Shown: positions 1 through 19,557 of the stretch, one piece after another | Numbering within the stretch: the first letter of the stretch is position 1 | Layout of the letters: the number at the start of each line of letters is the position of its first letter | Virus record (IMG/VR): IMGVR_UViG_2529293142_000017 | Span: 1-19,557 of that record | Strand: one strand, 5' to 3' | Length of the DNA: 19,557 nucleotides | Source of the DNA: a virus | Taxonomy: Duplodnaviria > Heunggongvirae > Uroviricota > Caudoviricetes | The notes under the pieces: model-generated | Database searches by the model: none | Told to the model about the DNA's origin: nothing | What the model saw: only the letters and a program-made list of their open reading frames with translations | Translations under genes and position numbers: made by a program

Positions 1-501
1 TCATTCCAGACGCAGCGAATATGATTGTGTTTTTAACCGTACTGGCGGCAGTTCCTGTTTTTCATGCAGGCGTTCTGCCAGTTCGTCCGGCGTGACCGGG
101 CGGACAATGAAGCGGGTGATGGTCTGAAGCGTTTTAAACACCAGACCACAGCCCGGATCCGTGCACACATAAAAACGCTCGGTGACTTCCTGAGACAGAC
201 GCCGCGATGTTCTTGACAGCGCAAGGCCTTTACATCTCCGACAACAATATCCGGTAACAAGCATTCTTTTCGGGCGTTTCATACTGCCGGAGGCTGACGT
301 CAGTGAATCGCGGTATCTCTGTTTGCCTGAAATGTATTCCATTCCTGAATCTTTACTGTCAGAGAAAAAGCTTTCACTCGCTTCAAATGTCGCAGAGCAA
401 TAAATATTCCGGCACTGTGCAATCATTATCTTGGTGCCATCGTCCATGAAATGTGCGCGGCGGGTGTGAGCAACATGTCCACACGACGGGCAGTAAATCA
501 T
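1..501 (-). CDS. delta: Ogr/Delta-family zinc-finger late-gene transcriptional activator (tandem two-domain P4 Delta type)
   Basis: 166-aa ORF with stop at 1-3. Two Cys4 modules (CPSCGH...CRNIYC and CCRRC...CTDPGC), the duplicated Ogr arrangement of satellite P4 Delta. Start overlaps the sid stop (ATGA) and the gene follows sid as in the P4 late operon. Confidence 0.88.
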   Translation of the reverse strand: MIYCPSCGHVAHTRRAHFMDDGTKIMIAQCRNIYCSATFEASESFFSDSKDSGMEYISGKQRYRDSLTSASGSMKRPKRMLVTGYCCRRCKGLALSRTSRRLSQEVTERFYVCTDPGCGLVFKTLQTITRFIVRPVTPDELAERLHEKQELPPVRLKTQSYSLRLE

Positions 502-1231
502 GACAGCAGTCCTCTGGCCTTAAGCTCTGCTCCCTGCTGGTCTATTTTGTCCTGCCACACCTTGCGCTGTGCCGGTGTGCCTGCCACCTCATAATCCATG
601 TGCGGGAGTGTTGCCGCTGACAGTCCGGTCAGCCGGAGAACCGGCTCACCGGTGAGGCTGATTTGCATCTGTTTTATTTTCTGTTCCAGCGATGATTTCA
701 CCTGCTGCATGACAGCCTTTTCCGGTGCGACGTAGCCCTGATGGCCGGTGGTGTTGGCGAGCGGATTTTCCTGTACCAGAATGCTCAGATGCATTGCCCG
801 GACAAGCGCCTCACAGGTTTCATTCAGGGCGTGTTCCAGCTCATGCTCTGCATACAGACTCAGCAGGTGATGATGTGCCTTCCGGTAGGCGGTGGCCGTG
901 CTGTCACACGCCCCTTTCAGGCGTTCACGTTCAAAATTCAGCACCACGGCCAGATTGTCATATTCCTGTACCAGCTCCCGGCGTGCCACGCGCTCAATGT
1001 GGCGCTGTTTCAGCTCGTCGCTCAGGACACCACCGGCTGCACGAAAGGCTGTGCGCCAGTCATCAGCGTCATTTCCGTCGGCCTGCGCCAGCGCATTTTT
1101 TCCTGCTCTGCCCGTTCAATGGCCTTGACGGTCTCATCCATCAGTCGGGCGTTCTCAAGGTGGGCGGCTCTGGCCTTTTCCAGTTGTGCCAGTGCGGGTT
1201 GCAGATATTCAGGGATGGTGTTGTCAGACAT
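498..1231 (-). pseudogene. sid: sid-like capsid size-determination gene interrupted by a single-base frameshift in a homopolymer
   Basis: N-terminal reading frame starts at ATG 1231 (MSDNTIPEYLQPALAQLEKARAAHLENARLMDET...) behind a GAGGAG RBS and stops at 1022. The C-terminal frame (498-989 in the ORF track, ...ARRELVQEYDNLAVVLNFERERLKG...) stays open upstream to the same point. The two frames meet at a T6 run (1096-1101); one extra base would give one continuous 244-aa ORF. Confidence 0.8.
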
Positions 1232-1265
1232 TTTCCGGCTCCTCGTCACTTCAGGTTAAGAAAAT

Positions 1266-1321
1266 TGTGACGTACACCGGACAACAACACGACGCATTGC
1301 AGATGTGCCAGTCCTGACACA
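1266..1321 (-). promoter_or_regulatory. Candidate Delta/Ogr-responsive late promoter for sid, with two TGT-N12-ACA dyads
   Basis: TGT-N12-ACA at 1304-1321 and again at 1266-1283. With transcription leftward into sid, the dyad centres sit about 55 and 18 bp upstream of a start near 1257, ahead of the GAGGAG RBS. P2/P4 late promoters are known to carry this dyad near -55. Confidence 0.45.
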
Positions 1322-1400
1322 GGAGACTCATCCTCAGACCGGCAAGCCAGGAAAAGGTCGCAGGAAAAACCGGCTTACTGTTTGTTTTTTTATATTTTAC

Positions 1401-1513
1401 TGTTCACCTCTGTTCACCATAAGAAAAAAGATAAGTAATACAGTAAGTTAAAGGGTGAACAATCGCAGTAATGACTGTTCACCGTCTGTTCACCACTGTT
1501 CACCCGTTCATGG
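1401..1513. repeat. Cluster of 6-7 TGTTCACC iterons (alpha-protein-type origin iterons)
   Basis: TGTTCACC at 1401, 1411, 1477, 1487 and 1497, inverted GGTGAACA at 1454, degenerate GTTCATGG at 1506, followed by an AT-rich stretch (1515-1600). Same octamer as in the repeats downstream of alpha, about 4.8 kb away. Confidence 0.65.
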
Positions 1514-1662
1514 ACTTTTTGTGCTGTTTATTACTTTTTATTTTTATTAATTAACTGAAATAAATAAGAAAAAACAATTTGTATTTCACTATAATTTTTT
1601 CCAGCTCCTTCCAGAGCGTTTTAAAGCTATCTGGCGCTGATGTGCAAAAAACACACAGCCAT

Positions 1663-1680
1663 TGTAAGGCTGCCGGAACA
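1663..1680 (+). promoter_or_regulatory. Candidate rightward Delta/Ogr-type late promoter dyad upstream of vis
   Basis: TGT-N12-ACA (TGTAAGGCTGCCGGAACA) centred about 110 bp upstream of the vis start codon, divergent from the sid promoter dyads. Confidence 0.35.
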
Positions 1681-1782
1681 AATCCCCCCTGTTGCGTCTG
1701 CCAAAAATATTCACAAAATAAAGCGCTACCCGAAGCCGGACGGACTTATCCGGTGCTGTATGGACATTAACGAGGTAGCCCG

Positions 1783-2049
1783 ATGCAAGCTGTTTTTTCT
1801 TCCCCGTCTCCTGCCCCTGTGACGCCACTGATGCCGCTGCCGGACATCACGCAGGAGCGTTTTTTACGTCTGCCGGAAGTGATGCACCTGTGCGGCCTGT
1901 CACGCTCGACCATCTATGAACTCATCCGTAAGGGGGAATTTCCGCCGCAGGTGAGTCTTGGCGGTAAAAATGTGGCCTGGCTGCACTCTGAAATCACCGC
2001 ATGGATGGCCGGGCGCATTGCCGGACGCAAACGGGGGTACGACGCATGA
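1783..2049 (+). CDS. vis: AlpA/Vis-family helix-turn-helix regulator (88 aa)
   Basis: GAGG RBS 7 nt before ATG 1783. The [28 protein letters not shown] segment is the AlpA/Vis-type HTH. Size and position (first gene rightward of the divergent late promoters) match P4 vis. Confidence 0.8.
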
Positions 2050-2084
2050 TGATGCCCGCTCTGCAAAAAGTCCCTTTTTCTGGC

Positions 2085-2114
2085 TTGCCTTTTTCCGGCA
2101 TTTGCGGATATAGT
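2085..2114 (+). promoter_or_regulatory. Candidate sigma70 promoter (TTGCCT-N17/18-TATAGT) at the head of a structured leader
   Basis: Hexamers at 2085-2090 and 2108-2114, immediately followed by a perfect 7-bp hairpin (2121-2140). Position corresponds to the early leftward promoter and immunity region of P4-type elements. Confidence 0.3.
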
Positions 2115-2177
2115 TTTTCTGCTGCCGCAAAATCGGCAGCCGGGCGTGGAAACCCGAGCAATTCACAGGCGACATAT

Positions 2178-2199
2178 GACGCGCCATGCGTCTTTTTTT
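2178..2199 (+). terminator. Small intrinsic-terminator-like hairpin within the leader
   Basis: GACGC-GCCAT-GCGTC stem-loop followed by T7 (2193-2199), about 70 nt downstream of the candidate promoter. Confidence 0.35.
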
Positions 2200-2447
2200 G
2201 TGTCGCAATCAACGCCACAGAGCGCCAGATTATGGTGTGGTGTGTGGTCAGTCGTGCAGATGGCATTCCGTGCATCCTGCCCGCGTCCGCTCATTATGCC
2301 GCAGAGTCAATGGTAGCTCAGGCGGGGCAGCCTCCGGGCTGGCCGGTATCCTGTGAAGCCGGTATTTCCACCCCCGTCTGGGCTATCGCCATCGAGCGTG
2401 GAAACTCCGGCGATAGCGTTATTTGCTATTCACAGGAGGCTGCCATC

Positions 2448-2645
2448 ATGGCTACAACCCTTACCCCCTCACACCCTGAATTTGTCTTTGTGTTTGCGGC
2501 TGTCCGTCGCGCAGACCGTCATCCCCGTATCTGCATGCTTCGCACCGTCGCCGGTGATGAACGCAGTGCCCGCCGTTCCCTTGTCCGTGACTATGTGCTC
2601 TCCCTTGCTGCCCGTCTGCCGGTGGTGGAGGTGTCCCGTGCGTAA
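2448..2645 (+). CDS. Hypothetical small protein (65 aa)
   Basis: AGGAGG RBS (2434-2439) 8 nt before ATG 2448. Its stop overlaps the GTG start of the next gene, consistent with translational coupling. It is the 3' part of the long 2001-2645 open frame. Confidence 0.4.
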
Positions 2646-2925
2646 TAAAAAAGCCCCTCAGACCGTCTCAGCGCGTCATGACGCCCGTGAACACCTCAGC
2701 ATTGAGGCTTACCATAAGCTCAACCGCGCCAGCGCCGTATCCCAGTTTGTTGGGGGTGATTTGATTCACCGTGAACTCTCCGGCCTGCATCAGCTCTACA
2801 TTCCGCATATTTTCAGCTACCTGAATGAAGATATTGATTTTGTGCTGAATGAGCTGAAAGCCAAAGGCCTGTGCCGCGATTTTCTCGCCCAGCAGAAAGA
2901 CCGGGGAGACAGGACGCATGTTTGA
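2638..2925 (+). CDS. Hypothetical small protein (95 aa); candidate epsilon-like derepression protein by position and size only
   Basis: GGAGG RBS (2626-2630) 7 nt before GTG 2638. Lies in the same operon ahead of alpha. No motif recognised. Confidence 0.5.
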
Positions 2926-3331
2926 TTTTCCCCAGCCCGGTGAGATTTACCGTTCTGCCGGTTTTCCCGATGTGGCCGTGGTCGGCATTCTGGAAGACGG
3001 TATTCCGTGGGAAATGCCGTACCGCTGCCCGGACATTGTCTGGAACCCGTACCGCCGTAAATTCAGTATCCTTGTGCGTATCCTCGCTGACGGGCGCACC
3101 ACAGACATCCCGCTGGGGCGTTTTCTGCGGGAATTTACCTGTGACCGTCCTGACCTGTTTAAACGCAGCCCCGTAAACCGGCATGCGGTACTGAAAGAAA
3201 TGGCCGGAGACCCGGAATTACAGAAATGGCGGGAGAAATATCTGGATATTTACCCGCAGGCCCCCTGTTCCGGTCAGCCGGGCGGCACCGGTGGCGCGGG
3301 AATGGCGGGAAATTCCCCGCACGGAGCCTGA
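2918..3331 (+). CDS. Hypothetical protein (137 aa), P4-type left-operon gene
   Basis: GGGGAG RBS about 9 nt before ATG 2918. Start overlaps the previous stop. Codon usage matches the neighbouring GC-rich genes. Confidence 0.55.
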
Positions 3332-3510
3332 CCCGGAAATCACCCCGGATAACAGTTACCGCAATTATCTGTAAATTAAAAAACGACCCCCGAAAAATTA
3401 AATGTGCGTATTCGCGCAGGGATACGCACGTCTTCAGGAGACGCAGATATGCCTTATCAGTTAATGCAACCGGCACGGAATGCAGTCATCTGTCACAGGG
3501 AGGAAAACAA

Positions 3511-3831
3511 ATGAAAACACCCTTACCGCCCGTCTTACGCGCTGCCCTTTACCGTCGCGCTGTCGCCTGTGCCTGGCTGACCGTGTGCGAACGTCAGCAC
3601 CGCTACCCGCATCTCACCCTTGAGTCACTGGAGGCGGCCATCGCCGCTGAGCTGGAAGGCTTTTATCTGCGCCAGCACGGTGAGGAAAAAGGGCGTCAGA
3701 TAGCCTGTGCCCTGCTGGAAGATTTAATGGAATCCGGCCCCCTGAAGGCCGCGCCGTCGCTGTCCTTTCTCGGGCTGGTTGTGATGGATGAACTCTGTGC
3801 CCGTCACATAAAAGCGCCGGTACTGCACTGA
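3511..3831 (+). CDS. Hypothetical protein (106 aa) immediately upstream of alpha
   Basis: AGGGAGG RBS (3497-3503) 7 nt before ATG 3511. Stop lies 14 nt before the alpha start. It is the in-frame 3' part of the 3226-3831 ORF. Confidence 0.6.
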
Positions 3832-3845
3832 AGGAGAACAACACC

Positions 3846-6179
3846 ATGAAAATGAACGTAACCGCCACCGTCAGCCATGCACTCGGCCACTGGCCGCGTA
3901 TCCTCCCGGCGCTGGGGATTCAGGTGCTGAAGAACCGTCATCAGCCCTGTCCGGTCTGTGGCGGGAGTGACCGCTTCCGTTTGGATGACAGGGAGGGGCG
4001 CGGCACCTGGTACTGCAATCAGTGTGGTGCCGGTGACGGCCTGAAACTGGTTGAAAAGGTGTTTGGTGTTTCCCCGTCCGATGCGGCCGCAAAGGTGGCT
4101 GCCGTGACCGGCAGCCTGCCCCCGGCTGACCCGGCAGTGACGGCTGCCGCCGGTGCTGAAACAGACGCTGCCCGGAAGAACGCCGCCGCACTGGCACAAA
4201 CCCTGATGGCGAAAACCCGTCCCGGAACCGGTAACGCCTACCTGACCCGCAAGGGCTTTCCCGGCCGGGAATGCCGGATGCTGACCGGCACACACAGAGC
4301 CGGTGGCGTGAGCTGGCGTGCCGGTGACCTTGTGGTGCCACTGTATGACGACAGCGGCGAACTGGTTAACCTTCAGTTAATCAGTGCTGACGGCCGTAAG
4401 CGCACCCTGAAAGGCGGACAGGTCAGGGGCACCTGTCACACCCTTGAAGGACAGAATCAGGCCGGAAAACGTCTGTGGATAGCGGAGGGATACGCGACCG
4501 CACTTACCGTGCATCACCTGACCGGTGAAACGGTGGTGGTGGCGCTTTCTTCCGTGAATCTCCTTTCTCTGGCCAGCCTTGCCCGGCAGAAGCATCCGGC
4601 CTGTCAGATTGTCCTTGCTGCTGACCGTGACCTCAGCGGTGACGGCCAGAAAAAAGCCGCCGCAGCCGCAGATGCGTGTGAAGGTGTTGTTGCCCTGCCG
4701 CCGGTCTTCGGTGACTGGAATGATGCCTTCACGCAGTACGGCGGGGAAGCCACCCGTAAGGCCATTTATGATGCCATCCGGCCACCGGCTGAAAGCCCGT
4801 TCGACACCATGAGCGAAGCGGAGTTTTCCGCCATGAGTACCAGCGAAAAGGCCATGCGTATCTATGAGCATTACGGCGAGGCGCTCGCGGTCGATGCCAA
4901 CGGCCAGCTTCTGTCCCGCTATGAAAATGGTGTCTGGAAGGTGCTGCCGCCACAGGACTTTGCCCGGGATGTGGCCGGGCTGTTTCAGCGTCTGCGCGCG
5001 CCGTTCTCCTCCGGGAAGGTGGCCTCCGTGGTGGACACCCTGAAGCTGATTATTCCGCAGCAGGAAGCCCCCTCCCGCCGCCTGATTGGCTTTCGTAACG
5101 GCGTGCTCGACACGCAGAACGGCACGTTCCACCCGCACAGTCCGTCACACTGGATGCGCACCCTGTGTGATGTGGATTTCACCCCGCCAGTGGAAGGGGA
5201 AACGCTGGAAACCCACGCCCCCGCGTTCTGGCGCTGGCTTGACCGTGCCGCCGGTGGCCGTGCGGAAAAACGCGACGTGATTCTGGCCGCACTGTTTATG
5301 GTGCTGGCAAACCGCTACGACTGGCAGCTCTTTCTGGAGGTGACCGGTCCCGGCGGCAGCGGCAAAAGTATCATGGCCGAAATAGCCACCCTGCTGGCCG
5401 GGGAGGATAACGCCACATCGGCCACCATTGAGACGCTGGAATCCCCGCGTGAACGTGCCGCGTTAACTGGCTTCTCACTGATACGCCTGCCGGACCAGGA
5501 AAAATGGAGCGGCGACGGTGCCGGACTCAAGGCCATCACCGGCGGCGATGCGGTGTCCGTTGACCCGAAATACCGGGATGCGTACTCCACGCACATCCCG
5601 GCGGTGATTCTGGCCGTGAACAATAACCCGATGCGCTTCACCGACCGCAGCGGCGGCGTGTCACGCCGGCGGGTGATTATTCACTTCCCTGAACAGATAG
5701 CCCCGCAGGAGCGCGACCCGCAGCTTAAGGACAAAATCACCCGCGAGCTGGCGGTCATCGTGCGTCACCTGATGCAGAAATTCAGCGACCCGATGCTCGC
5801 CCGGTCACTGCTTCAGTCCCAGCAAAACTCAGACGAGGCGCTGAACATCAAACGGGATGCCGACCCGACGTTTGATTTTATCGGCTATCTGGAAACCCTG
5901 CCGCAGACCAGCGGCATGTATATGGGGAACGCCAGTATCATCCCGCGCAATTACCGTAAATACCTCTATCACGCCTATCTGGCCTACATGGAGGCAAACG
6001 GCTACCGGAATGTACTCAGTCTGAAAATGTTCGGGCTGGGGCTGCCGGTGATGCTGAAGGAATACGGACTGAATTACGAGAAGCGCCATACCAAACAGGG
6101 GATACAGACCAACCTGACGCTGAAAGAGGAAAGCTACGGCGACTGGCTGCCAAAATGTGACGACCCTGCAACAATCTGA
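3846..6179 (+). CDS. alpha: P4 alpha-type multifunctional replication protein (zinc-binding primase, TOPRIM, P-loop helicase, C-terminal origin-binding region)
   Basis: 777-aa ORF with AAGGAG RBS. N-terminal CPVCGG...CNQCG zinc motif, EGYATALTVH (TOPRIM-like) and Walker A VTGPGGSGKS. Same length as P4 alpha, and flanked downstream by iteron repeats. Confidence 0.95.
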   Translation: MKMNVTATVSHALGHWPRILPALGIQVLKNRHQPCPVCGGSDRFRLDDREGRGTWYCNQCGAGDGLKLVEKVFGVSPSDAAAKVAAVTGSLPPADPAVTAAAGAETDAARKNAAALAQTLMAKTRPGTGNAYLTRKGFPGRECRMLTGTHRAGGVSWRAGDLVVPLYDDSGELVNLQLISADGRKRTLKGGQVRGTCHTLEGQNQAGKRLWIAEGYATALTVHHLTGETVVVALSSVNLLSLASLARQKHPACQIVLAADRDLSGDGQKKAAAAADACEGVVALPPVFGDWNDAFTQYGGEATRKAIYDAIRPPAESPFDTMSEAEFSAMSTSEKAMRIYEHYGEALAVDANGQLLSRYENGVWKVLPPQDFARDVAGLFQRLRAPFSSGKVASVVDTLKLIIPQQEAPSRRLIGFRNGVLDTQNGTFHPHSPSHWMRTLCDVDFTPPVEGETLETHAPAFWRWLDRAAGGRAEKRDVILAALFMVLANRYDWQLFLEVTGPGGSGKSIMAEIATLLAGEDNATSATIETLESPRERAALTGFSLIRLPDQEKWSGDGAGLKAITGGDAVSVDPKYRDAYSTHIPAVILAVNNNPMRFTDRSGGVSRRRVIIHFPEQIAPQERDPQLKDKITRELAVIVRHLMQKFSDPMLARSLLQSQQNSDEALNIKRDADPTFDFIGYLETLPQTSGMYMGNASIIPRNYRKYLYHAYLAYMEANGYRNVLSLKMFGLGLPVMLKEYGLNYEKRHTKQGIQTNLTLKEESYGDWLPKCDDPATI

Positions 6180-6195
6180 CCCTCATGACTCATCT

Positions 6196-6219
6196 GACCG
6201 GCATCTGCCGGTCTTTTTT
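6196..6219 (+). terminator. Rho-independent terminator after alpha
   Basis: GACCGG-CATCTG-CCGGTC hairpin followed by T6, 17 nt after the alpha stop. Confidence 0.6.
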
Positions 6220-6238
6220 ATCCCTGAATTCCCCGAAG

Positions 6239-6536
6239 GTGAACAATCCACTGTTCACCCTTCACCGTGTATTCACCCGTTATCACACTGAAATTAAAAG
6301 AGAAAAACGAAAGGTGAACAGTGTGAACAATCAAATCAAAAAAAACTTTTTTTTCTCCCTGTGTGATTTCAGTACGGGGGATTAATCACCGGTATGAGTC
6401 ACACCGGCAGAATGCCGGAGGTGAAGAATCGAATGTTCACCCTTCACCCATTATTCACCACCTATCATACTGAAATAAAAGGAGAAAAAGAAAGGTGAAC
6501 AGTGTGAACAGTTCTTCCGAAAAAAATTTTTTCTTA
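6239..6536. repeat. Two ~120-bp direct repeats, each with several TGTTCACC/GGTGAACA iterons (crr-like cis replication region)
   Basis: Copy A is about 6239-6358 and copy B about 6420-6536, roughly 60 bp apart and about 85 percent identical by eye. Each holds GGTGAACA, TGTTCACC, TTCACC and TATTCACC variants plus GGTGAACAGTGTGAACA, and each ends in an A-run/T-run tract (A8-C-T8 and A7-T6). Confidence 0.7.
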
Positions 6537-6651
6537 CTTTTAATTGTGTAAAAAACAGGCGATGCGCGCAGTGTGTATAGATATGTGTATAGTTATATTT
6601 TTTGAATATAATAATATCTTATAAATCAATGCTTTAACTTGCAATATTCAT

Positions 6652-6669
6652 TCCTATTATCGGCACCAT
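6652..6669 (+). repeat. Attachment-site core copy (left): 18 bp identical to 19004-19021, with the form of a tRNA 3' end
   Basis: TCCTATTATCGGCACCAT reads as T-stem 3' half, acceptor 3' half, discriminator A and CCA. No D arm or anticodon arm lies upstream, so it is a partial tRNA copy. It sits about 115 bp after the crr-like repeats. Confidence 0.7.
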
Positions 6670-7274
6670 CAAGAAAATCAATAACTTAGCTTAACTTCTC
6701 TAAGAAATTGTATCTTCTGTTATCACTTACAAACGCCTATACGTTGTTATGGGCTTTGGTAGTGTAACACGTATGGGCGAGTAGTTCCCAAGCTCAACCT
6801 CGTAACAAGTTCCTTTGAAGCTGGAAGACGTGCCACCGTCTCTAAACCTTCTACCAAAACTCTTAGCAAGATGTTCCACACCTGGCGCGGTGTCCAATGA
6901 TGCTACACGTCGTGAGACGTTGCAGAGGATAAACAGGCTAAATGATGGGAAGAGTTTTAAGTGCAATAGTGGATTAAAGCCCACCTCTTCAAAACCTAAC
7001 TTGATCGGGAAAGAATCAAGCTCTAGCACGGTTTCGTCCACCGGAGTACAACGGGTGCCTGATAAGAGAAGAACTGCTAAGACTTCATAGCTTTTGTGAA
7101 AAAGCCCTTTTTAGTGGATACGCCTACGGCGCTTATTTTTTGGTATAACCATCAAAGGCGCTTTATGGCTTCTATTGTCTTGAAAATGTATCTTTACTTG
7201 TATTGTGTTTTATGCGTAGTCTCCCTGTGTAGTATGTAACTTGTTAATTTTCATATGAATACAGAGGCAACACG

Positions 7275-7433
7275 ATGAAAAACATTGCAGCTATAAAACG
7301 TAATAACCGCAAGATTCACGCTCGTAAGTTCCTGTCTACGCCAGAAGGAAAAGCCTGGTTAGAGCGTAAACAGAGAGAGAACGAAGAAAGAAAACTCCTT
7401 AGTGAGTTGAAATGGCTTAGAGAGGATTTCTGA
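7275..7433 (+). CDS. Possible small basic protein (52 aa), not in the supplied ORF track
   Basis: AGAGG 7 nt before ATG 7275. Encodes MKNIAAIKRNNRKIHARKFLSTPEGKAWLERKQRENEERKLLSELKWLREDF, a charged helical peptide. Too short for compositional support. Confidence 0.3.
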   Translation: MKNIAAIKRNNRKIHARKFLSTPEGKAWLERKQRENEERKLLSELKWLREDF

Positions 7434-7700
7434 AAATCTCCAGAACGCAACAGGACGCATTCTAACGCTGTTTTCATTGCTTGATATAGGGATGTATAGG
7501 TGGTGTGTGTTTAATGCGTCTGTGAGCTTGTTTTGTGCCTTATTTTGCATTTTCATAATGCAGAAGAGAACACGGAAAGCCTTAAAATTAATTATTTGGG
7601 TATTTAAGGCTATTTTCAGGTTATTTAAGGGTATTAAACTTGATTTAATTGGTTGAAATATAAACAGATAGTTCTGTATCTTATTGATTTATAAGGTTAT

Positions 7701-7780
7701 TTTTAAATAAAGGTAAATAAAAAATAAATAGCCATAAATAGCTATAAATACATCTAAATACCTATAAATCCCTTTGAATA
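7701..7780. repeat. Eight tandem 10-bp units ending in ATAAATA (helically phased A/T repeat)
   Basis: ttttaaataa, aggtaaataa, aaaataaata, gccataaata, gctataaata, catctaaata, cctataaatc, cctttgaata. The exact 10-bp period predicts intrinsically bent DNA. Confidence 0.6.
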
Positions 7781-7884
7781 CATATGAAGCCCTTCCCTTA
7801 TGGCTAGATTGCGAGAGGTGCTTAACGCGATTTTCAGCGCCCCCCGATCTGGAAAATCCAGAATCCCCAAATATCAAGGAGGCA

Positions 7885-8424
7885 TTACGCCTCCTCTTCT
7901 TCCTTCTTAATTCGCTGTACCGTCGAAGGAGCAACATTAAAGATCTCGGCGGTTTTACGCACTGACAGGCCATCAGAAAGGGCTTTCTTTATACCTTCTC
8001 TATCTACTGCTTTTCCATTACCACGCTTTGTAGGATTGACGGCTTGCGCTTCTCGTTTACGTTCTAACATCAGTTCACGTTCACACGTTGCCACTGCCGA
8101 CAACATAGTAAGCATCATTTTTCCCATCGCGCTTGTAATGTCAGCAATGATCCCTTCTTTGTGAAATCGAACAATTACACCACGATTATTAAGCTCTTCC
8201 ACTAAAGCAAGAATGTCTAAGGTGTTACGCCCTAAACGGTCGAGAGAGTGCACGTGTAAGGTGTCGCCTTCTCTCAGATAGGATAAACACGCCTGCAATC
8301 CTGGACGGTTAGTGTCTTTACCTGACAGCTTATCTTCAAAGACTTTATCAAGCGTTACTCCTGCAAGCTGGCGATCAGTGTTCTGATCTACAGTGCTCAC
8401 ACGCTTATAACCGATATTGCTCAT
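7885..8424 (-). CDS. Serine recombinase of the resolvase/DNA-invertase family (179 aa)
   Basis: N-terminal GYKRVSTVDQNTDRQ catalytic-serine motif, internal SLDRLGRN, and C-terminal HTH (TAEIFNVAPSTVQRIKK). AAGAGG RBS before ATG at 8424. Confidence 0.9.
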   Translation of the reverse strand: MSNIGYKRVSTVDQNTDRQLAGVTLDKVFEDKLSGKDTNRPGLQACLSYLREGDTLHVHSLDRLGRNTLDILALVEELNNRGVIVRFHKEGIIADITSAMGKMMLTMLSAVATCERELMLERKREAQAVNPTKRGNGKAVDREGIKKALSDGLSVRKTAEIFNVAPSTVQRIKKEEEEA

Positions 8425-8439
8425 AAAATCCTCTTAATG

Positions 8440-8560
8440 TATCGATTTGGCACTACTTCAATGCAAATGAGTATATCGTATTCATTTGGTCTGTTTCAAG
8501 CCTTATAGGTACGGAATATTACACGATTTAGCTGTATTCATTTGGTATGCCTAATGGATA
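8440..8560. promoter_or_regulatory. Candidate recombinase target or regulatory region with TTTGG-type repeats
   Basis: Direct repeats GTATTCATTTGGT at 8478 and 8535, and imperfect palindromes ATTTGGCA-N-TGCAAAT (8446-8470) and ATTTGGCA-N25-TGCCAAAT (8621-8661), immediately upstream of the recombinase start, where res or inversion sites usually lie. Confidence 0.25.
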
Positions 8561-8994
8561 CACAGGGGAATAGATTAAATGGTGTTCTGTTTATACAGGT
8601 TTATTTGTTAGATCAACAATTTGGCATTTCTAAACAGATGTTTGAACGTTGCCAAATGTCTTGACAACACAAGAAAAGGGCTTGCTATGCCACGCATTAC
8701 ACGAAATAAGGCTGTAAAAACAAAATAAATTTTAAAATTTGCACAAACGAGAAAACTCATTCGACAAATAATAGATTAATTTTTAGCCAACAATTTCTGA
8801 TGGTGCTCTGTAAGCCGCATTACACAAGGCTTTGCGAAAGTGATGTAAAAGTGAAGAAAGTTAACATTGCTCTTTTAAGCTACTTTTTCATTGAATTTTT
8901 AGTATGGAATTACACAGGAATAAGTTAGGGATATTCTATGATTTACACAGGGAATATAGGGGGATTATGGCACACACATAGAAAGGCATTACAC
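8518..8994 (+). repeat. Dispersed direct repeats of ATTACACAGG(A)ATA-type motif, at least 6 copies
   Basis: ATTACAC at 8518, 8696, 8819, 8909 and 8988, TTTACAC at 8942, plus ATACACAGGGGAATAG at 8558. Inverted copies (GTGTAATT) at 9476, 9530 and 9581. AATTACAC-N12-GTGTAATT forms a perfect inverted pair at 9510-9537. Confidence 0.5.
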
Positions 8995-9256
8995 AGAGTG
9001 AGTGCTATGTGACAAATGGATGTAACGAGAGGTTACATTCAGCTATCTGAAATGCTCTTTGTAAGAAAGTTGGTAGTAACGGTAGGTCATAGTGAGCTAG
9101 GGGGTAGGTCACTGTGAACTACAATAAGACTATTAATAAAACTATATTAGATTATTAATTAGATCATAATAATAATATTCTTTATATCTATATATATATG
9201 ATCTTTTGCCTTCCGGCGTTAGCTTCACTCTCTGGCAAGCAACCTTACTCCGCTAC

Positions 9257-9352
9257 CTTTCGGGCTTCGTGGCTGGCCCGTTCCGCTCACACCGAAAGCA
9301 AAGCGTTACTTTCTTCGTGTAACTATCGTTGGCGGTAACGCCCACGAAGAAA
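9257..9352. other. GC-richer island of interleaved inverted repeats inside AT-rich non-coding DNA
   Basis: CTTTCGG (9257) pairs with CCGAAAG (9292); GCGTTAC (9303) with GTAACGC (9335); TTTCTTCGTG (9310) with CACGAAGAAA (9343). The last two pairs cross each other, giving a pseudoknot-like or alternative-hairpin topology. Confidence 0.4.
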
Positions 9353-9631
9353 TACTATTGCGCTGTGCGCAGTAAGAGTAATCACCTAACCAATCATACT
9401 GATTGCTTACGTGTTAACTCTCTCTAACTCTTAATTACCCTCCTACATTTAATAACTCTGTTATTCTCTGTAGTTGTGTAATTACTCGAAGAGAGAGCGG
9501 CTAAAGCTCAATTACACTCTGCTTTCCTCGTGTAATTTCACTAAGCCTCAATACAATTTCACTTCCTACATTCTGTAGTCGTGTAATTGTTTTCGGTGGA
9601 AAAGCCAGAGGCGACACCGAAAGAGAATTCT

Positions 9632-9695
9632 GATCTTATTAATCTTATCTATCTTAGTTAATCTTCTTACTTATCTTACTTAATCTTTATCTACT
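9632..9695. repeat. Phased ATCTTA repeats (about 7 copies, 9-10 bp period) starting with a GATC 13-mer-like element
   Basis: GATCTTATTAATC at 9632-9644 resembles the oriC-type 13-mer class (GATCT + AT-rich), followed by aatcttatct, atcttagtta, atcttcttac, ttatcttact, taatctttat. Confidence 0.45.
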
Positions 9696-10223
9696 TTATT
9701 ATTAATAATAGCTTTATAAGCTCTCTGTAGCTCTCTGACGCAAGAAACAGCATTCAGGAAGGGAATCACCTTAGAAAAGTGTTCTTTGCGTCATAATGTG
9801 TTTTATGAAGGATTCAGAGGTGTTTCATAACAGGAATGTATAGAGGATACGTTAGGTAATTAAAAATAAGGGGTCTAAATGCTTCTCTAACAGCATTAAG
9901 CAGGGTAGGGAATGGAAACGCATTGCCTACATATATAATCTCACTACAGAGCTTTACAGAGCGTTTTATAAAGTGACTCTCTATCTTATATCTACCATCA
10001 CCTTTTTATATACCTAACAAATACCAAATAAGCCCCTTAAATAAGCCTCTGGCGAGCTAAACAGCCATTACATAAGGGAATGTATTGCTTTTATCAAAAC
10101 TTCGTTAGAACGCGTTTTAGAGCGTTTTAGACAATAATGAAGAATAGCACTACACAGAAGAGCACGAATTGCTAAGAAAAAATGTAAGTGCATGAAAAAG
10201 ATCAGATTTTTTGTGAAAAGGTA

Positions 10224-10252
10224 TTGACAAATGTTTCTTTATATGTAATAAT
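10224..10252 (+). promoter_or_regulatory. Candidate sigma70 promoter for the plus-strand small-gene operon
   Basis: TTGACA (10224-10229), 16-17 bp spacer, TAATAAT (10246-10252), about 110 bp upstream of the first gene. Confidence 0.5.
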
Positions 10253-10361
10253 AGGTATTAGAGGGACAGAAAAACATTCTTCTCTAAATAATCAAAATCA
10301 ATGCACTTTGAAGCCGTCAGGCTTGCAAGGTGTTTTTCTTTTAACTGAATAAGGAGTTTTT

Positions 10362-10550
10362 ATGAAATGGTTTACACCGAAACACGTCGTCGAGGCATTT
10401 AAAAAAGGTGAGCTAACACGCCACCAGGTAGTAATGAACCGTAATATGGCAAGGAGTCGAGGTTATCCAGAGCGAGCAGCTTGCTTCAATGAAGCACTCA
10501 AGATTATTGATGAACTAAGAAAAAATGAAAAAGAATCTGAAACAGAGTAA
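10362..10550 (+). CDS. Hypothetical small protein (62 aa)
   Basis: AAGGAG RBS 5 nt before ATG. First gene after the promoter. Basic and helical. Confidence 0.5.
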   Translation: MKWFTPKHVVEAFKKGELTRHQVVMNRNMARSRGYPERAACFNEALKIIDELRKNEKESETE

Positions 10551-10569
10551 AGAATAGAAGGAGAAAACT

Positions 10570-10740
10570 ATGAGCGAAACTACAGAAAAGAAAAGACAAC
10601 CACGCACTTGCTTTCATATTCCTGATGAAGTATTTCAGGTGTTGTTTAAAGAAGCCAGAAGTAGACGTATCACTGTTACAGATTACATTCTTGATATGTT
10701 GAAAAGAGAGGCTGAAACACTCTCAAATAAAAGCAAGTGA
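10570..10740 (+). CDS. Probable ribbon-helix-helix (Arc/MetJ/CopG-like) DNA-binding protein (56 aa), not in the ORF track
   Basis: AAGGAG RBS 7 nt before ATG 10570. RTCFHIPDEVFQVLFKEARSRRITVTDYILDMLKRE fits a beta-strand plus two helices. Confidence 0.5.
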   Translation: MSETTEKKRQPRTCFHIPDEVFQVLFKEARSRRITVTDYILDMLKREAETLSNKSK

Positions 10741-10793
10741 TTTTTATCACCATAGTAGCGCCGTAGAGCGTGATTACATCAAGGAGATTTTTA

Positions 10794-11483
10794 ATGATTA
10801 ACCAACTAACTTTTACAAAACACTATGACACGTTTGATAATGTATCAAAGATTTATTCTGATAAATTCCCTCAAGGAAAAGATTTAGATCTATTACATAT
10901 TGTGCTTTATTTTCGATTCCTTAGTTATCAGGAAAACAACCTTAATTGTTATGAAAGTCACGAAACATTAGCTAAGATTTTTAAGTCTTCAGCGTCAACA
11001 ATTAAACGTAAGATAAACGATCTTAAAGAGATGGGATTATTAGAAACATCCCCACATCCTGATCCGTATATTTCATCTTTGATTTACAATGCTCTCCCTC
11101 TCACAGATGCACATATTACTCCCCCAGGAGAATCATCACTCTCTGATCTTTCTGAGGCAGCAGAAGCACAGGAACAACCTAAAGGCCATAAACAGCCTTC
11201 TTTTGATGTTCTTGATGATTGGGATGCGCCTTTGCCGTGGGAGACGGAAGAAACACCTGTTTCATCAAGTGAAAAGGTAGCTAATGATAATGAGGAGGAT
11301 GTGTTAGAGAATTTTGCCTCTCTTATCTGCCAGCAGAAACACACCAGAACAGGAGGGGCATCATTTATAGAATTTGCAAATTCACTAGCTTATAGACACG
11401 GGCTAAAACGACCAAATGGTATTGAGGCATATTTTTCTAAGAATTACCCAAATGTGTATGATGACTTTGATATTCCATTTTAA
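10794..11483 (+). CDS. Winged-helix DNA-binding protein with acidic C-terminal region (229 aa); candidate replication initiator or regulator
   Basis: AAGGAG RBS 7 nt before ATG 10794 (the track's upstream GTG start would cover the RBS). HTH-like segment ESHETLAKIFKSSASTIKRKINDLKEMGLLE. Acidic Ser/Glu-rich C-terminal half. Confidence 0.7.
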   Translation: MINQLTFTKHYDTFDNVSKIYSDKFPQGKDLDLLHIVLYFRFLSYQENNLNCYESHETLAKIFKSSASTIKRKINDLKEMGLLETSPHPDPYISSLIYNALPLTDAHITPPGESSLSDLSEAAEAQEQPKGHKQPSFDVLDDWDAPLPWETEETPVSSSEKVANDNEEDVLENFASLICQQKHTRTGGASFIEFANSLAYRHGLKRPNGIEAYFSKNYPNVYDDFDIPF

Positions 11484-11494
11484 TAAGGAGGGTT

Positions 11495-11773
11495 ATGATT
11501 CAATATTTAGTAAAAAATCAAGTAGACAGAATTCAGTGTAATGACACAGGAAAACGCATCTACGAAACACTTGCTTACCTCTATAAAGGAAAGCCAACAC
11601 CGCTAAAATATAGCGATGTGTTACATCGAGCAGGGTGCTCTGAAGATGGTTTAAAATTCTGGCTGAAACAGCTATCAAATTTCGGTGTTATAGAGATTAA
11701 AGAATTATCTTTCTCTACATTCAATCTCAAAAGACTGGATAAAGAAATAGTATTCATCTATTCCACTCTCTAA
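11495..11773 (+). CDS. Hypothetical protein (92 aa), possible small HTH protein
   Basis: AGGAGGG RBS directly upstream, 11 nt after the previous stop. The YSDVLHRAGCSEDGLKFWLKQLSNFGVIEI segment looks HTH-like. Confidence 0.6.
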   Translation: MIQYLVKNQVDRIQCNDTGKRIYETLAYLYKGKPTPLKYSDVLHRAGCSEDGLKFWLKQLSNFGVIEIKELSFSTFNLKRLDKEIVFIYSTL

Positions 11774-11905
11774 AATCTCTCTATGTAATTAAAATATAAA
11801 AGGAAAACATTATTATGATAGTAGCTATGTATTGGTTATTGTTCTTTCTCACGTTAGAAACATATTTCGGGGTGTTTTCCTTTAAAAGAAAAGGAAAAGT
11901 AAATA

Positions 11906-12313
11906 ATGGCAAAAAGAAAAAACAACGTTGTTAAGAAAATCGGTGATTCAGCTTCTCTTCTAAGTAAACCTAAATCTATTCTAAGACGTAAAGACTTTAA
12001 AGAGCTAGTTACGCTCTCCAAGCAAAATAGCGCCCCTGGCGAATGGAAAACAGAGATCATAGAACATTCTCCCTCTGTGCCTTGTGGAGATGAATTTAAC
12101 GCCTTACAAGAAATCTTATCTTCAACACCTGGCGTATTCTGGAAACCTAGAAAAAGAAAAGAGTATATTGTTGATAGCTCTGATTTACGCAAATACCAGA
12201 TTTTAGGATTTGAAGACTATAACCACTACGTTGGTTATCTCGCCACCAATGGCCTAAATAATTTAGTTCCTGAATTCCATTTAGATAATGATGATCACTA
12301 TGGAGACTTTTAA
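11906..12313 (+). CDS. Hypothetical protein (135 aa)
   Basis: AAAGGAAAAG RBS region before ATG. Basic N-terminus (MAKRKNNVVKK). Same strand and codon style as neighbours. Confidence 0.6.
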   Translation: MAKRKNNVVKKIGDSASLLSKPKSILRRKDFKELVTLSKQNSAPGEWKTEIIEHSPSVPCGDEFNALQEILSSTPGVFWKPRKRKEYIVDSSDLRKYQILGFEDYNHYVGYLATNGLNNLVPEFHLDNDDHYGDF

Positions 12314-12314
12314 T

Positions 12315-12653
12315 ATGAACAAAAACACGTATGATACAATTTACTCACTAATTAATTATTATGAGGATGATTACCTCCTGCCTTTAAACCGCGCTGAACT
12401 TGAAGCATATAAAGAAAATACACCATCGGCACTAAATGAGGCGTTTAAACACTGGGATCTAGCTGTGAATGCCTTGGAGCACCTCTTTAAGCGTGTAGAG
12501 ATGCTCTGTAAGCGCGAAAACGCATATCTGACAGCGGATCAGATATGGGAGCTATCAAACTGGATAGAAGATATTGAATCTGATGTTCGCTATGTGGGAG
12601 ATGGCCTTATCGAACTCGCACAACGCTTAGGCGCTGCTATCACAGAAGAATAA
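12315..12653 (+). CDS. Hypothetical protein (112 aa)
   Basis: GGAG 9 nt before ATG 12315, which lies 1 nt after the previous stop. The track's earlier start (12288) overlaps the upstream gene and has no RBS. Confidence 0.6.
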   Translation: MNKNTYDTIYSLINYYEDDYLLPLNRAELEAYKENTPSALNEAFKHWDLAVNALEHLFKRVEMLCKRENAYLTADQIWELSNWIEDIESDVRYVGDGLIELAQRLGAAITEE

Positions 12654-12682
12654 AAAAAGCAACAAAAAAGTTGTAAAATATC

Positions 12683-12711
12683 TTGACATTTCATATATTG
12701 TATGTTAATAT
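12683..12711 (+). promoter_or_regulatory. Near-consensus sigma70 promoter (TTGACA-N17-TAATAT)
   Basis: Hexamers at 12683-12688 and 12706-12711 in the intergenic gap after the 112-aa gene. Confidence 0.55.
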
Positions 12712-12909
12712 AATTATATGGGGTGATTATTTTTCCTTTATTGGTTCGATATTAAAAATTCTTCTTGTCGTTAAAGGGGAGTAAAATCTCCGCTCCCCGC
12801 TTCTCCTCCTTAAGTAAATACTGTGTCATTATTACCTCTTTTTTCCTTTGTTATGCATACATCTTGGAGTATGCATAACATAGGGTAATTACATAGGTAC
12901 AAGTTAATA

Positions 12910-12941
12910 AAAGGCGGCTCTAAATGCTGCCTTTTATTTTG
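12910..12941 (+). terminator. Intrinsic-terminator-like hairpin ending a ~200-nt ORF-free leader
   Basis: AAAGGCGGC-TCTAAAT-GCTGCCTTT (9-bp stem with one G-T) followed by TATTTTG. Lies between the strong promoter and the next gene start at 13003. Confidence 0.5.
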
Positions 12942-13002
12942 CCCGTTATGCAACTTAAAAGTTGTATTTCTTACTTTAAACAAGGTAACAAGGTTTATAT
13001 AA

Positions 13003-13215
13003 ATGTTGTTTTTAAACGATAAAGAGCAAATCATCAAGTATAAAGATGAAATGCTGAAAATTAATCCACAAATTACCGAAATGGTAGCTAAATACGCTGG
13101 GTGTTCTGTCGAGGAAGTAGAAAGATGTGTTGAAAAATATTTTTCTCCTTCTTCTCCGTCTACACCTTCCCTTAATGAATTAATCAAATTAAAAGCTAAG
13201 GAGATTACTAAATGA
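13003..13215 (+). CDS. Hypothetical small protein (70 aa)
   Basis: Weak RBS (AAGG about 12 nt upstream). Stop overlaps the next start (ATGA). Confidence 0.45.
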   Translation: MLFLNDKEQIIKYKDEMLKINPQITEMVAKYAGCSVEEVERCVEKYFSPSSPSTPSLNELIKLKAKEITK

Positions 13216-13574
13216 TTATTGATTTAGACACTCTATTTCCAGTTCGAAAGACTTTCACAGATATTGTAAGTTATTGTACTGATCCGTTTGCCTCTGTAGA
13301 AAGCAAGGTTTTTGCTTCTCTTCCTGCTGATGTTGAATGCGGAGACTTGATCACCAGCACTGGCGCTAAATATGAATCAGGAGATGATATCTATGTTGTT
13401 ATGAGTGAATTTTTAACGGCTGGAGAAAATAAGCCTGTAGATGTTTTACGTAGCAATGCTGGCCTTGTCTGCATCAAATCTGATGCGCTGAATGCTGTAA
13501 GTGAAGCAGCAAAAACAGCATTAATTAAAAAAGGCTTCCAGCTTGAAGGGTTCCATTCTGTTTTCACTTCTTAA
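13212..13574 (+). CDS. Hypothetical protein (120 aa)
   Basis: AAGGAG RBS 8 nt before ATG, overlapping the previous stop. Acidic protein. Confidence 0.6.
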   Translation: MIIDLDTLFPVRKTFTDIVSYCTDPFASVESKVFASLPADVECGDLITSTGAKYESGDDIYVVMSEFLTAGENKPVDVLRSNAGLVCIKSDALNAVSEAAKTALIKKGFQLEGFHSVFTS

Positions 13575-13592
13575 TAAAAGGAATAATAATAA

Positions 13593-14621
13593 ATGATTTT
13601 AGGTAATGATTACGTTGATTTAGCTCCTCTGTTCTCTGCGCATAGCACTAGAAACTATCTGCTTTCTACTCTTGATTTTACGGATTCTGTAGGGGTTACA
13701 TCTCATAAAGTAGCTGTTTCCCAGCTTGTCGAAAGCAACGAATCTCTGTTCAACAAAGAAACCTCTCGTTTCTCTTCTGAACACAACGTTACTAAGCGTG
13801 AACAAGGCAAAGAATATCTTATCGAAATCCCGTACTTTTTAAGGCAAGACCTGATCAAACCGCAGGACGTGCAAGGCAAGCGTAAGCCTGGCACTGATTT
13901 TCAGGAAACACTCACTGATATCTATGCTGACTATGTTGCTAAACACCACGTAGCGTATCAGCGCACTAAAGAAAGCGTATTGGCTGCTTCTTTGTTTAGT
14001 GGTCGCACCTATACCCCGAAAACTGACGATGTTCTTATCGAGTGGGGCAAGCTGTTTAACGTATCAGCTATGAAAGCCACTGTGAACGCTTCCAGCACTG
14101 ACACCACGAAGATTTTTAAAGAATTTGATCAGATTGCTACGAATATTATCGACAGAGCACAAAGCCAGGCGGCTGCTGTAGAAAGAATTGTTGTTTTCTG
14201 TAAACCTGACGCCTTCTCTGCAATTCGATTCTCTGCTGGTATGGCAAACGCATTCCAGTATGTAAGCCCACTGGAAGAGGGGAATGTTGTGTATCAGCGT
14301 CGTGACCTGCTGCCAGGGGTGACAGCGTTCACTATCCCAGGAACTAACATTGATGTTGTTAAACTGGTAGATCCGCTACACCTTGCACATATGACCGCAG
14401 ACGCTGTAGCTGTTCCGAAGTTTGCTAAAGGCTCTAATGTATATCAGAACATCTACGGGGCTGCTTCCAGCACCTTTGAACTGATTAATGCCGCTCCTGC
14501 TGAGGTGTACAGCTATAGCTATGAATCTTCTCGTGGTGATGCTGTTAACGTTGTTACAGAGAATAGCCAGATGGTGGTAAACCACGGCGTTGGCTTCTCT
14601 GTTCAAATCACTGTTAAATAA
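13593..14621 (+). CDS. Hypothetical protein (342 aa) with virion-structural-like composition; candidate major structural protein
   Basis: RBS-like AAAGGAA before ATG. Rich in Ala/Ser/Thr/Val/Asn with no Cys-rich or nucleotide-binding motifs. Followed by a strong terminator, as is common after highly expressed structural genes. No family recognised from sequence. Confidence 0.8.
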   Translation: MILGNDYVDLAPLFSAHSTRNYLLSTLDFTDSVGVTSHKVAVSQLVESNESLFNKETSRFSSEHNVTKREQGKEYLIEIPYFLRQDLIKPQDVQGKRKPGTDFQETLTDIYADYVAKHHVAYQRTKESVLAASLFSGRTYTPKTDDVLIEWGKLFNVSAMKATVNASSTDTTKIFKEFDQIATNIIDRAQSQAAAVERIVVFCKPDAFSAIRFSAGMANAFQYVSPLEEGNVVYQRRDLLPGVTAFTIPGTNIDVVKLVDPLHLAHMTADAVAVPKFAKGSNVYQNIYGAASSTFELINAAPAEVYSYSYESSRGDAVNVVTENSQMVVNHGVGFSVQITVK

Positions 14622-14640
14622 CATTTTAACGTGTAATAGA

Positions 14641-14673
14641 GGCGTGGCGTGTATTCACGCTTCGCCTTTTTTT
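14641..14673 (+). terminator. Rho-independent terminator
   Basis: Nested GC stem (GGCG...GCGTG-TATT-CACGC...CGCC) followed by T7, 20 nt after the 342-aa gene stop. Confidence 0.65.
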
Positions 14674-14707
14674 ATTTATTTTTTAAATTTTGAGAGGTGA
14701 TTAAAAT

Positions 14708-14911
14708 ATGGAAGTGATTCTGAAATCAAAAAATGGTGTACACGTACATTTAGATGCTAATGATTCTAGAGGATTGTTAAATCTGAAATATCTATGTTCT
14801 CTCCTAGATGTTCCATATGAAGGAGTAAAAGCCCGTATGTTCAGACTAAACGAGAGTATTGATCAAGCTCTACACCATTTCTTAAGTAAAGAAGGTGGTA
14901 AAAATGATTAA
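14708..14911 (+). CDS. Hypothetical small protein (67 aa)
   Basis: GAGAGGTGA RBS 7 nt before ATG. First gene after the terminator. Confidence 0.5.
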   Translation: MEVILKSKNGVHVHLDANDSRGLLNLKYLCSLLDVPYEGVKARMFRLNESIDQALHHFLSKEGGKND

Positions 14912-14925
14912 TAAGGGGATTTTAA

Positions 14926-16755
14926 ATGTTAGAAATTAACACTTCTAAAATTAAGAACACAGTTACATTTAGTGTAGATAAAGACAGCTTGAAAAAAGCG
15001 AAAGACTCTATTACAGGCTTAAAGGAATTCGCAGAAAATATCAAGCCAGCTAAATTAAGGTTTGATAATGTCACTAAAGGCTATAAGAAAGCACAAAACG
15101 AAGTAGACAAGATTGCTCAACAGAAAGCCAAAACAGAAAAACAGAATCAAAGAGCACAAGCTGCCGCAGCAAGAGCACAGGCAAGGCAACAGGCACAAAT
15201 AGCAGCACGCAAGGAGAAAGCAGAATTAAAGCTCCTTGATGTGTCAAGCTCTATCAGTGCAATGCACCGTCTCTCTGTAGCTGAACAATACAAAGCTATT
15301 GCACAGGCTAGAGAGATAGCAAAACAATATGAGCAAGGGGCTATCTCGCTTGCACGTATGAATAGCCAGATGAAACGCCTACAACAGCAACAACGTAAGA
15401 TTAATGGCAACCGAAAAGCACAATTAGCCCCCGTTAAGGGAGGATCAGGGAATTCCGCCACTATGGGCGCTCTGTTATTTGGAGGCGCTACGGCTGCTGC
15501 TGGCGTGATGGCTGTTAGTAAAGCCTCTGAATTTATGGCTAATAGCTTCGCTAACGCAGAGACACAAGGAGAGCTAATTCAACGTGCAAGGCTTGGCGGT
15601 GTAGACGTTAACCAGATGTATAATATTACAGAATGGGCGTATAAAAACGGCGTTGACTCTATGATGGGTGATCAAGGGGCTAGAAAATACCTGGATCAGA
15701 TGAAAGATGTTAGGGAACGTGCCGCAAAATCCTACAGTGAAGCTGAATTGGTGAAAGATAAGAAAACCGGAAAATCTGAATGGAAAGGCGGTGATAACGC
15801 TATTAATGAACTTCTAAACATCGGTGTTATTAACAAAAGCGACCTTAAAAAATTTGCTGATAATCCAGCCGGATTAATTTCTAAGGCTGTTAATGGAATG
15901 ATGAAAAAAGGGTTTTCAGACTCCCAAATTGGACAACGTTTAGAAGACCTGGGCGATGATTTGATGCTTACGTCAAAATATTGGCAACGTTCCGTTAAAG
16001 ATGTACAAGAAAGTATTAATCAGCAAAAAGCCTCTGGAAAATGGCTAACAGAAACACAGCAAGAATCTATCGTTAAATTCAGAGAACTAAACAGACAGCT
16101 TTCACAGCTTTCTGATGCAAGACAAGTAGCATTTGTAGACGGCTTTATGAAATCTCTCGATCCAAAAGTAACGGAAGAGTTTTTGAAAAACCTTTCTAAT
16201 CTCACTCCGTATTTTACGAAGCTGGGAGAAGCTACAGGAAGTCTCTTTGAAGCTATTATGAAGATTGTAAACTGGTTTAATCGTAATGATGATAAGACAG
16301 ATGCTATTCAGAAAAATTTAGGTGATGCACCGCCTTTGAGTAATGAAGGGATGAAACAGCATCTTTCTAATCTCGTTCCTGACCAATATAAAGGCGCTGG
16401 CACTGCAACAACTACACCTGATAATAGTCATTCTCTCTTTAACACGATTAAGGGATTGCTTTTCGATGATAATTCTTCTGTGTCAGATGTAAAAATGTCA
16501 GTCAATGAAGCACCGATAACCAATCTCAAACAGGGTGCTTTAAATAATCTTGCAATGACAACTCCGGCTTATAATTTATCTCCTGTGTTTAATCTGAATC
16601 CGACCTTTGAAGTGGTAACAGAGGTTCCTCTTACTATTAATTCTGACACATCAAGATTAAGCGATTATGTGGATTTTACAGCGAGAGCAAGTCGGGATAG
16701 CTTCTTGAAATCATTAACATTAACCAGCTTATCAGGACAATCCAACGGCGGGTAA
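14926..16755 (+). CDS. Hypothetical protein (609 aa) resembling a tape-measure or pilot protein: basic Gln/Ala-rich coiled coil plus a Gly/Ala hydrophobic segment
   Basis: AAGGGG RBS 9 nt before ATG. Residues ~60-170 are Lys/Gln/Ala-rich helix (QKAKTEKQNQRAQAAAARAQARQQAQIAARKEKAE), followed by GALLFGGATAAAGVMAV. No signal peptide and no enzymatic motif recognised. Confidence 0.8.
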   Translation: MLEINTSKIKNTVTFSVDKDSLKKAKDSITGLKEFAENIKPAKLRFDNVTKGYKKAQNEVDKIAQQKAKTEKQNQRAQAAAARAQARQQAQIAARKEKAELKLLDVSSSISAMHRLSVAEQYKAIAQAREIAKQYEQGAISLARMNSQMKRLQQQQRKINGNRKAQLAPVKGGSGNSATMGALLFGGATAAAGVMAVSKASEFMANSFANAETQGELIQRARLGGVDVNQMYNITEWAYKNGVDSMMGDQGARKYLDQMKDVRERAAKSYSEAELVKDKKTGKSEWKGGDNAINELLNIGVINKSDLKKFADNPAGLISKAVNGMMKKGFSDSQIGQRLEDLGDDLMLTSKYWQRSVKDVQESINQQKASGKWLTETQQESIVKFRELNRQLSQLSDARQVAFVDGFMKSLDPKVTEEFLKNLSNLTPYFTKLGEATGSLFEAIMKIVNWFNRNDDKTDAIQKNLGDAPPLSNEGMKQHLSNLVPDQYKGAGTATTTPDNSHSLFNTIKGLLFDDNSSVSDVKMSVNEAPITNLKQGALNNLAMTTPAYNLSPVFNLNPTFEVVTEVPLTINSDTSRLSDYVDFTARASRDSFLKSLTLTSLSGQSNGG

Positions 16756-16786
16756 TTCCCGCCATAACATTACAAGGAAAATTATT

Positions 16787-17500
16787 ATGGCAACGGCGGG
16801 AATTTTAACCATACGATCAGCAAATACTCCAGAACAACACGTTCAGGCTGTTTACAAAGCAGAACAAGATATAAACTCTACAAAAAACGAAAATAGCAAA
16901 GCTAATAAAACAAAAGGAGAGAACGGATTTGCTATTGTTACCAGTGGACTGGCATCTTCTGGCAATGACGTTTATGAAAATTATATGGCACTGGCCTTTG
17001 ACAGTGTTGACGACGTGAACGTGAGACGTTCGGCAGATGTTACAAGCTACCCCGTAGAAAATGGTGCTACTGTGTCTGATCACGTTCAAATTAAAAACAA
17101 TAAATTTTCTCTTAAAGGAAGGATCACTGAAACACCGATTAAAAGCGATCCTGGCTTGTTAAAGAGTGCAGGGGTGAACGGGAACAGAAGATCATTAGCT
17201 ATCGACTACCTGAATCAGATTATGGACAGTAGACAGCCTTTTCTTCTTGTTACAGAAAATAAAACTTTTGAGAACGTTGTTTTAACAGGCATCGAATACA
17301 CAGAAGAGGCAAGCGAATCCCTGGTATTTGATCTTAGCTTTGAGCAGATCAGGCTCGTTTCGTATGGCACTGTAAACACTGTAGCTCTCAAAACACAGCC
17401 ATCTAAGAACATTGGGGCTAATATGAAAAAACGTGTTAACACTGAAAAATCAAGTAGTGAAGGTGAAGACACTATTACTCCTGCCTTTAAACAGGAATAG
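16787..17500 (+). CDS. Hypothetical protein (237 aa), structural-like, co-transcribed with the 609-aa gene
   Basis: AAGGA RBS about 9 nt before ATG, 31 nt after the previous stop. Beta-rich composition (VTSYPVENGATVSDHVQIKNNKFSLKGRITETPI). Confidence 0.8.
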   Translation: MATAGILTIRSANTPEQHVQAVYKAEQDINSTKNENSKANKTKGENGFAIVTSGLASSGNDVYENYMALAFDSVDDVNVRRSADVTSYPVENGATVSDHVQIKNNKFSLKGRITETPIKSDPGLLKSAGVNGNRRSLAIDYLNQIMDSRQPFLLVTENKTFENVVLTGIEYTEEASESLVFDLSFEQIRLVSYGTVNTVALKTQPSKNIGANMKKRVNTEKSSSEGEDTITPAFKQE

Positions 17501-17542
17501 CTGTAAATGCCTCTAAAACGCTCTGTAACGATGTAATTATAA

Positions 17543-17573
17543 AAGAGGCTACCAATCTATGTTGAAGCCTCTT
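17543..17573. terminator. Hairpin between convergent genes (possible bidirectional terminator)
   Basis: AAGAGGC-N17-GCCTCTT with flanking A/T, between the 237-aa gene stop (17500) and the integrase stop (17582). Confidence 0.45.
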
Positions 17574-17581
17574 TATTGCGT

Positions 17582-18946
17582 CTATGGCGTTGTTTTACGC
17601 CTTAAATTTGATTTTTTATTGATTGATAAGCCTTTCTCTATTTCAGGGTAGCGTAGAAGCTCAATATATTTTTTAAGCTCTACTGGAGAAGCTGCATTCT
17701 TGCTATATGTGCGGAATGTCTCTGTATTACCGCGTGTATGGCCCAGGAGAAGGGCGATCCTGTCTTCTGGAATTTGATTTCGATCAAGAAGCTGTGCTAC
17801 TCCGTGTCTCAGAGAATGAAACACCTTCCTTTCTGTTCCCTTTTCCCCTAAAGCCTTTCGTTTAGCTCTTGTAAATCTCTGCGTGTGCCACGTGGAACGT
17901 TTACCATCAGCACGCTCTGTAATGCTGGCGTGATAGAACAAAAAGCCATTGTGAGGCTTTTCACGAAGAGATAACACCAATGGAGTGATAAGGCTATGCA
18001 CAGGCACAAGACGTGCCGCAGCTTTCGTTTTTCCCTGTGTGATTTCAAAACACAGCACACCTTCGATCTCTTTCACATCGTCTATTGTGAGACTTGCTAT
18101 CTCATTGATCCGCATACCTGTATAAGCACCGATAAGACACAAAGCCATCATTTCTTTGTTTTCTGCTGAATTACCGGAAAATACTTGCAACACTTGCAAT
18201 AGCTCTTTGTTAGAAAATGCCTCATAGCTCTCTCTACTTTGTGCCACATCAAGCCTATGCCCTCGCCAGGGGGAGAGCGCCCTTTCTGGCGCATCGTGGT
18301 AACGTGATGAAGCTAACTCCCATAGCTGGGCCATTGGGCTGATATAATTTGCAATTGATTGTTGTGAAAGGGTTTTTTGCATGTGTTCAATCCAGCCTGT
18401 AACAGTGGTGCGGCTCACATCTTGCAATGCAATATCAGGCTTTTTACGGTAGGAGAGAAACATCTCTACCGCTTTTCTTGCCTTAGCTAAAGTGGCTGGC
18501 TTCTTCTTCGTGCTGTTAATTGTCAGGTAGATTTCAAGAATTTTAAGCAATGACGGACACGAAGACGCTGTATCTTGCACTCTGGTAGCTGTTTTGGCGT
18601 ATTTAGCCTTACTGCGTAACAGTTCCAGCGTGTTCTCTATTGTGCTGTTTACAGGAGCGACACTCTCCCGTAAACAATGGTATTCATCTGCAATCTGATC
18701 ACGCTTTCTACGTGCAACACGAAGATTACTTGTGTGTAGACTTCTGACAAACGTCCTTTTTCCTTCAAAAAAGGGCTGCATATACACAGGCAACGTGATC
18801 CTCAAATAGTAGTTACCGTAAGAATCACAGATTATGTATTGATTGGGCTTGTATCTCATAAACTCCCCGGCTAAAGTGTCGGAGCGTTTGTAATGTGAAA
18901 ATTGATTGTAACGCATAGAAAATGATAATTTTTCTATAAGATTCAA
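17582..18946 (-). CDS. Tyrosine recombinase / integrase of the P4 type
   Basis: C-terminal catalytic region with HSLRHGVAQLL and LLGHTRGNTETFRTYSK (R-H-R-Y architecture), and an N-terminal arm-binding-like domain. The track start is TTG at 18946; ATG at 18859 with a GGGGAG RBS is a more likely start (about 425 aa). Reads away from the adjacent att core. Confidence 0.9.
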   Translation of the reverse strand: MNLIEKLSFSMRYNQFSHYKRSDTLAGEFMRYKPNQYIICDSYGNYYLRITLPVYMQPFFEGKRTFVRSLHTSNLRVARRKRDQIADEYHCLRESVAPVNSTIENTLELLRSKAKYAKTATRVQDTASSCPSLLKILEIYLTINSTKKKPATLAKARKAVEMFLSYRKKPDIALQDVSRTTVTGWIEHMQKTLSQQSIANYISPMAQLWELASSRYHDAPERALSPWRGHRLDVAQSRESYEAFSNKELLQVLQVFSGNSAENKEMMALCLIGAYTGMRINEIASLTIDDVKEIEGVLCFEITQGKTKAAARLVPVHSLITPLVLSLREKPHNGFLFYHASITERADGKRSTWHTQRFTRAKRKALGEKGTERKVFHSLRHGVAQLLDRNQIPEDRIALLLGHTRGNTETFRTYSKNAASPVELKKYIELLRYPEIEKGLSINKKSNLRRKTTP

Positions 18947-19003
18947 TCAATTAGTAATGGTCGTAGGTGATGGCATTAACACGAGATTAATCGAGTGTTT
19001 TAC

Positions 19004-19021
19004 TCCTATTATCGGCACCAT
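19004..19021 (+). repeat. Attachment-site core copy (right): 18 bp identical to 6652-6669
   Basis: TCCTATTATCGGCACCAT, then AAAATCAA shared with the left copy after a 1-3 nt difference. A 10-mer GGTCGTAGGT resembling a tRNA T-arm lies 35 bp upstream (18959-18968). Confidence 0.7.
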
Positions 19022-19146
19022 TAAAATCAAAGAGTTACCCCATATTTAAATACACCACGTTTCCTCCTGTGCCGCATTTGTGCCATTGTAACCTTGGCAA
19101 TTCATCAAAATACTGTTCTGACATCAGGCAGTGCAGGTGCAGCTAT

Positions 19147-19557
19147 TTAAACCAATTGCTGCCGCCATTCTTTGACGTAGTCAATCAGGGCGCGGAGCTT
19201 TGGTGCAATATTGCGACGCTGTGGGAAATACAGATAGAAGCCCGGAAATTGTGGAAGAAAGTCATCAAGCAGCGATACAAGCTTACCGCTTTCAATATAT
19301 GGCCTGAAAGTTTCCTGAGTGGCAATTGTTATTCCTCCGCCGGCAAGAGCCAGCCTCAACATCAGACGCAGATCATTAGTCGTAATCTGCGGTTCAATCG
19401 CAAGGTCGAAAGTTCTCCCGTTTTCTTCAAATGGCCAGCGATAAGGCGCAACCTCCGGGGACTGACGCCAGCCGATACACTTATGGGTATTTCCCCCGGA
19501 GGCGAGAAAGCGCTCTCCACGCCCGGCCGCAAGGATCAGGACGACGGGGGCAGGCAT
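19147..19557 (-). CDS. LysR-family transcriptional regulator, C-terminal effector-binding domain only (chromosomal flank)
   Basis: 136 aa matching the LysR substrate-binding-domain pattern (LILAAGRGERFLA...LRLMLRLALAGGGITI...YLYFPQRR). No N-terminal HTH is present. The window ends exactly at an ATG, so this is either truncated by the window edge or a short or pseudogene form. Confidence 0.75.
   Translation of the reverse strand: MPAPVVLILAAGRGERFLASGGNTHKCIGWRQSPEVAPYRWPFEENGRTFDLAIEPQITTNDLRLMLRLALAGGGITIATQETFRPYIESGKLVSLLDDFLPQFPGFYLYFPQRRNIAPKLRALIDYVKEWRQQLV

Follow-up and report, generated by a model that had tools for sequence, protein, structure and literature searches.

A sid gene interrupted at an A tract in a P4-like satellite prophage of Escherichia coli

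The window, by which we mean the whole stretch of 19,557 nucleotides analysed here (IMG/VR record IMGVR_UViG_2529293142_000017), opens with a segment at positions 1-6650 that was identified from its sequence as the right-hand half of a P4-like satellite, integrated as a prophage into the E. coli chromosome at thrW, a tRNA-Thr gene; positions 1-6532 aligned to positions 4291-10814 of P4 with 97.5% identity. The window starts at the stop codon of delta, and psu, cos and int fall outside it; relatives located at thrW carry psu and an integrase. On the minus strand, delta (1..501) encodes an intact Ogr/Delta zinc-finger activator of 166 aa, and its ATG overlaps the stop codon of sid (ATGA, 498-501). 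Beyond the former coding region of sid (498..1231, minus strand) lie an alpA-like gene (1783-2049), epsilon (ending at 2925), a shortened homologue of ORF151 (2918-3331) and an intact alpha of 777 aa (3846-6179). Rfam models located isrK at 2121-2198 (74.9 bits) and the C4/CI antisense RNA at 2306-2393 (76.6 bits), and the satellite part also holds ori, the immunity region, an ORF106 homologue and crr. The gene content (delta, a broken sid, an alpA-like gene, epsilon and alpha) is that of a P4-like satellite, as are the CI/C4 antisense immunity RNA and the integration next to a tRNA gene, marked by a repeat of the thrW 3' end at 6651-6669. Among the P4-like relatives L014, L022, L023, L026, L003 and L004, the cargo of the hotspot between int and psu was observed to vary, with examples including a Gabija-like pair (OLD-family ATPase and UvrD helicase), a reverse transcriptase, an AIPR protein and a HAD hydrolase; such variation fits the defence hotspot published for P4-like satellites.

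The thrW repeat, a 19-nt direct repeat (CTCCTATTATCGGCACCAT) corresponding to the 3' end of the tRNA gene, was found at both 6651-6669 and 19003-19021, which indicates a tandem array at a single attachment site, the satellite followed by a second integrative island. In the genomes of other E. coli strains the repeat adjoins proA, and either a P4-like satellite or a phage-like island of ~12.9 kb is integrated there; the tandem junction of the window was absent among the top matches in complete genomes. The island of the window (6670-19002) is phage-like and spans 12.35 kb, and at least 224 complete E. coli genomes contain it at a coverage of 80% or higher. Its genes code for a DNA invertase (7885-8424, minus strand), a replication-initiator-like protein (10770-11483), an E-type major capsid protein (13593-14621), a tape-measure-like protein (14926-16755), a Dit-like protein (16787-17500) and a tyrosine integrase (17582-18859, minus strand). 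Because these are too few structural genes for a phage, the island may itself be a satellite or a remnant. Its segment at 8425-10770 (~2.3 kb) contains no ORF of 90 aa or longer and includes AT-rich short tandem repeats at 9633-9706; at 9080, strain 20KM2762 has one more copy of a 22-nt unit (GGTAGGTCATAGTGAGCTAGGG) than the window.

The sid gene is encoded on the minus strand, with an ATG at 1231-1229 preceded at a distance of 7 nt by a GAGGAG Shine-Dalgarno motif (1239..1244, minus strand) as read from the sequence, and its frame is lost after a run of six A residues (A6) at 1101-1096, seen as T6 on the plus strand. A direct read, the list of open reading frames and a straight translation from 1231 all agreed on this point. 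At the run the sequence reads CAG GAA AAA ATG CGC, and the translation from 1231 (MSDNTIPEY...AEQEK) continues into 24 unrelated residues. The N-terminal frame (1022..1231, minus strand) thus comprises 69 aa, of which 45 are native Sid residues and 24 are out of frame, and it closes at TGA 1024-1022 with the remaining 199 codons out of frame. The C-terminal frame, which holds Sid residues 46-244, is open from 1115 to 498 (minus strand; stop at 498-500) and is closed upstream by TGA 1118-1116. Since the two frames close at 1022-1024 and 1116-1118, the A run falls within the sole interval (1025-1115) in which both are open. The earliest start codon in the C-terminal frame is GTG 989, which lacks a good ribosome-binding site and would give 163 aa, equivalent to Sid residues 82-244.

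The alignment of the sid region with P4 (NC_001609) contained a single indel in 783 columns, located at the run, with seven A residues (A7) in P4 and six in the window. The run (1096..1101, minus strand) is the only homopolymer of at least five bases in sid, and it is A7 in P4 and in almost all relatives. The whole former coding region, with a length of 733 nt versus 734 before the stop, is 97-99% identical to P4 sid. When one A was added, the repaired gene encoded 244 aa, which aligned with P4 Sid (PDB 7JW1 chain E) over residues 1-244 with 242 identities (E = 5e-156). The break is a deterministic feature of the sequence and not a statistical one. In the window no uninterrupted ORF of ~244 codons was found that would hold the stem, the knot and the C-terminal helix in one chain; the repaired product is similar to P4 Sid over its full length, and the gene occupies the expected place in the late operon, where it precedes delta and its stop codon overlaps the delta start. 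None of the NCBIfam profiles recognises Sid or its fragments, so the identification rests on P4 and PDB 7JW1. By sequence and synteny, then, the gene is sid, and for want of an intact ORF we classify it as a sid pseudogene of a P4-like satellite. The sequence-only reading had named the gene sid, placed its break where the frames from 1231 and of 498-989 abut at the T6 run (1096-1101), attributed the break to that homopolymer, and stated that one more A would give a single 244-aa ORF; each of these statements was borne out by the alignment to P4, the match to 7JW1, the position of the sole indel and the repaired translation.

That reading had also called for comparison with other copies of the satellite, and the comparison revealed A7 in almost all of them and A6 only rarely. 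Among 5,426 complete RefSeq E. coli genomes, the best matches listed for the 851-nt sid query all spanned 852 nt, including those in 48 genomes at 99% identity or higher; because 852 nt were spanned by an 851-nt query, these copies have A7, and none of the 48 genomes within 1% of the window's sid region (0/48) had A6. A 48-nt megablast query specific to A6, built with 21-nt flanks such that A7 copies share at most 27 exact bases with it and only A6 copies seed, returned exactly one genome, E. coli 08-00022 (CP013662), among ~1,150 sid copies in the same genomes. A pattern scan of IMG/VR accepting runs of 6-8 yielded 70 A7 copies and one A6 copy (n = 71), the latter on the contig L070 described below. 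In a collection of 15 billion proteins, the exact 69-aa frameshift product was present on ~21-26 other contigs from many unrelated sequencing runs, the 163-aa C-terminal ORF (called 'glycoprotein 3' in many assemblies) on 116-147 contigs, and the repaired, intact Sid on at least 1,000 contigs.

The A6 copies were distributed over seven or more sid haplotypes, all of them known with A7 as well, and over three integration sites (selC, thrW and ssrA) with different cargo genes, which identifies the sid A tract as a recurrent hotspot; one copy, at L018, has A8. Spread of a single ancient A6 allele by recombination was rejected, given that at least seven haplotypes each shared with A7 fit recurrence better. 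The A7 tract is a slippage hotspot for real mutation and for sequencing error alike.

For the window, we consider that A6 is probably a genuine loss-of-function deletion, making the element a natural sid-null satellite. The closest relative of the window's satellite, L070 (IMGVR_UViG_2529293142_000034; 99.56% identity over 6,179 nt, 13 substitutions), also has A6, as do otherwise clean assemblies, and the 69-aa product recurs on the other contigs counted above. The ten island genes are all of full length in the window, and so are delta, alpA, the Icd-like gene, epsilon, ORF106 and alpha (777 aa), which argues against an artefact. It is nonetheless a real possibility, if one we would not bet on, that sid is intact in the strain, with A7, and that one base of the homopolymer was dropped from the consensus. 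The A7 tract is the longest run in sid and a classic site of under-calling, and A6 is almost absent from quality-filtered complete genomes (1/~1,150, and 0/48 among those whose sid region differs from the window's by no more than 1%). Three further one-base differences in run length (3261-3265, 3373 and 18926-18930) are private to the window in its 19.5 kb, as compared with ~5 private substitutions, and so indel-rich a private pattern is the product expected of homopolymer-error-prone sequencing. These three differences, one of which breaks the ORF151 homologue, are what keep an assembly artefact in contention.

The first two of the private differences lie in or at ORF151. The homologue in the window (2918-3331) is cut from 151 to 137 aa by a frameshift at 3261-3265, where the run is C5 (GGCCCCCTG) and relatives show only four bases (CCCC, ACCC or ACAC); an extra A occurs at 3373, at the ORF151 stop (TGTAAATT versus TGTAATT in relatives). 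Neither C5 nor the extra A occurred in L070 or in any of the 1,178 copies of the complete RefSeq E. coli genomes. The third is an intergenic T run at ~18926-18930 that is T5 in the window and T6 in three relatives, making the window the outlier; at a second intergenic T run (14667-14673), the window and two relatives have T7 and strain 20KM2762, here the outlier, has T8. Compared with an island copy 99.8% identical to it, the window differs by one substitution, two single-base run-length changes and one 22-nt repeat unit, a balance that again favours sequencing error. So does the absence of exact matches to the window's alpha (777 aa) and ORF151 (137 aa) products from the 15-billion-protein collection. 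Against this, a load of two private indels in 6.6 kb is equalled or exceeded by ~19% of A7 loci. A per-position scan under-counts window-private indels, because gap placement inside runs differs between alignments, and the run-normalised count misses the extra A at 3373, a difference that rests on local BLAST views and on the RefSeq and L070 comparison.

The other A6 loci point in both directions. In the shared 6.6 kb, other rare indels occurred at 0.49 per kb in A6 loci versus 0.14 per kb in A7 loci, so that many of the A6 calls elsewhere are probably artefacts. At L007, L015-L017 and L020, A6 was found alongside many other homopolymer frameshifts, which lends weight to an error in the window as well; in L007, L015, L017 and L020, homopolymer deletions and fragmented genes abound, and their A6 is probably an error. 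Conversely, nine of the 20 other A6 loci were free of any other rare indel in the shared region, including L014 (6.6 kb aligned), L022 (5.8 kb), L006 (6.3 kb) and L026, the locus of CP013662 (6.5 kb), which indicates that genuine A6 alleles exist too. In L070, the region matching window positions 1569-1966 contains 11 rare indels of one or two bases within 400 nt, which disrupt the alpA-like gene; the psu ORF of L070 is 149 aa. The pattern suggests that the L070 assembly is locally poor, and the cluster makes L070 weaker as an independent witness. No complete RefSeq genome closer than 98.2% to the whole P4-like part, and hence no high-quality sister genome, was found.

Two further proposals would give the tract a function, and neither fared well. 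The first, which we judge very unlikely, holds that the A7 tract acts as a natural low-frequency OFF switch that yields viable sid-null satellites packaged as multimers in P2-sized capsids, with the satellite and the island, in tandem between identical thrW att cores, excising jointly as a unit of ~24 kb, the size of a P4 dimer. Loss of Sid would let the two elements move together, because a unit of ~24 kb fits only the large capsid. None of the tests in this analysis supported joint packaging of satellite and island, and the other A6 elements L014 and L022 lack a tandem island.

The second, which we regard as slightly more improbable still, is that the tract is a regulated or reversible switch, either through phase-variable ON and OFF lengths or through synthesis of full-length Sid from A6 by -1 ribosomal or transcriptional slippage. 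In its favour, changes in the tract recur on many haplotypes, the A8 variant exists at L018, and the sequence itself shows that tRNA-Lys slipping by -1 on GAA AAA A would restore precisely the wild-type protein. The allele frequencies, though, led us to reject phase variation, which the sequence-only reading had listed as an alternative and which was left unsupported: OFF lengths are very rare, at 1/~1,150 (~0.1%) in good genomes and 1/71 (1.4%) in IMG/VR, and the conserved state is the in-frame A7. At a contingency locus, ON and OFF would both be common among related strains; here they were not (1/~1,150, 0/48 within 1%, 1/71). Independent, recurrent changes in length, the other mark of such loci, were observed (A6 on at least seven haplotypes, A8 once), a part of them being sequencing error. 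Programmed frameshifting was likewise rejected. Seven A residues are short for efficient slippage, no X XXY YYZ heptamer occurs in register (the zero frame reads GAA AAA AUG), and the 92 nt downstream contain no stable structure and fold no better than shuffled sequences (z = -0.36). The heptamer, the stimulatory structure and a conserved shifted arrangement that together define programmed -1 frameshifting are thus all absent, A7 in frame being the norm. Sid is moreover required stoichiometrically, at 60 copies per procapsid (PMC7552001), for which leakage of ~1% should not suffice.

If A6 is taken as a genuine deletion, the reading we prefer, its probable consequences can be outlined from the published structure of Sid and from classical genetics. 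Residues 11-137 of Sid make up a coiled-coil stem 100 angstroms long, with tips that join as trimers on the threefold axes; the dimer knot comprises residues 139-189, gpN is bound by helix alpha6 (219-224), and sixty copies assemble into the cage of each procapsid (PMC7552001). Classical sid mutants give P2-sized capsids with multimeric P4 DNA, according to a summary within bioRxiv 10.64898/2026.03.30.715334. The one A would have been lost from the A7 tract that encodes Glu44-Lys45-Asn46, most likely by replication slippage at the gene's only long homopolymer. The 69-aa product of normal initiation would contain only part of helix alpha1, and a product restarted at GTG 989 (residues 82-244) would keep the dimer knot and the gpN-binding helix while missing half of the trimerising coiled-coil stem; judged from the structure, neither fragment should be able to form the dodecahedral cage by which helper capsid assembly is turned from T=7 to T=4. 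By analogy with classical P4 sid mutants, any packaging of the element upon helper induction would be of multimers into P2-sized capsids, and interference with the helper would be reduced. A sid-null element would not necessarily be immobile, although size-based exclusion of the helper genome would be lost. The expectation of the sequence-only reading, that loss of the external scaffold would alter packaging, agrees with this literature on structure and mutants alike. Delta would also be affected: the stop codon of sid and the ATG of delta overlap (ATGA, 498-501) and termination now occurs 520 nt upstream, so that delta loses its translational coupling to sid, and early termination in sid may be polar, lowering the expression of delta and psu.

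A real deletion would thus make this a natural sid-null P4-like satellite that fails to shrink capsids on helper infection, hinders a P2-like helper less, and spreads only as multimers in large heads. Such a consequence is small and predictable and concerns one prophage. Perhaps of wider use is the recognition that the single A7 run is the weak spot of sid, open both to true slippage and to homopolymer sequencing error. Split calls of 'glycoprotein 3' or Sid in draft and long-read assemblies should not be taken as biology without support from reads, and satellite censuses in which sid presence is scored from predicted proteins can mis-class such copies.

Set against known systems, the gene of the window is closest to P4 sid itself. 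The repaired protein has the 244 aa of P4 Sid (NP_042042.1; PDB 7JW1) and differs from it only by N4H and K36T, and the gene lies, as in P4, between ori/Psid and delta with the same ATGA overlap with delta; it differs in that the frame is broken at codon 46. With laboratory P4 sid mutants (the classical mutants and delta-sid phasmids), it would share the loss of Sid function and the expected P2-sized capsids with multimers, as outlined in bioRxiv 10.64898/2026.03.30.715334, whereas the window presents a probable natural, chromosomal one-base homopolymer deletion. Homopolymer contingency loci resemble it in having a coding mononucleotide run in which a change of length switches the frame, and changes in the sid run are recurrent; unlike them, the sid run is short (seven), OFF is ~1,000-fold rarer than ON in good genomes, and reversible switching is unsupported. 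The alpA pseudogenes of P4-like satellites described by Moura de Sousa and Rocha (PMC8628076) likewise reflect a core gene inactivated by frameshifts more than once. Loss of alpA is common, accounting for 56% of variants missing one gene, 98% of which keep the pseudogene, and is conserved within clades (PMC8628076); sid A6, by contrast, is rare (~0.1-1.4%). A further parallel is CP48_RS23345 of E. coli 08-00022 (NZ_CP013662.1), in which A7 has likewise become A6 in the sid of a P4-like prophage, annotated by PGAP as 'glycoprotein 3, frameshifted'. Its sid haplotype (18 differences), integration site (selC) and cargo (AIPR) all differ from those of the window, and it therefore represents an independent event. 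With the identical allele already annotated in RefSeq and sid-null behaviour classical, an A6 deletion in sid is a known kind of event, ordinary and not new biology.

Follow-up and report, generated by a model that had tools for sequence, protein, structure and literature searches.

The 19,557-nucleotide stretch of DNA analysed here (hereafter the window) begins with a set of genes and control elements whose order matches the annotation of phage P4, i.e., delta, sid, the "ori type 1 repeats" (TGTTCACC octamers of crr) and ORF88/vis. Positions 1-2100 of the window align with positions 8713-10814 of the P4 sequence (X51522, reverse strand) at 96.6% identity. The features relevant to the analyses below are as follows.

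1 to 501, minus strand: delta, encoding an activator of 166 amino acids with two Ogr/Delta zinc-finger domains (Pfam Ogr_Delta, PF04606, E = 5.7e-22, in two stretches); aligns to the P4 delta coding sequence
498 to 1231, minus strand: sid (capsid size determination), the first gene of the Psid operon; frameshifted and split into open reading frames at 498-989 and 1022-1249
1264 to 1269, minus strand: Psid -10 hexamer CACAAT, read from the sequence, with a predicted start near 1257 and no -35 element
1266 to 1283: promoter-proximal dyad of Psid, exact TGT-N12-ACA, centre near -17.5, overlapping the -10 hexamer
1304 to 1321: distal dyad of Psid, the predicted main Delta/Ogr site, an exact match with the extended form TGTGyCA-N4-TGsCACA, centre near -55.5
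1341 to 1368: block conserved upstream of the sid dyad, containing a direct repeat CAGGAAAA at 1348-1355 and 1361-1368
1401 to 1504: crr (cis replication region), with six TGTTCACC iterons ("ori type 1 repeat" in X51522), to which the alpha primase-helicase binds
1525 to 1594: AT-rich tract (GC content of 10-14% in 50-nt windows over 1525-1599)
1595 to 1645: variable cassette of 51 bp just upstream of the PLL dyad, with three tandem P2 cox-boxes in P4 and a different allele in the window
1663 to 1680: PLL dyad, the predicted Delta/Ogr site of the vis-side late promoter, exact TGT-N12-ACA, centre near -54.5
1714 to 1719, plus strand: candidate PLL -10 hexamer CAAAAT, located within the nearly invariant block AAAATATTCACAAAATAG and predicting a start near 1726
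1783 to 2049, plus strand: vis (P4 ORF88), encoding an excisionase/regulator of the AlpA family (Pfam Phage_AlpA, E = 3.9e-21), the first gene after PLL
3846 to 6179, plus strand: gene of the alpha primase-helicase, the iteron-binding protein (777 amino acids; Zn_Ribbon_Prim, Toprim and D5 domains)
6238 to 6501: ori, a second cluster, with five TGTTCACC iterons

A preliminary description of this DNA had proposed divergent Delta-type late promoters around a cluster of iterons; the identity with P4, the dyads and the delta gene identify these promoters as Psid and PLL of a P4-type satellite. We thus interpret positions 1232-1782 as the control region between sid and vis in a P4-type satellite prophage of E. 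coli, comprising Psid, PLL and crr, an explanation to which, overall, we assign a probability of approximately 0.9. Compared with the Psid/PLL region of P4 itself (X51522, approx. 9030-9583), the genes and their order are the same, identity is 96-97%, and P4 has the three dyads, the two -10 regions and each of the six crr iterons as well. On the other hand, the 51-bp segment that holds three P2 cox-boxes in P4 is represented by another allele in the window, sid is frameshifted in the window, and there are a few substitutions in the dyad spacers. The main finding is hence a rediscovery of P4 biology that is already known (Psid, PLL, crr and a second Delta site), and its worth is one of annotation only; the polymorphism of the cassette is the sole part that may be new. 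The intergenic region was found in 1007 of 5426 complete E. coli genomes, in 1213 copies, every one of them chromosomal. Annotation of the region was nearly absent among 30 sampled records, one of which carried a "hypothetical protein" and the rest nothing.

The frameshift in sid is due to a single A missing from a run of seven (a T run at approx. 1095-1100 on the plus strand), which appears as a one-base gap in the alignment with P4 sid and shifts the frame after approx. codon 44. In E. coli strain ECCRA-119, which is 99.6% identical, sid is intact (735 nt). The gap represents either a pseudogene or a homopolymer sequencing error; with sid frameshifted, the late operon in this copy may be partly decayed. 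The delta gene, downstream of the frameshifted sid, is intact.

Past the satellite ori, positions 7885-19557 appear to hold a second mobile element, with a resolvase (7885-8424), a capsid-E-like protein (13593-14621), a Dit-like tail protein (16787-17500) and a tyrosine integrase (17582-18946), followed by a LysR fragment (19147-19557). It may represent a satellite that encodes a capsid, or the remnant of a prophage. A tRNA scan of the window found zero tRNA genes.

Architecture and conservation of the late promoters

The three TGT-N12-ACA dyads that had been described on the sid side (1266-1283 and 1304-1321) and the vis side (1663-1680) are all exact. The total number of such dyads in the whole 19.6-kb window is unremarkable (8 observed as compared to 4.8 expected from shuffled sequences); three of the eight fall within 415 bp, where approx. 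0.10 would be expected (Poisson P(>=3) approx. 2e-4), and the other five are at chance level. All three dyads are kept in P4, with substitutions confined to the N12 spacer, and they are also kept in four other E. coli loci of the P4 clade.

The sequence of the sid strand reads TGTgtcaggactggcACAtctgcaatgcgtcgtgttgtTGTccggtgtacgtcACAattttcttaacc, and CACAAT at 1269..1264 is the only plausible -10 hexamer for Psid. Relative to the start inferred from this hexamer (approx. 1257), the centres of the distal and proximal dyads (1312.5 and 1274.5) are located at -55.5 and -17.5, respectively, which agrees with the preliminary proposal that the extra sid dyad would sit near -18 if the main one is at -55. 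For PLL, the dyad centre (1671.5) is located at -54.5 relative to a start near 1726, which is likewise inferred from a -10 hexamer, the choice of hexamer at this promoter being ambiguous by approx. 6 nt either way. The block AAAATATTCACAAAATAG that holds the candidate PLL hexamer is conserved in nearly all relatives, and the PLL -10 region and the leader downstream of it are nearly invariant. When positions 1200-1800 were scanned for sigma-70 consensus promoters, no promoter with both hexamers was found, which fits activator-dependent promoters without a -35 element. A second promoter-proximal dyad was also sought at PLL, where only an ACA half (1713-1715) is present. Minus-strand positions 1655-1673, which overlap the PLL dyad, form a terminator-like hairpin (GCAGCCTTACAATGGCTGT) followed by a T run (GTGTTTTTTG).

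The region thus presents the features of an Ogr/Delta-dependent late promoter, i.e., a dyad approx. 55 bp upstream of the predicted start and a -10 hexamer without a -35 element, in an element that encodes its own C4 zinc-finger activator of the Ogr/Delta family. Delta and Ogr activate the late genes of P2 and P4 (PMC8628076), and TGT-N12-ACA is the consensus of the Ogr-dependent late promoters of P2 (PMC3931495, citing Julien & Calendar 1995). These P2 promoters (PP, PO, PV and PF) have both the dyad consensus and the activator family in common with the promoters described here (PMC3931495).

According to the mechanism that we propose, both Psid and PLL would be activator-dependent sigma-70 late promoters with a -10 hexamer and no -35 element. 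An Ogr/Delta-class zinc-finger activator, which may be the Delta of the satellite itself or the Ogr of a helper phage, would bind the dyad at approx. -55 (1304-1321 for Psid and 1663-1680 for PLL) and recruit RNA polymerase. Psid would fire leftward from approx. 1257 and drive sid, delta and psu, and PLL would fire rightward from approx. 1726 and drive vis and the genes beyond it. The late promoters of P2 similarly have a dyad near -55 and a -10-only architecture; they are not known to carry more than one dyad each, and they drive structural genes of the helper rather than satellite genes. In P4, the starts of both Psid and PLL have reportedly been mapped by experiment. The location of PLL, approx. 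400 nt upstream of PLE, agrees with a start near P4 position 9087.

For a comparison across genera, we used 20 loci from other genera, fetched via an alignment of diverse Sid proteins, and added five E. coli loci. Sid from the 20 loci was 57-67% identical to P4 Sid, except for one locus at 99%. Two loci (L003 and L013) represent Enterobacterial P4-like elements on contigs labelled "uncultured Clostridiales" and "Vagococcus sp.", labels that probably reflect contamination or mis-binning.

Among 10 non-redundant lineages, 50 of the 153 columns upstream of sid were invariant. The distal sid dyad was exact in every locus compared, 88-93 nt before the sid ATG; its six specified bases were invariant in the 10 lineages, and there were zero indels between this dyad and the -10 hexamer. 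Five of the six positions of the Psid -10 hexamer were invariant as well, the diverged relatives having CAGAAT. By contrast, the proximal dyad was exact in the P4 clade only and read TGT-N12-AGA in every diverged element, since the -10 hexamer of these elements is CAGAAT rather than CACAAT; across the 10 lineages, all three bases of its TGT and two of the three bases of its ACA were invariant. An exact N12 dyad at PLL was also limited to the P4 clade. At the corresponding position the diverged relatives have TGTGTGG-N4-CCACTACA, in which the outer TGT and ACA are separated by N13 or N11, or a half-site alone; the TGTGTGG-N4-CCACTACA form was seen upstream of vis in L014, L015, L017, L018, L022 and others.

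In summary of these likenesses, the P4-like satellites of other Enterobacterales (Klebsiella, Raoultella, Enterobacter, Citrobacter, Mangrovibacter and others) share with the window the invariant -55 dyad, its spacing to the -10 hexamer and the iteron distances. They differ in having a one-domain Delta of 67-87 amino acids, a TGT-N12-AGA proximal dyad, a PLL dyad that is N13/N11 or a half-site, and a cassette with a TTTGCCA-type repeat. As the PLL dyad outside the P4 clade is not exact N12 and the -18 dyad carries one mismatch, exact dyads are not needed universally. The -55 dyad and its spacing represent the universally constrained part, whereas the -18 dyad and the exact PLL dyad arose within the P4 clade and accompany the two-domain Delta.

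The block at 1341-1368, at approx. -85 to -110, contains two copies of CAGGAAAA located 13 bp apart, has many invariant columns (1341-1366) and is kept across genera. Vis, IHF or some other factor may bind there.

The promoter-proximal dyad of Psid and the two-domain Delta

The preliminary description had attributed the extra sid dyad to occupancy of two sites by the two-domain Delta. One part of this proposal stood, i.e., the exact -18 dyad was found to travel with the two-domain protein. The 166-aa Delta with two domains is confined to the tight P4 clade, whereas the diverged P4-like elements all encode a one-domain Delta of 67-87 amino acids (in L004-L022, the delta open reading frame is located just after sid); the P4 clade thus has both the exact dyad and the two-domain Delta, and the diverged elements have neither. 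When we searched for diverged two-domain Deltas, only members of the tight clade were recovered (at least 84% identity), so that the correlation represents one evolutionary contrast and is not replicated. The argument "two domains, therefore two sites" fared less well. While co-occurrence is what it predicts, its logic is weak, because each dyad has two half-sites and one two-domain Delta could therefore fill one dyad, in the manner of an Ogr dimer.

Judging from the sequence comparisons, the -18 dyad (1266-1283) is probably a second Delta site, weaker (i.e., of lower affinity) and specific to the P4 clade. As this site overlaps the -10 hexamer of Psid, from which Delta is expressed, it would be better placed to modulate or dampen this promoter than to activate it. 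In the proposed mechanism, the -18 site would thus modulate the promoter responsible for Delta itself, and our best guess is that it dampens it. As a companion idea, the exact -18 dyad may have arisen, as an autoregulatory site, together with the duplication that gave rise to the two-domain Delta. Delta is said to leave a footprint at -55 on all six late promoters of P2 and P4 and, on the P4 promoters, a second footprint near -18. A full-text literature search on Psid, PLL and Delta footprints found no description of the -18 site.

One alternative explanation is that the -18 dyad is incidental and not used by Delta in vivo, with the ACA supplied by the -10 hexamer CACAAT and the TGT by a TGTTGT block that serves another purpose. 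The ACA does lie within the hexamer and may serve RNA polymerase instead of Delta; moreover, the diverged relatives all have AGA at this position (CAGAAT) and still keep the promoter, and the TGTTGT block (1286-1281) is invariant, being conserved also where the dyad is imperfect. These observations are opposed by the lack of any indel across the proximal dyad region in 10 of 10 lineages and by the right half of the dyad in the relatives (CGGCAGA), which still resembles the distal half-site TGsCACA. The footprint of Delta that has reportedly been seen near -18 also speaks against an incidental dyad. On balance, we regard an incidental origin as unlikely and favor a second Delta site.

The crr iterons and the proposed coupling to late transcription

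The TGTTCACC octamer occurs 11 times in the whole window as compared to 0.56 times expected, and none of 200 shuffled sequences reached 11. Its distribution is that of P4, with one type I cluster (crr) between sid and vis and a second at ori, next to the alpha gene. As had been described, the crr cluster lies between the divergent promoters, i.e., its six octamers (1401-1504) are located between the sid-side and vis-side dyads; 80 bp separate the sid dyad from the iteron closest to it, and for the vis dyad this distance is 159 bp. The relatives keep the iterons at the same positions with respect to the sid ATG.

Conversely, the suggestion that this placement couples binding of the replication protein to late transcription found no support. 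If such coupling existed, Psid and PLL would be modulated directly, either by alpha when it occupies the crr iterons or by replication passing through crr. The placement of the iterons between the two promoters, at a distance from the sid ATG that diverged elements share, could be taken to suggest as much; the conserved spacing may, however, simply follow from indels being generally absent. Dyads and iterons do not overlap, being separated by 80 bp on the sid side and 159 bp on the vis side, and the gap on the vis side is filled by the AT-rich tract and the Cox-type cassette. Our literature search also surfaced no coupling of this kind. P2 Cox binds upstream of PLL and activates this promoter (PMC3936717), and the documented input to the vis-side space is thus the Cox protein of the helper, not alpha. 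Overall, we consider direct modulation of the late promoters through crr to be quite improbable; in the mechanism that we favor, the crr iterons form the cis-acting replication site bound by alpha and share the intergenic space with the promoters, which need not imply cross-talk between them.

We also rejected, on the basis of context, a host TGT-N12-ACA protein (e.g., QseF/GlrR in E. coli) as the ligand of the dyads in place of Delta or Ogr, an explanation that is barely credible given that, loose as this consensus is and used as it is by unrelated regulators (QseF, PpsR/CrtJ), the dyads are found at P4 late promoters beside a delta gene and are conserved with the satellites across genera.

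The variable cassette upstream of PLL

Among E. coli loci of the P4 clade that are otherwise near-identical, the 51 bp at 1595-1645 are swapped in place for a segment of equal length, and the segment adjoining PLL that responds to the helper is polymorphic. Of the 1213 copies of the region that complete E. coli genomes carry, 1129 have one of three main alleles, distributed as follows.

P4-type allele: 439 genomes, 480 copies
Window-type allele: 373 genomes, 395 copies
MS20677-type allele: 238 genomes, 254 copies

All three alleles contain short repeats located approx. 10 bp apart. In P4, three tandem cox-boxes (TTAAA(G/C)NC(A/C), approx. 10 bp apart) are found upstream of PLL, with scores of 8/9, 9/9 and 9/9; the window allele shows a single match of 8/9 and no tandem array.

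The alleles were compared with sequences of potential helpers. The P4 allele specifically matched the Pe-Pc Cox operator region of P2-class prophages (local score 31, z = 5.9, 0 of 500 shuffles), and, among 80 P2-like loci, its top score was obtained in exactly the 15 loci with a P2-type Cox. The MS20677 allele matched the attP region of Wphi (local score 33, z = 8.0, 0 of 1000 shuffles), with which it shares a 12-mer, and showed no match to P2. This match adjoins repeated sequences of Wphi that resemble Int arm sites, and, by analogy with P2, the Cox site of Wphi may lie in the matched attP region. The window allele was screened against the operator regions of 8 Cox classes and, in a second step, against the initial 3 kb of the 80 P2-like loci, and no significant helper partner was found in the former; the best match, to the Pe-Pc region of another Cox class (z = 3.4, 4 of 500 shuffles), was not significant after 32 comparisons. 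No strong match was found among the 80 P2-like loci.

We hypothesize that the cassette is a swappable helper-sensing module, the alleles of which would bind the Cox proteins of different P2-like helpers such that every satellite lineage would be activated by a helper class of its own. This hypothesis, drawn from the allele matches described above, is tentative, and we place its chances somewhat short of even. If cassette alleles do set helper specificity, this would explain how satellites partition their helpers.

The P2-like prophages that we compared (L031-L110) encode gpB proteins that are at least 99% identical, and carry at least 8 distinct Cox classes, ranging from 90 to 123 amino acids in length. 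Each of these Cox classes is accompanied by a different operator region, and the early control module of these prophages is mosaic.

Follow-up and report, generated by a model that had tools for sequence, protein, structure and literature searches.

What occupies the interval between vis and the replication operon in the P4-like element studied here: a protein gene, a regulatory RNA, or both? The 19,557-nt stretch of viral DNA that we analyzed (the window) had been read, from its letters, as holding a P4-type immunity and leader region in this interval, with a processed small RNA that causes premature termination, and the long open frame across it had been set aside as no convincing protein gene. 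Our analysis indicates that the interval is very probably the RNA-based immunity, or lysogeny-maintenance, cassette of a P4 prophage, working as it does in P4. The RNA-based immunity switch of satellite phage P4 is well studied, and the locus itself is already known, textbook material.

The reading as a P4-type region was borne out by comparison with the P4 reference record X51522 (window coordinate = 10813 - X51522 coordinate). Window positions 1250-3900 are 97.1% identical to P4 over 2651 nt, and within 2040-2700 the alignment contains 12 differences in 661 nt (98% identity), making the two regions orthologous. The gene order is that of P4 (delta, sid, ori, vis, eta/kil, eps, orf151, orf106, alpha), and this synteny, with 97% identity to X51522, places the cassette between vis and the replication operon eps-orf151-orf106-alpha. 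Pfam matches in the neighbourhood include the AlpA and Derepression (epsilon) families. Three Rfam families scored above their curated gathering thresholds (E about 1e-10 to 1e-15), namely C4, isrK and c4-a1b1; a lenient Rfam search of 1200-3900 returned nothing past these three except a meaningless lncRNA match (E = 7.6). We also assembled a set of relatives comprising 114 distinct P4-like loci. The genes around and across the RNA region are the following.

1783-2049, plus strand: vis (P4 ORF88), an 88-aa ORF for an AlpA-family excisionase/regulator, upstream of the immunity region
2046-2645, plus strand: eta, 199 codons, spanning the whole RNA region, with kil nested in the same frame
2448-2645, plus strand: kil, 65 aa, Icd-like, an ORF conserved in all relatives and the predicted first gene translated from PLE transcripts

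As in P4, the promoter, leader hairpins, terminator, CI cloverleaf, downstream hairpin, kil and timm region follow one another with equal order and spacing, and one of the two recognition modules of the CI RNA, module 2, is identical (CCUGUGAA pairing with UUCACAGG). The differences are few. Six of the 12 changed positions are the same dinucleotide swap repeated at the three module-1 sites, giving UUUCCAC in the CI RNA where P4 has UUCUCAC, and GUGGAAA in the targets where P4 has GUGAGAA. In addition, leader hairpin 1 has 7 bp in the window and 6 bp in P4, and the terminator stem has a G-U where P4 pairs G-C. Outside the cassette, the sid frame is broken relative to P4 by a 1-nt deletion in a T run, possibly a homopolymer sequencing error, and immunity is unaffected by it.

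P4-like elements are often cryptic, and the broken sid frame could be taken to mean that the cassette belongs to a decaying P4 prophage and is no longer functional. We consider such an inactive relic unlikely. All cassette elements are intact, the recognition sites differ from P4 only by mutually compensating changes, and 75 complete E. coli genomes share the allele combination at ≥99% identity, whereas the sid frameshift may be a sequencing error and would in any case be without effect on immunity. With its broken sid frame the prophage shows some decay, and the element as a whole may fall short of a fully functional satellite.

Having placed the cassette, we examined its parts, beginning with the promoter and the leader.

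2085-2114, plus strand: PLE-type early promoter inside eta, with -35 TTGCCT (2085-2090), -10 TATAGT (2109-2114) and an 18-nt spacer
2121-2199, plus strand: isrK-like leader RNA (P4 seqA region), from the predicted transcript start to the intrinsic terminator
2121-2127/2134-2140, plus strand: leader hairpin 1, 7 bp, GCTGCCG-caaaat-CGGCAGC, with the nearly invariant loop motif GCAAAAUC
2141-2156, plus strand: leader hairpin 2, from the fold, whose loop displays upstream target module 1, GUGGAAA (2146-2152)
2162-2169, plus strand: upstream target module 2, UUCACAGG, complement of the hairpin II loop in CI
2178-2192 and 2193-2199, plus strand: leader intrinsic terminator, GACGCG-CCA-TGCGTC followed by T7, with five Watson-Crick pairs, one G-U and a 3-nt loop
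2200-2305, plus strand: variable spacer between the leader terminator and the CI RNA, translated as part of eta

TTGCCT-18-TATAGT was the sole sigma-70-like match in a scan of 1200-4000. Bare consensus matches are not above chance by comparison with shuffles (promoters, 1 found and 1.8 expected; terminators, 4 found and 3.7 expected). The promoter is identical in P4, where record X02534 marks a "consensus -10" at the same bases, and both hexamers are at least 90% conserved across the 114 relatives around a variable intervening spacer. PLE has been described as constitutive and placed inside eta (PMC10111431).

Downstream of it, Rfam isrK (RF01394) matched 2121-2198 end to end with 74.9 bits (gathering score 50), and c4-a1b1 (RF03163) matched 2108-2160 with 49.0 bits, a narrow margin over its threshold of 46.7. 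The layout of these models is present, with two 5' hairpins, a spacer and an intrinsic terminator, and the hairpins are backed by compensatory changes, which occur in 5 of the 7 pairs of hairpin 1. Upstream target module 2 has both-sided changes in 7 of 8 pairs and is paired in 98% of cells. The terminator corresponds to the 3' hairpin of the isrK model and is conserved, with one compensatory pair. When folded alone, the leader was no better than its shuffles (z = -1.0), and the seqC region likewise had an unremarkable energy (z about -1); we take both structures as real because of their covariation, not their thermodynamics. The spacer at 2200-2305 carries large indels in relatives, and these preserve the eta frame.

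Thus, the promoter, the 7-bp hairpin and the T7 hairpin of the original prediction are all where it had put them. The hairpin at 2178-2199 ends the isrK-like short transcript and is distinct from the main immunity terminator; it may correspond to the P4 terminator "t1" reported by Briani 2000.

The fit to isrK invites a comparison with Gifsy-1 of Salmonella. There, IsrK and the downstream STnc1160 RNA form a similar pair, a short terminated RNA and a read-through transcript with a C4-like RNA, and P4 seqA has been called a structural homologue of IsrK (PMC4825925); IsrK has elsewhere been said to correspond to seqA, and C4 to CI (PMC3632133). IsrK activates translation of orf45-anrP (PMC4825925), whereas the P4 leader is the target of a repressor RNA. 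Could the short leader RNA of the window also act in trans, opening the ribosome-binding site of the long transcript and switching the downstream gene on? The end-to-end isrK match and the activating mode shown for IsrK speak for this, yet the same study sets IsrK apart from P4, where CI causes termination (PMC4825925), and the 98% identity of the window is with P4 rather than with Gifsy-1. We therefore regard an IsrK-type activator as very unlikely. The short leader RNA may instead serve as a competitor for CI.

The core of a P4-type switch is the CI RNA, and this RNA, at about 2312-2390, was not among the hairpins originally listed as the immunity system; the region had been correctly chosen, and its central element had been missed.

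2306-2393, plus strand: CI RNA gene (Rfam C4 antisense RNA, RF01695), with a predicted mature RNA of about 2312-2390
2312-2327/2372-2387, plus strand: acceptor-like stem of CI, 16 bp, from the fold
2328-2341, plus strand: CI hairpin I, from the fold
2342-2363, plus strand: CI hairpin II, from the fold
2350-2357, plus strand: CI recognition module 2, CCUGUGAA, the 8-nt loop of hairpin II
2365-2371, plus strand: CI recognition module 1, UUUCCAC, an unpaired 7-nt bulge between hairpin II and the closing stem
2388-2391, plus strand: 3' tail of CI, G-C-C-A, with C2389 and C2390 unchanged in all 114 sequences
2382-2390/2409-2417, plus strand: downstream target hairpin (P4 seqC region), 9 bp, GCTATCGCC-N18-GGCGATAGC, with GUGGAAA (2398-2404) in its loop
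2429-2436, plus strand: downstream target module 2, UUCACAGG, overlapping the kil Shine-Dalgarno AGGAGG (2434-2439)

Rfam C4 matched over its full length (1-87) with 76.6 bits (gathering score 45; E = 1e-14). The segment 2306-2393 is also the most structured element of the region, with a minimum free energy of -49.3 kcal/mol and z = -5.0, and the independent minimum-free-energy fold gave the same cloverleaf as the Rfam model. Its stems are 100% paired among the relatives, with compensatory changes; the whole set of structures is 99.5% paired across the 114 relatives, and 15 pairs have changed on both sides. P4 CI is a substrate of RNase P (PMC5499578); it derives by processing from a transcript that is not translated, and its pairing partners are seqA and seqC (PMC4825925). 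To judge from its sequence, the predicted CI of the window has the features of an RNase P-type substrate, a 16-bp acceptor-like stem with G-C-C-A after it. A search of the window with ARAGORN gave neither tRNA nor tmRNA, which rules out a tRNA gene at the tRNA-like CI and means that the window contains no attachment-site tRNA.

The 9-bp hairpin at 2382-2417 had been predicted as an element of its own. It is present, 99% paired and with three compensatory pairs, but it proved to be the downstream target hairpin rather than a separate element: bases 2382-2387 of its left arm double as the 3' arm of the CI stem. Because the two share these bases, the CI stem and the downstream hairpin are mutually exclusive structures.

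Complementarity between a small RNA and flanking targets had been suggested as a check, and it turned out to be exact: both CI modules (7 nt and 8 nt) have perfect complements on both flanks, upstream and downstream, and these covary across the 114 loci. In the long-range pairings, 98.9% and 98.6% of cells were paired, with both-sided changes in 13 of 15 and 12 of 15 pairs. Their covariation scores over the 114 loci were 0.77 and 0.75, compared with 0.23 for shuffles and at most 0.17 for slid controls, in an alignment that had been chosen for exact module-1 complementarity, such that module 2 and the intramolecular helices are the only unbiased tests. The names seqA and seqC were assigned to these sites by their position relative to P4, the definitions of seqA, seqB and seqC coming from secondary citations. 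When we scanned genome contigs with a G+C-rich pattern, most hits were chance matches in actinomycete genomes, and about 10 were true loci, from Erwinia, Serratia, Aeromonas, Phytobacter and Kosakonia.

The dismissal of the long open frame did not hold. The frame at 2046-2645 is the conserved, known gene eta: PGAP annotates its CDS in a 99.8% identical E. coli locus, Pfam Phage_ASH matches it with E = 1e-26, and 105 of 114 relatives keep it open throughout the RNA region, compared with 2 and 2 for the other two frames. Its ATG at 2046 overlaps the vis stop codon TGA (2047-2049) in the tetranucleotide ATGA. Upstream, vis matches Pfam Phage_AlpA (E = 3.9e-21), corresponds to P4 ORF88 (X51522 8764-9030) and would be transcribed from the late promoter PLL. 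In P4, PLE lies inside eta, and Kil is a shortened form of Eta; translation of eta, which is coupled to the alpA homologue, keeps transcription from terminating (PMC10111431, summarising Forti 1999). The Shine-Dalgarno of kil, which downstream target module 2 overlaps, lies 8 nt before the ATG at 2448. The Rho-dependent terminator timm has been mapped to X51522 8365-8209 (PMC3177188). The homologous stretch of the window, 2448-2604, differs from it by one base, and by this homology the main immunity terminator would lie there, inside kil. We conclude that the long ORF is a genuine gene, eta with nested kil, whose translation is conditional and presumably confined to transcripts from the upstream late promoter. 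Since eta is real and overlaps the RNA elements, the region is both coding and RNA-regulatory.

Might coding, then, be the whole explanation, with a gene for Ash, Eta or what RefSeq calls "host cell division inhibitor Icd-like protein" and hairpins that are incidental in its mRNA? PGAP indeed gives one 199-aa CDS over 2046-2645 and no RNA feature, and the Phage_ASH match and the open frame in relatives agree with it. However, the Rfam covariance models match with E about 1e-14, and base pairs, including long-range ones, have been kept by double substitutions. These substitutions alter residues, exchanging Gly and Glu at both target sites and Ser and Leu in CI, and some relatives carry pairs of -1 and -2 indels that restore the frame yet scramble about 10 codons. 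Substitutions that preserve pairing and change residues, together with such indel pairs, argue for selection on RNA pairing and on openness of the frame, not on the peptide. Both layers also coexist in the published account of P4 (PMC10111431), so that coding is real but not the whole explanation, and a protein-only locus is highly improbable. In the RefSeq record that we examined, the promoter, the Rfam RNAs and the lysogeny switch are all without annotation; a gene stretch labelled "Icd-like protein" thus carries a promoter, two Rfam RNA families and a whole lysogeny switch.

Vis belongs to the AlpA family, the promoter is followed about 60 nt on by an intrinsic terminator, and AlpA of Pseudomonas aeruginosa is a precedent for an antiterminator. 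Even so, AlpA/Q-type antitermination, in which Vis would join RNA polymerase at the 2085-2114 promoter and let it bypass the terminator at 2178-2199, is likewise highly improbable, because the P4 CI/seqA system, whose RNA partners covary, fully explains the layout, and the literature credits read-through to eta translation and lost CI pairing and describes the promoter as constitutive (PMC10111431).

The preferred reading is therefore the P4-type immunity cassette. The P4 identity, Rfam matches, RNA structures, three-way complementarity and covariation, and conservation of the eta frame and promoter hexamers were seen directly in the window and its relatives. For the transcription start and ends, processing, termination, Rho dependence, translational coupling and activity in the present prophage, the following scheme draws on homology and the literature. 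Constitutive PLE (2085-2114), lying inside the eta frame, would transcribe an untranslated leader. Part of this transcription would end at the intrinsic terminator 2178-2199, producing the IsrK-like short RNA, and read-through transcripts would contain the tRNA-like cloverleaf at about 2312-2390, to be cut out as stable CI RNA; in P4 its 5' end is cut by RNase P, and the acceptor-like stem with the G-CCA tail is there in the window. CI would then pair with later PLE transcripts through its bulge UUUCCAC (2365-2371) and its hairpin II loop CCUGUGAA (2350-2357). Upstream, in the seqA region, the predicted targets are GUGGAAA (2146-2152) and UUCACAGG (2162-2169); downstream, in the seqC region, they are GUGGAAA (2398-2404) and UUCACAGG (2429-2436). 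The downstream pairing would cover the kil Shine-Dalgarno and leave kil untranslated, and Rho would terminate the naked RNA at timm (2448-2604), so that the replication operon (eps, orf151, orf106, alpha) would stay off. Once a helper phage has switched on the late promoter that precedes vis, ribosomes would be coupled from vis to eta at the ATGA (2046-2049) and would translate through the RNA region, blocking CI pairing and Rho; late transcription would thereby be insensitive to immunity.

A known system close to this switch outside P4 is like it in family and in processing: c4 of P1/P7 (immI: c4, icd, ant) belongs to the same Rfam family and clan (C4, CL00128), and it is an RNase P-processed antisense RNA (PMC5499578). 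At the DNA level, P1-like phages are only 69-73% identical to the window over about 180 nt. P1 c4 reportedly has two recognition elements with targets upstream and downstream (the work is that of Citron and Schuster 1990 and Biere et al. 1992), and its downstream target is said to overlap the ribosome-binding site of the Icd-like gene, repression consisting of blocked translation followed by termination. The object of control differs: in P1 and P7 it is the antirepressor gene ant, which belongs to a circuit of secondary immunity that is itself under a protein repressor, and in P4 it is the replication operon, with the RNA as the primary immunity factor.

Does the window share the immunity of P4? 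Judging by its recognition sites, its specificity has probably shifted: module 2 is shared, and module 1 is two bases off at all three sites. Predicted duplexes of the window CI were 4-7 kcal/mol weaker on P4 targets than on its own. Among the 114 distinct loci, both modules are hypervariable, covary three ways and reassort. The 7-nt bulge has at least 9 alleles and the 8-nt loop more than 20; nearly every allele is accompanied by corresponding changes in both targets. Reassortment of the two modules is free, the bulge allele of the window occurring with six different loop alleles. A module 2 pair that could stand in place of the CCUGUGAA/UUCACAGG of the window is, for example, CCGUUAGA/UCUAACGG. 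The module bases are also eta codons, so each switch of specificity alters the protein too, which suggests that for this part of eta only the act of translation matters.

We give an even chance to the idea that the two CI modules form a combinatorial address for immunity. The P4-like satellite retronphage phiR73 is a precedent for P4-like elements that differ in RNA immunity specificity; it is said, in the title of a report by Sabbattini et al., to be heteroimmune to P4. The region is present in 992 E. coli genomes, many of them with 2-4 copies. Satellites co-resident in one genome came as two pairs (L036/L077 and L195/L204), each differing in both modules, and two are too few to conclude from. 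We found no published population-level picture of the CI modules, and a large survey of P4-like elements does not mention the CI RNA (PMC8628076).

If each module combination is a separate immunity group, P4-like satellites would fall into many types, each heteroimmune to the others, that arise by compensatory change at three sites and by recombination. The window would then represent a type with one module in common with P4 and one that differs, partly or fully heteroimmune to P4. With a difference of two bases per site, this type is directly testable against P4. For any P4-like satellite, the matched three-site changes in the two modules would give a sequence read-out of the likely immunity type, which could predict which satellites coexist in a genome and which exclude each other.

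The region upstream of the replication genes is the classical immunity region of satellite phage P4. In a search of phage records, window 1250-3900 aligned over its full length with P4 (GenBank X51522, 6915-9564, minus strand) at 97.1% identity, and the genes follow the P4 order: delta, sid, ori repeats, ORF88 (vis), the old 'cI/ash' ORF, epsilon, ORF151, ORF106 and alpha. From vis onward, window positions equal 10813 minus the X51522 coordinate, and only 12 of 661 positions differ in 2040-2700, with no indels. Three Rfam families match above their curated thresholds, all on the plus strand. The seqA and CI RNA of the P4 literature, the upstream target region and the small repressor RNA, correspond to IsrK-like and C4-like RNAs, respectively (PMC3632133; PMC4825925). 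The original prediction of a P4-type immunity and leader region was therefore right in kind and place; because this locus is covered by Rfam and the literature, the finding itself is already known.

Features of the immunity region (window positions)
2108-2160, plus strand: c4-a1b1 (Rfam, 49.0 bits)
2121-2198, plus strand: isrK (Rfam, 74.9 bits)
2121-2140, plus strand: leader hairpin 1, within the Rfam isrK model
2141-2156, plus strand: leader hairpin 2, loop CGUGGAAA, within the Rfam isrK model
2146-2152: module 1 upstream target GUGGAAA, loop of leader hairpin 2
2162-2169: module 2 upstream target UUCACAGG
2178-2199, plus strand: leader terminator, after a spacer, within the Rfam isrK model
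2306-2393, plus strand: C4 antisense RNA (Rfam, 76.6 bits)
2312-2387, plus strand: CI closing stem, 16 bp, enclosing hairpins I and II (MFE fold, Rfam consensus)
2328-2341, plus strand: CI hairpin I (MFE fold)
2342-2363, plus strand: CI hairpin II (MFE fold)
2350-2357: module 2 in CI, hairpin-II loop CCUGUGAA
2364-2371, plus strand: CI unpaired stretch before the closing strand (MFE fold)
2365-2371: module 1 in CI, bulge UUUCCAC
2398-2404: module 1 downstream target GUGGAAA, loop of the 9-bp hairpin
2429-2436: module 2 downstream target UUCACAGG, overlapping the kil Shine-Dalgarno AGGAGG (2434-2439)

CI RNA is the element that the sequence-only reading had missed. Its fold (MFE -49.3 kcal/mol, z = -5.0) agrees with the Rfam consensus, and directly 3' of the stem lies G-C-C-A (2388-2391), both C residues of which are invariant in 114 sequences. 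RNase P is reported to process P4 CI RNA (PMC5499578), and the acceptor-stem-plus-CCA look of CI, with its predicted ends, fits that status. The perfect 9-bp hairpin noted earlier (2382-2390/2409-2417) is present, and in relatives it is 99% paired with three compensatory pairs. Six bases of its left arm also form the 3' end of the CI closing stem, so that in the primary transcript this hairpin and the CI fold compete, and the hairpin loop holds the downstream target.

The promoter-like TTGCCT-18-TATAGT (2085-2114), the 7-bp hairpin (2121-2127/2134-2140) and the short G+C-rich hairpin (2178-2192) followed by T7 (2193-2199) all stand in the sequence as first described, and a mechanical scan recovered the same promoter-like and terminator-like sites. 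That scan found no enrichment over shuffled sequence (one promoter-like match versus 1.8, four terminator-like matches versus 3.7), and the leader folded alone was no better than its own shuffles (z = -1.0). Such bare motifs prove nothing; homology and comparative evidence give them significance. The 1984 P4 record already marks this -10 hexamer (2109-2114), and the Rfam isrK model begins about 7 nt past it, at 2121. Conservation of the -35 TTGC and the -10 TAyAGT reaches at least 90% among 114 distinct relatives, with a variable spacer, the pattern that a real promoter should show. The leader terminator is presumably the t1 of P4, whose efficiency reportedly depends on CI and seqA (Briani et al. 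2000). As a side function, the short leader RNA may have an IsrK-style activating role. In leader hairpin 1, the loop together with its closing bases (2127-2134) forms a motif, GCAAAATC, that is nearly invariant in the 114 otherwise variable loci and sits on a co-varying stem.

CI exposes two modules, the 7-nt bulge (module 1) and the 8-nt loop of hairpin II (module 2), each exactly complementary to one site on each flank, as the suggested search for complementarity to flanking sites had anticipated. We collected relatives through the Vis protein (80 loci), through a pattern with the bulge left free in IMG/VR (120 loci) and through the same pattern on genomes (120 loci, about ten of them true family members, from Erwinia, Serratia, Aeromonas, Phytobacter and Kosakonia). 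In about 125 of 143 distinct pattern-matching contexts, an exact complement of the context's own bulge heptamer stands on each side, at a fixed distance; among the others, most have no complement on either side and are likely chance matches, and a few lack just the upstream complement. There are at least nine bulge alleles, including TTCTCAC (P4 type), TTCCTAC, TTTCCAC (window type), ACGCCAA and CTGCAAA, and more than 20 loop alleles, found in many combinations; 104 of 122 contexts hold, on both flanks, exact complements to 7-8 nt of the loop module. In an alignment of 114 distinct regions, where module 1 is paired by construction because its exact complementarity was the condition of entry, and where module 2 and the intramolecular helices were free of such selection, upstream target and CI were 98.9% paired (both partners changed in 13 of 15 pairs), CI and downstream target 98.6% (12 of 15), and the intramolecular helices 99.5% (15 compensatory pairs). 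Covariation scores were 0.77 (upstream) and 0.75 (downstream), versus 0.23 for shuffles and at most 0.17 for slid partners. One contig (L099, IMGVR_UViG_2660238469_000004) has the CI-core pattern twice on the same strand, at 7299-7323 and 9929-9952, 2.6 kb apart, and may carry two C4-like RNAs in one element.

The element could possibly be a dead relic, given that a T run in sid is 1 nt shorter than in P4. However, the immunity cassette is intact, the only recognition-site changes compensate each other, and 75 complete E. coli genomes carry this same sequence at no less than 99% identity. The sid gene (minus strand, about 498-1249) reads T6 at 1081-1101, versus T7 in the P4 homopolymer run, so that two ORFs, of 75 and 163 aa, replace its 244-aa frame; either sid is a pseudogene here or the missing T is a sequencing error in the homopolymer. 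Downstream of alpha, 6652-19557 matches a different integrative or phage-like block common to many E. coli genomes, with annotations of a tyrosine recombinase, another recombinase, a major capsid protein and a phage baseplate protein. Since this match begins at about 6652, the P4-like element ends between 6180 and 6652. ARAGORN found no tRNA genes in the window. An AlpA-type antitermination unit would agree with Vis belonging to the AlpA family and with the layout of promoter and terminator, but nothing specific supports such a unit, and the P4 system already accounts for that layout.

The main correction concerns the long 2001-2645 frame, which had been taken as unconvincing as a gene. A RefSeq CDS of 199 aa, equivalent to 2046-2645, lies in an E. 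coli locus 99.8% identical; its ATG overlaps the vis stop codon (ATGA), and Pfam Phage_ASH matches the translation of this gene, eta (E = 1e-26). In 105 of 114 distinct relatives no stop codon interrupts the kil-continuous frame anywhere in the RNA region, versus two relatives for each other frame, and this frame is maintained despite large in-frame indels in the 2200-2305 spacer. Some relatives carry a -1 deletion in CI and a -2 deletion about 30 nt on, which suggests selection for an open frame, not for the peptide; in L080, L083, L085 and similar rows of the 114-sequence alignment these fall just 5' of the bulge (equivalent 2364) and just past the CI 3' end (~2392), the frame being regained after about 30 nt. 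In P4, eta is a full ORF enclosing both the constitutive promoter and CI, and Kil is the C-terminal 65 residues of Eta, made on read-through; translation of full-length Eta requires the late promoter upstream, is coupled to the alpA homologue and prevents termination (PMC10111431, summarising Forti et al. 1999). The RNA evidence contradicts the view that the region is a coding gene and nothing else. RefSeq/PGAP places a single 'host cell division inhibitor Icd-like protein' CDS over the region (2046-2645; L084 2497-3096), with no ncRNA, promoter or terminator features annotated there, and Pfam PF10554 (Phage_ASH) in effect models the translated isrK-CI region (aa 37-161 of the 2001 frame).

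For P4 the mode of action is established, and from near-identity we infer the same here. The leader terminator would stop part of the transcripts from PLE, the early promoter inside eta, and CI would be cut from read-through RNA by processing. CI would then pair with new transcripts at both targets, the downstream pairing hiding the kil ribosome-binding site, and Rho would terminate the untranslated RNA at timm (X51522 8365-8209; PMC3177188), whose equivalent, 2448-2604, differs from P4 at one base. Replication genes would thus be kept silent, and late transcription from upstream of vis would escape immunity, since eta is then translated all the way across.

Of the 12 differences from P4, six amount to a single dinucleotide swap repeated at the three module-1 sites: P4 has GUGAGAA/UUCUCAC/GUGAGAA and the window GUGGAAA/UUUCCAC/GUGGAAA, whereas module 2 is identical. 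At the sequence level, the window thus carries a specificity allele different from that of P4. The swap alters eta codons (GGA/GAG, Gly/Glu, at both targets; TCC/CTC, Ser/Leu, in CI), so RNA pairing and the open frame seem to be under selection more than this stretch of Eta peptide. Simple duplex prediction gives window CI -28.4 (upstream) and -32.1 (downstream) kcal/mol on its own targets, versus -23.7 and -25.6 on P4 targets; for module 1 alone the values are -8.9 versus -4.3. Two-module, three-site covariation across the family is striking, but it extends an established principle and does not amount to a system of a new kind; we found no population-scale account of it in the literature, and a large P4-like survey does not mention CI RNA.

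The c4 RNAs of P1 and P7 are a precedent for heteroimmunity, and phiR73 and P4 are reportedly another. These precedents suggest that the window element and P4 may be heteroimmune through the module-1 difference. A natural hybrid (L025, IMGVR_UViG_2698536560_000011; equivalent of 2141-2412) has a P4-type upstream target, GTGAGAA, with window-type CI and downstream target (TTTCCAC/GTGGAAA), so its upstream site is mismatched to its own CI; a recombination breakpoint would have to lie between the equivalents of 2152 and 2365. The sample holds only two same-genome pairs, L036/L077 (IMG genome 2531839450) and L195/L204 (IMG genome 2874840943), too few for a test; in both, the partners differ in both recognition modules, as would be expected if identical types exclude each other.

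Follow-up and report, generated by a model that had tools for sequence, protein, structure and literature searches.

Anatomy and conservation of the crr region in a P4-type satellite prophage: the A-run/T-run palindrome belongs to each repeat unit

The crr region of phage P4 and its counterpart in the window

Replication of phage P4 relies on the origin, ori, and on a second site in cis, crr, an auxiliary site that was described in the 1980s. Type I iterons at both sites are bound by the alpha protein. A single 120-bp repeat of crr suffices, crr tolerates changes in distance and orientation, and replication was mapped as starting at ori and not at crr. P4 replication is not known to depend on DnaA. 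In the annotation of the P4 record and in the literature, crr is described as the 'cis required region for replication'. The P4 GenBank records X51522 and X05623 annotate crr together with talpha ("talpha put. rho-independent terminator"), and also list two "crr 120bp direct repeat" and ten "ori type 1 repeat" features. The winged-helix C-terminal domain of P4 alpha binds the origin repeats (PMC4234260, PMC2777425).

The DNA analysed here, referred to as the window, is a stretch of 19,557 nt from the IMG/VR virus record IMGVR_UViG_2529293142_000017. An earlier note on this DNA had described two hairpins and two A-run/T-run tracts associated with a pair of crr-like repeats. All four features lie at the positions listed below and are not due to chance, and the repeats proved to be crr, as indicated by 90.5–92.6% nucleotide identity to phage P4 over window 6100–6532 and by the explicit crr annotation in the P4 records. 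On the strength of these comparisons, we are highly confident that window 6196–6532 is where the replication module of a P4-type satellite prophage ends on its 3' side, with talpha followed by crr. The features are as follows:

1401–1504, plus strand: ori (ori1-type), with six exact TGTTCACC iterons and very AT-rich flanks; the P4 origin likewise has six type 1 repeats
3846–6179, plus strand: alpha gene, 777 aa, from the open reading frame list and Pfam; aligns with the 777-aa P4 alpha coding sequence
6196–6219, plus strand: talpha, intrinsic terminator, with a 7-bp GC stem at 6196–6213 (hairpin 1) and T6 at 6214–6219
6233–6354, plus strand: crr unit 1, from repeat families D1/D2 and the iteron search; corresponds to the P4 crr 120bp direct repeat 4471–4590
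Iterons of unit 1: 6238–6245 (-), 6252–6259 (+), 6259–6266 (+, degenerate), 6270–6277 (+), 6313–6320 (-), 6322–6329 (-)
About 6285–6312: AT-rich core of unit 1
6338–6354, no strand: A8-C-T8 palindrome that closes unit 1, from the sequence
6355–6414, plus strand: spacer between the units, 60 nt, variable, with two main haplotypes in E. coli
6404–6418, plus strand: hairpin 2, CCGGCA-gaa-TGCCGG, from the sequence and its folds
6415–6532, plus strand: crr unit 2, from the repeat and the iteron search; corresponds to the P4 repeat 4291–4410
Iterons of unit 2: 6420–6427 (-, one mismatch), 6434–6441 (+), 6452–6459 (+), 6494–6501 (-), 6503–6510 (-)
6520–6532, no strand: A7-T6 palindrome that closes unit 2, from the sequence
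6572–6595, plus strand: tandem 12-mers TGTGTATAGATA/TGTGTATAGTTA, repeat family D6, outside crr
6652–6669, plus strand: att core copy TCCTATTATCGGCACCAT, 18 nt, which marks the right end and is repeated at 19004–19021

The gene order, alpha (3846–6179), terminator (6196–6219) and crr (6233–6532), matches that of P4, and the locus shows the position 3' of alpha and its terminator, the twin repeats, the iterons, the homology and the partner ori of a P4-type crr. The crr and talpha of the window are an already known and ordinary element; given its description in the 1980s, meeting it again does no more than mark the window as a P4-like satellite. The remainder of the window also fits a P4-type element, with the C4 antisense RNA, isrK and a1b1 immunity elements at 2108–2393 and, at the left end on the other strand, open reading frames with matches in E. 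coli A7 to sid and to part of a delta-like gene. The crr type of this window was found in 1077 of 5426 complete E. coli genomes, and P4-like satellites are thus very common.

The alpha product carries the Pfam domains Zn_Ribbon_Prim, Toprim, D5_N, DUF5906 (SF3 helicase) and Pox_D5, and its C-terminal Pox_D5 region matches the part of P4 alpha that holds the origin-binding winged helix. The partner ori lies 4.8 kb from crr, and its iteron layout matches that of the P4 origin. The iteron TGTTCACC occurs in 11 exact copies in the window (0.56 expected), every one of which falls within 1401–1504 or 6238–6501.

The two crr units measure 122 and 118 nt and are separated by the 60-nt spacer. They were recovered by the repeat finder as two in-register direct-repeat families with start-to-start distances of 182 and 181 nt, and a gapped alignment of 6233–6355 with 6415–6533 gave 99 identical columns out of 123. 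Each unit contains five iteron sites with at most one mismatch, in both orientations; one further, degenerate site lies in unit 1. The information per column is high over the iterons and the A/T tract, low 5' of the first iteron, and zero past the T-run. As read from these values, a crr unit is bounded by the first iteron on one side and by the final T of the palindrome on the other. The annotated 120-bp repeats of P4 start with CCG(A/G)AGG and end at the last T of the T-run, which places the tract inside the known unit and makes it no extension of it. The proposal that the duplicated unit is larger than the iteron block thus brings nothing new as regards the tract, and it fails for the hairpins, which are 25 nt out of register with the repeat. 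These points, namely the identity of the crr with that of P4, its anatomy and its patterns of conservation, were observed directly.

A search of Rfam with 6100–6700 returned no match better than E = 0.076. A 66-aa open reading frame at 6185–6385 was considered as coding and rejected, since polymorphic runs within it differ in length by numbers not divisible by three, which breaks the frame.

The crr is the right end of the P4-like element. Homology among elements of different att types ends at the last T of 6520–6532, and in E. coli three unrelated att-type sequences start directly after the T-run of unit 2, which makes this T-run the exact junction between the replication module and the variable integration module. 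The tandem 12-mers at 6572–6595 are probably integrase arm-type sites, by analogy with the tandem attP arm repeats of P4; the TGTGTATAG doublet also follows crr in five other loci (L025, L027, L029, L030 and L068). Between the two att cores lies a second element of ~12.3 kb, with a resolvase, an HTH protein, an E-type major capsid protein, a Dit-like tail protein and a tyrosine integrase. The same tandem arrangement is present in E. coli A7, ahead of a LysR-gene fragment and paoD, while E. coli KSC9 carries the P4-like element only, at a tRNA-Thr gene and ahead of the same LysR fragment and paoD. The sharp limit of crr is of use for annotating satellite boundaries and for designing minimal P4 replicons for phage-particle delivery vectors.

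Copy number of the units and the two hairpins

The comparison covered 80 related Enterobacterales loci, 12 further E. coli sequences and 63 IMG/VR contigs. The 80 loci were gathered with the C-terminal half of alpha from species-representative genomes, and range from Escherichia-like MAG contigs to Pantoea, Erwinia, Pectobacterium, Rahnella and Yersinia. With nhmmer, a crr-unit profile was then run over the 1.4 kb 3' of alpha in 82 sources, including the window and P4. A crr unit was found in 72 of these 82 sources, as one unit in 42 and as two in 30, while in 10 the profile search found none within 1.4 kb of alpha. A single-unit crr is thus common in nature, which fits the sufficiency of one repeat in P4.

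In a rough neighbour-joining tree of the units, the two units of locus L048 fall together, as do those of L073; the second units of the Enterobacter clade form a cluster of their own, and the second unit of the P4 clade is nearer to first units. These groupings indicate that the twin state arose more than once. In L048, the second copy comes with a degenerate, in-register terminator and is set apart from the first by 165 nt of unrelated sequence; the tblastn match there extends beyond alpha. This copy looks like the remnant of a second element and not like an internal duplication of crr.

Hairpin 1 (GACCGGC-atct-GCCGGTC at 6196–6213, then T6) has a stem of 7 bp, six of them GC pairs, and starts 17 nt past the alpha stop. 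It has the GC-rich stem-loop and the T-run just past the stop codon by which a rho-independent terminator is recognized, and it was the sole terminator-like site in 5900–7100 in a terminator scan. Its predicted folding stands out against shuffles both as RNA (dG -14.1, z -4.9) and as DNA (dG -8.2, z -5.5). A core of the form ACCGGC-N3-4-GCCGGT was found at most 90 nt from the alpha stop in 67 of the 82 sources; in these 67, the pair flanking the core is G-C in 49 and A-T in 18, with no mismatch, while the loops vary freely and at least five T occur within 8 nt after the core in 65. Within the P4 clade, hairpin 1 is invariant (14 of 14 sequences). Moreover, in three loci (L007, L020 and L022) ~680 nt are inserted between alpha and crr, and there the hairpin remains with alpha and unit 1 has no hairpin upstream. 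The talpha annotation of P4, the covariation, the T-rich tail and the association with alpha where crr is displaced together identify hairpin 1 as the genuine alpha terminator, as the earlier note had supposed. It is part of the alpha transcription unit, not of crr.

Hairpin 2 also folds well (RNA dG -14.5, z -3.8; DNA dG -9.7, z -5.5), with no shuffle as good, and the last four bases of its 3' arm are already inside unit 2. Relative to the repeat, the two hairpins are 25 nt out of register, hairpin 1 ending 24 nt before the first iteron of unit 1 and hairpin 2 ending 1 nt before that of unit 2. That the hairpins are out of register with the repeat is a point beyond the earlier note.

Two other roles were considered for this stretch. 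Hairpin 2 was rejected as a second terminator because it has no T-run, is followed by AGGTGAAGAA and gave no call in the terminator scan. The spacer as a whole was rejected as a conserved long imperfect palindrome: its z-scores are -2.3 to -2.8, the second E. coli haplotype alters eight positions uncompensated and pairs worse when examined by hand, and the spacers of other clades are unrelated.

It had been proposed that the working unit of crr consists of a hairpin, an iteron block and an A/T tract, with a GC hairpin before each block. The good folding of both hairpins, which share ACCGGCA...TGCCGG, speaks for this, as does the intact stem of hairpin 2 in 60 of 63 IMG/VR P4-clade loci, the remaining 3 having the P4 variant. 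A local alignment of the alpha 3' end and terminator with the spacer gave 20 matches over 28 columns, which is suggestive only, given that 82 of 2000 shuffles equal it. The second unit of L048, preceded in register by a degenerate terminator copy, might be added, but we set it aside because it looks like the remnant of a second element. The displaced register of the hairpins and the missing T-run of hairpin 2 argue against the proposal, and so does its distribution. CCGGCA-gaa-TGCCGG was found in the P4 clade only (the window, P4, L004 and L005). A perfect stem of at least 6 bp with at least 4 GC pairs precedes 5 of the 34 units that are not directly behind alpha, compared with 30 of 997 background windows; three of the five belong to the P4 clade, in L039 the stem is that of the alpha terminator, the gene being disrupted, and in L081 it is unrelated. 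The twin-crr clade of Enterobacter, Citrobacter and Klebsiella has a different, C-rich spacer with stems of at most 4–5 bp, apart from one subclade with an unrelated imperfect stem. No comparable hairpin was thus found in the other twin-crr lineages or at crr units displaced from alpha, and the 42 crr-bearing sources with a single unit, out of 72, have the alpha terminator alone upstream.

The variation within the P4 clade points the same way. Among 14 aligned sequences, the 3' arm of hairpin 2 is invariant, while the 5' arm shows three different one-sided substitutions, none of them compensated. P4 itself and four of the 14 sequences carry such changes, which weaken the DNA dG from -9.7 to -7.3, -5.6 and -6.5 kcal/mol. 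Comparison thus largely refutes the inclusion of the hairpins in the unit, a design that we now consider very improbable, and the claim that a hairpin stands before each iteron unit fails for displaced units in other lineages. Conservation among P4-like elements, by which the earlier note was to be judged, holds for the A/T tracts and does not extend to the hairpins as parts of the repeat.

Judged by these alignments, hairpin 2 belongs to the spacer of the P4 clade and not to the design of crr; it is a mostly intact, lineage-specific feature without evidence of selection for pairing. The spacer itself occurs in 20 variants among the 63 IMG/VR loci, and its sequence is unrelated in other twin-crr clades; P4-clade loci differ less in hairpin 2 than at the other spacer positions. 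Since it is intact in most P4-clade copies, hairpin 2 may have a lineage-specific function there.

As to its origin, hairpin 2 could be a decaying paralogue of the alpha terminator that was brought in with the second unit and has since lost its T-run and linker, an explanation to which we give a little less than an even chance; the second unit would then have been acquired by duplication or by recombination between tandem elements. The two hairpins have the arms ACCGGCA...TGCCGG in common, and taking out 25 nt (6212–6236) turns the unit-1 arrangement into that of unit 2. L048 has such a configuration, with the terminator copy still in register, and the one-sided, uncompensated substitutions of hairpin 2 would be expected of a decaying copy. 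The local alignment, however, only marginally beats shuffles (p ~0.04), an in-register alignment is also possible (CTGAATTCCCCGAAGG vs CAGAAT-G-CCGGAGG), and the uniformity of hairpin 2 relative to the other spacer sequence of the P4 clade does not suit decay.

The A-run/T-run palindrome and the proposed working of crr

The presence of an A-run and a T-run at the end of each unit, which the earlier note had pointed out, extends well beyond the window. A strict pattern (A≥4, 0–2 bases, T≥4, at the 3' end of the unit) was found in 75 of 91 complete units, compared with 11 of 1689 background windows (0.65%) and 21 of 1820 shuffled tails; the 16 units without it have near-matches, e.g., A7CTCT6 or A3TCT6. 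In the 75 units the A-run precedes the T-run, and the reverse order, T then A, was also matched in only 10. At the centre, 41 units have C, 16 have G and 11 have TC, whereas in 4 no base separates the runs. Of 67 units, 46 have the junction between the A-run and the T-run 16.5 nt past the terminal iteron pair, the full range being 14–17.5 nt, and the information content of the A-run and T-run columns is comparable to that of the iterons.

Within the P4 clade, the runs vary between A7–9 and T5–8 and were never lost, as seen in the E. coli alignment and in the IMG/VR loci; in distant clades they go down to A4 and T4. The tract is conserved from Escherichia to Pantoea, Pectobacterium and Rahnella. 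By this comparison, the A/T palindrome is a conserved part of each unit, and strongly so across the enterobacterial relatives. It is the one loose thread of an otherwise known element.

We propose the following working of crr. Its two ~120-bp units each present type I iterons (TGTTCACC and variants) inverted around an AT-rich core, closed by an A(n)-(C/G)-T(n) palindrome ~16–17 bp past the last iteron pair. We infer that alpha, encoded immediately upstream, binds the crr iterons and the six ori iterons (1401–1504), and that the origin would be bipartite, with crr acting in cis as its second half. The iteron block and the A/T palindrome together would form the functional module, the latter being most likely a structural DNA element beside bound alpha, either easily untwisted or intrinsically bent; this role is suggested by the analogous viral origins served by SF3 helicases, in which an AT tract lies beside the initiator sites. 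A single-strand hairpin or cruciform formed by the tracts was considered and rejected, as their dG of 0 to -2.8 kcal/mol is no better than that of shuffles.

The nearest-neighbour stability of the two tracts is -16.0 and -16.7 kcal/mol, ~2 sd less stable than the regional 17-mer mean of -20.9 (sd 2.3); they are matched, at ~-16.6, by the AT-rich core of each unit, and the DNA flanking ori is far less stable (-14). These values bear on the first of two readings of the tract, which the earlier note had termed a likely unwinding element and for which it is a plausible candidate: alpha bound at the adjacent iteron pair would melt the palindrome and use it as an unwinding or helicase-entry element, crr being origin-like. 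The tract is among the least stable 17-mers of the region, lies at a fixed distance from the iteron pair, is deeply conserved, and is paired with an initiator that carries an SF3 helicase domain; in the SV40 core origin, inverted initiator sites are likewise flanked by an AT-rich region thought to melt (PMC1779811). Melting, however, requires low stability only, and yet specific bases and the order of A before T are conserved. The core of each unit is equally unstable, and the flanks of ori are much less stable. In P4, moreover, replication starts at ori and not at crr. We regard melting as possible but, on balance, doubtful.

An A(n)T(n) tract is curved, whereas a T(n)A(n) tract is not. In a second reading, the palindrome would be an intrinsically bent tract or the site of a host protein that reads the minor groove, and it might, just as tentatively, shape the nucleoprotein complex of alpha and crr and aid the pairing of ori with crr rather than melt. 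The order of A before T and the homopolymeric character are kept across clades while slippage alters the lengths of the runs, the tract stands at a fixed offset from the iterons, and the free central base (C, G, TC or absent) fits a requirement for shape and not for particular bases. A single tract, however, bends DNA only modestly, and no IHF-type consensus was seen beside the tract by eye, which is a weak test. This second reading is likewise possible and likewise not probable.

The conservation of order and homopolymer together with the freedom of the central base indicates at least as much a requirement for shape as for melting, and points to a narrow minor groove, to A(n)T(n) curvature, or to contact by alpha or a host protein. 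We consider an untwisting or loading site and a bend or shape element about equally likely, each with a rather low probability. It is conceivable, at a similarly modest likelihood, that crr needs the A/T palindrome in order to work, instead of simply ending there; if true, the role of the tract would give a way to approach the question, long unexplained, of why P4 replication needs a second cis site.

Comparison with known systems

The theta plasmid origins made of iterons plus a DNA unwinding element (pSC101, R6K and P1 types) resemble crr in having repeated initiator sites beside AT-rich DNA. They differ in that crr has no DnaA boxes and no repeated motif of the 13-mer type found in such unwinding elements, and in that its iterons are inverted and not directly phased. 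The closest analogy in design is provided by the origins of viruses with SF3 helicases, namely SV40, with its site II, AT tract and early palindrome, and the papillomaviruses, with their E1 sites. As in crr, inverted short initiator sites are found with an A/T tract and are used by an SF3 initiator with an origin-binding domain, and the AT-rich region of SV40 is thought to melt after assembly of the double hexamer (PMC1779811). There is, however, no sequence homology, and both the binding domain and the motif are different, so that this is an analogy and not membership.

The P4 ori (ori1) is like crr in its TGTTCACC iterons, its adjacent AT-rich DNA and the same alpha that would bind it. Unlike crr, it has six iterons that are mostly direct, lacks an A(n)T(n) palindrome and any duplication, and has flanks much less stable than anything in crr.

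The differences between the window and P4 itself are small up to the end of unit 2. They consist of a 9-nt duplication ahead of the terminator, of T8 in tract 1 and A7 in tract 2, where P4 has T6 and A8, and, in hairpin 2, of a C where P4 has T, which adds one more base pair. Past unit 2, P4 has the attP for leuX and then int, whereas the att type of the window is a different one, with TGTGTATAG repeats and a core that recurs at 19004–19021. The two have the following in common: crr and talpha are placed directly behind a 777-aa alpha gene with the same terminator stem, the two ~120-bp direct repeats stand 60 bp apart with the same iteron layout and A-run/T-run ends, and an ori with six type 1 iterons lies 4.5–4.8 kb away.

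Junction of the replication and integration modules

The alignment A2 of E. coli P4-clade sequences revealed three att types, that is, three unrelated downstream sequences, each of which begins right after the last T of unit 2 of the cis replication region, crr (window 6532/6533). The replication and integration modules are therefore joined at the T-run that ends the A7-T6 palindrome of this unit. Further downstream, between the crr and the att core, the window carries tandem 12-mers, TGTGTATAGATA/TGTGTATAGTTA, at 6572-6595, which probably belong to a non-P4 att/int module as arm-type sites for its integrase. The doublet TGTGTATAG was also observed 3' of the crr in five of the compared related loci (L025, L027, L029, L030 and L068).

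A second element in tandem

An 18-nt direct repeat, TCCTATTATCGGCACCAT, occurs at window 6652-6669 and 19004-19021, and its two copies enclose a second element of ~12.3 kb (6670-19003), which follows the P4-like satellite in a tandem array. This element, which looks like a small satellite-like island encoding a capsid, comprises the following coding features:

7885-8424, minus strand, resolvase
10770-11483, HTH protein
13593-14621, E-type major capsid protein
16787-17500, Dit-like tail protein
17582-18946, minus strand, tyrosine integrase

The same tandem arrangement was found in E. coli A7, and the second element is present at 99.8% identity in three other strains.

Variation around the alpha end and the crr

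The interval between the alpha terminator and the crr differs among the related loci. In L007, L020 and L022, ~680 nt with an ORF are inserted there (about 50-730 nt past the alpha stop), and in L034 and L081 the crr lies 840-880 nt downstream; this gap may be a cargo insertion point within the replication module. At the extreme end of alpha, directly 5' of the terminator, a 9-nt duplication, ATCTGACCCTCAT / ATCTGACCGGCAT (window 6174-6204), occurs here and in several E. coli elements but is missing from P4.

The crr itself is also altered in places. In L091 (E. coli 0H15), unit 2 is truncated after CCCATTATT, probably by an IS3 insertion into the crr, since an IS3-family transposase gene is annotated ~140 nt beyond the break. 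The iterons have diverged in sequence (e.g., GGTGTAGA, CTTCACC, GGTGACGA and GATGAAGA) in L055-L065 and L076-L082 (Pantoea, Erwinia, Pectobacterium). The layout of the crr units and the AAAATCTTTT palindrome are retained, suggesting that the iterons and the DNA-binding region at the C terminus of alpha co-evolve.

The P4 immunity region

Upstream of alpha, Rfam models place the P4 immunity region at window 2108-2393, with these components:

2108-2160, c4-a1b1 targets (Rfam)
2121-2198, isrK (Rfam)
2306-2393, C4 antisense RNA (Rfam)

Follow-up and report, generated by a model that had tools for sequence, protein, structure and literature searches.

The 19,557-nt stretch of viral DNA analysed here (the window; IMG/VR record IMGVR_UViG_2529293142_000017) contains, at positions 6652-19021, a discrete AT-rich mobile element of ~12.4 kb that is inserted at the tRNA gene thrW, in tandem with a P4-like satellite. 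Sequence comparisons suggest that this inner element, which has its own integrase, belongs to a family of satellites of virulent phi92-like (Stephanstirmvirinae) myophages, a reading to which we assign a probability of roughly 0.62.

The thrW attachment site and its occupancy

The 18-mer TCCTATTATCGGCACCAT occurs exactly twice in the window, at 6652-6669 and 19004-19021, both times on the plus strand, with no third copy at up to two mismatches and no match in any of 200 shuffles. Its first 17 nt are the last 17 nt of thrW, tRNA-Thr(CGU), in related genomes, the 18th base being T, and AAAATCAA follows both copies after a short offset; ARAGORN detected no tRNA within the window itself. The element is thus flanked by repeats of the 3' end of its target tRNA, as a tRNA-integrative element is. 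The left repeat represents attR of the P4-like element together with attL of the inner element, and the right repeat is the latter's attR. Next to the right repeat comes an ancestral chromosomal flank that is identical to the flank after K-12 CP4-6 attR and after thrW in empty-site genomes. A LysR-type gene fragment lies beyond the right copy, and GC content falls from 0.59–0.63 at 3501-6000 to 0.31–0.47 at 6501-19000. These results bear out an earlier note on this DNA, which had described the paired 18-mer with shared bases after each copy, its identity as the thrW 3' end, the sharp GC drop between the copies, and the LysR-type fragment past the right one; its statement that CP4-6 of K-12 ends in intF, a thrW fragment, and yagP was also accurate, with paoD coming next.

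Across complete E. coli genomes, the thrW site was found in four states with exact junctions (empty, occupied by either the P4-like or the inner element singly, and occupied by the two in tandem), so the two elements insert independently. The empty site was contiguous in 948 complete genomes, and the junction of the P4-like element alone was present in 142 genomes. Where the inner element occurs alone, the match starts exactly at window position 6652 and adjoins intact thrW, while strain A7 carries the tandem, with a 1-nt deletion in the right repeat of its inner element. This variation in occupancy between genomes, with breakpoints that fall exactly at the repeat, upholds the earlier proposal that two elements share one tRNA site. 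At least 80% of the length of the inner element was present in 239 of 5426 complete E. coli genomes, with IS insertions in many copies. Tandem use of thrW is already known from O157 Sakai, where Sp1 and Sp2, one of them P4-like, occupy the site together (PMC8190617), and that aspect is therefore ordinary. Metagenome contigs carried the integrated form only, and the exact pattern of an excised attP junction was absent from IMG/VR and JGI metagenomes, a weak negative since these are assemblies searched for exact matches.

The neighbouring segment (1..6651) is the right-hand part of the P4-like satellite, as judged from the PGAP annotation of the homologous A7 locus. It contains delta (1-501, minus strand; NCBIfam Ogr/Delta), isrK (2121-2198; Rfam, 74.9 bits), the C4/CI RNA (2306-2393; Rfam C4, 76.6 bits), and the alpha primase (3846-6179, plus strand; NCBIfam P4-family primase). 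The P4 iteron TGTTCACC has 11 matches against 0.56 expected, which cluster at 1401-1504 (ori-like) and at 6238-6501 (crr-like), the latter just left of the left 18-mer. The left copy is the distal att of this P4-like satellite, as had been expected.

Integrase, left arm, and replication module

A tyrosine integrase with a DUF6538 N-terminal domain is encoded at 17582-18859 on the minus strand (Pfam Phage_integrase 6.5e-17, DUF6538, SAM_5), so that the element has its own tyrosine recombinase beside one att site. The gene begins just inside the right repeat and reads away from it, in the position and direction that the earlier note had given, but the assignment of this integrase as P4-type failed: it showed no significant BLASTP similarity to the P4-like integrases of A7 and Sakai Sp2 (E 0.4–1.3), and its N-terminus is DUF6538. 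It shares only 24% local identity with IntF, and is 56% and 32% identical to the integrases of family members L040 and L005, respectively. The P4 markers psu, delta, sid, alpha primase, epsilon, and the CI RNA were all absent from 6652-19021, belonging instead to the neighbour at 1-6651, and with neither the P4 gene set nor a P4-type integrase found, classification of the inner element as a P4-like satellite was rejected.

The left arm (6670..7428), which is accompanied by a 52-aa ORF at 7275-7433 on the plus strand, is probably the attP arm. It is 98.5% identical to that of family member L006, whose interior is only 70–79% identical or unalignable, and it co-varies with the integrase (99% identical in L006). 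The inner element contained no recognisable excisionase, AlpA, or small terminase subunit.

A small serine recombinase of the resolvase/invertase type (179 aa; 7885..8424, minus strand; Pfam Resolvase 7e-34, phrog_125 DNA invertase 2e-55) probably serves multimer resolution; in other family members, its slot holds a small tyrosine recombinase or nothing. It is followed by an ORF-poor region of ~1.9 kb (8425..10361; no ORF of 60 aa or more), which we propose as the replication origin. Eight of the nine ATTACACR iteron-like matches in the window fall within this region, against 1.3 expected, with five forward repeats at 8518-8995 and three reverse repeats at 9475-9587, and the AT-rich core of the candidate origin lies near 9130-9200. 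A sigma-70-like promoter (11 of 12 positions) was located at 10224-10252. Family members L005, L006, and L040 have an equivalent non-coding block, and the downstream plus-strand genes o62 (10362-10550) and o56 (10570-10740; weakly Arc-like) are kept in the family, with the L006 version of o56 being 94% identical to the phage proteins inny_185 and muut_153. The proposed replication initiator is a Rep-like winged-helix protein (HTH_36; 10794..11483, plus strand; phrog_270 replication initiation 2.8e-9). Three further plus-strand ORFs, o92, o135, and o121 (11495..12653), had no Pfam, PHROG, or PADLOC match; o135 and o121 are conserved across genera.

Capsid and tail modules

The capsid module (13003..14663, plus strand) comprises o70, o120, the major capsid protein, and a terminator (14639-14663) that ends it. 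The major capsid protein (13593-14621, plus strand) matched Pfam Phage_cap_E (PF03864) with 52.4 bits against a cut-off of 22.9, and in a profile search its best PDB sequence match was Phi92_gp124 (3.8e-20). Its structural model matched HK97-fold capsid proteins of myophages in Foldseek (E 1e-12; model pLDDT only 58), so that both a profile score above the curated cut-off and the fold point to an HK97-fold capsid protein.

The tail module (14708..17500, plus strand) comprises o67, a tape-measure-like protein of 609 aa (14926-16755, plus strand; phrog_16051 3e-53), and a Dit-like tube initiator (16787-17500, plus strand). The sole PDB match of the tape-measure-like protein was Phi92_gp134 (9e-39), and the Dit-like protein was 60% identical to Phi92_gp135 (PDB 21vq_N, 2e-78); their order is that of gp134-gp135 in phi92. 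Virion proteins of phi92 are thus the best or only solved-structure relatives of all three structural proteins. The presence of a tape measure and tube initiator of its own is a feature that we counted against the satellite reading.

The structural genes are under purifying selection, with dN/dS of 0.12–0.19 for the major capsid protein, o120, tape-measure, and Dit-like genes (0.13–0.15 in the capsid module). Pfam and PHROG scans detected no portal, terminase, or protease in the inner element, and no lysis genes were found there. An incomplete morphogenesis and packaging set thus accompanies integration and replication modules, the combination that marks a satellite in general. The inner element is a member of a conserved Enterobacterales family of elements of 12–14 kb, in which the order o135-o121-o70-o120-MCP-o67-TMP-(Dit)-Int is kept in Buttiauxella, Kluyvera, Scandinavium, Citrobacter, and metagenomes, at different tRNA genes. 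The earlier description of an element with its own integrase and uncharacterised cargo stands for the integrase, whereas the cargo consists of satellite-like genes that are conserved as a set and connected with phi92-like phages, which that description had missed.

DNA shared with phi92-like phages

Comparison of family members with virulent Justusliebigvirus and Phapecoctavirus genomes revealed common stretches of 167–625 nt at 90–98% identity. Within the inner element itself, 46 nt (7803..7848, plus strand) reproduce the genome-terminus region of phi92-type phages; this copy is 95.7% identical to phi92 363-318 and straddles the boundary of the phi92 DTR (1-343), and its positions 7823-7848 equal the 26 nt with which the phi92 genome ends. 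The terminus core (7808-7836) reads TTGCGAGAGGTGCT^TAACGCGATTTTCAG, where ^ shows the point at which the phage terminal repeat is annotated to end. In Klebsiella phage phi1_175008, which has an exact 343-bp DTR and flanks that are only 73% identical, an identical 29-nt core lies at this boundary too. The copy matches many Stephanstirmvirinae records, and A7 keeps it though the neighbouring recombinase is deleted; neither L005 nor L006, both diverged members, has the motif. We propose that 7803..7848 is a packaging or cleavage site, at which the exact cut position is uncertain because the repeat boundary annotated in BME3 lies ~72 nt from that of phi92. No phage-type promoter motifs common to the inner element and phi92 were found.

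The replication module provides a further link. The 5' end of the Rep gene and its RBS are 94% identical in nucleotide sequence to Phapecoctavirus Mt1B1_P17, and Rep alleles of the family have DNA-binding domains in common with phage nucleases, although no close phage counterpart was found for the window's own allele. The phage proteins inny_184, muut_154, and QNJ49226 of Mt1B1_P17 consist of two winged-helix domains and a MUG113/T5orf172 nuclease domain (MUG113 2e-4, T5orf172 0.03, phrog_681 endonuclease 2e-18 for the C-terminal domain). Residues 1-140 of inny_184 are 87% identical to the DNA-binding domain of the L006 Rep, and residues 123-230 of muut_154 are 75% identical to that of the L005 Rep. 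These phage genes have the Odn-like architecture, an initiator-type DNA-binding domain fused to a T5orf172/GIY-YIG domain, which was shown experimentally for ICP1 Odn against PLE (PMC8263062). Some helper phages seem to counter the satellites with chimeric nucleases in which satellite Rep DNA-binding domains are put to use again.

Proposed life cycle and alternative readings

In our reading, the tyrosine integrase of the inner element inserted it by site-specific recombination into the 17–18-bp thrW 3' end, independently of the P4-like satellite. From sequence we infer its induction, replication, packaging, and small-capsid formation as follows. Upon infection of the cell by a phi92-like phage, the element would excise and replicate from the iteron origin via the winged-helix Rep, with the small recombinase resolving multimers. 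The helper terminase would cut and package it at the terminus copy (7803-7848), and small capsids would be built from the element's own capsid protein, the helper supplying portal, scaffold, sheath, tube, and baseplate, and the element's own tape-measure and tube-initiator variants also entering the particles. Delivery to a new cell would be followed by integration at thrW. Counting against this reading are the exclusively integrated form in metagenomes, the absence of the terminus motif in L005 and L006, the BME3 repeat boundary, the window's own Rep allele, the missing excisionase, AlpA, and small terminase subunit, the IS insertions and the A7 deletion, and the absence of promoter motifs in common with phi92.

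The best-surviving alternative, which we nevertheless regard as unlikely, is an integrative defence island without transduction, in which diverged capsid, tape-measure, and tube-initiator copies poison phi92-like assembly and the terminus copy is a terminase decoy; host populations would then gain protection, with no spread of the element in particles. The homologues of structural proteins are incomplete and strongly diverged (23–60% identity), as expected of dominant-negative decoys, the phages carry an apparent counter-measure, and IMG/VR and JGI metagenomes yielded no packaged form. Blocking of tail assembly, described in PMC11364771 as a satellite-borne defence strategy, was likewise counted in its favour. 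However, there were no matches to known defence families, and the replication module and helper-terminus copy are hallmarks of mobilisation. Since known satellites combine interference with transfer, the defence-island and satellite readings partly overlap.

Less probable still is a cryptic, decaying prophage remnant like CP4-6, the end of a once-complete temperate phage that is now immobile and kept by chance. The missing portal, terminase, and lysis genes, the AT-rich and (in several genomes) IS-ridden DNA, and a site and distal-integrase layout the same as those of CP4-6 would fit such a remnant, but elements of the same size with the same compact set of genes are found in several genera at different tRNA sites, the structural genes are under purifying selection, and the presence/absence junctions are exact. 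Strictly virulent phages, moreover, share near-identical DNA with the family, the terminus copy is present, and no temperate phi92-like phage was found among the phage collections searched. An origin of the 18-bp repeats by chance or assembly artefact, with the AT-rich span as ordinary chromosomal DNA, has nothing but the short repeat length in its favour and is refuted by the shuffle control, the identity of the repeat with the thrW 3' end, and the positions of the junctions in empty and single-element genomes, which coincide exactly with the repeat.

Comparison with known systems

Under the satellite reading, the inner element resembles P4 (helper P2), a tRNA-integrated satellite of ~11–12 kb, in having its own integrase and replication functions; the proposed packaging site copied from the helper and the proposed small capsids would correspond to the cos copy and the small capsids of P4. 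Unlike P4, it is without psu, delta, sid, alpha, and a P4-type integrase. P4 re-sizes the helper capsid protein via Sid, whereas the inner element has genes for a capsid protein, a tape measure, and a tube initiator of its own; the helper of P4 is a temperate cos phage, whereas the putative helper here, a 148-kb myophage with terminal repeats, is virulent.

PLE of Vibrio cholerae (helper ICP1) is likewise a chromosomal island with an initiator and iterons and a virulent myophage host, as is supposed here, and ICP1 Odn is a chimeric phage nuclease with a satellite-Rep-like domain and a T5orf172/GIY-YIG domain (PMC8263062), to which the phi92-like phage nucleases may correspond in function. The latter differ from Odn in drawing on two different satellite-type DNA-binding domains. 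The inner element has no sequence homology to PLE genes, and with an HTH_36 Rep and a tyrosine integrase in place of the RepA_N initiator and large serine integrase it does not qualify as a PLE; the resemblance, one of analogy, is functional only. According to the title of PDB 8g1r, PLE combines the ICP1 coat protein with a scaffold of its own, whereas the inner element has its own capsid gene.

The cfPICIs are also satellite-like islands with their own HK97-fold capsid protein. Their capsid set is complete (portal, protease, head-tail connectors, TerS), so that tails alone are borrowed. The inner element, in contrast, has of such a set only the capsid protein and the small genes beside it, and in addition tail-interior proteins, which cfPICIs lack, and Pfam and PHROG searches found no AlpA, pri-rep/primase, TerS, portal, or protease in it that would place it among PICIs or cfPICIs. 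CP4-6 and Sakai Sp1+Sp2 have the thrW 3' end as attachment site and the downstream flank in common with it, and CP4-6 also has its integrase at the end distal to the tRNA; however, the CP4-6 integrase is a different one, no gene content is common to both, and the CP4-6 repeat is 47 bp long against 18–20 bp here. The Streptomyces satellites MulchMansion and MiniFlayer, as described in PMC10690885, encode their own encapsidation genes; by that description, they lack key replication genes, whereas the inner element has a replication module, and their host and lineage are unrelated to its own.

If the satellite reading is correct, the inner element would represent an undescribed satellite family whose helpers are large virulent phi92-like coliphages.

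Integration locus and site occupancy

The window corresponds to the E. coli proA-thrW-...-yagP'-paoDCBA region and carries a P4-like satellite (positions 1–6651) in tandem with an inner element of 12.35 kb (6652–19021). As the earlier note had stated, TCCTATTATCGGCACCAT occurred exactly twice, at 6652–6669 and 19004–19021; no third copy was found in the window with up to two mismatches allowed. None of 200 shuffles gave a match, and a chance repeat was rejected. The assignment of this repeat to the 3' end of thrW was also borne out, its first 17 bases being the last 17 of tRNA-Thr(CGU) thrW in related genomes, while no tRNA gene was detected inside the window itself. The sequence beyond the right repeat was identical to that following attR of K-12 CP4-6, which does end in intF, a thrW fragment and yagP as the note had stated, with paoD next. 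GC content, described as dropping sharply between the repeat copies, was measured to fall from approximately 0.6 to 0.31–0.47. A stretch identical to part of the thrW T-arm, GGTCGTAGGT (window 18946–19003), lies some 50 nt before the right repeat, with unrelated sequence between them; it may be left over from a longer tRNA-derived repeat like the 47-bp one of CP4-6.

Delta, the alpha primase, C4/CI RNA, isrK and both ori and crr iterons are present in the P4-like satellite. A cluster of P4-type TGTTCACC iterons occupies 6238–6501, directly left of the left repeat, which sits just beyond crr-like repeats as proposed. The isrK and C4 antisense RNAs with their a1/b1 targets (window 2108–2393) make up a P4 immunity RNA system, and the isrK, C4 and a1/b1 matches all exceeded Rfam gathering thresholds.

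Occupancy of thrW was surveyed in 5426 complete E. coli genomes, and all four predicted states were found, including both states with one element only. The empty site, with thrW joined directly to the right flank, was present in 948 genomes at ≥80% coverage, with several of the best matches at 100% identity. The P4-like right end followed by the 18-mer and flank was present in 142 genomes; in strain ECCRA-119, the P4-like element runs directly into the LysR fragment. The inner element alone adjoined an intact thrW, with a match starting exactly at window position 6652 (99.8% identity), and the tandem was found in strain A7. The claim that two elements share one tRNA site therefore holds, and the two insert independently of each other, with single, tandem and empty states all seen. 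Tandem integration is in itself ordinary: O157 Sakai carries Sp1 (lambda-like) and Sp2 (P4-like) at thrW, and such an array has been termed a compound prophage (PMC8190617). The interesting result is the nature of the inner element.

The same tandem was seen in no complete genome other than that of strain A7 (L002). There, the right repeat (near 24220–24240) carries a 1-nt deletion (TCCTATTATCG-CACCAT) and the element copy lacks the small recombinase region (window 7877–8749); this copy may no longer excise cleanly.

Gene content of the inner element

Read from left to right, the inner element has first a conserved left arm, which holds a 52-aa ORF, and then a small serine recombinase, an ORF-free region of about 1.9 kb, a strong sigma-70-like promoter, two small ORFs, a winged-helix (HTH_36) protein (Rep) matching phage replication initiators, and three ORFs of unknown function. 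Next is a capsid block, in which o70 and o120 precede a Phage_cap_E capsid protein and a terminator (oNN denotes an ORF of NN aa). In the tail block that comes after it, o67 is followed by a tape-measure-like protein of 609 aa and a Dit-like tube initiator, and the last gene inside the right repeat is the integrase. Within the ORF-free region, five ATTACACR repeats in forward and three in reverse orientation flank an AT-rich core, and 8 of the 9 window matches fall in this region (expected 1.3). A GC-rich island in the same region (9195–9385), which could represent a structured RNA or a DNA element belonging to the origin, folded moderately better than shuffled sequences (z −2.2) and matched no Rfam family.

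The integrase has the position and the direction, reading away from the right repeat, that the note had given; the label "P4-type" was wrong, because the protein carries a DUF6538 N-terminal domain and its similarity to P4-like integrases was not significant. Genes for a portal, terminase, protease, AlpA, primase or lysis function were not detected in the inner element. PADLOC identified no defence families in it, and Rfam gave no matches there, the only ones (C4, isrK and c4-a1b1) all lying in the P4-like part. Membership in the P4-like, PICI, cfPICI and PLE groups was rejected, since their defining genes are absent.

Relationship to phi92-like phages

Four independent lines of sequence comparison all point to phi92-like virulent phages of the subfamily Stephanstirmvirinae. 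In searches against all solved structures, the capsid profile had Phi92_gp124 as its best match (3.8e-20), the tape measure had Phi92_gp134 as its sole match (9e-39), and the tube initiator had Phi92_gp135 as its best match (2e-78, 60% identity); the order of the latter two genes is that of gp134 and gp135 in phi92. By BLASTP and PDB profile search, the 120-aa protein encoded upstream of the capsid gene did not resemble gp123, the decoration protein of phi92, and its AlphaFold model was unusable (pLDDT 45). Likewise, the 67-aa protein showed no similarity to phi92 gp133.

Window 7803–7848 was 95.7% identical to phi92 positions 363–318, a stretch that crosses the inner boundary of the 343-bp direct terminal repeat (DTR) annotated there; window 7823–7848 is identical to the final 26 nt of that genome. 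Klebsiella phage phi1_175008 has an identical copy of the 29-nt core of this terminus motif at the corresponding boundary, although its flanks are only 73% identical to those of phi92; its record shows an exact 343-bp terminal repeat. In phage muut, the match lay within the 1.8-kb intergenic region holding the genome ends. The annotated 342-bp terminal repeat of phage BME3 (PP239276) is offset by about 72 nt from that of phi92, so that the exact cut position is uncertain and terminal-repeat coordinates are inconsistent between records of this phage group; N bases and a duplication of end sequence are present in the BME3 record. The motif was present in most close copies of the inner element and was kept in A7 despite loss of the adjacent recombinase gene. 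A Hamming scan showed it to be absent from two diverged relatives, L005 (strain MJ-T) and L006 (ETEC O6:H16).

Just upstream of the motif, window 7591–7632 and 7713–7770 contain two tandem 21-nt repeats (GGTRYTTAASG..ATTTTCAG) and an ATAAATA-type run. The repeats resemble the motif centre (81% identity to 7817–7837), and the ATAAATA-type units have a 10-bp period and could form an intrinsic DNA bend; both may serve the packaging machinery as accessory sites. Furthermore, a 22-nt stretch at window 9858–9879 showed a 95% match to the same phage intergenic region (muut L007:3798–3819; phi92 near 147355). This match and the terminus motif follow one another in the same order and orientation in window and phage. 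It could be a second cis site or a chance match (E 0.002, small search).

L005 and L006 contain stretches of 167–625 nt that are 90–98% identical to genomes of strictly virulent phages of approximately 146–151 kb, namely Justusliebigvirus muut, inny and VEcB and the related Mt1B1_P17 (Phapecoctavirus), PaulScherrer and BI-EHEC, which suggests recent DNA exchange. In the window, the Rep start and ribosome-binding site were 94% identical to Mt1B1_P17, and the only tblastn match of Rep to phages was to inny (34%). Repeated phi92 promoter k-mers were sought in the inner element and none was found.

Chimeric nuclease genes were identified in virulent Stephanstirmvirinae phages, including inny_184 (L042:2733–3836), muut_154 (L043:2732–3730) and QNJ49226 of Mt1B1_P17 (L008:2542–3528). 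Their products have two winged-helix domains followed by a C-terminal MUG113/T5orf172 (GIY-YIG-type) nuclease domain. Residues 1–140 of inny_184 were 87% identical to the Rep DNA-binding domain of L006, and residues 123–230 of muut_154 were 75% identical to that of L005; the C-terminal halves of Rep were absent from the phage chimeras. The full chimera occurred in only four phages of the collection, and the nuclease domain alone in related Klebsiella and Raoultella phages. A small protein upstream of the phage chimera was 94% identical to an ORF of the inner-element family. Experiments have shown that Odn of phage ICP1 cleaves the PLE origin at the iterons (PMC8263062); the chimeras have the same design.

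Distribution across Enterobacterales

Near-full-length copies of the inner element were present in 239 complete E. coli genomes (at least 4%) and related pieces in 772 (14%). L006 and L005 share its gene order and size, at thrW and at a tRNA-Gly gene, respectively. With few exceptions, homologues of the capsid protein came from chromosomes of Enterobacterales or from metagenome contigs without a label, none bearing a phage name; judged by identifiers alone, the IMG/VR capsid-gene matches look like isolate-genome prophage calls and not virome particles. The block o135-o121-o70-o120-MCP-o67-TMP-(Dit)-Int (MCP, capsid protein; TMP, tape measure; Int, integrase) recurs in Buttiauxella, where the retrieved flank contains a tRNA-Leu gene, and in Kluyvera, Scandinavium, Citrobacter and one metagenome scaffold. 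Between diverged members, dN/dS was 0.12–0.19 for the capsid, o120, tape-measure and Dit genes.

Comparison of the window with L006 revealed 98–99% identity in the left arm and integrase, whereas the interior was 70–79% identical or unalignable. The gene at the capsid position (L006:9912–10943) was 16% identical to the window capsid protein, and the tape-measure and integrase genes were clearly homologous. The near-identical integration module beside a diverged interior indicates that the element is modular, and the capsid module appears to have been swapped between family members. At the position of the window's serine recombinase, L005 (7864–8442) and the relative L040 (264–845) encode a 193-aa tyrosine recombinase, after which come, as in the window, about 2 kb of non-coding DNA; the small-recombinase function appears to be conserved through non-homologous replacement.

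Discussion

A satellite is the most economical reading of these sequence comparisons, and we assign a probability of roughly 0.6 to the inner element being a phi92-type satellite. We infer all steps of its mechanism: the integrase would excise the element, Rep would replicate it from the iteron origin, and the terminus mimic would be where the helper terminase cuts the DNA and packages it. Since the 12.35-kb genome is one twelfth of the helper's, it is plausible that the element's own capsid protein serves to build a small shell. Why a satellite should have its own tape measure (609 aa versus 659 aa in phi92) and tube initiator is a question this raises. Against the satellite reading, an exact search for the attP junction in IMG/VR and JGI metagenomes found none, and metagenome contigs of 12–14 kb proved to be integrated copies that had short flanks and whose ends did not overlap, with no packaged form among them. 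The motif-less relatives and the lack of common promoter motifs weigh in the same direction, and neither an excisionase nor a small terminase subunit was recognised in the inner element.

A pure defence or decoy role is less probable and would overlap with the satellite reading; the element had no matches to known defence systems. A decaying prophage remnant is unlikely given a family conserved across genera and its links to phi92-like phages, and an autonomous small phage was rejected because portal and terminase are missing.

As a satellite, the inner element would resemble PLE of ICP1 in parasitising a virulent myophage, in its initiator and iterons and in a putative Odn-type counter-attack. 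It would resemble P4 in its putative copy of a helper packaging site, small genome and tRNA integration. Literature outside subscription journals yielded no satellites of phi92, rV5 or Stephanstirmvirinae phages. We put at even odds the proposal that this is the first satellite family of phi92-like coliphages, with its own capsid protein, tape measure and tube initiator, packaging through a DTR-boundary mimic and an Odn-like nuclease arms race.

Satellites of virulent phages are at present known mainly from Vibrio (PLE, PICMI). If the satellite reading is true, the family would be an independent E. coli counterpart of Vibrio PLE-ICP1 and a tractable E. coli model for a satellite of a virulent phage. 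The chimeric nucleases would be a second, independent case of phages making a satellite's Rep DNA-binding domain into a nuclease against that satellite, and the tandem would place two satellites with different helpers (a P2-type helper for the P4-like one) at one tRNA site. Phi92-like and related phages are virulent coliphages with a broad host range and feature widely in collections made for phage therapy. If at least 4% of complete E. coli genomes carry a chromosomal parasite of these phages, this would bear on the outcome of therapy, on host range and on gene transfer.

Follow-up and report, generated by a model that had tools for sequence, protein, structure and literature searches.

Outside T7 and T3, the way in which phages with short direct terminal repeats (DTRs) recognize and cut their concatemers is poorly understood. 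T7 carries about 12 CCTAAAG units in 13-bp steps at nt 175–340, directly inside its 160-bp terminal repeat, and to our knowledge the function of this SRL/SRR array is itself unsettled. Two other maturation sites have repeated elements on one side of the cut: lambda cosB is ordered R3-I1-R2-R1 with an IHF-induced bend, and SPP1 pacL combines repeated boxes with phased A-tracts. Satellites such as P4 (P2-type cos) and the PICIs (helper pac or cos) carry short, near-identical copies of the maturation site of their helper. Arrays of 6–10 short direct repeats at 10–11-bp spacing, sometimes in two blocks around a promoter, are also known from ParR-parC, the P2 Cox boxes and the 186 Apl sites.

The locus described here combines features of several of these systems. 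It lies in a stretch of 19,557 nucleotides (the window) from IMG/VR record IMGVR_UViG_2529293142_000017, within a 12.35-kb island integrated at tRNA-Thr (element 6669–19003). The relevant features are as follows.

6652–6668: attL core at the 3' end of the tRNA-Thr gene thrW, TCCTATTATCGGCACCA; a 17–19 bp direct repeat with 19002/19004–19020
7275–7433, plus strand: 52-aa basic ORF, kept in thrW-type elements with or without the array
7582–7876: conserved non-coding 'J-type cassette' (~295 bp), comprising the inverted left array, centre, right array and DTR-boundary block
7601–7637, minus strand: left array, the same motif inverted; TATTTA at 7601, TATTTT at 7611, TATTTA at 7622 and TATTAA at 7632, in steps of 10, 11 and 10 bp
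7653–7682, plus strand: weak sigma-70-like promoter match, TTGAAA-18-TATCTT (9/12), inside the centre
7704–7780, plus strand: right array of eight units, six exact TAAATA followed by TAAATC and TGAATA, in 10- or 11-bp steps
7803–7876: block homologous to phi92 nt 363–285, in which 7809–7848 corresponds to phi92 357–318 (40/40 identical)
7877–7895: hairpin AGGAGGCattacGCCTCCT where the recombinase gene has its 3' end; the optional cargo insertion starts here
7885–8424, minus strand: 179-aa serine recombinase (Resolvase and HTH_7; PHROG 'DNA invertase'), optional cargo
8609–8658: inverted repeat TTTGGCA...TGCCAAA, weakly homologous to and colinear with phi92 nt 184–135 inside the phage DTR
13593–14621, plus strand: major capsid protein (Phage_cap_E), distantly homologous to phi92 gp124 (23% over full length)
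14926–16755, plus strand: 609-aa homologue of the phi92 gp134 tape-measure protein (E 1e-23 to 1e-33)
16787–17500, plus strand: 237-aa Dit-like tail protein, 60% identical to phi92 gp135 (E 3e-82)
17582–18946, minus strand: tyrosine integrase of the island
19004–19020: attR core, a direct repeat of the attL core

The attL core doubles as the right junction of an upstream P4-like prophage, and in E. coli 20KM2762 (NZ_CP151063; 100% identical) the same island directly adjoins tRNA-Thr; APEC BEN2908 is another carrier. The virion genes of the island are limited to those for the capsid, tape-measure-like and Dit-like proteins; an O-like/HTH_36 initiator, an RHH-like protein (o56) and winged-helix proteins (o92 and the Rep N-terminus) are encoded as well, and no small terminase was recognizable in the element. 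The island has an integrase and att sites of its own, an incomplete set of virion genes and a copy of a phage terminal-repeat boundary that occurs in two alleles (below), and it looks like an undescribed 12-kb phage satellite. It is distinct from the Sakai prophages Sp1 and Sp2, which also occupy thrW, and a literature search found no description of a satellite of phi92 or of the Stephanstirmvirinae. Homology of the gp135-like, tape-measure and capsid proteins independently supports a helper relationship with phi92-type phages. All 25 metagenome contigs were integrated forms; those of 12–14.6 kb were integrated copies with chromosomal flanks and no terminal overlaps. The IMG/VR matches were prophage calls from isolate genomes, again all integrated, and no contig or match ended at the boundary. 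Packaged or circular forms of the satellite were thus not seen among metagenome or virome contigs, and cutting of satellite DNA at the boundary copy is therefore something that we infer.

The right array had been reported in a first-pass annotation as eight exactly phased 10-bp ATAAATA units. The repeat is real and lies where it was placed, in the convergent gap between the 52-aa ORF and the recombinase, but its regularity was overstated. Exact TAAATA hexamers start at 7704, 7714, 7725, 7735, 7745 and 7755, the last ending at 7760; the one-mismatch units TAAATC and TGAATA follow at 7765 and 7775, and a degenerate ninth unit, TGAAGC (7785–7790), lies beyond the array. The steps of 10, 11, 10, 10, 10, 10 and 10 bp are in phase with the helical repeat (10–11 bp), with a single 11-bp slip that precludes the description 'exactly phased'. 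Only three exact ATAAATA heptamers occur (7724, 7734 and 7744), and the conserved core is the hexamer TAAATA. Tandem Repeats Finder (TRF) returned arrays of period 10, 20 and 30 over 7724–7794.

The longest chain in the array comprises six exact units, or eight when one mismatch or fewer is allowed. Dinucleotide-preserving shuffles (n=300) of the local AT-rich stretch (7560–7900) and of the non-coding stretch (6669–10360) gave the same outcome: the longest chains had one or two exact units, or three with one mismatch, and never more than three. TAAATA was also the sole hexamer in the whole window to form chains of at least four at 10- or 11-bp spacing. The array, with an AT content of ~78%, is non-random, far beyond chance, and presents its units on a single face of the helix. 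When the six core units are compared, the hexamers are 100% identical and the spacers only 30% alike, which indicates old units with selection on the hexamer rather than fresh duplication. Among relatives the array varies by whole 10-bp units, with 4–8 exact copies and lengths of 61, 71, 81 or 91 bp; the 41 loci comprise 21 haplotypes, and four exact units are the minimum in any J-type locus. A scan of IMG/VR for four successive TAAATA-N4 units was of no help, as it yielded nothing but unrelated AT-rich repeats of giant viruses.

Several roles for the array could be discarded. The plus strand is closed by TAA in every frame, and a 94-aa minus-strand ORF (7689–7973) is disrupted in relatives by length variants of 10, 20 and 22 bp. 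The array is unstructured, has no Rfam match even at E<=1 and belongs to no evident terminator-defined transcript, which argues against a non-coding RNA. At ~1,040 bp from attL, it is also too remote to serve as arm sites of the integrase or as Xis sites.

The first-pass annotation overlooked a further array of this motif, which lies in inverted orientation to the left and is separated from the right array by a 66-bp centre. It is kept in all J-type loci, with somewhat variable hexamers. The promoter match within the centre is not established as a promoter on sequence grounds: the number of such matches in the region equals the shuffle expectation, and the -35 element at this site is TTAAAA in most relatives.

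The units had also been described as A-tracts predicting strongly curved DNA. The helical phasing stands, but each unit reads T-AAA-T-A, an A3 tract between TpA steps, and so falls short of the at least four consecutive A/T without TpA that are expected of an A-tract; A3 tracts bend weakly. Curvature was predicted using a wedge model with parameters after Bolshoy et al. 1991. The model gave ~27 degrees per 30 bp at 7740–7760 (~99th percentile of the window) and a 100-bp end-to-end ratio of 0.894 at the array, which is in the lowest 1% of the window but weak against the 0.57 of an ideal A6N4 repeat. The array is not the extreme of the window, in which several other sites exceed it. The predicted curvature is therefore moderate, albeit in the top 1% of the window, and on this model 'strongly' appears to be an overstatement. 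The same side of the boundary holds the predicted maximum for the entire locus in Buttiauxella and Citrobacter relatives, and in phi92 it ranks within the top 3% of a 4-kb stretch that was examined; near-identical elements with a P-type left half, such as L025, have no predicted curvature on the array side.

The far end of the cassette copies a terminal-repeat cut site of the phi92-like (Justusliebigvirus) kind, a decisive piece of context that had been overlooked. The matched block spans the annotated end of the phi92 left repeat (DTR-L, identical to DTR-R) at 343/344, and the equivalent of this inner boundary (GTGCT|TAACGCG) falls at 7822|7823, ~40 bp to the right of the array. The 342-bp DTR of phage BME3 has termini determined by PhageTerm (PMC12210895), and the BME3 record begins at AACGCG, which confirms the boundary independently. 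A second allele of the block in satellites matches phAPEC8-type (Phapecoctavirus-type) phages at the same boundary, and the 328-bp DTR of WPEC4 ends at exactly the same TT|AACGCG position. Block variants (GGCAC versus GCGCC) track between phages and satellites across different hosts. The block also includes a small hairpin, TCTGG-AAAAT-CCAGA, 3' of the boundary equivalent. The inverted repeat at 8609–8658 is 70–72% identical to the phi92 DTR over 50 bp (E 0.004–0.016) and is kept in a Buttiauxella element (L012; 84.8% over 46 bp). Similarity to the left end of phi92 revealed no second DTR boundary in the satellite.

Neither a complete Justusliebigvirus genome nor 97 kb of phi92 has a phased TAAATA array, whether beside the boundary or elsewhere, so the helper machinery does not need one and the satellite array is not a mimic of a helper array. 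A resemblance to T4-type late promoters was likewise rejected. The motif considered (TATAAATA / CTAAATAcCcc) belongs to the Ackermannviridae (PMC7283392); no TATAAATA is present upstream of the phi92 late genes, which have sigma-70-like TTGACA-17-TAnAnT promoters.

Among 5,426 complete E. coli genomes, 428 (~8%) carry the cassette. It is 95.6% identical between the window and the related element L029, although the capsid genes of the two are only 73.8% identical, and its edges fall at the arrays and at cargo insertion points, which are present on both sides. The right array is strictly linked to the phi92-type half-site: it is present in 41 of the 41 elements with a J-type (phi92-type) left half-block, in none of the eight with a P-type left half (including the hybrid L025) and in none of the three other-genus types. 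The array is only 40 bp from the half-block, and the linkage could reflect simple hitch-hiking. L025 is about 95% identical elsewhere to array-bearing elements; the array is therefore dispensable for the basic life cycle of the element and is ruled out as the target of an essential small terminase encoded by the satellite. Its presence is independent of the alleles of Rep-N, o56, o62, o92 and o52, and a link to the HTH or RHH proteins of the element was consequently rejected.

The best reading, though tentative and at well under even odds, is that the array forms a one-face protein-binding or bending arm of a helper-specific, pac-like DNA-maturation site of the satellite. Upon infection by a phi92-type helper, its terminase or DTR-processing machinery would cut satellite DNA at GTGCT|TAACGCG (7822|7823), a short distance from the end of the last good unit at 7780. 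A protein would be bound cooperatively, on one face of the helix, by the phased TAAATA units and by the inverted ones that lie 66 bp to their left, and/or these units would bend the DNA; this would wrap or present the adjacent cut site and so tune how cutting is assembled, how efficient it is or when it occurs. When whole 10-bp units are gained or lost (between 4 and 8 exact copies among relatives), the arm would change in length and keep its helical phase. As none of the allele-variable DNA-binding proteins of the element is the partner and no helper array is mimicked, a host nucleoid protein or a helper early protein would be the most likely ligand. The array probably helps to organize the neighbouring copy of the cut site.

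The resemblance to the described systems is partial in each case. As in the T7 SRL/SRR arrays, which offer a precedent for the position, about 8–12 short conserved cores with variable spacers lie on the unique side, tens of bp from the inner boundary of a left DTR; in T7, however, the period of 13 bp is not helix-phased, the motif is unrelated and the arrays are in the phage itself, flanking both sides of the repeat, whereas here the array is confined to the satellite and the helper phages have none. With lambda cosB and SPP1 pacL it shares short repeated sites and bent DNA over roughly 30–150 bp on one side of a terminase cut site (for the satellite, a predicted bend and a proposed cut site), arranged for wrapping by an oligomeric protein; it differs in that neither the site of the helper itself nor P-type satellites carry it, and in having no recognized small terminase. 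Like P4 and the PICIs, the island is an integrative element with few structural genes and a short, near-identical copy of a helper maturation site, the alleles of which match different helper lineages. Unlike theirs, the helper here would be one of the large virulent myoviruses that have short DTRs (Stephanstirmvirinae) rather than a temperate cos or pac phage, and the element encodes its own capsid, tape-measure and gp135 homologues. The ParR-parC, Cox and Apl sites offer the same one-face arrangement of short direct repeats at 10–11-bp spacing, but those arrays adjoin and co-vary with the gene for their binder, and no protein of this element co-varies with the array.

The suggestion that the array is a site for architectural proteins was borne out in part, since non-random one-face phasing, moderate predicted curvature and constrained hexamers make an architectural or protein-binding role reasonable. 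Its more specific form would have the array nucleate filaments of H-NS (or StpA, Fis or IHF) that keep the cassette, weak promoters and neighbouring cargo quiet in a lysogen-like state, with silencing perhaps relieved by the helper. H-NS favours AT-rich, curved DNA that includes TpA steps, and ATAAAT forms part of its 10-bp motif (PMC2094087); the AT content, phasing and predicted curvature of the array, the gene-poor surroundings (6669–10360, 38% GC) and the want of a co-varying element-encoded DNA-binding protein, which fits a host factor, all agree with this. The nucleation motif itself, tCGATAAATT (Lang et al. 2007), is nonetheless no better matched than in shuffles, with four matches at >=7/10 and none at >=8/10 (shuffle mean 2.5, p 0.24), and other parts of the window score higher. 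Six invariant hexamers at helical spacing with free spacers are neither required nor explained by generic H-NS binding, and silencing leaves the strict link to the phi92-type half-site unexplained. P-type elements manage without the array. Generic binding of H-NS to AT-rich or curved DNA at the array may occur, but a silencing function is unlikely and the earlier proposal of an H-NS nucleation site was not upheld. About as unlikely is an operator, in which the two opposed sets of sites around the 66-bp, promoter-bearing centre would be bound by a polymerizing repressor or activator controlling a transcript across the cut site or leftwards, like ParR on parC or Cox and Apl on phased boxes, with unit number setting expression as in the ctxAB TTTTGAT heptads. 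The divergent arrays around a sigma-70-like match, the one-face sites of polymorphic copy number and the RHH-like (o56) and winged-helix (o92 and Rep N-terminus) proteins would suit such a role, and other-genus relatives have a clear leftward promoter with repeated TGATCA sites on the same side of the boundary. Against it, the promoter match is weak, at chance expectation and without a conserved -35 element, neither a conserved ORF nor an Rfam RNA is driven from the centre, a terminator-defined transcript is not evident, and the array is present irrespective of the alleles of o56, o62, o92 and the N-terminal domain of Rep. The ctxAB heptads of the CTX phage (H-NS/ToxR/ToxT) are reportedly likewise short AT-rich units of strain-variable copy number on a mobile element, but with a period of 7 bp rather than 10 bp and a position directly upstream of a defined promoter and gene.

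The array might instead be the AT-rich unwinding region or iteron set of a near-terminal replication origin, used by the O-like initiator of the satellite or by the helper replisome. Origins typically carry AT-rich phased repeats, an O-like/HTH_36 initiator is encoded by the element, and a secondary origin of T7 adjoins its left-end repeats. This is nevertheless improbable, given that the initiator gene is 3 kb away, that the array occurs independently of the N-terminal allele of the initiator, of which there are three very different ones, and that it is absent both from P-type elements with the same initiator alleles and from the helper genome. Slipped-strand expansion of a 10-bp unit in an AT-rich spacer, carried along with the selected block, would yield a functionless minisatellite and would account for the frequent gain and loss of whole units, the many haplotypes, the absence of the array from several related lineages and the proximity (40 bp) of a strongly selected site. 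We attach little probability to this, because identical hexamers between divergent spacers are unexpected without selection on the hexamer, every J-type locus retains at least four exact units, and a second array of the same motif stands inverted 66 bp away. The first-pass annotation had also raised a recombinational enhancer, and a role as enhancer or accessory site for the adjacent serine recombinase is prompted by the position of the array near the 3' end of a Hin/Gin-like gene; it can hardly be credited. The two assort independently among relatives: most array carriers lack the recombinase (L004–006, L016, L020, L021, L023, L024 and L027–029), recombinase carriers can lack the array (L010, L019 and L025), and the recombinase is optional cargo inserted at a fixed junction to the right of the block in J- and P-type elements alike. 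Known recombinational enhancers are, moreover, paired Fis sites and not TAAATA arrays. On this comparative evidence, the array is unrelated to the neighbouring recombinase.

Returning to the maturation-site arm, a broader version can be proposed, though it is slightly more doubtful. The array would be a functional packaging or terminus-processing arm in an undescribed family of satellites that parasitize large virulent DTR myoviruses (phi92/phAPEC8-type, Stephanstirmvirinae) in Enterobacteriaceae. The satellites would have copied the cut site in alleles specific to the helper genus, and in the phi92-type allele a phased one-face array of their own would recruit a host or helper protein, biasing cutting towards satellite DNA to a degree tuned by unit number.

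The boundary sequence is copied exactly by a small chromosomal element that about 8% of complete E. coli genomes carry. This pinpoints a candidate minimal cis site (about 80 bp, TT|AACGCG), for the testing of which the 12-kb element is a tractable substrate. The array, present in the satellite and absent in the helper, is an obvious candidate for competing for or regulating the helper machinery. Were it merely silencing or neutral, the finding would be an ordinary one, and the surrounding cassette would still be worthwhile. The phi92/phAPEC8 group is widely used in phage-therapy cocktails. If the island is a functional satellite, enterobacterial satellite biology would extend to virulent, large DTR myoviruses, and the efficacy of such phages against carrier strains could be affected.

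The phased repeats at 7704-7780 (the array) belong to a non-coding cassette whose right end carries the counterpart of a phage direct terminal repeat (DTR) boundary.

Features of the cassette
7582-7876: non-coding cassette containing the array, about 295 bp
7601, 7611, 7622, 7632: left array, inverted motif (TATTTA, TATTTT, TATTTA, TATTAA), 66 bp left of the right array
7704, 7714, 7725, 7735, 7745, 7755: starts of the exact TAAATA units of the right array
7765, 7775, 7785: later units of the right array (TAAATC, TGAATA, degenerate TGAAGC)
7822|7823: equivalent of the DTR boundary, GTGCT|TAACGCG

The first-pass annotation had described eight exactly phased ATAAATA units. The array is real, and its steps are 10, 11, 10, 10, 10, 10 and 10 bp; the phasing therefore contains one 11-bp slip, and the exact heptamer is present in three units only, the conserved core being the hexamer TAAATA. 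The chain comprises six exact units, or eight if one mismatch is tolerated; when the local AT-rich DNA was shuffled 300 times with dinucleotides preserved, the longest chain had one or two exact units, or three with one mismatch. No comparable chain was found for any other hexamer across the window. TRF reported period-10, -20 and -30 arrays over 7724-7794. The inverted left array had been missed by the earlier reading. A further phased array, of ATCTTA units, lies at 9633-9706 (steps of ~9-11 bp; TRF periods 9, 19 and 22) and is conserved in close relatives only.

Strong curvature had also been proposed for this DNA. In a wedge-model calculation, checked against A6N4 and out-of-phase controls, the predicted bend was ~27 degrees per 30 bp at 7740-7760. 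This places the array in the top 1% of the window, yet other places in the window are more curved, and the 100-bp end-to-end ratio at the array (0.894) is far from that of a classical A-tract bend (0.57).

At its right end (7803-7876; the block), the cassette matches about 60 Stephanstirmvirinae phages. Positions 7809-7848 are identical to phi92 nt 357-318 at 40 of 40 bases, with weaker similarity over ~80-100 bp, and the matching phi92 stretch spans the annotated left-DTR end at 343|344; both annotated DTR copies of phi92 are identical. The boundary is independently confirmed by phage BME3, for which termini were set by PhageTerm and the DTR is 342 bp (PMC12210895): its record starts AACGCG..., one base off the phi92 annotation. 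Some E. coli elements carry another block, GGCGCAAACGTGATCAATGTTTAACGCGAAGATCAGCGGCGTCAGGTCCACGCAGCGACAATTCTCAAATATCA (positions 3929-4011 of the related element L031), which shows ~81% identity over 83 bp to Phapecoctavirus (phAPEC8/ESCO13-like). The DTR of phage WPEC4 is 328 bp, and its genome right end stops exactly at ...CGCGTT; this end, TT|AACGCG, shares its position in the aligned block with the Justusliebigvirus boundary. Both ~80-bp alleles span the phage DTR inner boundary (phage loci L007, L191/L192 and L194/L195). One block variant, GGCAC, is common to a Klebsiella phage and Buttiauxella and Citrobacter elements; at this place the E. coli phage and elements read GCGCC. Because the alleles match two phage genera at one TT|AACGCG boundary, sequence comparison indicates that the block copies the terminal-repeat cut site in a form specific to the helper lineage. 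Cassettes are termed J-type or P-type here when the left half of the block is of the phi92 (Justusliebigvirus) or phAPEC8 (Phapecoctavirus) type, respectively; one natural hybrid, L025, combines a P-type left half with a J-type right half.

A second match, colinear but weak, is between phi92 nt 184-135, which lies within the DTR, and an inverted repeat at 8609-8658. A Buttiauxella element has kept this inverted repeat, ATTTGGCATTTCTAAACAGATGTTTGAACGTTGCCAAAT, which is weakly similar to TTGGCAAG...CTTGCCAA within the phi92 terminal repeat. Phi92-like phages carry near-perfect Fur-box-like palindromes (GATAATGATTATCATT) that recur within and beside their terminal repeat (locus L002, 3065-3290 and 4117-4195; phi92, nt ~75-100 and ~260-285). 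The 146-151-kb ‘Campylobacter phage’ records A150, C3, A110a, A145 and B15 have blocks and tape-measure genes as in E. coli Stephanstirmvirinae, and are probably mislabelled or contaminant assemblies.

The cassette is part of an integrative island separate from the prophage on its left.

Features of the island and its neighbour
1-6668: right part of a P4-like prophage (C4 RNA, isrK RNA, alpha primase, crr)
2121-2198: isrK
2306-2393: C4 antisense RNA
3846-6179: alpha primase
~6400-6530: crr
6652-6668, repeated at 19004-19020: 3' end of tRNA-Thr (TCCTATTATCGGCACCA), att core
6669-19003: separate 12.35-kb integrative island between the two att cores
Island contents: 52-aa ORF; optional serine recombinase; ~2 kb without annotated genes
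Island contents, continued: small ORFs; O-like/HTH_36 initiator; Phage_cap_E capsid; 609-aa protein; Dit-like protein; tyrosine integrase

The end of a P4-like satellite prophage and the island thus stand in tandem at one thrW site, two different satellite-type elements side by side. In E. coli 20KM2762 the island directly adjoins thrW, with 100% identity over window positions 7000-9000. Homology links the 609-aa protein to gp134, the phi92-like tape-measure protein (35-37% identity, E 1e-23 to 1e-33). The Dit-like protein shares 60% identity with phi92 gp135 (E 3e-82), and the capsid protein can be aligned with phi92 gp124 over its full length, at 23%. The capsid family is restricted to enterobacteria (Escherichia, Citrobacter, Klebsiella aerogenes, Enterobacter, Cronobacter, Buttiauxella, Kluyvera, Serratia and Sodalis), and relatives of the island occur in Citrobacter, Buttiauxella, Kluyvera, Enterobacter, Cronobacter and Serratia. 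The structural gene homologies and the helper-lineage-specific block copy make the island a strong candidate for a phage satellite of Stephanstirmvirinae. No description of such a satellite was found in the literature searched, which is not proof of absence.

About 2 kb of the island (8425-10361) lacks an annotated gene in any relative and is rich in repeated motifs, among them units resembling (C)ATTACACAGG near 8560, 8693, 8817, 8911, 8942 and 8988, together with TTACAC/GTGTAA units at 9480-9590; the motifs could represent iterons or a portion of the satellite's terminal repeat. The stretch 10223-10350 contains a strong sigma-70-like promoter (TTGACA...TAATAAT) and, beyond it, a leader with a hairpin and T-run (GAAGCCGTCAGGCTT...TTTTT). 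This leader precedes the first operon gene and is kept in a distant metagenome relative (L008, 2382-2453), a conservation that suggests attenuation or antitermination control.

The cassette was found in 428 of 5,426 complete E. coli genomes, at thrW and a tRNA-Gly. Between the window and the related element L029 it is 95.6% identical, the capsid gene only 73.8%. Both cassette edges are insertion points of differing cargo genes, and the serine recombinase of the window (7885-8424) is one such cargo, inserted directly after ...CAAATATCA (7876). It is optional, and insertion is always at the junction 7876/7877 (…CAAATATC|AAGGAGGCATTACGCCTCCT) in J- and P-type elements alike; in a divergent lineage the same slot holds a recombinase paralogue (62% identical). 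The proposed link between array and recombinase is therefore unsupported, and a role as recombinational enhancer was rejected, as the two are not linked among relatives. In P-type elements the array-cassette slot holds a minus-strand 52-aa hydrophobic ORF (L010, 3760-3918; L025, 3719-3877; L031, ~3545-3690), possibly encoding a toxin or a small membrane protein, and beyond it lie ~260 bp of non-coding, AT-rich DNA.

The array was present in all 41 loci with a J-type left half-block and absent from all eight with a P-type left half, the hybrid L025 included; element types from other genera also lack it. Copy number varies (21 haplotypes among the 41 loci; four to eight exact hexamers, never fewer than four), with array segments of 61, 71, 81 or 91 bp, and 83 and 93 bp in the window type. 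Across the six core units, identity is 100% for the hexamers and 30% for the spacers, a contrast which indicates that the units are old and that selection acts on the hexamer, and which disfavours a neutral minisatellite. An origin element is likewise disfavoured, since the array is independent of initiator alleles: diverse forms of the initiator N-terminal HTH domain, and of the RHH-like 56-aa, 62-aa and 92-aa proteins, occur with and without it. By the same comparison, the partner of the array appears not to be encoded by the element. The region 10570-11120 and its relatives carry mosaic alleles among elements otherwise ~95% identical (two forms of the RHH-like protein, ~46% identity; at least three of the HTH domain, 99%, 91% and 22-32%), suggesting modular exchange of specificity determinants.

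Silencing by nucleoid proteins is plausible, as composition and predicted curvature fit; however, generic binding does not explain invariant hexamers, and the specific H-NS motif (PMC2094087) was not enriched. An operator or promoter element would fit the divergent layout of the arrays and their copy-number polymorphism, but no convincing promoter, target gene, RNA or co-varying regulator was found. The idea of a T4-type late-promoter array was rejected after testing.

Within the J-type cut-site cassette, the array forms a set of sites under selection on one face of the helix. Its repeated sites lie 40-120 bp from the equivalent of a terminase-type cut, and a mirrored counterpart is found on the far side of a 66-bp centre. 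This geometry resembles the packaging-site recognition arms of lambda cosB, which is bent by IHF, and SPP1 pacL, which has phased A-tracts; in position the array is similar to the CCTAAAG arrays that lie immediately inward of the terminal repeat of T7 (T7 sequence checked). On these grounds we favour, tentatively and as a possibility rather than a probability, an architectural or recruitment arm that would modulate helper-mediated cutting at 7822|7823. The arm would be modulatory, not essential, because P-type elements manage without it. This role is an inference, which three results limit. No packaged satellite DNA was found among metagenome contigs and IMG/VR matches, P-type elements lack the array, and the helper has no such arm: no phased TAAATA array was found in one complete Justusliebigvirus genome (148,442 bp) or 97 kb of phi92, nor any hexamer chain of four or more in the complete genome. 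On the unique side of the boundary, Buttiauxella and Citrobacter elements have the most curved predicted spot of their entire locus, and in phi92 this side ranks in the top 3% of the 4 kb examined; P-type E. coli elements show no such predicted curvature there. The earlier idea of an architectural-protein site on curved DNA is partly supported, detached from the recombinase.

By itself the array is of moderate interest; its value comes from its context, as a proposed satellite-specific arm of a cassette copying the phi92-type genome-end cut site. The cassette and the surrounding element are more notable, and open the cis requirements for DTR processing in the phi92-type phage group to direct testing.

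Follow-up and report, generated by a model that had tools for sequence, protein, structure and literature searches.

A candidate res/resolvase module in a thrW-integrated, satellite-like element of Escherichia coli

Introduction

On which DNA site does a small serine recombinase act when its gene stands alone, with neither a transposase nor a second crossover site in its neighbourhood? The window, i.e. the whole stretch of 19,557 nucleotides analysed in this study, raises this question. The original prediction had recognised the resolvase/invertase catalytic signature in a 179-aa protein and direct and inverted TTTGG repeats just upstream of its gene. It had proposed that the enzyme either resolves multimers or inverts a segment, with an unknown target. 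We argue below that the gene and the site upstream of it probably constitute a self-contained res/resolvase module, which would resolve multimers of the 12.35-kb element in which it resides and would regulate its own synthesis.

Location of the recombinase gene

The window stems from a hot spot of integration in the E. coli chromosome, the tRNA-Thr gene thrW. Positions 6652-19557 are 99.8% identical to strain 20KM2762 (NZ_CP151063.1), and the match starts within the tRNA-Thr annotated there, in its 3' end. Two att repeats delimit a thrW-integrated element of 12,352 bp, the main features of which are as follows.

6652..6668, plus strand: attL, a 17-bp copy of the 3' end of tRNA-Thr (thrW); exact repeat, aligning with the tRNA-Thr of NZ_CP151063.1
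about 8562-10190: ORF-free, repeat-rich stretch of 1.7 kb
10362-10740: two small ORFs
10794-11483: Rep-like protein, matching PHROG replication-initiator families only (best phrog_270, 2.6e-9)
13593-14621: Phage_cap_E major capsid homologue
14926-16755: 609-aa protein with a match to a tape-measure PHROG
16787-17500: Dit-like tail protein
17582-18859, minus strand: tyrosine integrase, adjoining attR
19004..19020, plus strand: attR, an exact repeat of the 17-bp copy at 6652

Another element, which is P4-like, lies in positions 1-6651; it has a primase ORF (3846-6179) and matches to C4/isrK RNA (2108-2393). The recombinase gene lies in the 12,352-bp element, between attL and the ORF-free stretch. 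The gene and the elements adjoining it are listed below; subsites are given without strand.

7868..7895, minus strand: terminator-like hairpin over the stop codon, at the 3' edge of the module (terminator scan and palindromic stem)
7885..8424, minus strand: coding sequence of a serine recombinase of the resolvase type (ORF and translation, Pfam, PDB, dN/dS)
8429..8433, minus strand: Shine-Dalgarno-like GAGGA, 4 nt before the ATG, read from the sequence
8439..8474: candidate res subsite III, 36 bp, GTATCGATTTGG-N12-GCAAATGAGTAT on the plus strand
8470..8499, minus strand: sigma-70-like promoter of the recombinase gene (consensus scan, 10/12 matches)
8478..8512: candidate res subsite II, 35 bp, GTATTCATTTGG-N11-CCTTATAGGTAC on the plus strand
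8534..8561: candidate res subsite I, the putative crossover site, 28 bp (12-4-12), GTATTCATTTGG-TATG-CCTAATGGATAC on the plus strand

The recombinase

The ORF starts with ATG and encodes 179 aa followed by a stop codon, with the catalytic domain at the N-terminus and the HTH at the C-terminus. Residues 4-128 matched the Pfam family Resolvase (PF00239, E=7e-34), and residues 141-174 gave matches to HTH_7/HTH_38 slightly under the cut-offs. The PHROG match was phrog_125 (2e-55). Among the PDB structures, gamma-delta resolvase (3e-29) and Gin (2e-27) were matched, and Tn3 resolvase also aligns. The recombinase and gamma-delta resolvase align end to end, and the catalytic set is complete: Y6, R8, S10, D31, R40, D62, R63, R66, E115, R116, E121 and R122 of the recombinase are equivalent to Y6, R8, S10, D36, R45, D67, R68, R71, E118, R119, E124 and R125 of gamma-delta resolvase. 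In the alignment these residues are kept throughout the clade of the recombinase. The protein, with both of its domains, belongs to the small serine recombinases (resolvase/invertase family), and the signature seen at the outset is confirmed.

Comparison with the allele in L005, which has 93% nucleotide identity, gave a dN/dS of 0.077; the recombinase gene is under strong purifying selection. Membership in an anti-phage defence system was also considered and was rejected, as the recombinase had no match among the PADLOC 2023 defence models.

An array of half-sites upstream of the gene

The 19.5-kb window has 12 copies of ATTTGG, which is no overall enrichment. Five of the 12 copies, four direct and one inverted, fall within the 213 bp from 8445 to 8657, and a 13-nt exact repeat, GTATTCATTTGGT, is present in two copies 56 bp apart. 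The direct and inverted repeats described upstream of the gene are indeed there, but only the three proximal TTTGG copies are part of the recombinase module. The two distal copies (8619-8624 and 8652-8657) belong to the backbone of the element and persist in elements without the recombinase. Likewise, the ATTTGGCA inverted pair at 8619-8626 and 8650-8657, 25 bp apart, is backbone and is kept in E. coli O26:H11 11368, which does not carry the module.

A half-site pattern, CCAAATSRRTAY, described the module part of the repeats. With at most one mismatch allowed, it gave 8 matches against 1.28 expected, and none of 200 shuffles reached 8. Five of the 8 matches fall in 8439-8561. If the GTAT end of the half-sites is taken as the outer one, the upstream region contains six 12-bp half-sites of the TGTAYYSATTWGG type, which pair into three inverted repeats, the candidate subsites I, II and III.

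Subsite I, with the central dinucleotide AT at 8547-8548, marks the 5' edge of the module and is the subsite most distant from the gene. Of the arms, the outer one of subsite II matches least well, with 3 mismatches, yet it is 75% invariant in the orthologues described below; at the position of subsite II, the relative L008 has ACCCATAAGG. The -10 box and the likely transcription start overlap with subsite III, which is proximal to the gene. The geometry of the array is I 28 / gap 21 / II 35 / gap 3 / III 36 bp, ending 15 nt before the ATG, and the whole candidate res measures 123 bp (8439-8561).

The geometry was compared with that of Tn3 res, which we re-derived from the annotated Tn3 copy in the record of phage P7: I 28 / gap 22 / II 34 / gap 5 / III 25 bp, ending 6 nt before the ATG of tnpR. 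The spacer differences given in PMC9943657 agree with this re-derived site, and the 'three resolvase dimers' mentioned in PMC2602789 are consistent with it. The candidate array is Tn3-like in geometry, except that subsite III is longer by about one helical turn. As a sequence pattern, it has the three inverted-repeat dimer sites of the Tn3 type and a symmetric distal crossover site with a central 2 bp.

The pairing of the arms in subsites II and III is our assignment and depends on the choice of the outer end of the half-site. A 12-3-12 palindrome at 8463-8489 could also be paired as a single dimer site. We preferred the pairing with outer GTAT because the six arms then form three pairs, because the sole 28-bp symmetric site then stands at the distal end, and because relatives have the outer TGTA/GTATTC motif in common. 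This motif recurs in L012, L017, L019 and L021, and its recurrence supports the chosen orientation.

The predicted promoter consists of a -35 box, TTGAAA (8499-8494), a spacer of 18 nt and a -10 box, TATACT (8475-8470). As a consensus match only, it overlaps subsites II and III. GGCTTG and TAnACT are kept in the orthologues within the promoter region. The resolvases of Tn3 and gamma-delta are autorepressors. As in these Tn3-type systems, occupancy of subsites II and III would repress the recombinase gene.

At the other end of the gene, a T-rich tail (TGATATTT, 7869-7876) comes after the hairpin stem AGGAGGC-gtaat-GCCTCCT (7877-7895) on the gene strand. The terminator scan called this hairpin on the plus strand; its assignment to the minus strand is based on the palindromic stem and the T-rich tail. 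A junction motif, AAATATCA, is common to all contexts in which the module was found. It was considered as a recombination core and rejected, since the T-tract of the terminator accounts for it better.

Comparison with orthologues and relatives

Two metagenomic contigs (L099 and L100) encode orthologues of the recombinase with 82% identity. The nucleotide homology between the window and these contigs spans exactly 7868-8562, from the outer edge of subsite I to the terminator tail. Within res, 56 of the 72 half-site columns are invariant in the 82% orthologues, against 29 of the 65 other columns (Fisher p=9e-5); this test covers four sequences in two groups, with half-sites defined on the window itself. 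In subsite III, 83-92% of the half-site columns are invariant in the orthologues and the spacer varies. The centre of subsite I, CATA, is invariant in the four sequences. Both arms of subsite I are changed in L099 and L100, with the inverted repeat retained.

More distant relatives have arrays of their own. Two other E. coli elements (L003 and L004) carry a 63%-identical allele in the same slot, with its own repeat set of the GTGTAGTGAT type and a palindrome of 28-32 bp farthest from the gene. A 58%-identical gene on a plasmid of 1,985 bp (L007) has an array of the ATTACTAC type at the same position. Seven half-sites were counted in L015, against a control maximum of 4, and half-sites of the TGTC type lie upstream in L016, L043 and L048.

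Relatives with 52-58% identity are borne on plasmids of 2-5.8 kb, and a 69%-identical relative lies on a plasmid-like, circle-like contig of 4.4 kb that was found in many samples. Apart from the recombinase and its array, the plasmids of ~2 kb consist solely of 1.4 kb of ORF-free DNA. On such plasmids the resolvase can hardly serve for anything but multimer resolution. We also considered whether these recombinase-only plasmids are circles excised by the resolvase. This was rejected, since the copy in pYUSHP31-1 is flanked by two IS26 copies and not by res.

Boundaries and distribution of the module

The gene and res form a discrete module of 695 bp (7868-8562). Homology to L099, L100 and L005 stops at 7868, and that to L099 and L100 also stops at 8562. 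The module was found as a single colinear piece in 156 of 5,426 complete E. coli genomes. In O26:H11 11368 and its relatives, positions 7876-8552 are replaced by 384 bp with a 78-aa ORF. The homology break at 8552 is located 4 bp from the centre of subsite I, leaving the outer arm in place. Many related elements, of which that of O26:H11 11368 is an example, are without the module. The module is therefore dispensable for its host element.

A hypervariable cargo slot (7434-7868) adjoins the module. In relatives, this slot contains a GmrSD-type restriction gene (in one of them), unknown genes, or nothing. Neither a transposase nor a large ORF was found between attL and the ORF-free region, and the recombinase is the only ORF of more than 104 aa between attL (6652) and the Rep-like gene. 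The module is therefore not the cointegrate system of a transposon. With no linked tnpA and with homology ending at 7868 and 8562, it is not the resolvase of a Tn3-family transposon.

Comparison with known systems

A neighbour-joining tree, computed without bootstrap, included the Tn1721 TnpR copy from phage SJ46, Gin and a P2-type Hin-like protein. In this tree, which supplies the family placement called for by the original prediction, the recombinase falls in an enterobacterial clade of stand-alone genes, and the sister group of this clade is formed by the Tn21/Tn1721 TnpR proteins. The Gin/Hin-like proteins, as a separate clade, and the Tn3/gamma-delta resolvases are outgroups. The nearest named relative is Tn1721 TnpR, with 43% identity in the full-length alignment and 50% over residues 4-151 (tblastn). 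Identities are 37-41% to the Gin/Hin type and 37-39% to Tn3/gamma-delta.

The module resembles the Tn3/gamma-delta systems in the architecture and all the catalytic residues of the protein. The candidate res immediately precedes the gene and includes three apparent dimer sites and the predicted promoter; its site I, the most remote from the gene, has 28 bp and a central AT. The gap between sites I and II (21 bp here, 22 bp in Tn3) and the length of site II (35 and 34 bp) are nearly the same. In contrast, site III has 36 bp here and 25 bp in Tn3, the half-site is TGTAYYSATTWGG instead of TGTCYNNTA, and the recombinase is only 39% identical to these proteins, which are an outgroup in the tree. 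The module also has no tnpA and no transposon ends, so that there is no cointegrate to resolve.

The Tn21/Tn1721 TnpR proteins are the closest named relatives. Their gene also lies downstream of res, and they share with the recombinase a segment after 'DRQL' that is shortened relative to gamma-delta. The recombinase, however, belongs to a separate clade, and no transposase follows its gene. Tn1721, like L048, has TGTCAG-type half-sites, unlike those of the window.

Serine resolvases also act in the multimer-resolution systems of plasmids, e.g. RP4 ParA, Sin and the beta recombinase. The module is similar to these systems in being a stand-alone res and resolvase without transposase, with the conversion of multimers to monomers as the expected role. 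These systems sit on plasmids, whereas the module resides in a satellite-like element integrated into the chromosome. Sin and beta use a res of two subsites with an architectural protein; the site in the window apparently has three subsites, as in Tn3.

With Hin, Gin, Cin and Pin the recombinase shares fold, size and 37-41% identity, and databases often label the family 'DNA invertase'. The accessory half-sites distinguish the module from these invertases, as do the lack of an invertible segment and the lack of orientation polymorphism.

Alternative explanations

The label 'DNA invertase', which relatives of the recombinase bear in PHROG and in several database records, raises the possibility that the enzyme works in the manner of Hin/Gin/Cin/Pin, flipping a segment between two inverted crossover sites and thereby switching expression. 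The protein is about as similar to Gin (38-41%) as to Tn3/gamma-delta (39%), and one inverted TTTGG copy (8652-8657) is found nearby. No second half-site cluster, however, was detected on either strand of the window with 0-2 mismatches or with a degenerate pattern. The window thus contains no paired inverted crossover sites, as had been stated from the start, and the ATTTGGCA inverted pair, only 25 bp apart, is kept in elements without the recombinase. A resolvase system predicts a single res per element, which explains why the first reading of the sequence found no partner site. Moreover, in 196 E. coli genomes at least 80% of 6600-10800 is found in a single place on the same strand, with the pieces around the gene colinear. 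Blastn of four loci gave plus-strand pieces only, and no opposite-strand segment around the gene was seen among hundreds of matching E. coli genomes. This colinearity speaks against an inversion switch at the level of populations, not at that of individual reads. In the tree, the protein is not part of the Hin/Gin clade, and a three-subsite array adjoining the gene is the arrangement of a resolvase. We therefore consider inversion extremely unlikely. Of the two activities first proposed, it is the resolution of multimers that gains from the three-subsite array, the grouping with Tn21/Tn1721 TnpR and the relatives on very small plasmids, and the inversion of a segment that loses.

It is also conceivable that the module is a relic of a Tn3-family transposon, a res-tnpR remnant that formerly resolved cointegrates and is now hitch-hiking without a role. 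Its nearest named relative (Tn1721 TnpR, 43-50% identity) and its Tn3-like res geometry would agree with such an origin. A relic is not expected, however, to show the sharp boundaries at 7868-8562 that recur in several unrelated contexts, the strong purifying selection, the conserved half-sites, and at least two diverged alleles in the same slot, each with matching sites; and the stretch from attL to the ORF-free region contains neither a transposase nor a large ORF. The boundaries, the selection and the diverged alleles indicate that the module has long been retained as a working unit and is not decaying. A relic is thus unlikely. To much the same degree we doubt that the module is a hub at which recombination between the res of co-resident elements, or pseudo-sites, swaps the hypervariable and partly defence-carrying cargo. 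The module does adjoin the hypervariable slot (7434-7868), homology breakpoints do recur at its edges, and the O26:H11 break retains the outer arm, with 4 bp between position 8552 and the centre of site I. That break, however, occurs in one lineage only, and the O26 sequence replacing the inner arm has no recognisable half-site. The shared junction motif at the 3' side is explained by the terminator tail, and the 2-kb plasmid relative inside a large plasmid is bounded by IS26 copies and not by res. Resolvases of this type are, in addition, normally limited to directly repeated sites in the same molecule. Finally, the recombinase might be mainly a DNA-binding regulator, which represses its own promoter or neighbouring functions of the element and for which catalysis is irrelevant. 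The promoter-like site buried in the half-site array would fit a regulator, as would the autorepression known from Tn3/gamma-delta resolvases. Yet the whole clade retains all catalytic residues, and repression does not require the symmetric 28-bp site, whose centre is invariant and which lies 35 bp upstream of the -35 box. No other gene adjoins res on its far side. A purely regulatory role thus appears very unlikely.

Proposed role of the module

We return to the explanation that we prefer, a res/resolvase module acting on its own site. The original description of the target as unknown seems too pessimistic, since the module's own candidate res (8439-8561) is the most plausible target. The host is a satellite-like element with its own tyrosine integrase and att sites, and with a Rep-like gene beside an ORF-free, repeat-rich region. 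If this element were extrachromosomal, it could dimerise or multimerise, and a single supercoiled circle would then carry two res as direct repeats. The recombinase dimers bound to subsites II and III of the two res would intertwine, bringing the two copies of site I together. The Ser10 nucleophiles would then cut at the central AT of site I, and subunit rotation would exchange the strands to yield monomers. Since the predicted promoter lies inside subsites II and III, the same binding would repress the synthesis of the recombinase. One res per element, as found in the window, is what such a resolvase system would be expected to have.

Two other partners for the module were considered and rejected. 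For the ORF-free DNA next to the module, Rfam gave no match at the gathering score or at E<=1, and hence no support for a structured RNA partner. Action on the genome of a helper phage was rejected because the res region had no match in 50,697 phage records, even with a word size of 11.

What appears to be new here is a res of Tn3 geometry with a new half-site motif, TGTAYYSATTWGG, in a stand-alone module. In other respects it would be a textbook res/resolvase unit, and a specialist would not be surprised by it. Its practical value lies in the delimited 695-bp module and the 123-bp candidate res, which may be usable as an orthogonal recombination tool. The module also hints at a phase in which its host element replicates as a circle and requires the resolution of multimers.

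The host element

Related elements are present in ~760 of the 5,426 complete E. coli genomes (about 14%). The 12.35-kb element looks like a phage-satellite-type integrative element. It is apparently undescribed: in a limited literature search, we did not find a description of this element family or of satellites of rV5-like phages. The Rep-like protein had no match in PDB or NCBIfam, and the sequence of the element gives a weak suggestion of autonomous replication. Neither a circle nor a multimer of the element was observed; the IMG/VR matches to it are prophage predictions from isolate genomes and are uninformative on packaging. The element has a 42-nt match to rV5-like phages. This match, together with the capsid-gene-bearing element itself, may outrank the recombinase in interest.

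The thrW-integrated element and its P4-like neighbour

The DNA between positions 6652 and 19020 of the window is a thrW-integrated element of 12,352 bp, bounded by att repeats of 17 bp and encoding a tyrosine integrase. Its gene content includes a Phage_cap_E capsid homologue, a tape-measure-like protein and a Dit-like tail protein; neither a portal nor a terminase was detectable in the element. To our knowledge, this element fits none of the P4-like, PICI and cfPICI gene sets. The element family was found in approximately 760 of the 5,426 complete E. coli genomes, and no description of the family was found in literature searches.

Positions 1-6651 are occupied by a second, P4-like element, inserted in tandem at the same tRNA. 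The following features were found in it.

3846-6179, primase-type ORF of 777 aa
2108-2393, C4 antisense RNA, its a1/b1 targets and isrK (Rfam matches)

Variable slot beside the recombinase module

In comparison with related loci (L002, L003 and L005) and two metagenomic contigs (L099 and L100), the segment 7434-7876, which has the attL-proximal conserved block on one side and the recombinase module on the other, was hypervariable. In this slot, a GmrSD-type restriction gene together with HTH genes is found in one relative, and three unknown genes are found in two further relatives. The slot appears to be a hot spot for cargo or defence genes. In the O26:H11 11368 element, a 78-aa ORF substitutes for the recombinase module itself.

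In the present element, an AT-rich tandem array with a 10-bp period (ATAAATAsC, about 7 copies) was observed at 7724-7794. The ORFs in the 430-bp stretch around the array (7434-7868) are all short and unannotated (53-65 aa, and an overlapping one of 94 aa), and related elements have other DNA in place of this stretch.

The array directly precedes a stretch of 42-46 nt at 7806-7848, ttgcgagaggtgcttaacgcgattttcagcgccccccgat, which shows 95.7% identity to phage records and is located immediately 3' of the recombinase terminator. Of the 54 phage records matched by the 7400-9000 query, 15 contained it, and all 15 are rV5-like (Vequintavirus-type) phages with genomes of approximately 146 kb. In Antha, the one phage checked, the matching DNA appears to be noncoding. 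One possibility is that the element has copied this stretch from a helper phage, where it would act in cis in packaging, as an origin or as a promoter; a virulent helper would then be indicated.

ORF-free region and inverted repeat

The 1.7-kb region 8562-10190 is free of ORFs and ranks among the most widely shared parts of 6600-10800 across the element family. It contains the following features.

8819-8997, direct repeats ATTACACAG
9120-9190 and 9630-9720, AT-rich blocks
9195-9375, both strands, GC-rich foldable segment (z of about -2.1)

This region is probably the origin or iteron region for the Rep-like protein encoded at 10794-11483. A possible alternative reading is that it harbors an RNA gene; a match to Rfam was not found in 8562-10190.

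A perfect 8-bp inverted repeat with 23-bp spacing, ATTTGGCA ... TGCCAAAT, was observed in the backbone at 8619-8657. Since this repeat is still present in elements without the recombinase, it does not belong to res, the putative three-subsite array of the recombinase.

Tiny resolvase plasmids

A related resolvase is found on a 1,985-bp plasmid (NZ_CP116175.1) and on similar plasmids of 1,952-2,000 bp from E. coli and Salmonella. The resolvase, 56-58% identical and accompanied by its own half-site array, is their sole database-supported ORF. The other 1.4 kb has a high GC content and contains GGGTTACTCA-type repeats, and neither an ORF of a known family nor an Rfam match was found in it. Within pYUSHP31-1, a plasmid of 104 kb, one copy of this plasmid type is flanked on each side by an IS26 element.

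Follow-up and report, generated by a model that had tools for sequence, protein, structure and literature searches.

A gene-free span within an integrated phage satellite

The stretch of DNA analysed here, 19,557 nucleotides in all and referred to below as the window, carries an island of about 12.5 kb (about 6652-19100). The island bears an integrase and a capsid gene, a shortened tape measure of the phi92/rV5 type (35-37% identity), and a tail protein that is about 60% identical to its phi92/rV5-type homologue, which is encoded by the adjacent phage gene. With its integrase, att sites, predicted replicon and partial set of helper-derived structural genes, and with neither a terminase nor a portal gene encoded on it, the island has the make-up of a satellite of a virulent phage. 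By gene content it belongs to a family that Barth, Dunham & Seed predicted in 2023 as ‘putative E. coli phage satellites’ (PMC10448857); satellites of this family carry a RepA with a modular N-domain, MCP, TMP, a baseplate protein, an integrase and att sites.

Within the island lies a span (8425-10361) that is present in 705 of 5,426 complete E. coli genomes and is unannotated in almost all 705. The original prediction held that no ORF of 60 codons or more falls in 8425-10350, and this is so: the longest overlapping ORFs encode 54, 50, 46, 42, 41 and 40 aa. A hidden ORF in 9198-9338 or elsewhere is ruled out by frame-breaking indels, and a start codon at 8800 was discarded as an ORF start since it is not conserved. 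For the comparisons that follow, related loci were collected with a pattern from the conserved core of the span; because they were gathered in this way, they make up one family and are non-independent samples. A scan of genome contigs with a single protein gave one locus.

Iterons matched to an initiator adjoin an AT-rich tract

All the repeat families listed by the original prediction are present in the sequence. Missing from its list was a 19-nt direct repeat, GGTAGGTCAyWGTGArCTA, at 9081 and 9103, which belongs to the following set of features.

9020-9121, plus strand: iteron cassette, recognised by repeat search and class match across loci
9020-9038: palindromic box ATGTAAC-GAGAG-GTTACAT within the cassette
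9030-9046: degenerate unit within the cassette
9081-9099 and 9103-9121: two class-A iterons, GGTAGGTCAyWGTGArCTA, with a period of 22 bp
9122-9205, no strand: AT-rich tract adjoining the iterons, presumed DNA-unwinding element
9121-9132: conserved ACAATAAGACTA box at the start of the AT tract
9162 and 9200: GATC within the AT tract
10794-11483, plus strand: rep, encoding a 229-aa RepA_N-like initiator of class A; outside the span, its functional partner

Each iteron is semi-palindromic, with an inner palindrome TCAC-n-GTGA. Elsewhere class-A iterons occur in 2-5 copies at 22-bp spacing; that the window has just two intact ones, where other class-A copies have 3-5, counts against the origin reading. 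The AT tract follows the iterons in all five Rep classes as well as in an unrelated island (L004), in which the modules come in the same order.

The AlphaFold model of Rep has a winged-helix N-domain, which is confidently modelled and is joined by a disordered acidic linker to a small helical C-domain that ends in DIPF. Rep matches PHROG replication initiators, and in Foldseek it aligns over the greatest length with RepA_N initiators, DnaD-N and PLE RepA (4pql, 4pt7, 4pta, 5kbj, 2v79, 4ro3), all with weak E-values of 0.02-0.1. Pfam places it just under the cut-off for HTH_36, and profile searches of PDB and NCBIfam returned generic winged-helix matches only. The assignment of these proteins to RepA_N was made by HHsearch in PMC10448857.

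Five Rep N-terminal alleles occur in the family, and to each belongs a distinct repeat type, which occupies the same position and runs up to the AT tract. The Rep N-terminal class agrees with the AT-proximal iteron type in 65 of 67 distinct loci, the two mismatches being L050 and L088; leftover iterons of other classes are present in many loci. A block between the iterons and rep assorts independently, and the match between iterons and Rep holds regardless. Rep classes A, B, D and E are each found on both backbones, and the form of the middle region pairs with the form of the Rep C-terminus in 57 of 57 loci. Since the association of iterons with the N-domain and that of the middle region with the C-domain are interleaved along the DNA, they do not reflect simple linkage. 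These comparative data show a pairing of iterons with initiator at the level of sequence.

Helically phased, semi-palindromic tandem repeats, an adjoining AT-rich region and a class match between iterons and initiator are thus all found by comparison, as in an iteron-type origin. Canonical DnaA boxes (TTWTNCACA) are absent from 8425-10361, the three matches in the window (2.2 expected) all lying outside the span, and neither IHF sites nor GATC enrichment was found in the span. We place the origin proper at the iterons (9081-9121) and the AT tract (9122-9205), as one part of a composite reading of the span that we consider probable. Initiator dimers would bind the iterons through the N-terminal winged-helix domain and open the AT tract at 9122-9205, and the C-terminal domain would recruit a helicase or replisome, neither of which is part of the initiator protein itself. 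The original prediction of an iteron-type origin was therefore right in kind, as the 9081-9121 iterons match the 229-aa winged-helix protein, and wrong in detail, as it had not singled out these iterons or the AT tract; the ATTACACAGG, ATCTTA and AGAGCGTTTTA repeats that it had put forward as origin-like features are not the iterons and do not co-vary with the initiator allele. Its suggestion that the integrated element replicates after excision is very probably correct.

The rep operon has a promoter and leader of its own

Downstream of the origin, the right end of the span holds a conserved region that leads into the rep operon.

9945-10223, plus strand: conserved block upstream of the promoter
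9945-9968 and 10109-10131, plus strand: AGAGCkTTTA repeats, candidate regulator sites
10224-10361, plus strand: operon promoter and leader
10224-10252, plus strand: promoter, with TTGACA at 10224-10229, 17 nt with TG, and AATAAT at 10247-10252; 11 of 12 consensus positions matched
10303-10342, plus strand: within a leader of about 100 nt, a conserved stem (10303-10333) and T-run (10333-10342), a candidate terminator or attenuator (fold z -2.5)
10351-10356, plus strand: RBS

The second of the repeat stretches contains the predicted tandem GCGTTTTAGA pair, found at 10112-10131 with a 100% match; the copy number of AGAGCkTTTA varies, with three in L034. Across 52 distinct copies the promoter hexamers are invariant, and the leader stem is kept while its loop varies. 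The rep operon would be under the control of a strong promoter followed by a leader terminator, both within 10224-10361.

This arrangement bears on whether the 229-aa protein might be a transcription factor only, its ‘iterons’ being operators in a regulatory region without origin function. The N-domain sequence is that of a generic winged helix, common to transcription factors, and MarR/ArsR regulators also match it; NCBI labels the protein a ‘transcriptional regulator’. However, about 1.1 kb separates the repeats from the sole strong promoter downstream, and it is the AT tract, not a promoter, that adjoins them. The promoter region is moreover invariant across Rep classes, so that it holds no allele-specific operator. 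The longest structural matches are initiators, and it is these domains that phages have joined to nucleases, as ICP1 has done in its origin-directed enzyme. We regard a purely regulatory role as highly unlikely, and favour Rep as an initiator.

Polar motif arrays flank the probable origin

The sequence TTACAC occurs 18 times in the window, against 8.9 +/- 2.5 expected, and none of 200 shuffles reaches 18. Eleven of the 18 copies lie in 8519-9586, six on the plus strand at 8519-8994 and the rest mostly on the minus strand at 9317-9586.

8552-9027, plus strand: left arm, with a conserved core at 8750-8925
8518-8524, 8696-8702, 8819-8825, 8909-8915, 8942-8948 and 8988-8994, all plus strand: six ATTACAC/TTTACAC motifs
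8812-8832: hairpin AAGCC-GCATTACACA-GGCTT in the left arm
9317-9323, minus strand: GTGTAAC
9476-9482, 9530-9536 and 9581-9587, minus strand: ATTACAC, seen as GTGTAAT
9511-9517, plus strand: lone ATTACAC copy in the right arm

The perfect AATTACAC-N12-GTGTAATT pair that had been predicted is a 28-bp site at 9510-9537. The conserved core at 8750-8925 is retained in all family members, whatever their Rep class, and the ATTRCAC arrays are conserved and polar in both backbones. From this arrangement we take ATTRCAC to be an accessory motif with a polarity, its copies on either side being directed at the origin; it fits at most 7-8 of nine DnaA-box positions. The motifs on both sides would bind an accessory factor.

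Arrays of this kind might instead be part of a packaging signal, in which the left arm and the ATTRCAC motifs act as a pac/cos-like site for packaging of the satellite by a helper terminase. Packaging is a necessity for any satellite, this element encodes no terminase (PMC10448857), and conserved, polar arrays in both backbones would suit such a role. Against it, the only DNA similarity between the span and the sequenced phage collection is one 46-nt match to a T5-like phage, and the phi92 terminal repeat and first 50 kb (a third of its genome) have neither similarity to the span nor a cluster of the motif. In the plasmid collection, similarity to the span is limited to misfiled chromosomes. 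Borrowed phage or plasmid DNA (cos/pac, oriT or a plasmid ori) was rejected as the source of the span, as neither collection holds meaningful similarity, and the original suggestion of a transfer or packaging site draws no support from these searches or from the phi92 comparison. We judge a packaging signal unlikely, and retain an accessory role at the origin as the preferred function of the motif.

A hairpin-rich middle block assorts with the Rep C-domain

Between the AT tract and the promoter-upstream block, the span is rich in potential secondary structure.

9206-9400, no strand: GC-richer hairpin block, from folding and conservation
9283-9291: CCGCTCACA in the GC block
about 9310-9352: stem TTTCTTCGTG/CACGAAGAAA in the GC block
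9358-9372: invariant hairpin TTGCGCTGTGCGCAG in the GC block
9401-9950, minus strand: right arm, backbone form 1, from repeats and pairing with the Rep C-terminal form
9626-9720: second AT-rich tract with phased ATCTTA repeats, in the right arm
9736-9793, read on the plus strand: long terminator-like hairpin in the right arm

Both structural elements noticed here beforehand are borne out. The GC-richer knot at 9200-9400 folds better than its shuffles (z -2.8 as RNA on either strand and -3.6 as DNA), and the phased ATCTTA-type repeats are found at 9633-9706, with periods of 9-10 and 22. A 66-nt piece of the GC block is 94% identical in the unrelated island. Two E. coli strains with the element, ATCC 8739 and MRE162, share this middle block. 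The right arm is noncoding, because it has frequent indels of 1-5 nt and an 82-nt deletion between direct repeats. We set aside an initial description of 9191-9830 as ‘almost invariant’, a figure inflated by old allele classes mixed in the flanks; within alleles, the GC block alone is clearly constrained, with a diversity of 0.010, lower than at the second (0.019) and third (0.052) codon positions of rep.

Such a block could belong to a long structured noncoding RNA, occupying either the whole span or 9206-9830, whose repeats would be RNA elements rather than DNA sites. The folding score of -2.8 and a within-allele diversity below that of rep second codon positions are what such an RNA would give; most small changes fall in predicted loops, one stem change leads to a U.G pair on the plus strand only, and the terminator-like hairpin at 9736-9793 lies downstream on that strand. 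Other observations argue against an RNA. Rfam 15 has zero matches to the span at gathering thresholds, with chance-level ones only at E<=5, and a promoter scan found no promoter-like site feeding the block on either strand. The RNAalifold covariation term for the GC block is 0.17, in effect about zero because almost all predicted pairs are invariant, and the four ‘compensatory’ pairs come from a poorly aligned outlier. Indels of 1-5 nt fall within the supposed stems and across the block. The DNA folding score is even better, making a structured site in single-stranded DNA an equally good fit, and an RNA would leave the co-variation of iterons and Rep unexplained. A noncoding RNA is therefore unlikely as an account of the span. 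In the composite reading that we prefer, the backbone-specific hairpin-rich block at 9206-9830, which assorts with the Rep C-domain, may serve in replisome loading or priming, or may itself encode an RNA.

The serine recombinase belongs to an optional cassette

A serine recombinase adjoins the left end of the span, as had been noted; what had been taken as a flanking gene is an optional cassette with its own candidate sites.

7877-8551: optional serine-recombinase cassette
8425-8551, minus strand: upstream region of the cassette, from promoter scan and repeats
8499 (-35) to 8470 (end of -10), minus strand: recombinase promoter, from promoter scan
8462-8489: candidate res-like palindrome CAAATGAGTATA/TATTCATTTG
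8534-8549 and 8443-8457: further candidate half-site copies

The recombinase (179 aa) is of the resolvase/invertase family, about equally near to gamma-delta/Tn3 resolvases and to Gin invertase. The cassette is cleanly missing or replaced in many loci and gone from roughly a third, and another recombinase allele has a different upstream repeat set, GTGTAGTGAT/ATCACTACAC.

An invertase-like enzyme next to a motif present in both orientations, including the 28-bp inverted site, raised the possibility of phase variation, in which the recombinase would invert or shuffle a segment by crossing over at the inverted ATTACAC copies. The 10-nt loop of the hairpin at 8812-8832 is indeed inverted in 3 of 73 unique copies, but it is flanked by arms of only 5-6 bp. 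We rejected such a segment: none of about 100 related loci has minus-strand matches relative to the window, and 343 E. coli genomes with near-full coverage contain no inversion, with one place per record. In addition, about a third of the loci that keep ATTRCAC motifs have no recombinase, and each recombinase allele co-varies with different repeats directly upstream of itself. Inversion is thus extremely unlikely. We read 8425-8551 as the promoter and probable cognate sites of a resolvase-type recombinase, whose likely role would be to resolve multimers of the excised replicon.

Phage nucleases carry captured initiator domains

Three phi92/rV5-type phages encode nucleases (Inny, Muut and Mt1B1_P17) built from captured copies of four classes of initiator DNA-binding domain; none of the four is class A, to which the Rep in the window belongs. 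PMC10448857 reported no detectable satellite cognate for the second RepA_N domain that each of these nucleases carries; we find it to be 88-89% identical to class D Rep. A domain of the coliphage nucleases that had lacked an explanation is thereby matched to one of the five modules. The origin repeats are likely the target of the nucleases that these phages carry, in which case Inny would cut at class E/D, Muut at C/D and Mt1B1_P17 at B/D iterons. ICP1 Odn, a nuclease of the same design, cuts the PLE origin at the iterons (PMC8263062). We propose that the origin is contested in an arms race, in which phage nucleases with captured initiator domains select for swapping of the iteron/initiator module.

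The five parts together, the origin among them, likely make up a noncoding control region for a chromosomally integrated satellite, one that either exploits virulent myoviruses of the phi92/rV5 type or defends against them. This reading would account for about 2 kb of these islands left unannotated.

A further idea, which we offer as a tentative possibility, is that the span combines two layers of specificity, a swapped iteron/Rep N-domain module and a helper-facing layer. In the first, swaps of iterons and Rep N-domain would escape origin-directed phage nucleases, and the abundant class A would be a current escape type because no sequenced phage nuclease matches it. In the second, the head-to-head ATTRCAC arrays and the hairpin-rich block, which assorts strictly with the Rep C-domain, would load the replisome of the helper phage or form a priming or packaging signal. 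If true, E. coli would host a multi-way arms race on the scale of PLE and ICP1, with more modules and dual-headed nucleases.

Comparison with known systems

The satellites of PMC10448857 and the island in the window belong to the same element family, with the same gene set and with Inny, Muut and Mt1B1_P17 as the nucleases on the phage side. For these elements, iterons, an origin and the noncoding region go unmentioned in that paper; the probable origin is located here. Class A, that of the window, lies outside the three types of satellite that a nuclease matches. The recombinase cassette resembles Tn3/gamma-delta res and plasmid multimer-resolution modules, in which the recombinase gene is preceded by about 110 bp of imperfect inverted half-sites overlapping its promoter; unlike those modules it is optional, and its res-like sites are putative.

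RepA_N plasmid origins (pSK41, pTZ2162) and RK2 oriV likewise have direct repeats spaced by about two helical turns for a winged-helix initiator, adjoining an AT-rich region. RK2 oriV also resembles the span in having accessory boxes and a GC-rich block on opposite sides. Unlike an autonomous plasmid, the replicon described here sits in the chromosome and probably depends on a helper, and it lacks DnaA boxes. In RepA_N plasmids the origin is usually found within rep itself, whereas this one is 1.7 kb upstream of the gene.

By analogy, the closest counterpart is found in PLE, a satellite of Vibrio cholerae, in the noncoding region that holds its origin. To our knowledge, PLE and ICP1 in V. cholerae form the sole case worked out by experiment in which a phage nuclease attacks a satellite origin by means of a DNA-binding domain borrowed from the satellite. 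Both regions are gene-free on the kilobase scale, lie between divergent transcription units and hold several repeat families of which one is the origin (PMC7145576, PMC8263062); the PLE noncoding region measures 2.7 kb, and one alone of its four repeat families is the origin (PMC7145576). Both systems have a short initiator with a RepA_N-like N-domain and a separate C-domain, without helicase or primase, both swap origin and initiator N-domain jointly as modules, and in both a helper-type virulent phage carries a RepA_N-T5orf172 nuclease. They differ in that sequence similarity to PLE is not detectable, that the E. coli family has at least five modules as compared with two in PLE, and that capsid, tape-measure and baseplate homologues are encoded on the E. 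coli elements themselves. The coliphage nucleases carry two captured domains at 87-99% identity, whereas Odn carries one at 42%. PLE has been worked out experimentally, and the E. coli elements are known here by sequence comparison; the probable corresponding origin is now located in a widespread E. coli family, with five matched iteron/initiator modules defined, and the predictions for origin and nucleases can be tested cheaply in a tractable host.

An island of the putative E. coli phage satellite family

The ORF-poor span (8425-10350) lies within a low-GC island of about 12.5 kb, running from ~6652 to ~19100 in the window, about a third of which is noncoding. Homology to a copy inserted at thrW starts within the 3′ end of this tRNA-Thr gene. 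The island encodes the following.

7885-8424, − strand: serine recombinase, 179 aa, followed by the ORF-poor span
Right of the span: two ORFs (62 and 56 aa), the 229-aa winged-helix protein Rep (10794-11483, + strand), small ORFs and a gpE-type capsid protein
Island end: 609-aa tape-measure-like protein, 237-aa tail protein and tyrosine integrase

The tape measure of phi92/rV5-type virulent myoviruses has a shortened relative in the 609-aa protein (35-37% identity), and the 237-aa protein is ~60% identical to the Justusliebigvirus tail protein encoded beside the tape-measure gene. No terminase or portal gene was found on the island. It belongs to the ‘putative E. coli phage satellites’, a family predicted by Barth, Dunham and Seed in 2023 (PMC10448857), in a paper where the origin, iterons and noncoding region of these satellites go unmentioned. 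Of 5,426 complete E. coli genomes, 705 contain the span, nearly always without annotation.

To the left, positions 1-6651 hold a fragment of a different prophage (GC 55-64%), in tandem at the same tRNA-Thr site and carrying a C4 antisense RNA, its a1/b1 targets and isrK (2108-2393). The 1.2 kb that separates the recombinase from the left att site (6652-7884) is mostly gene-free, its sole annotated ORF being one of 52 aa (7275-7433). IHF-consensus sites occur on the left (6624, 6676) and close to the island’s right end (19025).

Using a pattern anchored on the conserved core of the left arm (8750-8925) together with E. coli genome hits, we gathered ~100 homologous loci. Throughout, an optional recombinase is followed by 1.3-2.6 kb without genes, small ORFs and rep, a layout that persists where the cargo (GmrSD, HNH, TIR) or the insertion site (thrW, tRNA-Gly, thiM) differs. 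None of the ~100 loci carries a segment inverted relative to the window. In several genomes (hits H27 and H95; loci L013 and L004), IS3, IS1 or IS5 is inserted in or beside the noncoding region or rep, which indicates that many island copies are decaying.

Iteron type is paired with the Rep allele

The original prediction described the span as ORF-poor, repeat-dense and origin-like. Every feature it named is there, and TTACAC occurs in the window well above its chance frequency. The origin assignment was right in kind, but the repeats proposed as candidates are accessory elements and not iterons. The comparison of loci points instead to repeats that track the N-terminal alleles of Rep, of which there are at least five, unrelated to one another (classes A to E; the window carries class A). 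These repeats share one position, immediately right of the conserved core.

Iterons found with each Rep class
Class A: GGTAGGTCAyWGTGArCTA, 22-bp period, 2-5 copies
Class B: CACCCCCACAGAATTCTGTTA
Class C: TGATACCCCTATCAA
Class D: CCTAGGAAATGAGTTCC
Class E: GTAACGAnnnGTTACA

All five types are semi-palindromic direct repeats, and each array ends at an AT-rich tract that opens with an ACAATAAGAyTA box. The iteron type proximal to this tract matches the Rep class in 65 of 67 distinct loci. The DNA between iterons and rep also comes in two unrelated forms (backbone forms 1 and 2), each going with one of two Rep C-terminal domain forms in 57 of 57 cases, and both backbones carry classes A, B, D and E. 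Along the DNA the iterons come first, then the middle, Rep-N and Rep-C, which interleaves the two associations. Such an arrangement could not arise from linkage between adjacent blocks; selection must therefore keep iterons and Rep-N paired. As a rough guide, under free assortment of iteron type the probability that the second backbone matches in all four classes is (1/5)^4, or ~0.002. On these comparative grounds, the candidate origin in the window is as follows.

9020-9205: candidate origin, with two intact iterons (9081-9121) and the AT tract (9122-9205)

In many loci (L006, L030, L034, L084, L022, L099) the cognate array is preceded by leftover iterons of other classes; L034 has six class A, two class C and three class D copies. 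These leftovers may stem from module swaps, act as decoys, or offer sites to another satellite’s Rep acting in trans.

In the AlphaFold model of Rep, a confidently predicted winged-helix N-domain is joined by a disordered acidic linker to a small helical C-domain. The structures that align with it over the greatest length are RepA_N plasmid initiators (4pql, 4pt7, 4pta, 5kbj), DnaD-N (2v79) and 4ro3, which according to the PLE paper is the PLE RepA N-domain. With weak E-values (0.02-0.1) these matches are by themselves no more than suggestive, and they agree with PHROG matches and the published HHsearch assignment (PMC10448857). The last residues of both C-terminal forms make up a conserved D-x-(I/L)PF motif (DFDIPF or YDSLPF), which resembles a short peptide on which a partner protein could dock.

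Accessory elements of the noncoding region

The ATTRCAC motif is independent of Rep class. In both backbones its orientation relative to the origin is strictly polar, even though their right arms have unrelated sequences. ATTRCAC is not a DnaA box.

ATTRCAC copies per locus, by side of the origin and backbone form
Left, form 1: 4.9 on +, 0 on −
Left, form 2: 3.7 on +, 0.1 on −
Right, form 1: 0.9 on +, 3.0 on −
Right, form 2: 0.03 on +, 1.9 on −

Further elements flank the candidate origin.

8425-8551: upstream part of the recombinase cassette, with promoter and inverted TATTCATTTGG-type half-sites
9206-9830: hairpin-rich block, pyrimidine-rich on the + strand
9945-10361: conserved upstream block (AGAGCkTTTA repeats), promoter close to consensus, and leader

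The recombinase cassette (7877-8551) is missing or replaced in about a third of loci, and where the other recombinase allele is present, another set of repeats occupies this upstream position. This points to a self-contained resolvase-res module, plausibly serving multimer resolution. Within the left arm, the loop of the hairpin AAGCC-GCATTACACA-GGCTT (8812-8832) is reverse-complemented in 3 of 73 unique copies (L151, L114, L142), a micro-inversion between the 5-6 bp arms that suggests formation of a hairpin or cruciform in vivo. Just upstream of this hairpin, the decamer ACAATTTCTG (8790-8800) occurs in one to three tandem copies (also in L088 and L126).

In the 9206-9830 block, within-class diversity is 0.010 across a GC block (9206-9400) and 0.02-0.04 in the remainder, compared with 0.019 at the second and 0.052 at the third codon position of rep; an initial estimate of extreme conservation was an artefact of mixed allele classes. 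Indels of 1-5 nt are common, and the block is therefore noncoding. Folding beats chance on both strands and as DNA, and no covariation signal was found in the block. It is possibly a priming or replisome-loading site, an RNA, or a packaging signal.

The leader within 9945-10361 has a conserved stem and T-run with a variable loop, and thus reads as a terminator, suggesting control by antitermination or attenuation. The T5-like Klebsiella phage KPN4 has, close to its right end, an unannotated stretch with 89% identity to positions 10087-10132 (46 nt, covering the AGAGCGTTTTA tandem repeat; E = 9e-5), a match that could reflect chance or a shared regulatory site.

Phage nucleases carry captured Rep domains

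Searching phage genomes with Rep gave one match, in Justusliebigvirus inny, and two further phages carry related chimeras.

L162 (inny) 1414-2517: nuclease, 367 aa; residues 1-140 match class E Rep at 87% identity and residues 160-251 match class D Rep at 89%, and the C-terminus is a T5orf172/GIY-YIG-type endonuclease domain
L164 (muut) 228-1226: class C (88%) + class D (89%)
L163 (Mt1B1_P17) 314-1300: class B (99%) + class D (88%)

The three coliphage genes have been published, with the second domain described as lacking a detectable satellite cognate (PMC10448857). New here is that this domain, judged by sequence identity, matches a satellite protein: in all three RepA_N-T5orf172 nucleases it is 88-89% identical to class D Rep. 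No sequenced phage nuclease closely resembles class A Rep (26-32% identity), the type that the window carries and that is abundant in E. coli; it may be an escape allele.

The chimeras lend independent support to the origin reading; all mechanistic steps beyond the comparative iteron/Rep pairing we infer. The closest analogue is PLE, the Vibrio cholerae satellite with a noncoding origin region and RepA, and the span fits best as the noncoding region for origin and control in a PLE-like satellite.

Follow-up and report, generated by a model that had tools for sequence, protein, structure and literature searches.

A candidate replication and control module in an integrated Escherichia coli phage satellite, with counterparts of its initiator domain in nuclease-like proteins of lytic phages

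The AT-rich element of ~12.3 kb contained in the 19,557-nucleotide stretch of DNA analyzed here (the window) is, in our reading, a phage satellite that has integrated at thrW, and its four small promoter-proximal genes probably form the satellite's replication and control module. The 229-aa product of the third gene is best read, from its sequence features, as the replication initiator of the integrated satellite, which would bind an origin upstream of the operon. We hold this explanation with good confidence, as a single judgement for the whole model, which takes in the initiator, its C-terminal tip, the exchange of domain cassettes, a phage counter-weapon, and the roles of the ribbon-helix-helix (RHH) and 92-aa proteins. 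A broader reading, which we offer tentatively and regard as rather doubtful, is that the element belongs to a hitherto undescribed family of E. coli satellites of phi92/phAPEC8-like lytic phages, and that this family recruits the replisome through an SSB-like tip and is engaged in a multi-allelic arms race with nucleases carrying two DNA-binding domains.

Genes recognized in the satellite include those for its integrase, capsid, tail-tube initiator, and tape-measure-like protein; terminase and portal genes were not recognized among them. Its tail and capsid genes are similar to those of phi92/phAPEC8-like myophages (Stephanstirmvirinae): the 237-aa protein shares 60% identity with muut_230, the 609-aa protein 31–53% with muut_231, and the capsid protein 23% with that of phage muut. 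An identical copy of the element in RefSeq lies directly after tRNA-Thr, with proA on one side and a LysR remnant on the other. The module was matched in 663 of 5,426 complete E. coli genomes (~12%), and the compact architecture of the element recurs at three integration sites, with integrases that differ between the sites. A literature search found no described satellite of phi92/phAPEC8-like phages, which is no proof of absence, and an Rfam scan of positions 6200–13100 gave no match near threshold. The same window also holds a P4-like element with alpha and crr, immediately to the left of the satellite.

The preliminary description had placed a promoter before the module, and a near-consensus sigma-70 site, followed by the module, was indeed found at 10224–10252 on the plus strand (TTGACA-17-(TG)tAATAAT, with an extended −10 and 11 of 12 consensus positions). 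It is the top-scoring site within 8400–13100. The region as a whole shows no excess of promoter-like sites (11 found versus 17.3 expected), so that the case for a promoter rests on this single site; in its −35 element, most positions did not vary among 71 distinct leaders aligned from related loci. Downstream of the promoter and ahead of the first gene, a stem-loop (10303–10333, plus strand; z = −2.6) is followed by UUUUUCUUUU, and the whole (10303–10343) is a terminator-like or attenuator-like element. The stem-loop is nearly invariant among the 71 leaders and therefore gives no covariation test.

All four genes lie on the plus strand. The module begins with the 62-aa gene (10362–10550), followed by the 56-aa RHH gene of type A (10570–10740), the 229-aa initiator gene (10794–11483, read from an ATG; the mechanical ORF at 10770–11483 begins at a GTG), and the 92-aa winged-helix gene (11495–11773), which is type A of three homologous types. 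Inspection of the sequence revealed a strong AGGAG-type Shine-Dalgarno site 6–9 nt 5′ of each of the four ORFs, and all four genes are annotated as CDS in the identical RefSeq copy. Within-type variation falls mainly at third codon positions, with 2/1/7 changes at the first, second, and third positions of the 56-aa gene, 5/8/28 in the 92-aa gene, and 9/3/31 in the first 100 codons of the 229-aa gene. The four-gene layout proposed earlier is thus upheld, and the 56-aa gene, which the ORF track had missed, is real.

A 49-nt junction, TAGTAGCGCCGTAGAGCGTGATTACATCAAGGAGATTTTTAATGATTAA (10753–10801, plus strand), comprises the 5′ UTR, the Shine-Dalgarno site, and the first codons of the initiator gene. 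It shares 94–98% identity with phages Mt1B1_P17 and BI-EHEC, and megablast matches of other elements stop at 10801. The conserved patch was also considered as a phage promoter consensus, which we rejected because it occurs once in the window and is unique also with respect to the muut genome. It is better read as the left breakpoint of domain swaps, that is, as a recombination junction and translation-initiation region.

The 229-aa protein consists of a type 2 winged-helix domain (residues 1 to ~100), the motif ALPLTDAHITPP (residues 100–111), an acidic, proline-rich linker, a C-terminal region of type 0, and a short tip. It scored 2.8e-5 (24.3 bits) against Pfam HTH_36, just under the cut-off of 25, and its best PHROG match was PHROG 270, 'replication initiation protein' (2.6e-9); weaker PHROG matches were to O-like initiators (1.8e-4 to 3e-4) and to a DnaD-like helicase loader. 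These matches agree with the winged-helix protein with an acidic region that had been described. A reading of it as a repressor or antirepressor was not supported; its best profile matches are replication initiators. There was no match to RepA_N (PF06970) at E-values up to 1, and no fold or family was recognized for the C-terminal region. Sequence searches of the PDB returned nothing significant for the 229-aa, 56-aa, or 62-aa protein or for their profiles, and in tblastn against collections of phage and plasmid sequences the 229-aa protein had weak N-terminal matches only. A first homologue search yielded only near-identical E. coli sequences that added no diversity; a representative search recovered no more than 39 clusters from 1.84 billion proteins, which makes the initiator family a narrow one.

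The candidate origin contains two 19-nt repeats of family D13 on the plus strand, GGTAGGTCATAGTGAGCTA (9081–9099) and GGTAGGTCACTGTGAACTA (9103–9121), which by covariation with the type 2 domain are the candidate cognate iterons of the 229-aa protein. Both are semi-palindromic (AGGTCAC/GTGAACT). The window has only these two, whereas relatives with the same domain have 4–6 copies. To their left lies a single type 4-like relic iteron, GGATGTAACGAGAGGTTACAT (9018–9038, plus strand); arrays of ~5 type 4 iterons are found in loci whose initiator carries the type 4 domain. Directly to the right of the iterons is a stretch of 87% A+T (9122–9200), a candidate DNA-unwinding element of the origin; it adjoins the iterons in every backbone-0/2 locus shown. 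It is followed by a GC-richer (52%), hairpin-rich conserved block (9201–9360), which starts with an 18-nt anchor conserved across loci with the window's backbone. Folded as single-stranded DNA, this block reached −32.9 kcal/mol (z = −3.8), and none of 200 shuffled sequences was equally stable. We propose that the initiator would bind the iterons and that the duplex would open at the adjoining 87% A+T stretch.

A second class of repeats surrounds this region. The left cluster of ATTACAC(R) has five exact copies and a TTTACAC variant, all in plus orientation (8518–8994), and the right cluster (9476–9587) has four copies of ATTACAC, of which three run opposite to those on the left. The window has 12 ATTACAC copies where 2.3 would be expected; 9 of these fall within 8518–9587. 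The repeat had been put forward as a target of the module's proteins; its count is independent of the initiator domain type, and it is GGTAGGTCAYWGTGARCTA at 9081–9121 that covaries instead. ATTACAC copy number (5–10 versus 0–3) tracks backbone and type of the 92-aa gene; on these grounds the repeat was discarded as an initiator target. In the 92-aa protein the topology is H1-strand-H2-H3-wing, which DNA-binding winged-helix domains match in structure, and the protein is a tentative candidate for binding the ATTRCAY repeats flanking the origin.

Covariation was assessed across 61 non-identical related loci, from which exact duplicates had been removed. The initiator N-terminal domain falls into five types among these loci, each of which pairs with its own iteron type, and, within the 2.4 kb of DNA upstream, the 11-mers specific to a domain type converge on a single interval that spans −1360 to −1000 relative to the first gene. 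Domain type and dominant iteron type agreed in 56 of the 61 loci; two loci were discordant (L030 and L082) and three were ties. None of 100,000 permutations reached 56 concordant loci (maximum 27), in a statistic that ignores the kinship shared by the metagenome loci of the sample. Split by backbone, the pairing was concordant in 20/23 and 28/30 loci, and the RHH type and 62-aa type were independent of the initiator domain type. We infer that the N-terminal domain recognizes the iterons at 9081–9121, in support of the earlier view that the set holds an initiator for the neighboring repeat-rich DNA. Domain and cognate iterons are probably swapped together, as a cassette, among satellites.

Counterparts of the domain occur in an accessory gene of some phi92/phAPEC8-like lytic phages (muut_154, inny_184, and Mt1B1_P17 QNJ49226). 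The phage proteins carry two tandem HTH_36 winged-helix domains, followed by a nuclease-like C-terminal domain. [quoted passage not shown] Other phages encode homologues of this domain under the annotation of homing or GIY-YIG endonuclease, and the domain's own match to T5orf172 (0.005, 17.7 bits), a GIY-YIG clan member (PMC8263062), was below the cut-off of 20.

All five satellite domain types are present in the phage accessory gene at 75–100% identity. Satellite type 1 is 99% identical to domain 1 of Mt1B1_P17, type 3 is 88% identical to domain 1 of muut, type 4 is 87% identical to domain 1 of inny, satellite junction motif ALPLTDAHITPP included, and type 0 is 75–82% identical to domain 2 of all three phage proteins. 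The window's own type 2 domain is found with 100% identity over 105 aa, at the same gene position, in a 97-kb muut-like viral contig (L097), whose flank is 99.1% identical to muut and which ends inside the gene, before any nuclease part. The flanking phage locus is present in 86 phage records; coverage of the query with genes 153–154 reaches 80% or more in only 3 of them; in phi92 this insert is absent and the flanks are kept. No arrays of the five iteron types were found in the complete genome of muut, the one phage fully scanned.

The most economical reading of these sequences, by analogy with ICP1, is that the phage gene encodes a putative origin-directed nuclease like Odn, a chimera that would cut satellite origins. 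Odn of ICP1 combines a RepA-like N-terminal domain with T5orf172; it cuts the origin iterons of PLE and is the force behind exchange of PLE's replicon module (Barth et al., 2021, PMC8263062). Such a phage counter-weapon could be the pressure that drives cassette exchange. As part of the broader, doubtful reading given at the outset, each two-domain phage nuclease would recognize two origin types at once, and satellites would escape the nucleases by swapping domain-iteron cassettes, with relic iterons left behind.

It is conceivable, although in our judgement unlikely, that the 229-aa protein is a transcription factor, with 9081–9121 as its operator or enhancer and the module as a purely regulatory induction switch. 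NCBI names the protein 'transcriptional regulator' or 'helix-turn-helix domain-containing protein', CasR/Csa3 and Crp-like winged-helix matches were obtained at E-values of 1e-4 to 1e-2, and the covariation of domain and site would fit any specific DNA binder, for example, a regulator with its operator. However, replication initiators are the best profile matches, and the repeats lie ~1.1–1.2 kb upstream of the operon (1.1 kb from its only strong promoter), abut the 87% A+T stretch, and are adjoined by no gene start. A phage nuclease that copies the domain is most sensibly directed at a cis site that is essential, an origin for example, as in the case of Odn (PMC8263062). Moreover, the element needs a replicon, and Pfam, PHROG, and further profile searches found no other candidate initiator in it.

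We give still less weight to the reversed direction of capture, in which the phage protein would be the phage's own initiator or early regulator and satellites would have copied its domains to bind phage DNA, and so interfere with the phage or be activated by it. The phage gene belongs to an operon that looks early, next to a divergent promoter region, PHROG profiles call the phage N-terminal domains replication initiation, and there is a precedent in PLE, which domesticated CapR, a DNA binder derived from an ICP1 nuclease. Yet muut lacks the type 0 or type 3 iteron arrays that its two domains should recognize, and satellites have them. The gene is absent from most related phages, phi92 among them, with the flanks kept, and its C-terminal domain is nuclease-like. 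In addition, inny_184 and the L097 protein carry the junction/linker ALPLTDAHITPP, which is specific to satellites and present in every satellite allele.

The 56-aa protein, encoded directly upstream of the candidate initiator, is by structure prediction a member of the ribbon-helix-helix superfamily. Its AF2 model (pLDDT 89) has extended residues 1–18 and helices at 19–31 and 36–54, and RHH proteins make up nearly all of the Foldseek matches listed (top probability 0.98). The only profile matches were the marginal ones to PHROG 582 'Arc-like repressor' (0.017) and to PDB entries (E 0.1–0.5); the protein is 46% identical to muut_153. Three RHH types exist, the third with the classical RHH pattern, and the gene is always directly upstream of the initiator gene. 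In pMV158, too, a small RHH gene, that of CopG, lies immediately upstream of the initiator gene repB and is co-transcribed with it, although RepB is a rolling-circle nuclease and not an iteron binder. CopG is among the Foldseek structural matches of the 56-aa protein, with sequence similarity that is not significant. By this analogy the RHH protein is most likely an operon autoregulator, which would control the initiator operon as CopG does for RepB. No DNA words specific to RHH types A and B were found near the promoter, the few words specific to type C coincide with the type 0 iteron region, and no operator could be proposed.

The 62-aa protein is basic with an acidic tail, is encoded by the first module gene in all related elements, and was seen only in Escherichia-type loci. 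Profile searches, proposed earlier as a check, pointed to a DNA-binding family for the 229-aa protein (HTH_36 and PHROG 270) and returned no family for the 62-aa protein, which had no family or structure match in Pfam, NCBIfam, PHROGs, PADLOC, or the PDB.

Many RHH proteins are antitoxins, and the structural matches of the 56-aa protein include VapB12, AtaR, and KacA; a toxin-antitoxin or abortive-infection pair, in which the RHH antitoxin and a neighboring toxin stabilize the island, is nevertheless highly improbable. Neither neighbor matches a toxin family in Pfam, NCBIfam, PHROGs, or PADLOC, and the downstream partner that the RHH gene always adjoins is the initiator gene; the toxin-antitoxin pairing entertained in the preliminary description is not supported. 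The phages muut and inny captured the RHH gene together with the domain, where an antitoxin would bring no gain, and phage Mt1B1_P17 has the nuclease gene without an RHH gene. Assignment of the module to toxin-antitoxin or defense systems was dropped for lack of matches. A further alternative, in which the element is what remains of a decayed prophage and its module a functionless leftover of a phage early region, would suit the lack of recognizable terminase, portal, and most tail genes and the genes common to the element and lytic phages, but has very little probability given the compact architecture at three integration sites with different integrases, the presence in hundreds of genomes, the third-position-biased variation indicative of purifying selection, and the active shuffling of modules with strict domain-iteron matching.

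The initiator reading extends to the end of the protein, ...VYDDFDIPF, which shows an acidic-(I/L)-P-F pattern at a free C-terminus after a disordered linker. The tip is kept across all C-terminal types and in most of the distant full-length representatives, with the variants ...DFDIPF, ...FEIPF, ...YDSIPF, ...FELPF, and ...FEDLPF; no muut ORF has such an ending. The C-terminal tail of SSB (SSB-Ct) is DDDIPF (PMC5872125), and the likeness spans only 4–6 residues. As in SSB-Ct, an acidic run precedes Ile/Leu-Pro-Phe at the extreme C-terminus after a disordered acidic, proline-rich linker, and the tip is conserved though the preceding domain varies; unlike SSB-Ct, it sits on a sequence-specific double-stranded-DNA binder and not on an OB fold. 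We propose, from sequence comparison, that the tip is an SSB-Ct-type interaction motif. It may dock SSB-interacting replication proteins at the origin and, on the broader, doubtful reading, would as an SSB mimic tether, for example, PriA, DnaG, or the chi subunit to the double-stranded origin. A literature search found no initiator with an SSB-like tip, which again does not prove absence. No recognizable helicase, primase, or polymerase is encoded by the element, so the initiator must recruit these. P4 alpha with ori/crr and PICI Pri-Rep likewise provide satellite-encoded origin recognition beside a repeat-rich origin, but P4 alpha and PICI Rep carry primase and/or helicase domains of their own, which the 229-aa protein lacks.

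By these features the 229-aa initiator is predicted to work like PLE RepA, outside the RepA_N family. Common to both systems are the N-terminal domain of a satellite initiator, semi-palindromic iterons in a non-coding origin, and a domain and origin that form one exchangeable module. On the phage side, both have an accessory chimera of a lytic helper phage, in which a copy of the domain is joined to a T5orf172-type (GIY-YIG clan), homing-endonuclease-related nuclease. They differ in the DNA-binding family, an HTH_36-type winged helix in the E. coli satellite versus RepA_N in PLE, in the number of domain/iteron types (five versus the two described for PLE; PMC8263062), and in the identity between phage and satellite domains (75–100% versus 42% for ICP1/PLE; PMC8263062). 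Unlike Odn, the E. coli phage chimera has two different tandem DNA-binding domains, and muut and inny, in contrast to ICP1, captured the RHH gene too. Host and phage lineages also differ, E. coli and Stephanstirmvirinae here, as opposed to V. cholerae and ICP1.

The closest parallels among other initiators are lambda O with ori-lambda and plasmid RepA/pi, with which the satellite shares a winged helix, direct repeats of ~19–20 bp, and an adjacent AT-rich region, as well as, for lambda O, the PHROG 'O-like' matches mentioned above. The satellite origin, however, lies 1.1 kb upstream of the operon and not within or beside the initiator gene, and the SSB-like tip sets the 229-aa protein apart from both. 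It does not resemble lambda O in the C-terminal part that binds P, and it contains one winged-helix domain, whereas plasmid Rep proteins contain two.

To our knowledge, an arms race between origin-directed nucleases and satellite replicons has so far been described only for ICP1 and its PLE satellite. If our model is true, E. coli would provide a second, independent case, in a phage group used in therapy and biocontrol, and the five matched allele types would permit direct specificity-swap experiments. The SSB-tip mimic on the initiator would be a possible new route of replisome recruitment to an origin. The model would also explain genes listed as 'hypothetical' or 'transcriptional regulator' in ~12% of complete E. 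coli genomes, and it predicts strains that resist or support particular Stephanstirmvirinae phages.

The four genes that the preliminary description had set behind a candidate promoter proved to be real genes. The site TTGACA-17-(TG)tAATAAT (10224-10252) is the best of the region and its -35 is kept in an alignment of 71 distinct leaders, a strong Shine-Dalgarno sequence precedes each of the four ORFs (62 aa, 10362-10550; 56 aa, 10570-10740; 229 aa, 10794-11483; 92 aa, 11495-11773), all four are covered by RefSeq annotation, and variation in these module genes favours third codon positions. The leader that links the promoter to the first gene holds a stem-loop followed by a U-run (10303-10343, folding z = -2.6), which suggests attenuation of the operon; the hairpin is near-invariant in the 71 leaders and so carries no covariation signal to test.

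The left part of the window (1 to ~6200) is GC-rich and is followed by the AT-rich element of ~12.3 kb that carries the module. From left to right, this element consists of a 52-aa ORF, a serine recombinase gene (7885-8424, minus strand), a gene-free stretch of ~1.9 kb, the four module genes, five small genes, a lambda-E-type major capsid gene (13593-14621, Pfam 5.6e-14), genes for 67-aa, 609-aa and 237-aa 'baseplate' proteins, and a tyrosine integrase gene at the right end (17582-18946, minus strand). No terminase or portal gene, and no helicase, primase or polymerase, was recognisable in the element. Another strong promoter-like sequence (TTGACA-17-TAATAT with TG, 12683-12711) occupies the gap before a 70-aa gene and the capsid operon. 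There is no tRNA gene inside the window; in E. coli 20KM2762, where the module region recurs with 100% identity, the AT-rich element directly follows tRNA-Thr, between proA and a LysR remnant plus paoD. Directly to its left in the window is a P4-like satellite (1-6550) with a P4-like alpha-type primase gene (777 aa, 3846-6179) and crr-type repeats ~95% identical to those of P4 (~6200-6530), and two unrelated satellites thus appear to stand in tandem at thrW. The 1.8-kb module region matched 663 of 5,426 complete E. coli genomes, with a coverage of at least 80% in 206 of them. Relatives with the same gene order occupy thrW, a tRNA-Gly and the thiM riboswitch, and their integrases differ. One relative of 8 kb (L011, E. 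coli UPEC-245U, thiM TPP riboswitch), flanked by a TPP riboswitch copy at each end, lacks the capsid and tail genes and retains an integrase, the recombinase, the non-coding/origin region and the module. Because this short version keeps them without the structural genes, we consider the module and its upstream non-coding DNA the conserved core.

By way of homologues of the 62-aa gene we gathered another 84 loci, and in all of them we called the genes of the module. The third gene proved to be a mosaic. Its N-terminal part is a winged-helix domain of one of five types, unrelated in appearance, and its C-terminal part belongs to one of a few types; the joint is a conserved motif, ALP(L/F)TDAH(I/V)xPP, behind which comes an acidic, proline-rich linker. 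Where diverged elements match the window, the match breaks off at 10801, which marks the left breakpoint of the domain swaps; a 49-nt patch that comprises the 5' UTR, the Shine-Dalgarno sequence and the first codons, and is near-identical in satellites and phages, ends at this position. The ATTACAC repeats, earlier put forward as the target, were rejected as that of the 229-aa protein: the 2 kb upstream hold 5-10 copies in one backbone and 0-3 in the other, where ATTGCAC and ATTACAT replace them, and the count is independent of the gene-3 domain type, the RHH type and the 62-aa type. It is another repeat that matches the domain. In a search for 11-mers specific to each domain type, all fell in one place, -1360 to -1000 from the first gene, in a repeat array directly left of an AT-rich stretch. 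The repeat is CCTAGGAAATGAGTTCC for domain type 0, CCCACAGAATTCTGTTA for type 1, GGTAGGTCAYWGTGARCTA for type 2 (that of the window), ACCCCTATCAAnnnTGATA for type 3 and GGTAGTAACGATAtGTTACAT for type 4. Dominant repeat and domain type agreed in 56 of 61 non-identical loci (2 discordant, 3 ties), against a maximum of 27 in 100,000 permutations, and the match held within each backbone (20/23 and 28/30). The two discordant metagenome loci, L030 and L082, may have recombined recently, may have lost function or may be artificial joins made in assembly. Many loci still hold relics, one or two repeats that belong to other types.

In the window, the cognate repeats lie at 9081-9099 and 9103-9121, each semi-palindromic. 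To their right come 79 bp with an A+T content of 87%, and beyond these a conserved GC-richer block (9201-9360), whose folding as single-stranded DNA is unusually strong (z = -3.8) and whose left end is kept across the window's backbone type. A 46-aa ORF called by no annotation (9198-9338) overlaps this block. Repeats, AT-rich stretch and folding block are laid out as in an iteron origin. In the 229-aa protein we found a winged helix of the HTH_36 type and matches to PHROG replication-initiator families. From these matches and the origin anatomy we infer that it is the satellite's replication initiator, with predicted binding and origin activity. The initiator half of the proposed repressor or antirepressor plus initiator set is thereby retained, the repressor or antirepressor half is not, and the toxin-antitoxin alternative found no support.

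Almost all members of the family terminate in a run of acidic residues and then (I/L)-P-F (...VYDDFDIPF in the window; ...EEDDFDIPF, ...IYDSIPF, ...YDDFEIPF, ...YEEFELPF and ...GEFEDLPF elsewhere), and the C-terminal regions before this tip differ. No muut ORF has such a tip. Bacterial SSB has the conserved tip DDDIPF, with which it docks a large number of replication and repair proteins (PMC5872125, PMC10018359). Judging only by this short motif and its conservation, the tip would recruit SSB-interacting host proteins to the origin.

As for the other module proteins, the reading as small DNA-binding proteins held for the 56-, 229- and 92-aa products; for the 62-aa protein DNA binding is unsupported. 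The latter, encoded by the conserved first gene, had zero matches in profile, sequence and defence-system searches and seems confined to Escherichia-type loci. The predicted fold of the 56-aa protein (extended N-terminus and two helices, pLDDT 89) retrieved almost only ribbon-helix-helix (RHH) structures from the PDB, each with a weak E-value because the protein is small; fold and matches together argue for the RHH assignment made earlier. Throughout the loci compared, the second gene encodes a small RHH-type protein, of three sequence types, immediately upstream of the initiator gene and overlapping it in one type. This order resembles that of CopG-RepB, and CopG was among the structural matches. 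We found no RHH-type-specific DNA words near the promoter and hence can name no operator. Direct repeats CGTTAGAACGCGTTTTAGAGCGTTTTAGAC (10103-10132), ~100 bp upstream of the -35, are kept in the family, with one unit missing in one relative, and may serve the RHH or the 62-aa protein as an operator. Three homologous types of the fourth gene exist, and the 92-aa winged-helix type covaries with the form of the ATTRCAY repeats on both origin flanks; linkage explains this equally well as binding, because both belong to one backbone.

In short patches, the element reaches 91-98% identity to 145-151 kb phages of the subfamily Stephanstirmvirinae. We compared the whole genome of one such lytic phage, muut, with the element by local tblastn, and found 60% identity between the 237-aa protein and muut_230, 31-53% between the 609-aa protein and muut_231, 23% between the capsids, 46% between the 56-aa RHH protein and muut_153, and 27% between the winged-helix part of the 229-aa protein and muut_154. 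The element is most probably a satellite of phi92/phAPEC8-like phages. The 609-aa protein is tape-measure-like and the 237-aa protein resembles a tail-tube initiator/baseplate protein; since the satellite has these and its own capsid (all within 13593-17500), remodelling of the helper's head and tail is suggested. A 40-nt patch, TTGCGAGAGGTGCTTAACGCGATTTTCAGCGCCCC... (7808-7847), also present in loci L007 and L009, is 95-97.5% identical to muut 64301-64340, in a 1.8-kb gene-free, repeat-rich region, and is matched by several other Stephanstirmvirinae genomes. As the satellite has no recognisable terminase gene, this patch is a candidate shared packaging or regulatory signal. A second patch, AATTAAAAATAAGGGGTCTAAA (9857-9878, also in L011), is 21/22 identical to muut 65592-65613 in the same non-coding region. 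That region (L005, muut 64000-65800) also holds four TGAAATGATTAC-type repeats (65111-65172), repeated AGGTTAGAT and several GATAATGATTATCATT motifs similar to Fur boxes.

The phage homologues muut_154 (332 aa), inny_184 (367 aa) and Mt1B1_P17 QNJ49226 (328 aa) have two tandem HTH_36 domains and then a C-terminal domain that matched MUG113 (25.0 bits, above the Pfam cut-off of 22.3), T5orf172 weakly and PHROG 681 'endonuclease' (2e-18), and whose relatives in other phages bear homing or GIY-YIG endonuclease annotations. Satellite type 1 is 99% identical to Mt1B1_P17 domain 1, type 3 is 88% identical to muut domain 1, type 4 is 87% identical to inny domain 1, including the satellite junction motif, and type 0 is 75-82% identical to the second domain in each of the three phages. 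For type 2, we found no counterpart in deposited phages; among the viral contigs scanned, one of 97 kb is muut-like (99.1% identity to muut across 3 kb of flank), and in it the gene at the same position shares its first 105 residues with the window's 229-aa protein and runs on into domain 2, up to the contig end. Muut and inny encode an RHH protein with 100% identity to satellite RHH type B, and the muut genome has no iteron array of any of the five types. Flanks of the phage locus were found in 86 phage records, only 3 of which cover the part with genes 153-154; phi92 lacks it. Domain and RHH identities, the lack of arrays in muut and the patchy phage gene point one way, namely that phages captured pieces of the satellite replication module and fused them to a nuclease domain.

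ICP1 Odn binds to iterons in PLE origins, cuts them and is thought to drive PLE replicon swapping (PMC8263062). The phage chimeric proteins share its architecture and, as predicted from their sequence, its logic. Phage-satellite domain identity is far higher here than in the Odn/PLE pair, there are five types rather than two, and the phage protein is predicted to carry two specificities at once. Phage nucleases directed at the origin of a satellite replicon are a known kind of system, and the one proposed here would be a variant of it; this variant was not found in the literature searched. It is distinguished by its E. coli host and Stephanstirmvirinae helpers and, as predicted for its proteins, by HTH_36-type domains, five matched allele types, nucleases with two DNA-binding domains and an SSB-like tip.

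Follow-up and report, generated by a model that had tools for sequence, protein, structure and literature searches.

A predicted promoter, structured RNA and terminator unit, and its possible role as a gate, ahead of the capsid/tail operon of a satellite-like island in Escherichia coli

Late control in phage lambda is exerted downstream of the PR' promoter: its transcript, the 194-nt 6S RNA, stops at the tR' terminator, which is read through once Q modifies RNA polymerase. The immunity of P4 also relies on premature termination, with a constitutive promoter, PLE, a structured leader and the CI RNA (C4/CI clan of Rfam), and in further systems the antitermination signals reside in the leader RNA, as in lambda nut (boxA/boxB and N), HK022 put, the ops element of RfaH, the Bacillus EAR and the leader hairpins of LoaP. 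We analyzed a 19,557-nucleotide stretch of DNA (the window; all coordinates refer to it, and the features described are on the + strand unless stated otherwise) in which a promoter, an untranslated structured RNA and an intrinsic terminator, extending from 12683 to 12941, are followed by an operon of capsid and tail genes. As judged from sequence comparisons, this unit is real, under selection and unannotated, and its position is most likely that of a control point between the early genes, for regulation and replication, and the capsid/tail genes.

The arrangement resembles that of PR'-6S-tR' in that a strong promoter lies right after a small regulatory gene and right before the structural genes, an untranslated transcript of ~200 nt ends at an intrinsic terminator, and no separate promoter serves the structural genes, which is the layout of a Q module. 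It differs from lambda in the lack of a Q homologue in the island, two small early proteins, p112 and p135, showing no match to Q in Pfam, PHROG or PDB sequences. Moreover, the island is satellite-like and probably has virulent phi92-like rather than lambdoid phages as helpers, its leader has much more structure and is up to 970 nt long in relatives, and its early operon appears to be gated likewise. A Q-type binding site or a sigma-dependent pause element is not reliably recognisable in such AT-rich sequence; the hexamer GATTAT (12724-12729) is -10-like, and such hexamers are common in AT-rich DNA and not consistent in the other groups of relatives.

With P4 immunity, the locus shares a satellite context, a constitutive-looking promoter, short structured transcripts that would end before a downstream operon, and G-rich and C-rich repeats within the leader that could pair mutually. 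However, the Rfam C4 model misses the leader and matches the neighbouring P4-like element (2306-2393), and the genes gated here are capsid/tail genes, not replication genes. The likeness to the antitermination signals of leader RNAs lies in a conserved promoter-proximal A-GGG start, followed by terminators to be passed, and in a 5' hairpin with an invariant loop and covarying stems in one group of relatives (the 61-64% group, see below). Unlike in those systems, no NusG paralogue or N-like protein was detected in the island. The window leader contains no boxA (GCUCUUUA-type) at up to 1 mismatch in 8 or up to 3 in 12 positions and no ops element GGCGGTAG at up to 1 mismatch, and the boxA-like strings of the relatives are the arms of covarying hairpins.

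When the window was searched with Rfam 15 at the gathering threshold, only C4, isrK and c4-a1b1 were found, all within 2108-2393 and none in the leader. At E ≤ 10, the best match in 12600-13050 was STnc250, with 18.6 bits against a gathering threshold of 42 (E = 0.31), and ten related loci gave no Rfam matches. The unit is like the Hfq-binding sRNAs, to which STnc250 belongs, in having a terminator hairpin and a U tail after an A/U-rich stretch, but the weak match spans little beyond the second leader hairpin and the terminator, and the leader is not a member of this family. BLAST of the spacer carrying the unit against 50,697 phage records returned no match, and literature searches turned up nothing specific on the leader sequences, the island or satellite antitermination.

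The window is E. coli chromosomal DNA. Positions 1-6200 are occupied by a P4-like satellite adjoining the island, with a 777-aa alpha primase/helicase (3846-6179) and gathering-level Rfam matches to the C4 antisense RNA (2306-2393), isrK (2121-2198) and the c4-a1b1 target (2108-2160). The island itself, from ~6200 to 19000, is a low-GC integrative element that carries a tyrosine integrase at its end, also encodes a serine recombinase and is located at the thrW tRNA locus in strain 20KM2762. Its genes between 10362 and 17500 are all on the + strand and start with an early block composed of a 62-aa protein, an RHH protein, a Rep-like HTH protein, a 92-aa protein, p135 and p112. No portal, terminase or protease was found in the element, and PADLOC gave no matches on it; it is termed satellite-like because capsid/tail genes are present without these three functions, and it looks like an undescribed phage-satellite family. 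Of 5,426 complete E. coli genomes, 308 (~6%) contain the spacer at ≥90% identity, with O26, O103 and O111 EHEC and strain NC101 among the carriers, and it is annotated in none of them. Two stretches of the element, 6200-7880 and 8425-10200 (1.7-1.9 kb each), contain no ORF of at least 50 aa and no RefSeq annotation; additional RNAs, regulatory DNA or the remains of decayed genes may be located there.

The helpers of the element are likely phi92-like virulent myophages (Stephanstirmvirinae). These are probable because short patches of the early region (within 10558-11167) are 90-98% identical to the Stephanstirmvirinae phages inny, Mt1B1_P17 and BI-EHEC, and because the gene order decoration-capsid ... 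tape measure is the same as in phi92. A lambdoid helper was considered and rejected, as the nearest phage relatives of the capsid protein, only 23% identical, are phi92-like (phi92 itself among them) and Pakpunavirus-like, not lambda-like.

The promoter (12683-12711) is a near-consensus sigma-70 promoter composed of the -35 hexamer TTGACA (12683-12688), a 17-bp spacer and the -10 hexamer TAATAT (12706-12711), with an extended -10 TG at 12703-12704. It scores 10 of 12 plus the extended -10 and is the top site within 12000-13600; in the scanned region 6200-19557, only one more + strand site has equal quality, at 10224. The promoter is present in all five groups of relatives and near-invariant among the E. 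coli copies. Transcription is predicted to start around A12718, giving 5'-AUGGGGUGA, and the 5' part of the leader (12718-12775), which begins AUGGGGUGAUUA, carries a run of G at 12720-12723. An A-GGG(G) start, 7-10 nt past the -10, is found at essentially every late and early promoter of the family, whereas 68 kb of DNA from phi92-like phages has 14 promoters of comparable quality and none of them shows it. The resemblance of this region to a T7-like promoter (TATAGGG) was dismissed, as positions -17 to -5 show no conservation beyond the sigma-70 -10.

The -35 hexamer is abutted on its upstream side by Box 1, GCAACAAAAAAGTTGTA (12659-12675), an A-rich imperfect palindrome that forms a direct repeat with 12950-12966 and may be a UP-like element, an operator or a small RNA hairpin. 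The 17-nt box GCAAC-N6-GTTGTA thus occurs once just before the -35 and a second time just after the terminator, and these two are the only exact CAAC-N6-GTTG sites in the 19.5-kb window. The promoters of the relatives carry analogous xAAC-N6-GTTx boxes. An invertible or excisable segment between the two boxes was considered and discarded, all 300+ E. coli copies being collinear.

Downstream of the promoter follow three conserved hairpins together with a strong intrinsic terminator. The DNA motifs GGGGAG (12776-12781), CTCC (12788-12791), CTCCCC (12793-12798) and the pyrimidine-rich CTTCTCCTCC (12800-12809) correspond in the RNA to hairpin 1 (GGGGAGU/GCUCCCC, 12776-12798), observed in both the MFE and the centroid structures, and to a C/U-rich tract, CUUCUCCUCCUUA, which includes CCUCCUUA; hairpin and tract together cover 12776-12812. 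Four CUCC motifs are present, against 0.6 expected. CUCC and UCCC are over-represented 2-8 fold in the leaders of all groups and GGAG is not, and the CCUCCUUA of the window, in the tract at 12788-12812, is identical to the 3' end of 16S rRNA. Hairpin 2 (12845-12884) has 16-nt arms (12845-12860 and 12869-12884, 94% complementary), an 8-nt loop and the palindrome TATGCATA in each arm.

The 224-nt RNA folds with -65.3 kcal/mol, compared with -41.2 ± 3.7 kcal/mol for shuffled sequences (z = -6.6, 0 of 200 shuffles being as good), and its reverse strand folds less well relative to shuffles than the + strand (z = -4.9). The long-range outer helices of the MFE fold are probably not real, because they are deleted in many E. 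coli copies. No credible ORF was found in the ~224-nt leader, where only TTG- or GTG-initiated ORFs of 21-37 aa without a ribosome-binding site occur; one 32-aa ATG ORF begins within the terminator loop. The indels of 4, 8, 9 and 17 nt observed among the E. coli copies would disrupt the small ORFs of the leader.

The unit is closed by an intrinsic terminator (12906-12941) formed by AAUAAAAGGCGGC, a 7-nt loop and GCUGCCUUUUAUU (12906-12938): it has a 13-bp stem with a GC core (12913-12918/12926-12931), a loop at 12919-12925 and a stability of -17.3 kcal/mol for the hairpin alone, and it continues into the U tract UUUUAUUUU (12932-12940). Intrinsic terminators are characterized by a GC hairpin with a U run right behind it, situated on the transcribed strand at the end of the unit, and transcription is predicted to terminate here. 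A simple terminator scanner overlooked this hairpin, presumably because the T run is absorbed into the A/U extension of the stem. Most of the unit had been proposed in a sequence-only reading, namely a near-consensus sigma-70 promoter, an ORF-free structured leader of ~200 nt, a nested GGGGAG/CTCC/CTCCCC element with a pyrimidine-rich tract and a terminator hairpin before the operon of a 342-aa protein, and all of these are borne out by the present analysis, the U-rich segment extending to 12940. The inverted repeat noticed at the same time, TTATGCATAC (12851-12860) and GTATGCATAA (12869-12878), also exists; its spacer has 8 nt, not 9, and it is part of the longer hairpin 2.

Between the terminator and the ribosome-binding site lies Box 2, a post-terminator hairpin AUGCAACU-UAAA-AGUUGUAU (12948-12967). 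The capsid/tail operon follows (13003-17500) and starts with the genes of a 70-aa protein, p70 (13003-13215), and a 120-aa protein, p120 (13212-13574), which occupies the position of the phi92 head-decoration gene. Next come the 342-aa major capsid protein of the lambda-E type (PF03864, 13593-14621), a 67-aa protein encoded between the capsid and tape-measure-like genes, the tape-measure-like protein (phrog_16051, 14926-16755) and a Dit-like protein (PF21821, 16787-17500). No promoter-like site was found between the terminator and 13003, nor any strong + strand promoter within the operon, and the capsid/tail genes therefore appear to depend on read-through of 12906-12941. A second intrinsic terminator (14639-14670) is located directly 3' of the capsid gene in 36 of 36 E. 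coli-type loci and is absent from the other groups; phi92 likewise has a terminator after its capsid gene.

A T4-type late promoter (TATAAATA) between the terminator and the operon was also considered and rejected, as the candidate site, TATAAATG, overlaps the ATG at 13003. In phi92, one TATAAATA site occurs in 13 kb of structural genes, and it is intragenic. The loci L101-L108, which form the most distant group of relatives (the 55% group), carry an exact TATAAATA ~20-35 nt ahead of their first structural gene, just 5' of the Shine-Dalgarno sequence from which the p70 homologue would be translated; no exact site in this position was observed in any other group, and the motif is rare in the structural DNA of phi92.

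The early operon is preceded by a comparable set of signals. Its promoter, TTGACA-17-TGtAATAAT (10224-10252), is near-consensus with an extended -10, and its leader and terminator (the whole spanning 10224-10343) comprise a start near AGAGGG and a 13-bp hairpin (10303-10333) followed by UUUUUCUUUU, after which come a Shine-Dalgarno sequence and the ATG at 10362. Groups A, B, C and E keep this layout of promoter, A-GGG and terminator, and their stems covary. At the distal end of the early block are encoded p135 (11906-12313), which has a basic N-terminus with a PRKRK motif, and p112 (12315-12653), which is acidic and helical. The two proteins are candidate regulators; neither has a match in Pfam, PHROG, PADLOC or PDB sequences, whether to Q, N, NusG-like or other known families. 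The AlphaFold model of p135 has a pLDDT of 54, too poor for use, and matches of p112 to TALE repeats were discarded as sums of weak repeat matches with no significant stretch.

Comparison of 34 distinct E. coli-type sequences indicates how selection acts on the unit. The spacer has a divergence of 0.020 per site, against 0.05-0.16 at the four-fold sites of the flanking genes, i.e. it evolves 2.5-8 times slower than synonymous sites. Its most conserved part is hairpin 1 with the C/U tract (0.0055 substitutions per site), the post-terminator region (0.008) being also among the most conserved, and indels of 4-17 nt are restricted to two linkers. Changes within the stems mostly keep the RNA pairing, by wobble: at 12858:12871, 16 distinct sequences have U-A and 18 have U.G, 12845:12884 is C-G or U.G, and 12950:12965 of the post-terminator hairpin is G.U in 30 and A-U in 4 sequences. 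In one sequence, the pair 12850:12879 of hairpin 2 is broken. Roughly one in two E. coli copies has A12871G, a change that disrupts the palindrome in the DNA while the + strand RNA keeps a U.G pair. The strong purifying selection on hairpin 1 and the C/U tract seems to exceed the need of a mere terminator gate and hints at an additional RNA function.

We gathered 108 related loci from genomes, IMG/VR and metagenomes via homologues of the capsid protein. According to capsid identity to the window (54-100% overall), they fall into five groups: 88-100% (E. coli), ~77%, ~72%, 61-64% and ~55%; the hosts of the relatives include Klebsiella, Enterobacter, Citrobacter, Kluyvera and Buttiauxella. Across the family, the genes keep the order p135 - p112-like - spacer - p70 - p120 - capsid, and all groups have a consensus -35, usually an extended -10, and the A-GGG(G) start. 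The leaders range from ~225 to ~970 nt and none holds a conserved ORF. In 98 of 99 loci, a GC hairpin with a U run is found no more than 200 nt from the first structural gene, and its stems are non-homologous between groups; since the position is constant and the stems are unrelated, it is the terminator as such that persists and not a sequence. The other groups also have a further small hairpin ahead of the ribosome-binding site, with wobble-containing, covarying stems.

The sequence of the spacer itself is confined to the E. coli-type copies, the only ones matched by nhmmer among the related loci, so that covariation for the hairpins of the window amounts to few wobble changes. Spacers can be aligned only with others of their own group, the k-mers common to the groups are AT-rich words only, and no core motif extends across the five groups. 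Nevertheless, all the leaders tested fold far better than shuffled sequences (z = -6.4 to -12.7), and the + strand does so better than the - strand every time. In 84 non-redundant hairpins, 82 positions are G.U and 38 are A.C, a G.U share of 0.68 against ~0.55 expected, the latter being an estimate from base composition. In the 61-64% group, several hairpins show compensatory changes, and the 5' hairpin has the invariant loop AU(U)CGAAUC closed by the stems AAGU/ACUU, ACGU/ACGU or AUGU/ACAU; this hairpin is absent from the window RNA. In the MAFFT alignment, the two loop lengths of this hairpin are out of register. Likewise, RNAalifold recovered only 39 pairs from a 22-sequence leader alignment, because alignment by sequence breaks swapped hairpins. 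By these folding and pairing patterns, the leaders of the family are structured RNAs read from the + strand.

The reading we prefer, which we hold with about as much doubt as confidence, is that the unit is a terminator gate on the capsid/tail operon that needs antitermination or regulated read-through, in the manner of lambda PR'-6S RNA-tR', with an abundant terminated RNA as its product. A very strong sigma-70 promoter would initiate RNA near 12718, and polymerase would make a ~220-nt untranslated RNA consisting of hairpin 1 with the C/U tract, hairpin 2 and the terminator hairpin. Most transcripts would stop at the U tract, around 12938-12941, and the capsid/tail genes would be expressed only from polymerases that pass the 12906-12941 terminator; in the E. 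coli copies, these would also have to pass the 14639-14670 terminator after the capsid gene. A processive antitermination function would switch on read-through; it could be supplied by an early protein, with p135 and p112 as candidates, by the helper phage or by the 5' leader RNA. Terminated transcripts would accumulate and could have a function of their own. Both the regulated read-through and its candidate factor are what we infer from the layout of genes and signals; two gated operons, several terminators and a common promoter-proximal A-GGG mark fit processive antitermination. As a counterpoint to such a gate, the terminator may simply be leaky, so that short RNA and operon mRNA would be made in a constant, unregulated proportion.

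The RNA could also act in trans. According to this reading, the exposed C/U motifs (CUCC, CCUCCUUA) or the loops of the ~220-nt RNA would act on helper or host mRNAs, for example on their Shine-Dalgarno regions, or bind a protein, and the operon would be expressed by leak only; it can coexist with the gate, and an independent small RNA is possible as something compatible with the gating of the operon, not as an alternative to it. A unit that owns a strong promoter and a terminator, the outstanding conservation of hairpin 1 and the C/U tract, the enrichment of CUCC/UCCC but not GGAG in the leaders of all groups, the A-rich stretch before the terminator and the U run after it, as in many Hfq-type sRNAs, and the sub-threshold match of that part to STnc250 all speak for it. 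However, the leaders are unconserved between groups whose proteins are 55-77% identical, leaving no conserved seed, and they are anywhere from 225 to 970 nt long; complementarity to transcripts of the element itself is within the range of shuffled controls, the phage records searched contain no match, and the fixed site before the structural operon, together with the like layout at the early operon, points to a role in cis. We consider a trans-acting sRNA unlikely as the main explanation. The sequence-only reading had proposed a small RNA or an attenuator leader, and what stands of it is a structured unit before the operon of the 342-aa protein, i.e. the capsid protein (PF03864), in an arrangement that is under selection; its riboswitch part finds no Rfam match and no common core. 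A cis-acting riboswitch or attenuator, in which the leader would respond to a ligand, to temperature, to a stalled ribosome or to an RNA-binding protein by adopting either the terminator or an antiterminator fold, is very improbable. The G-rich segments (12720-12723 and 12776-12781) can pair alternatively with several C/U-rich segments, and the nascent AGGCGG (12912-12917) of the terminator 5' arm can pair with CCGCUU (12797-12802). This 6-bp helix is the sole upstream partner of the 5' arm and contributes 2.4 kcal/mol, whereas unpairing of the terminator 3' arm costs 15.2 kcal/mol, so that the terminator wins by 15 kcal/mol. In addition, no Rfam riboswitch or leader family was detected even at E ≤ 10, the relatives share no aptamer-like core, and there is no leader peptide.

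At the DNA level, the palindromes (TATGCATA, present twice, and the GCAAC-N6-GTTGTA boxes) could serve as operators, bound by a repressor or an activator, or could belong to an origin or a packaging site, in which case the structure of the RNA would be incidental. The two 17-nt boxes bracket the unit and are unique in the window as exact CAAC-N6-GTTG sites, in the other groups the box is inside or beside the promoter and would not be transcribed from it, and the element encodes RHH and HTH proteins. Against this, variation follows the RNA: A12871G spares the pairing and breaks the palindrome, for which reason the operator function suggested earlier for this inverted repeat is not favoured, the alternation of G and A at 12950 toggles between G.U and A-U, and the hairpins of the family have more G.U than A.C positions and always fold better as + strand than as - strand. 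The spacing from box to box also varies through indels. We regard a purely DNA-level element as improbable; a repressor site at the promoter boxes could coexist with the gate.

A broader extension of the terminator gate, which we advance as a speculation and consider unlikely, is that the leaders of the family are an undescribed class of large, fast-evolving structured RNAs which, together with the gated early operon, would form an infection sensor. Both operons would always be transcribed and held at their terminators, and a function brought or triggered by a phi92-like helper would recognise the A-GGG start or the 5' structure and release both; the terminated RNAs might in turn act on the helper. 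If the gate is real, a common and unstudied island would govern its two operons through termination and read-through and not through a classical repressor. This would give a simple and testable account of the way in which a satellite of virulent phages remains silent and is later turned on, and an unannotated, probably abundant RNA would be added to E. coli transcriptomes. The much larger late leaders of the relatives, of 450-970 nt (L004 4777-5400, L021 4455-5420, L056 4570-5420 and L104 4975-5420, in the coordinates of these loci), have no Rfam match and display covarying hairpins, and they are candidates for a new family of large structured RNAs.
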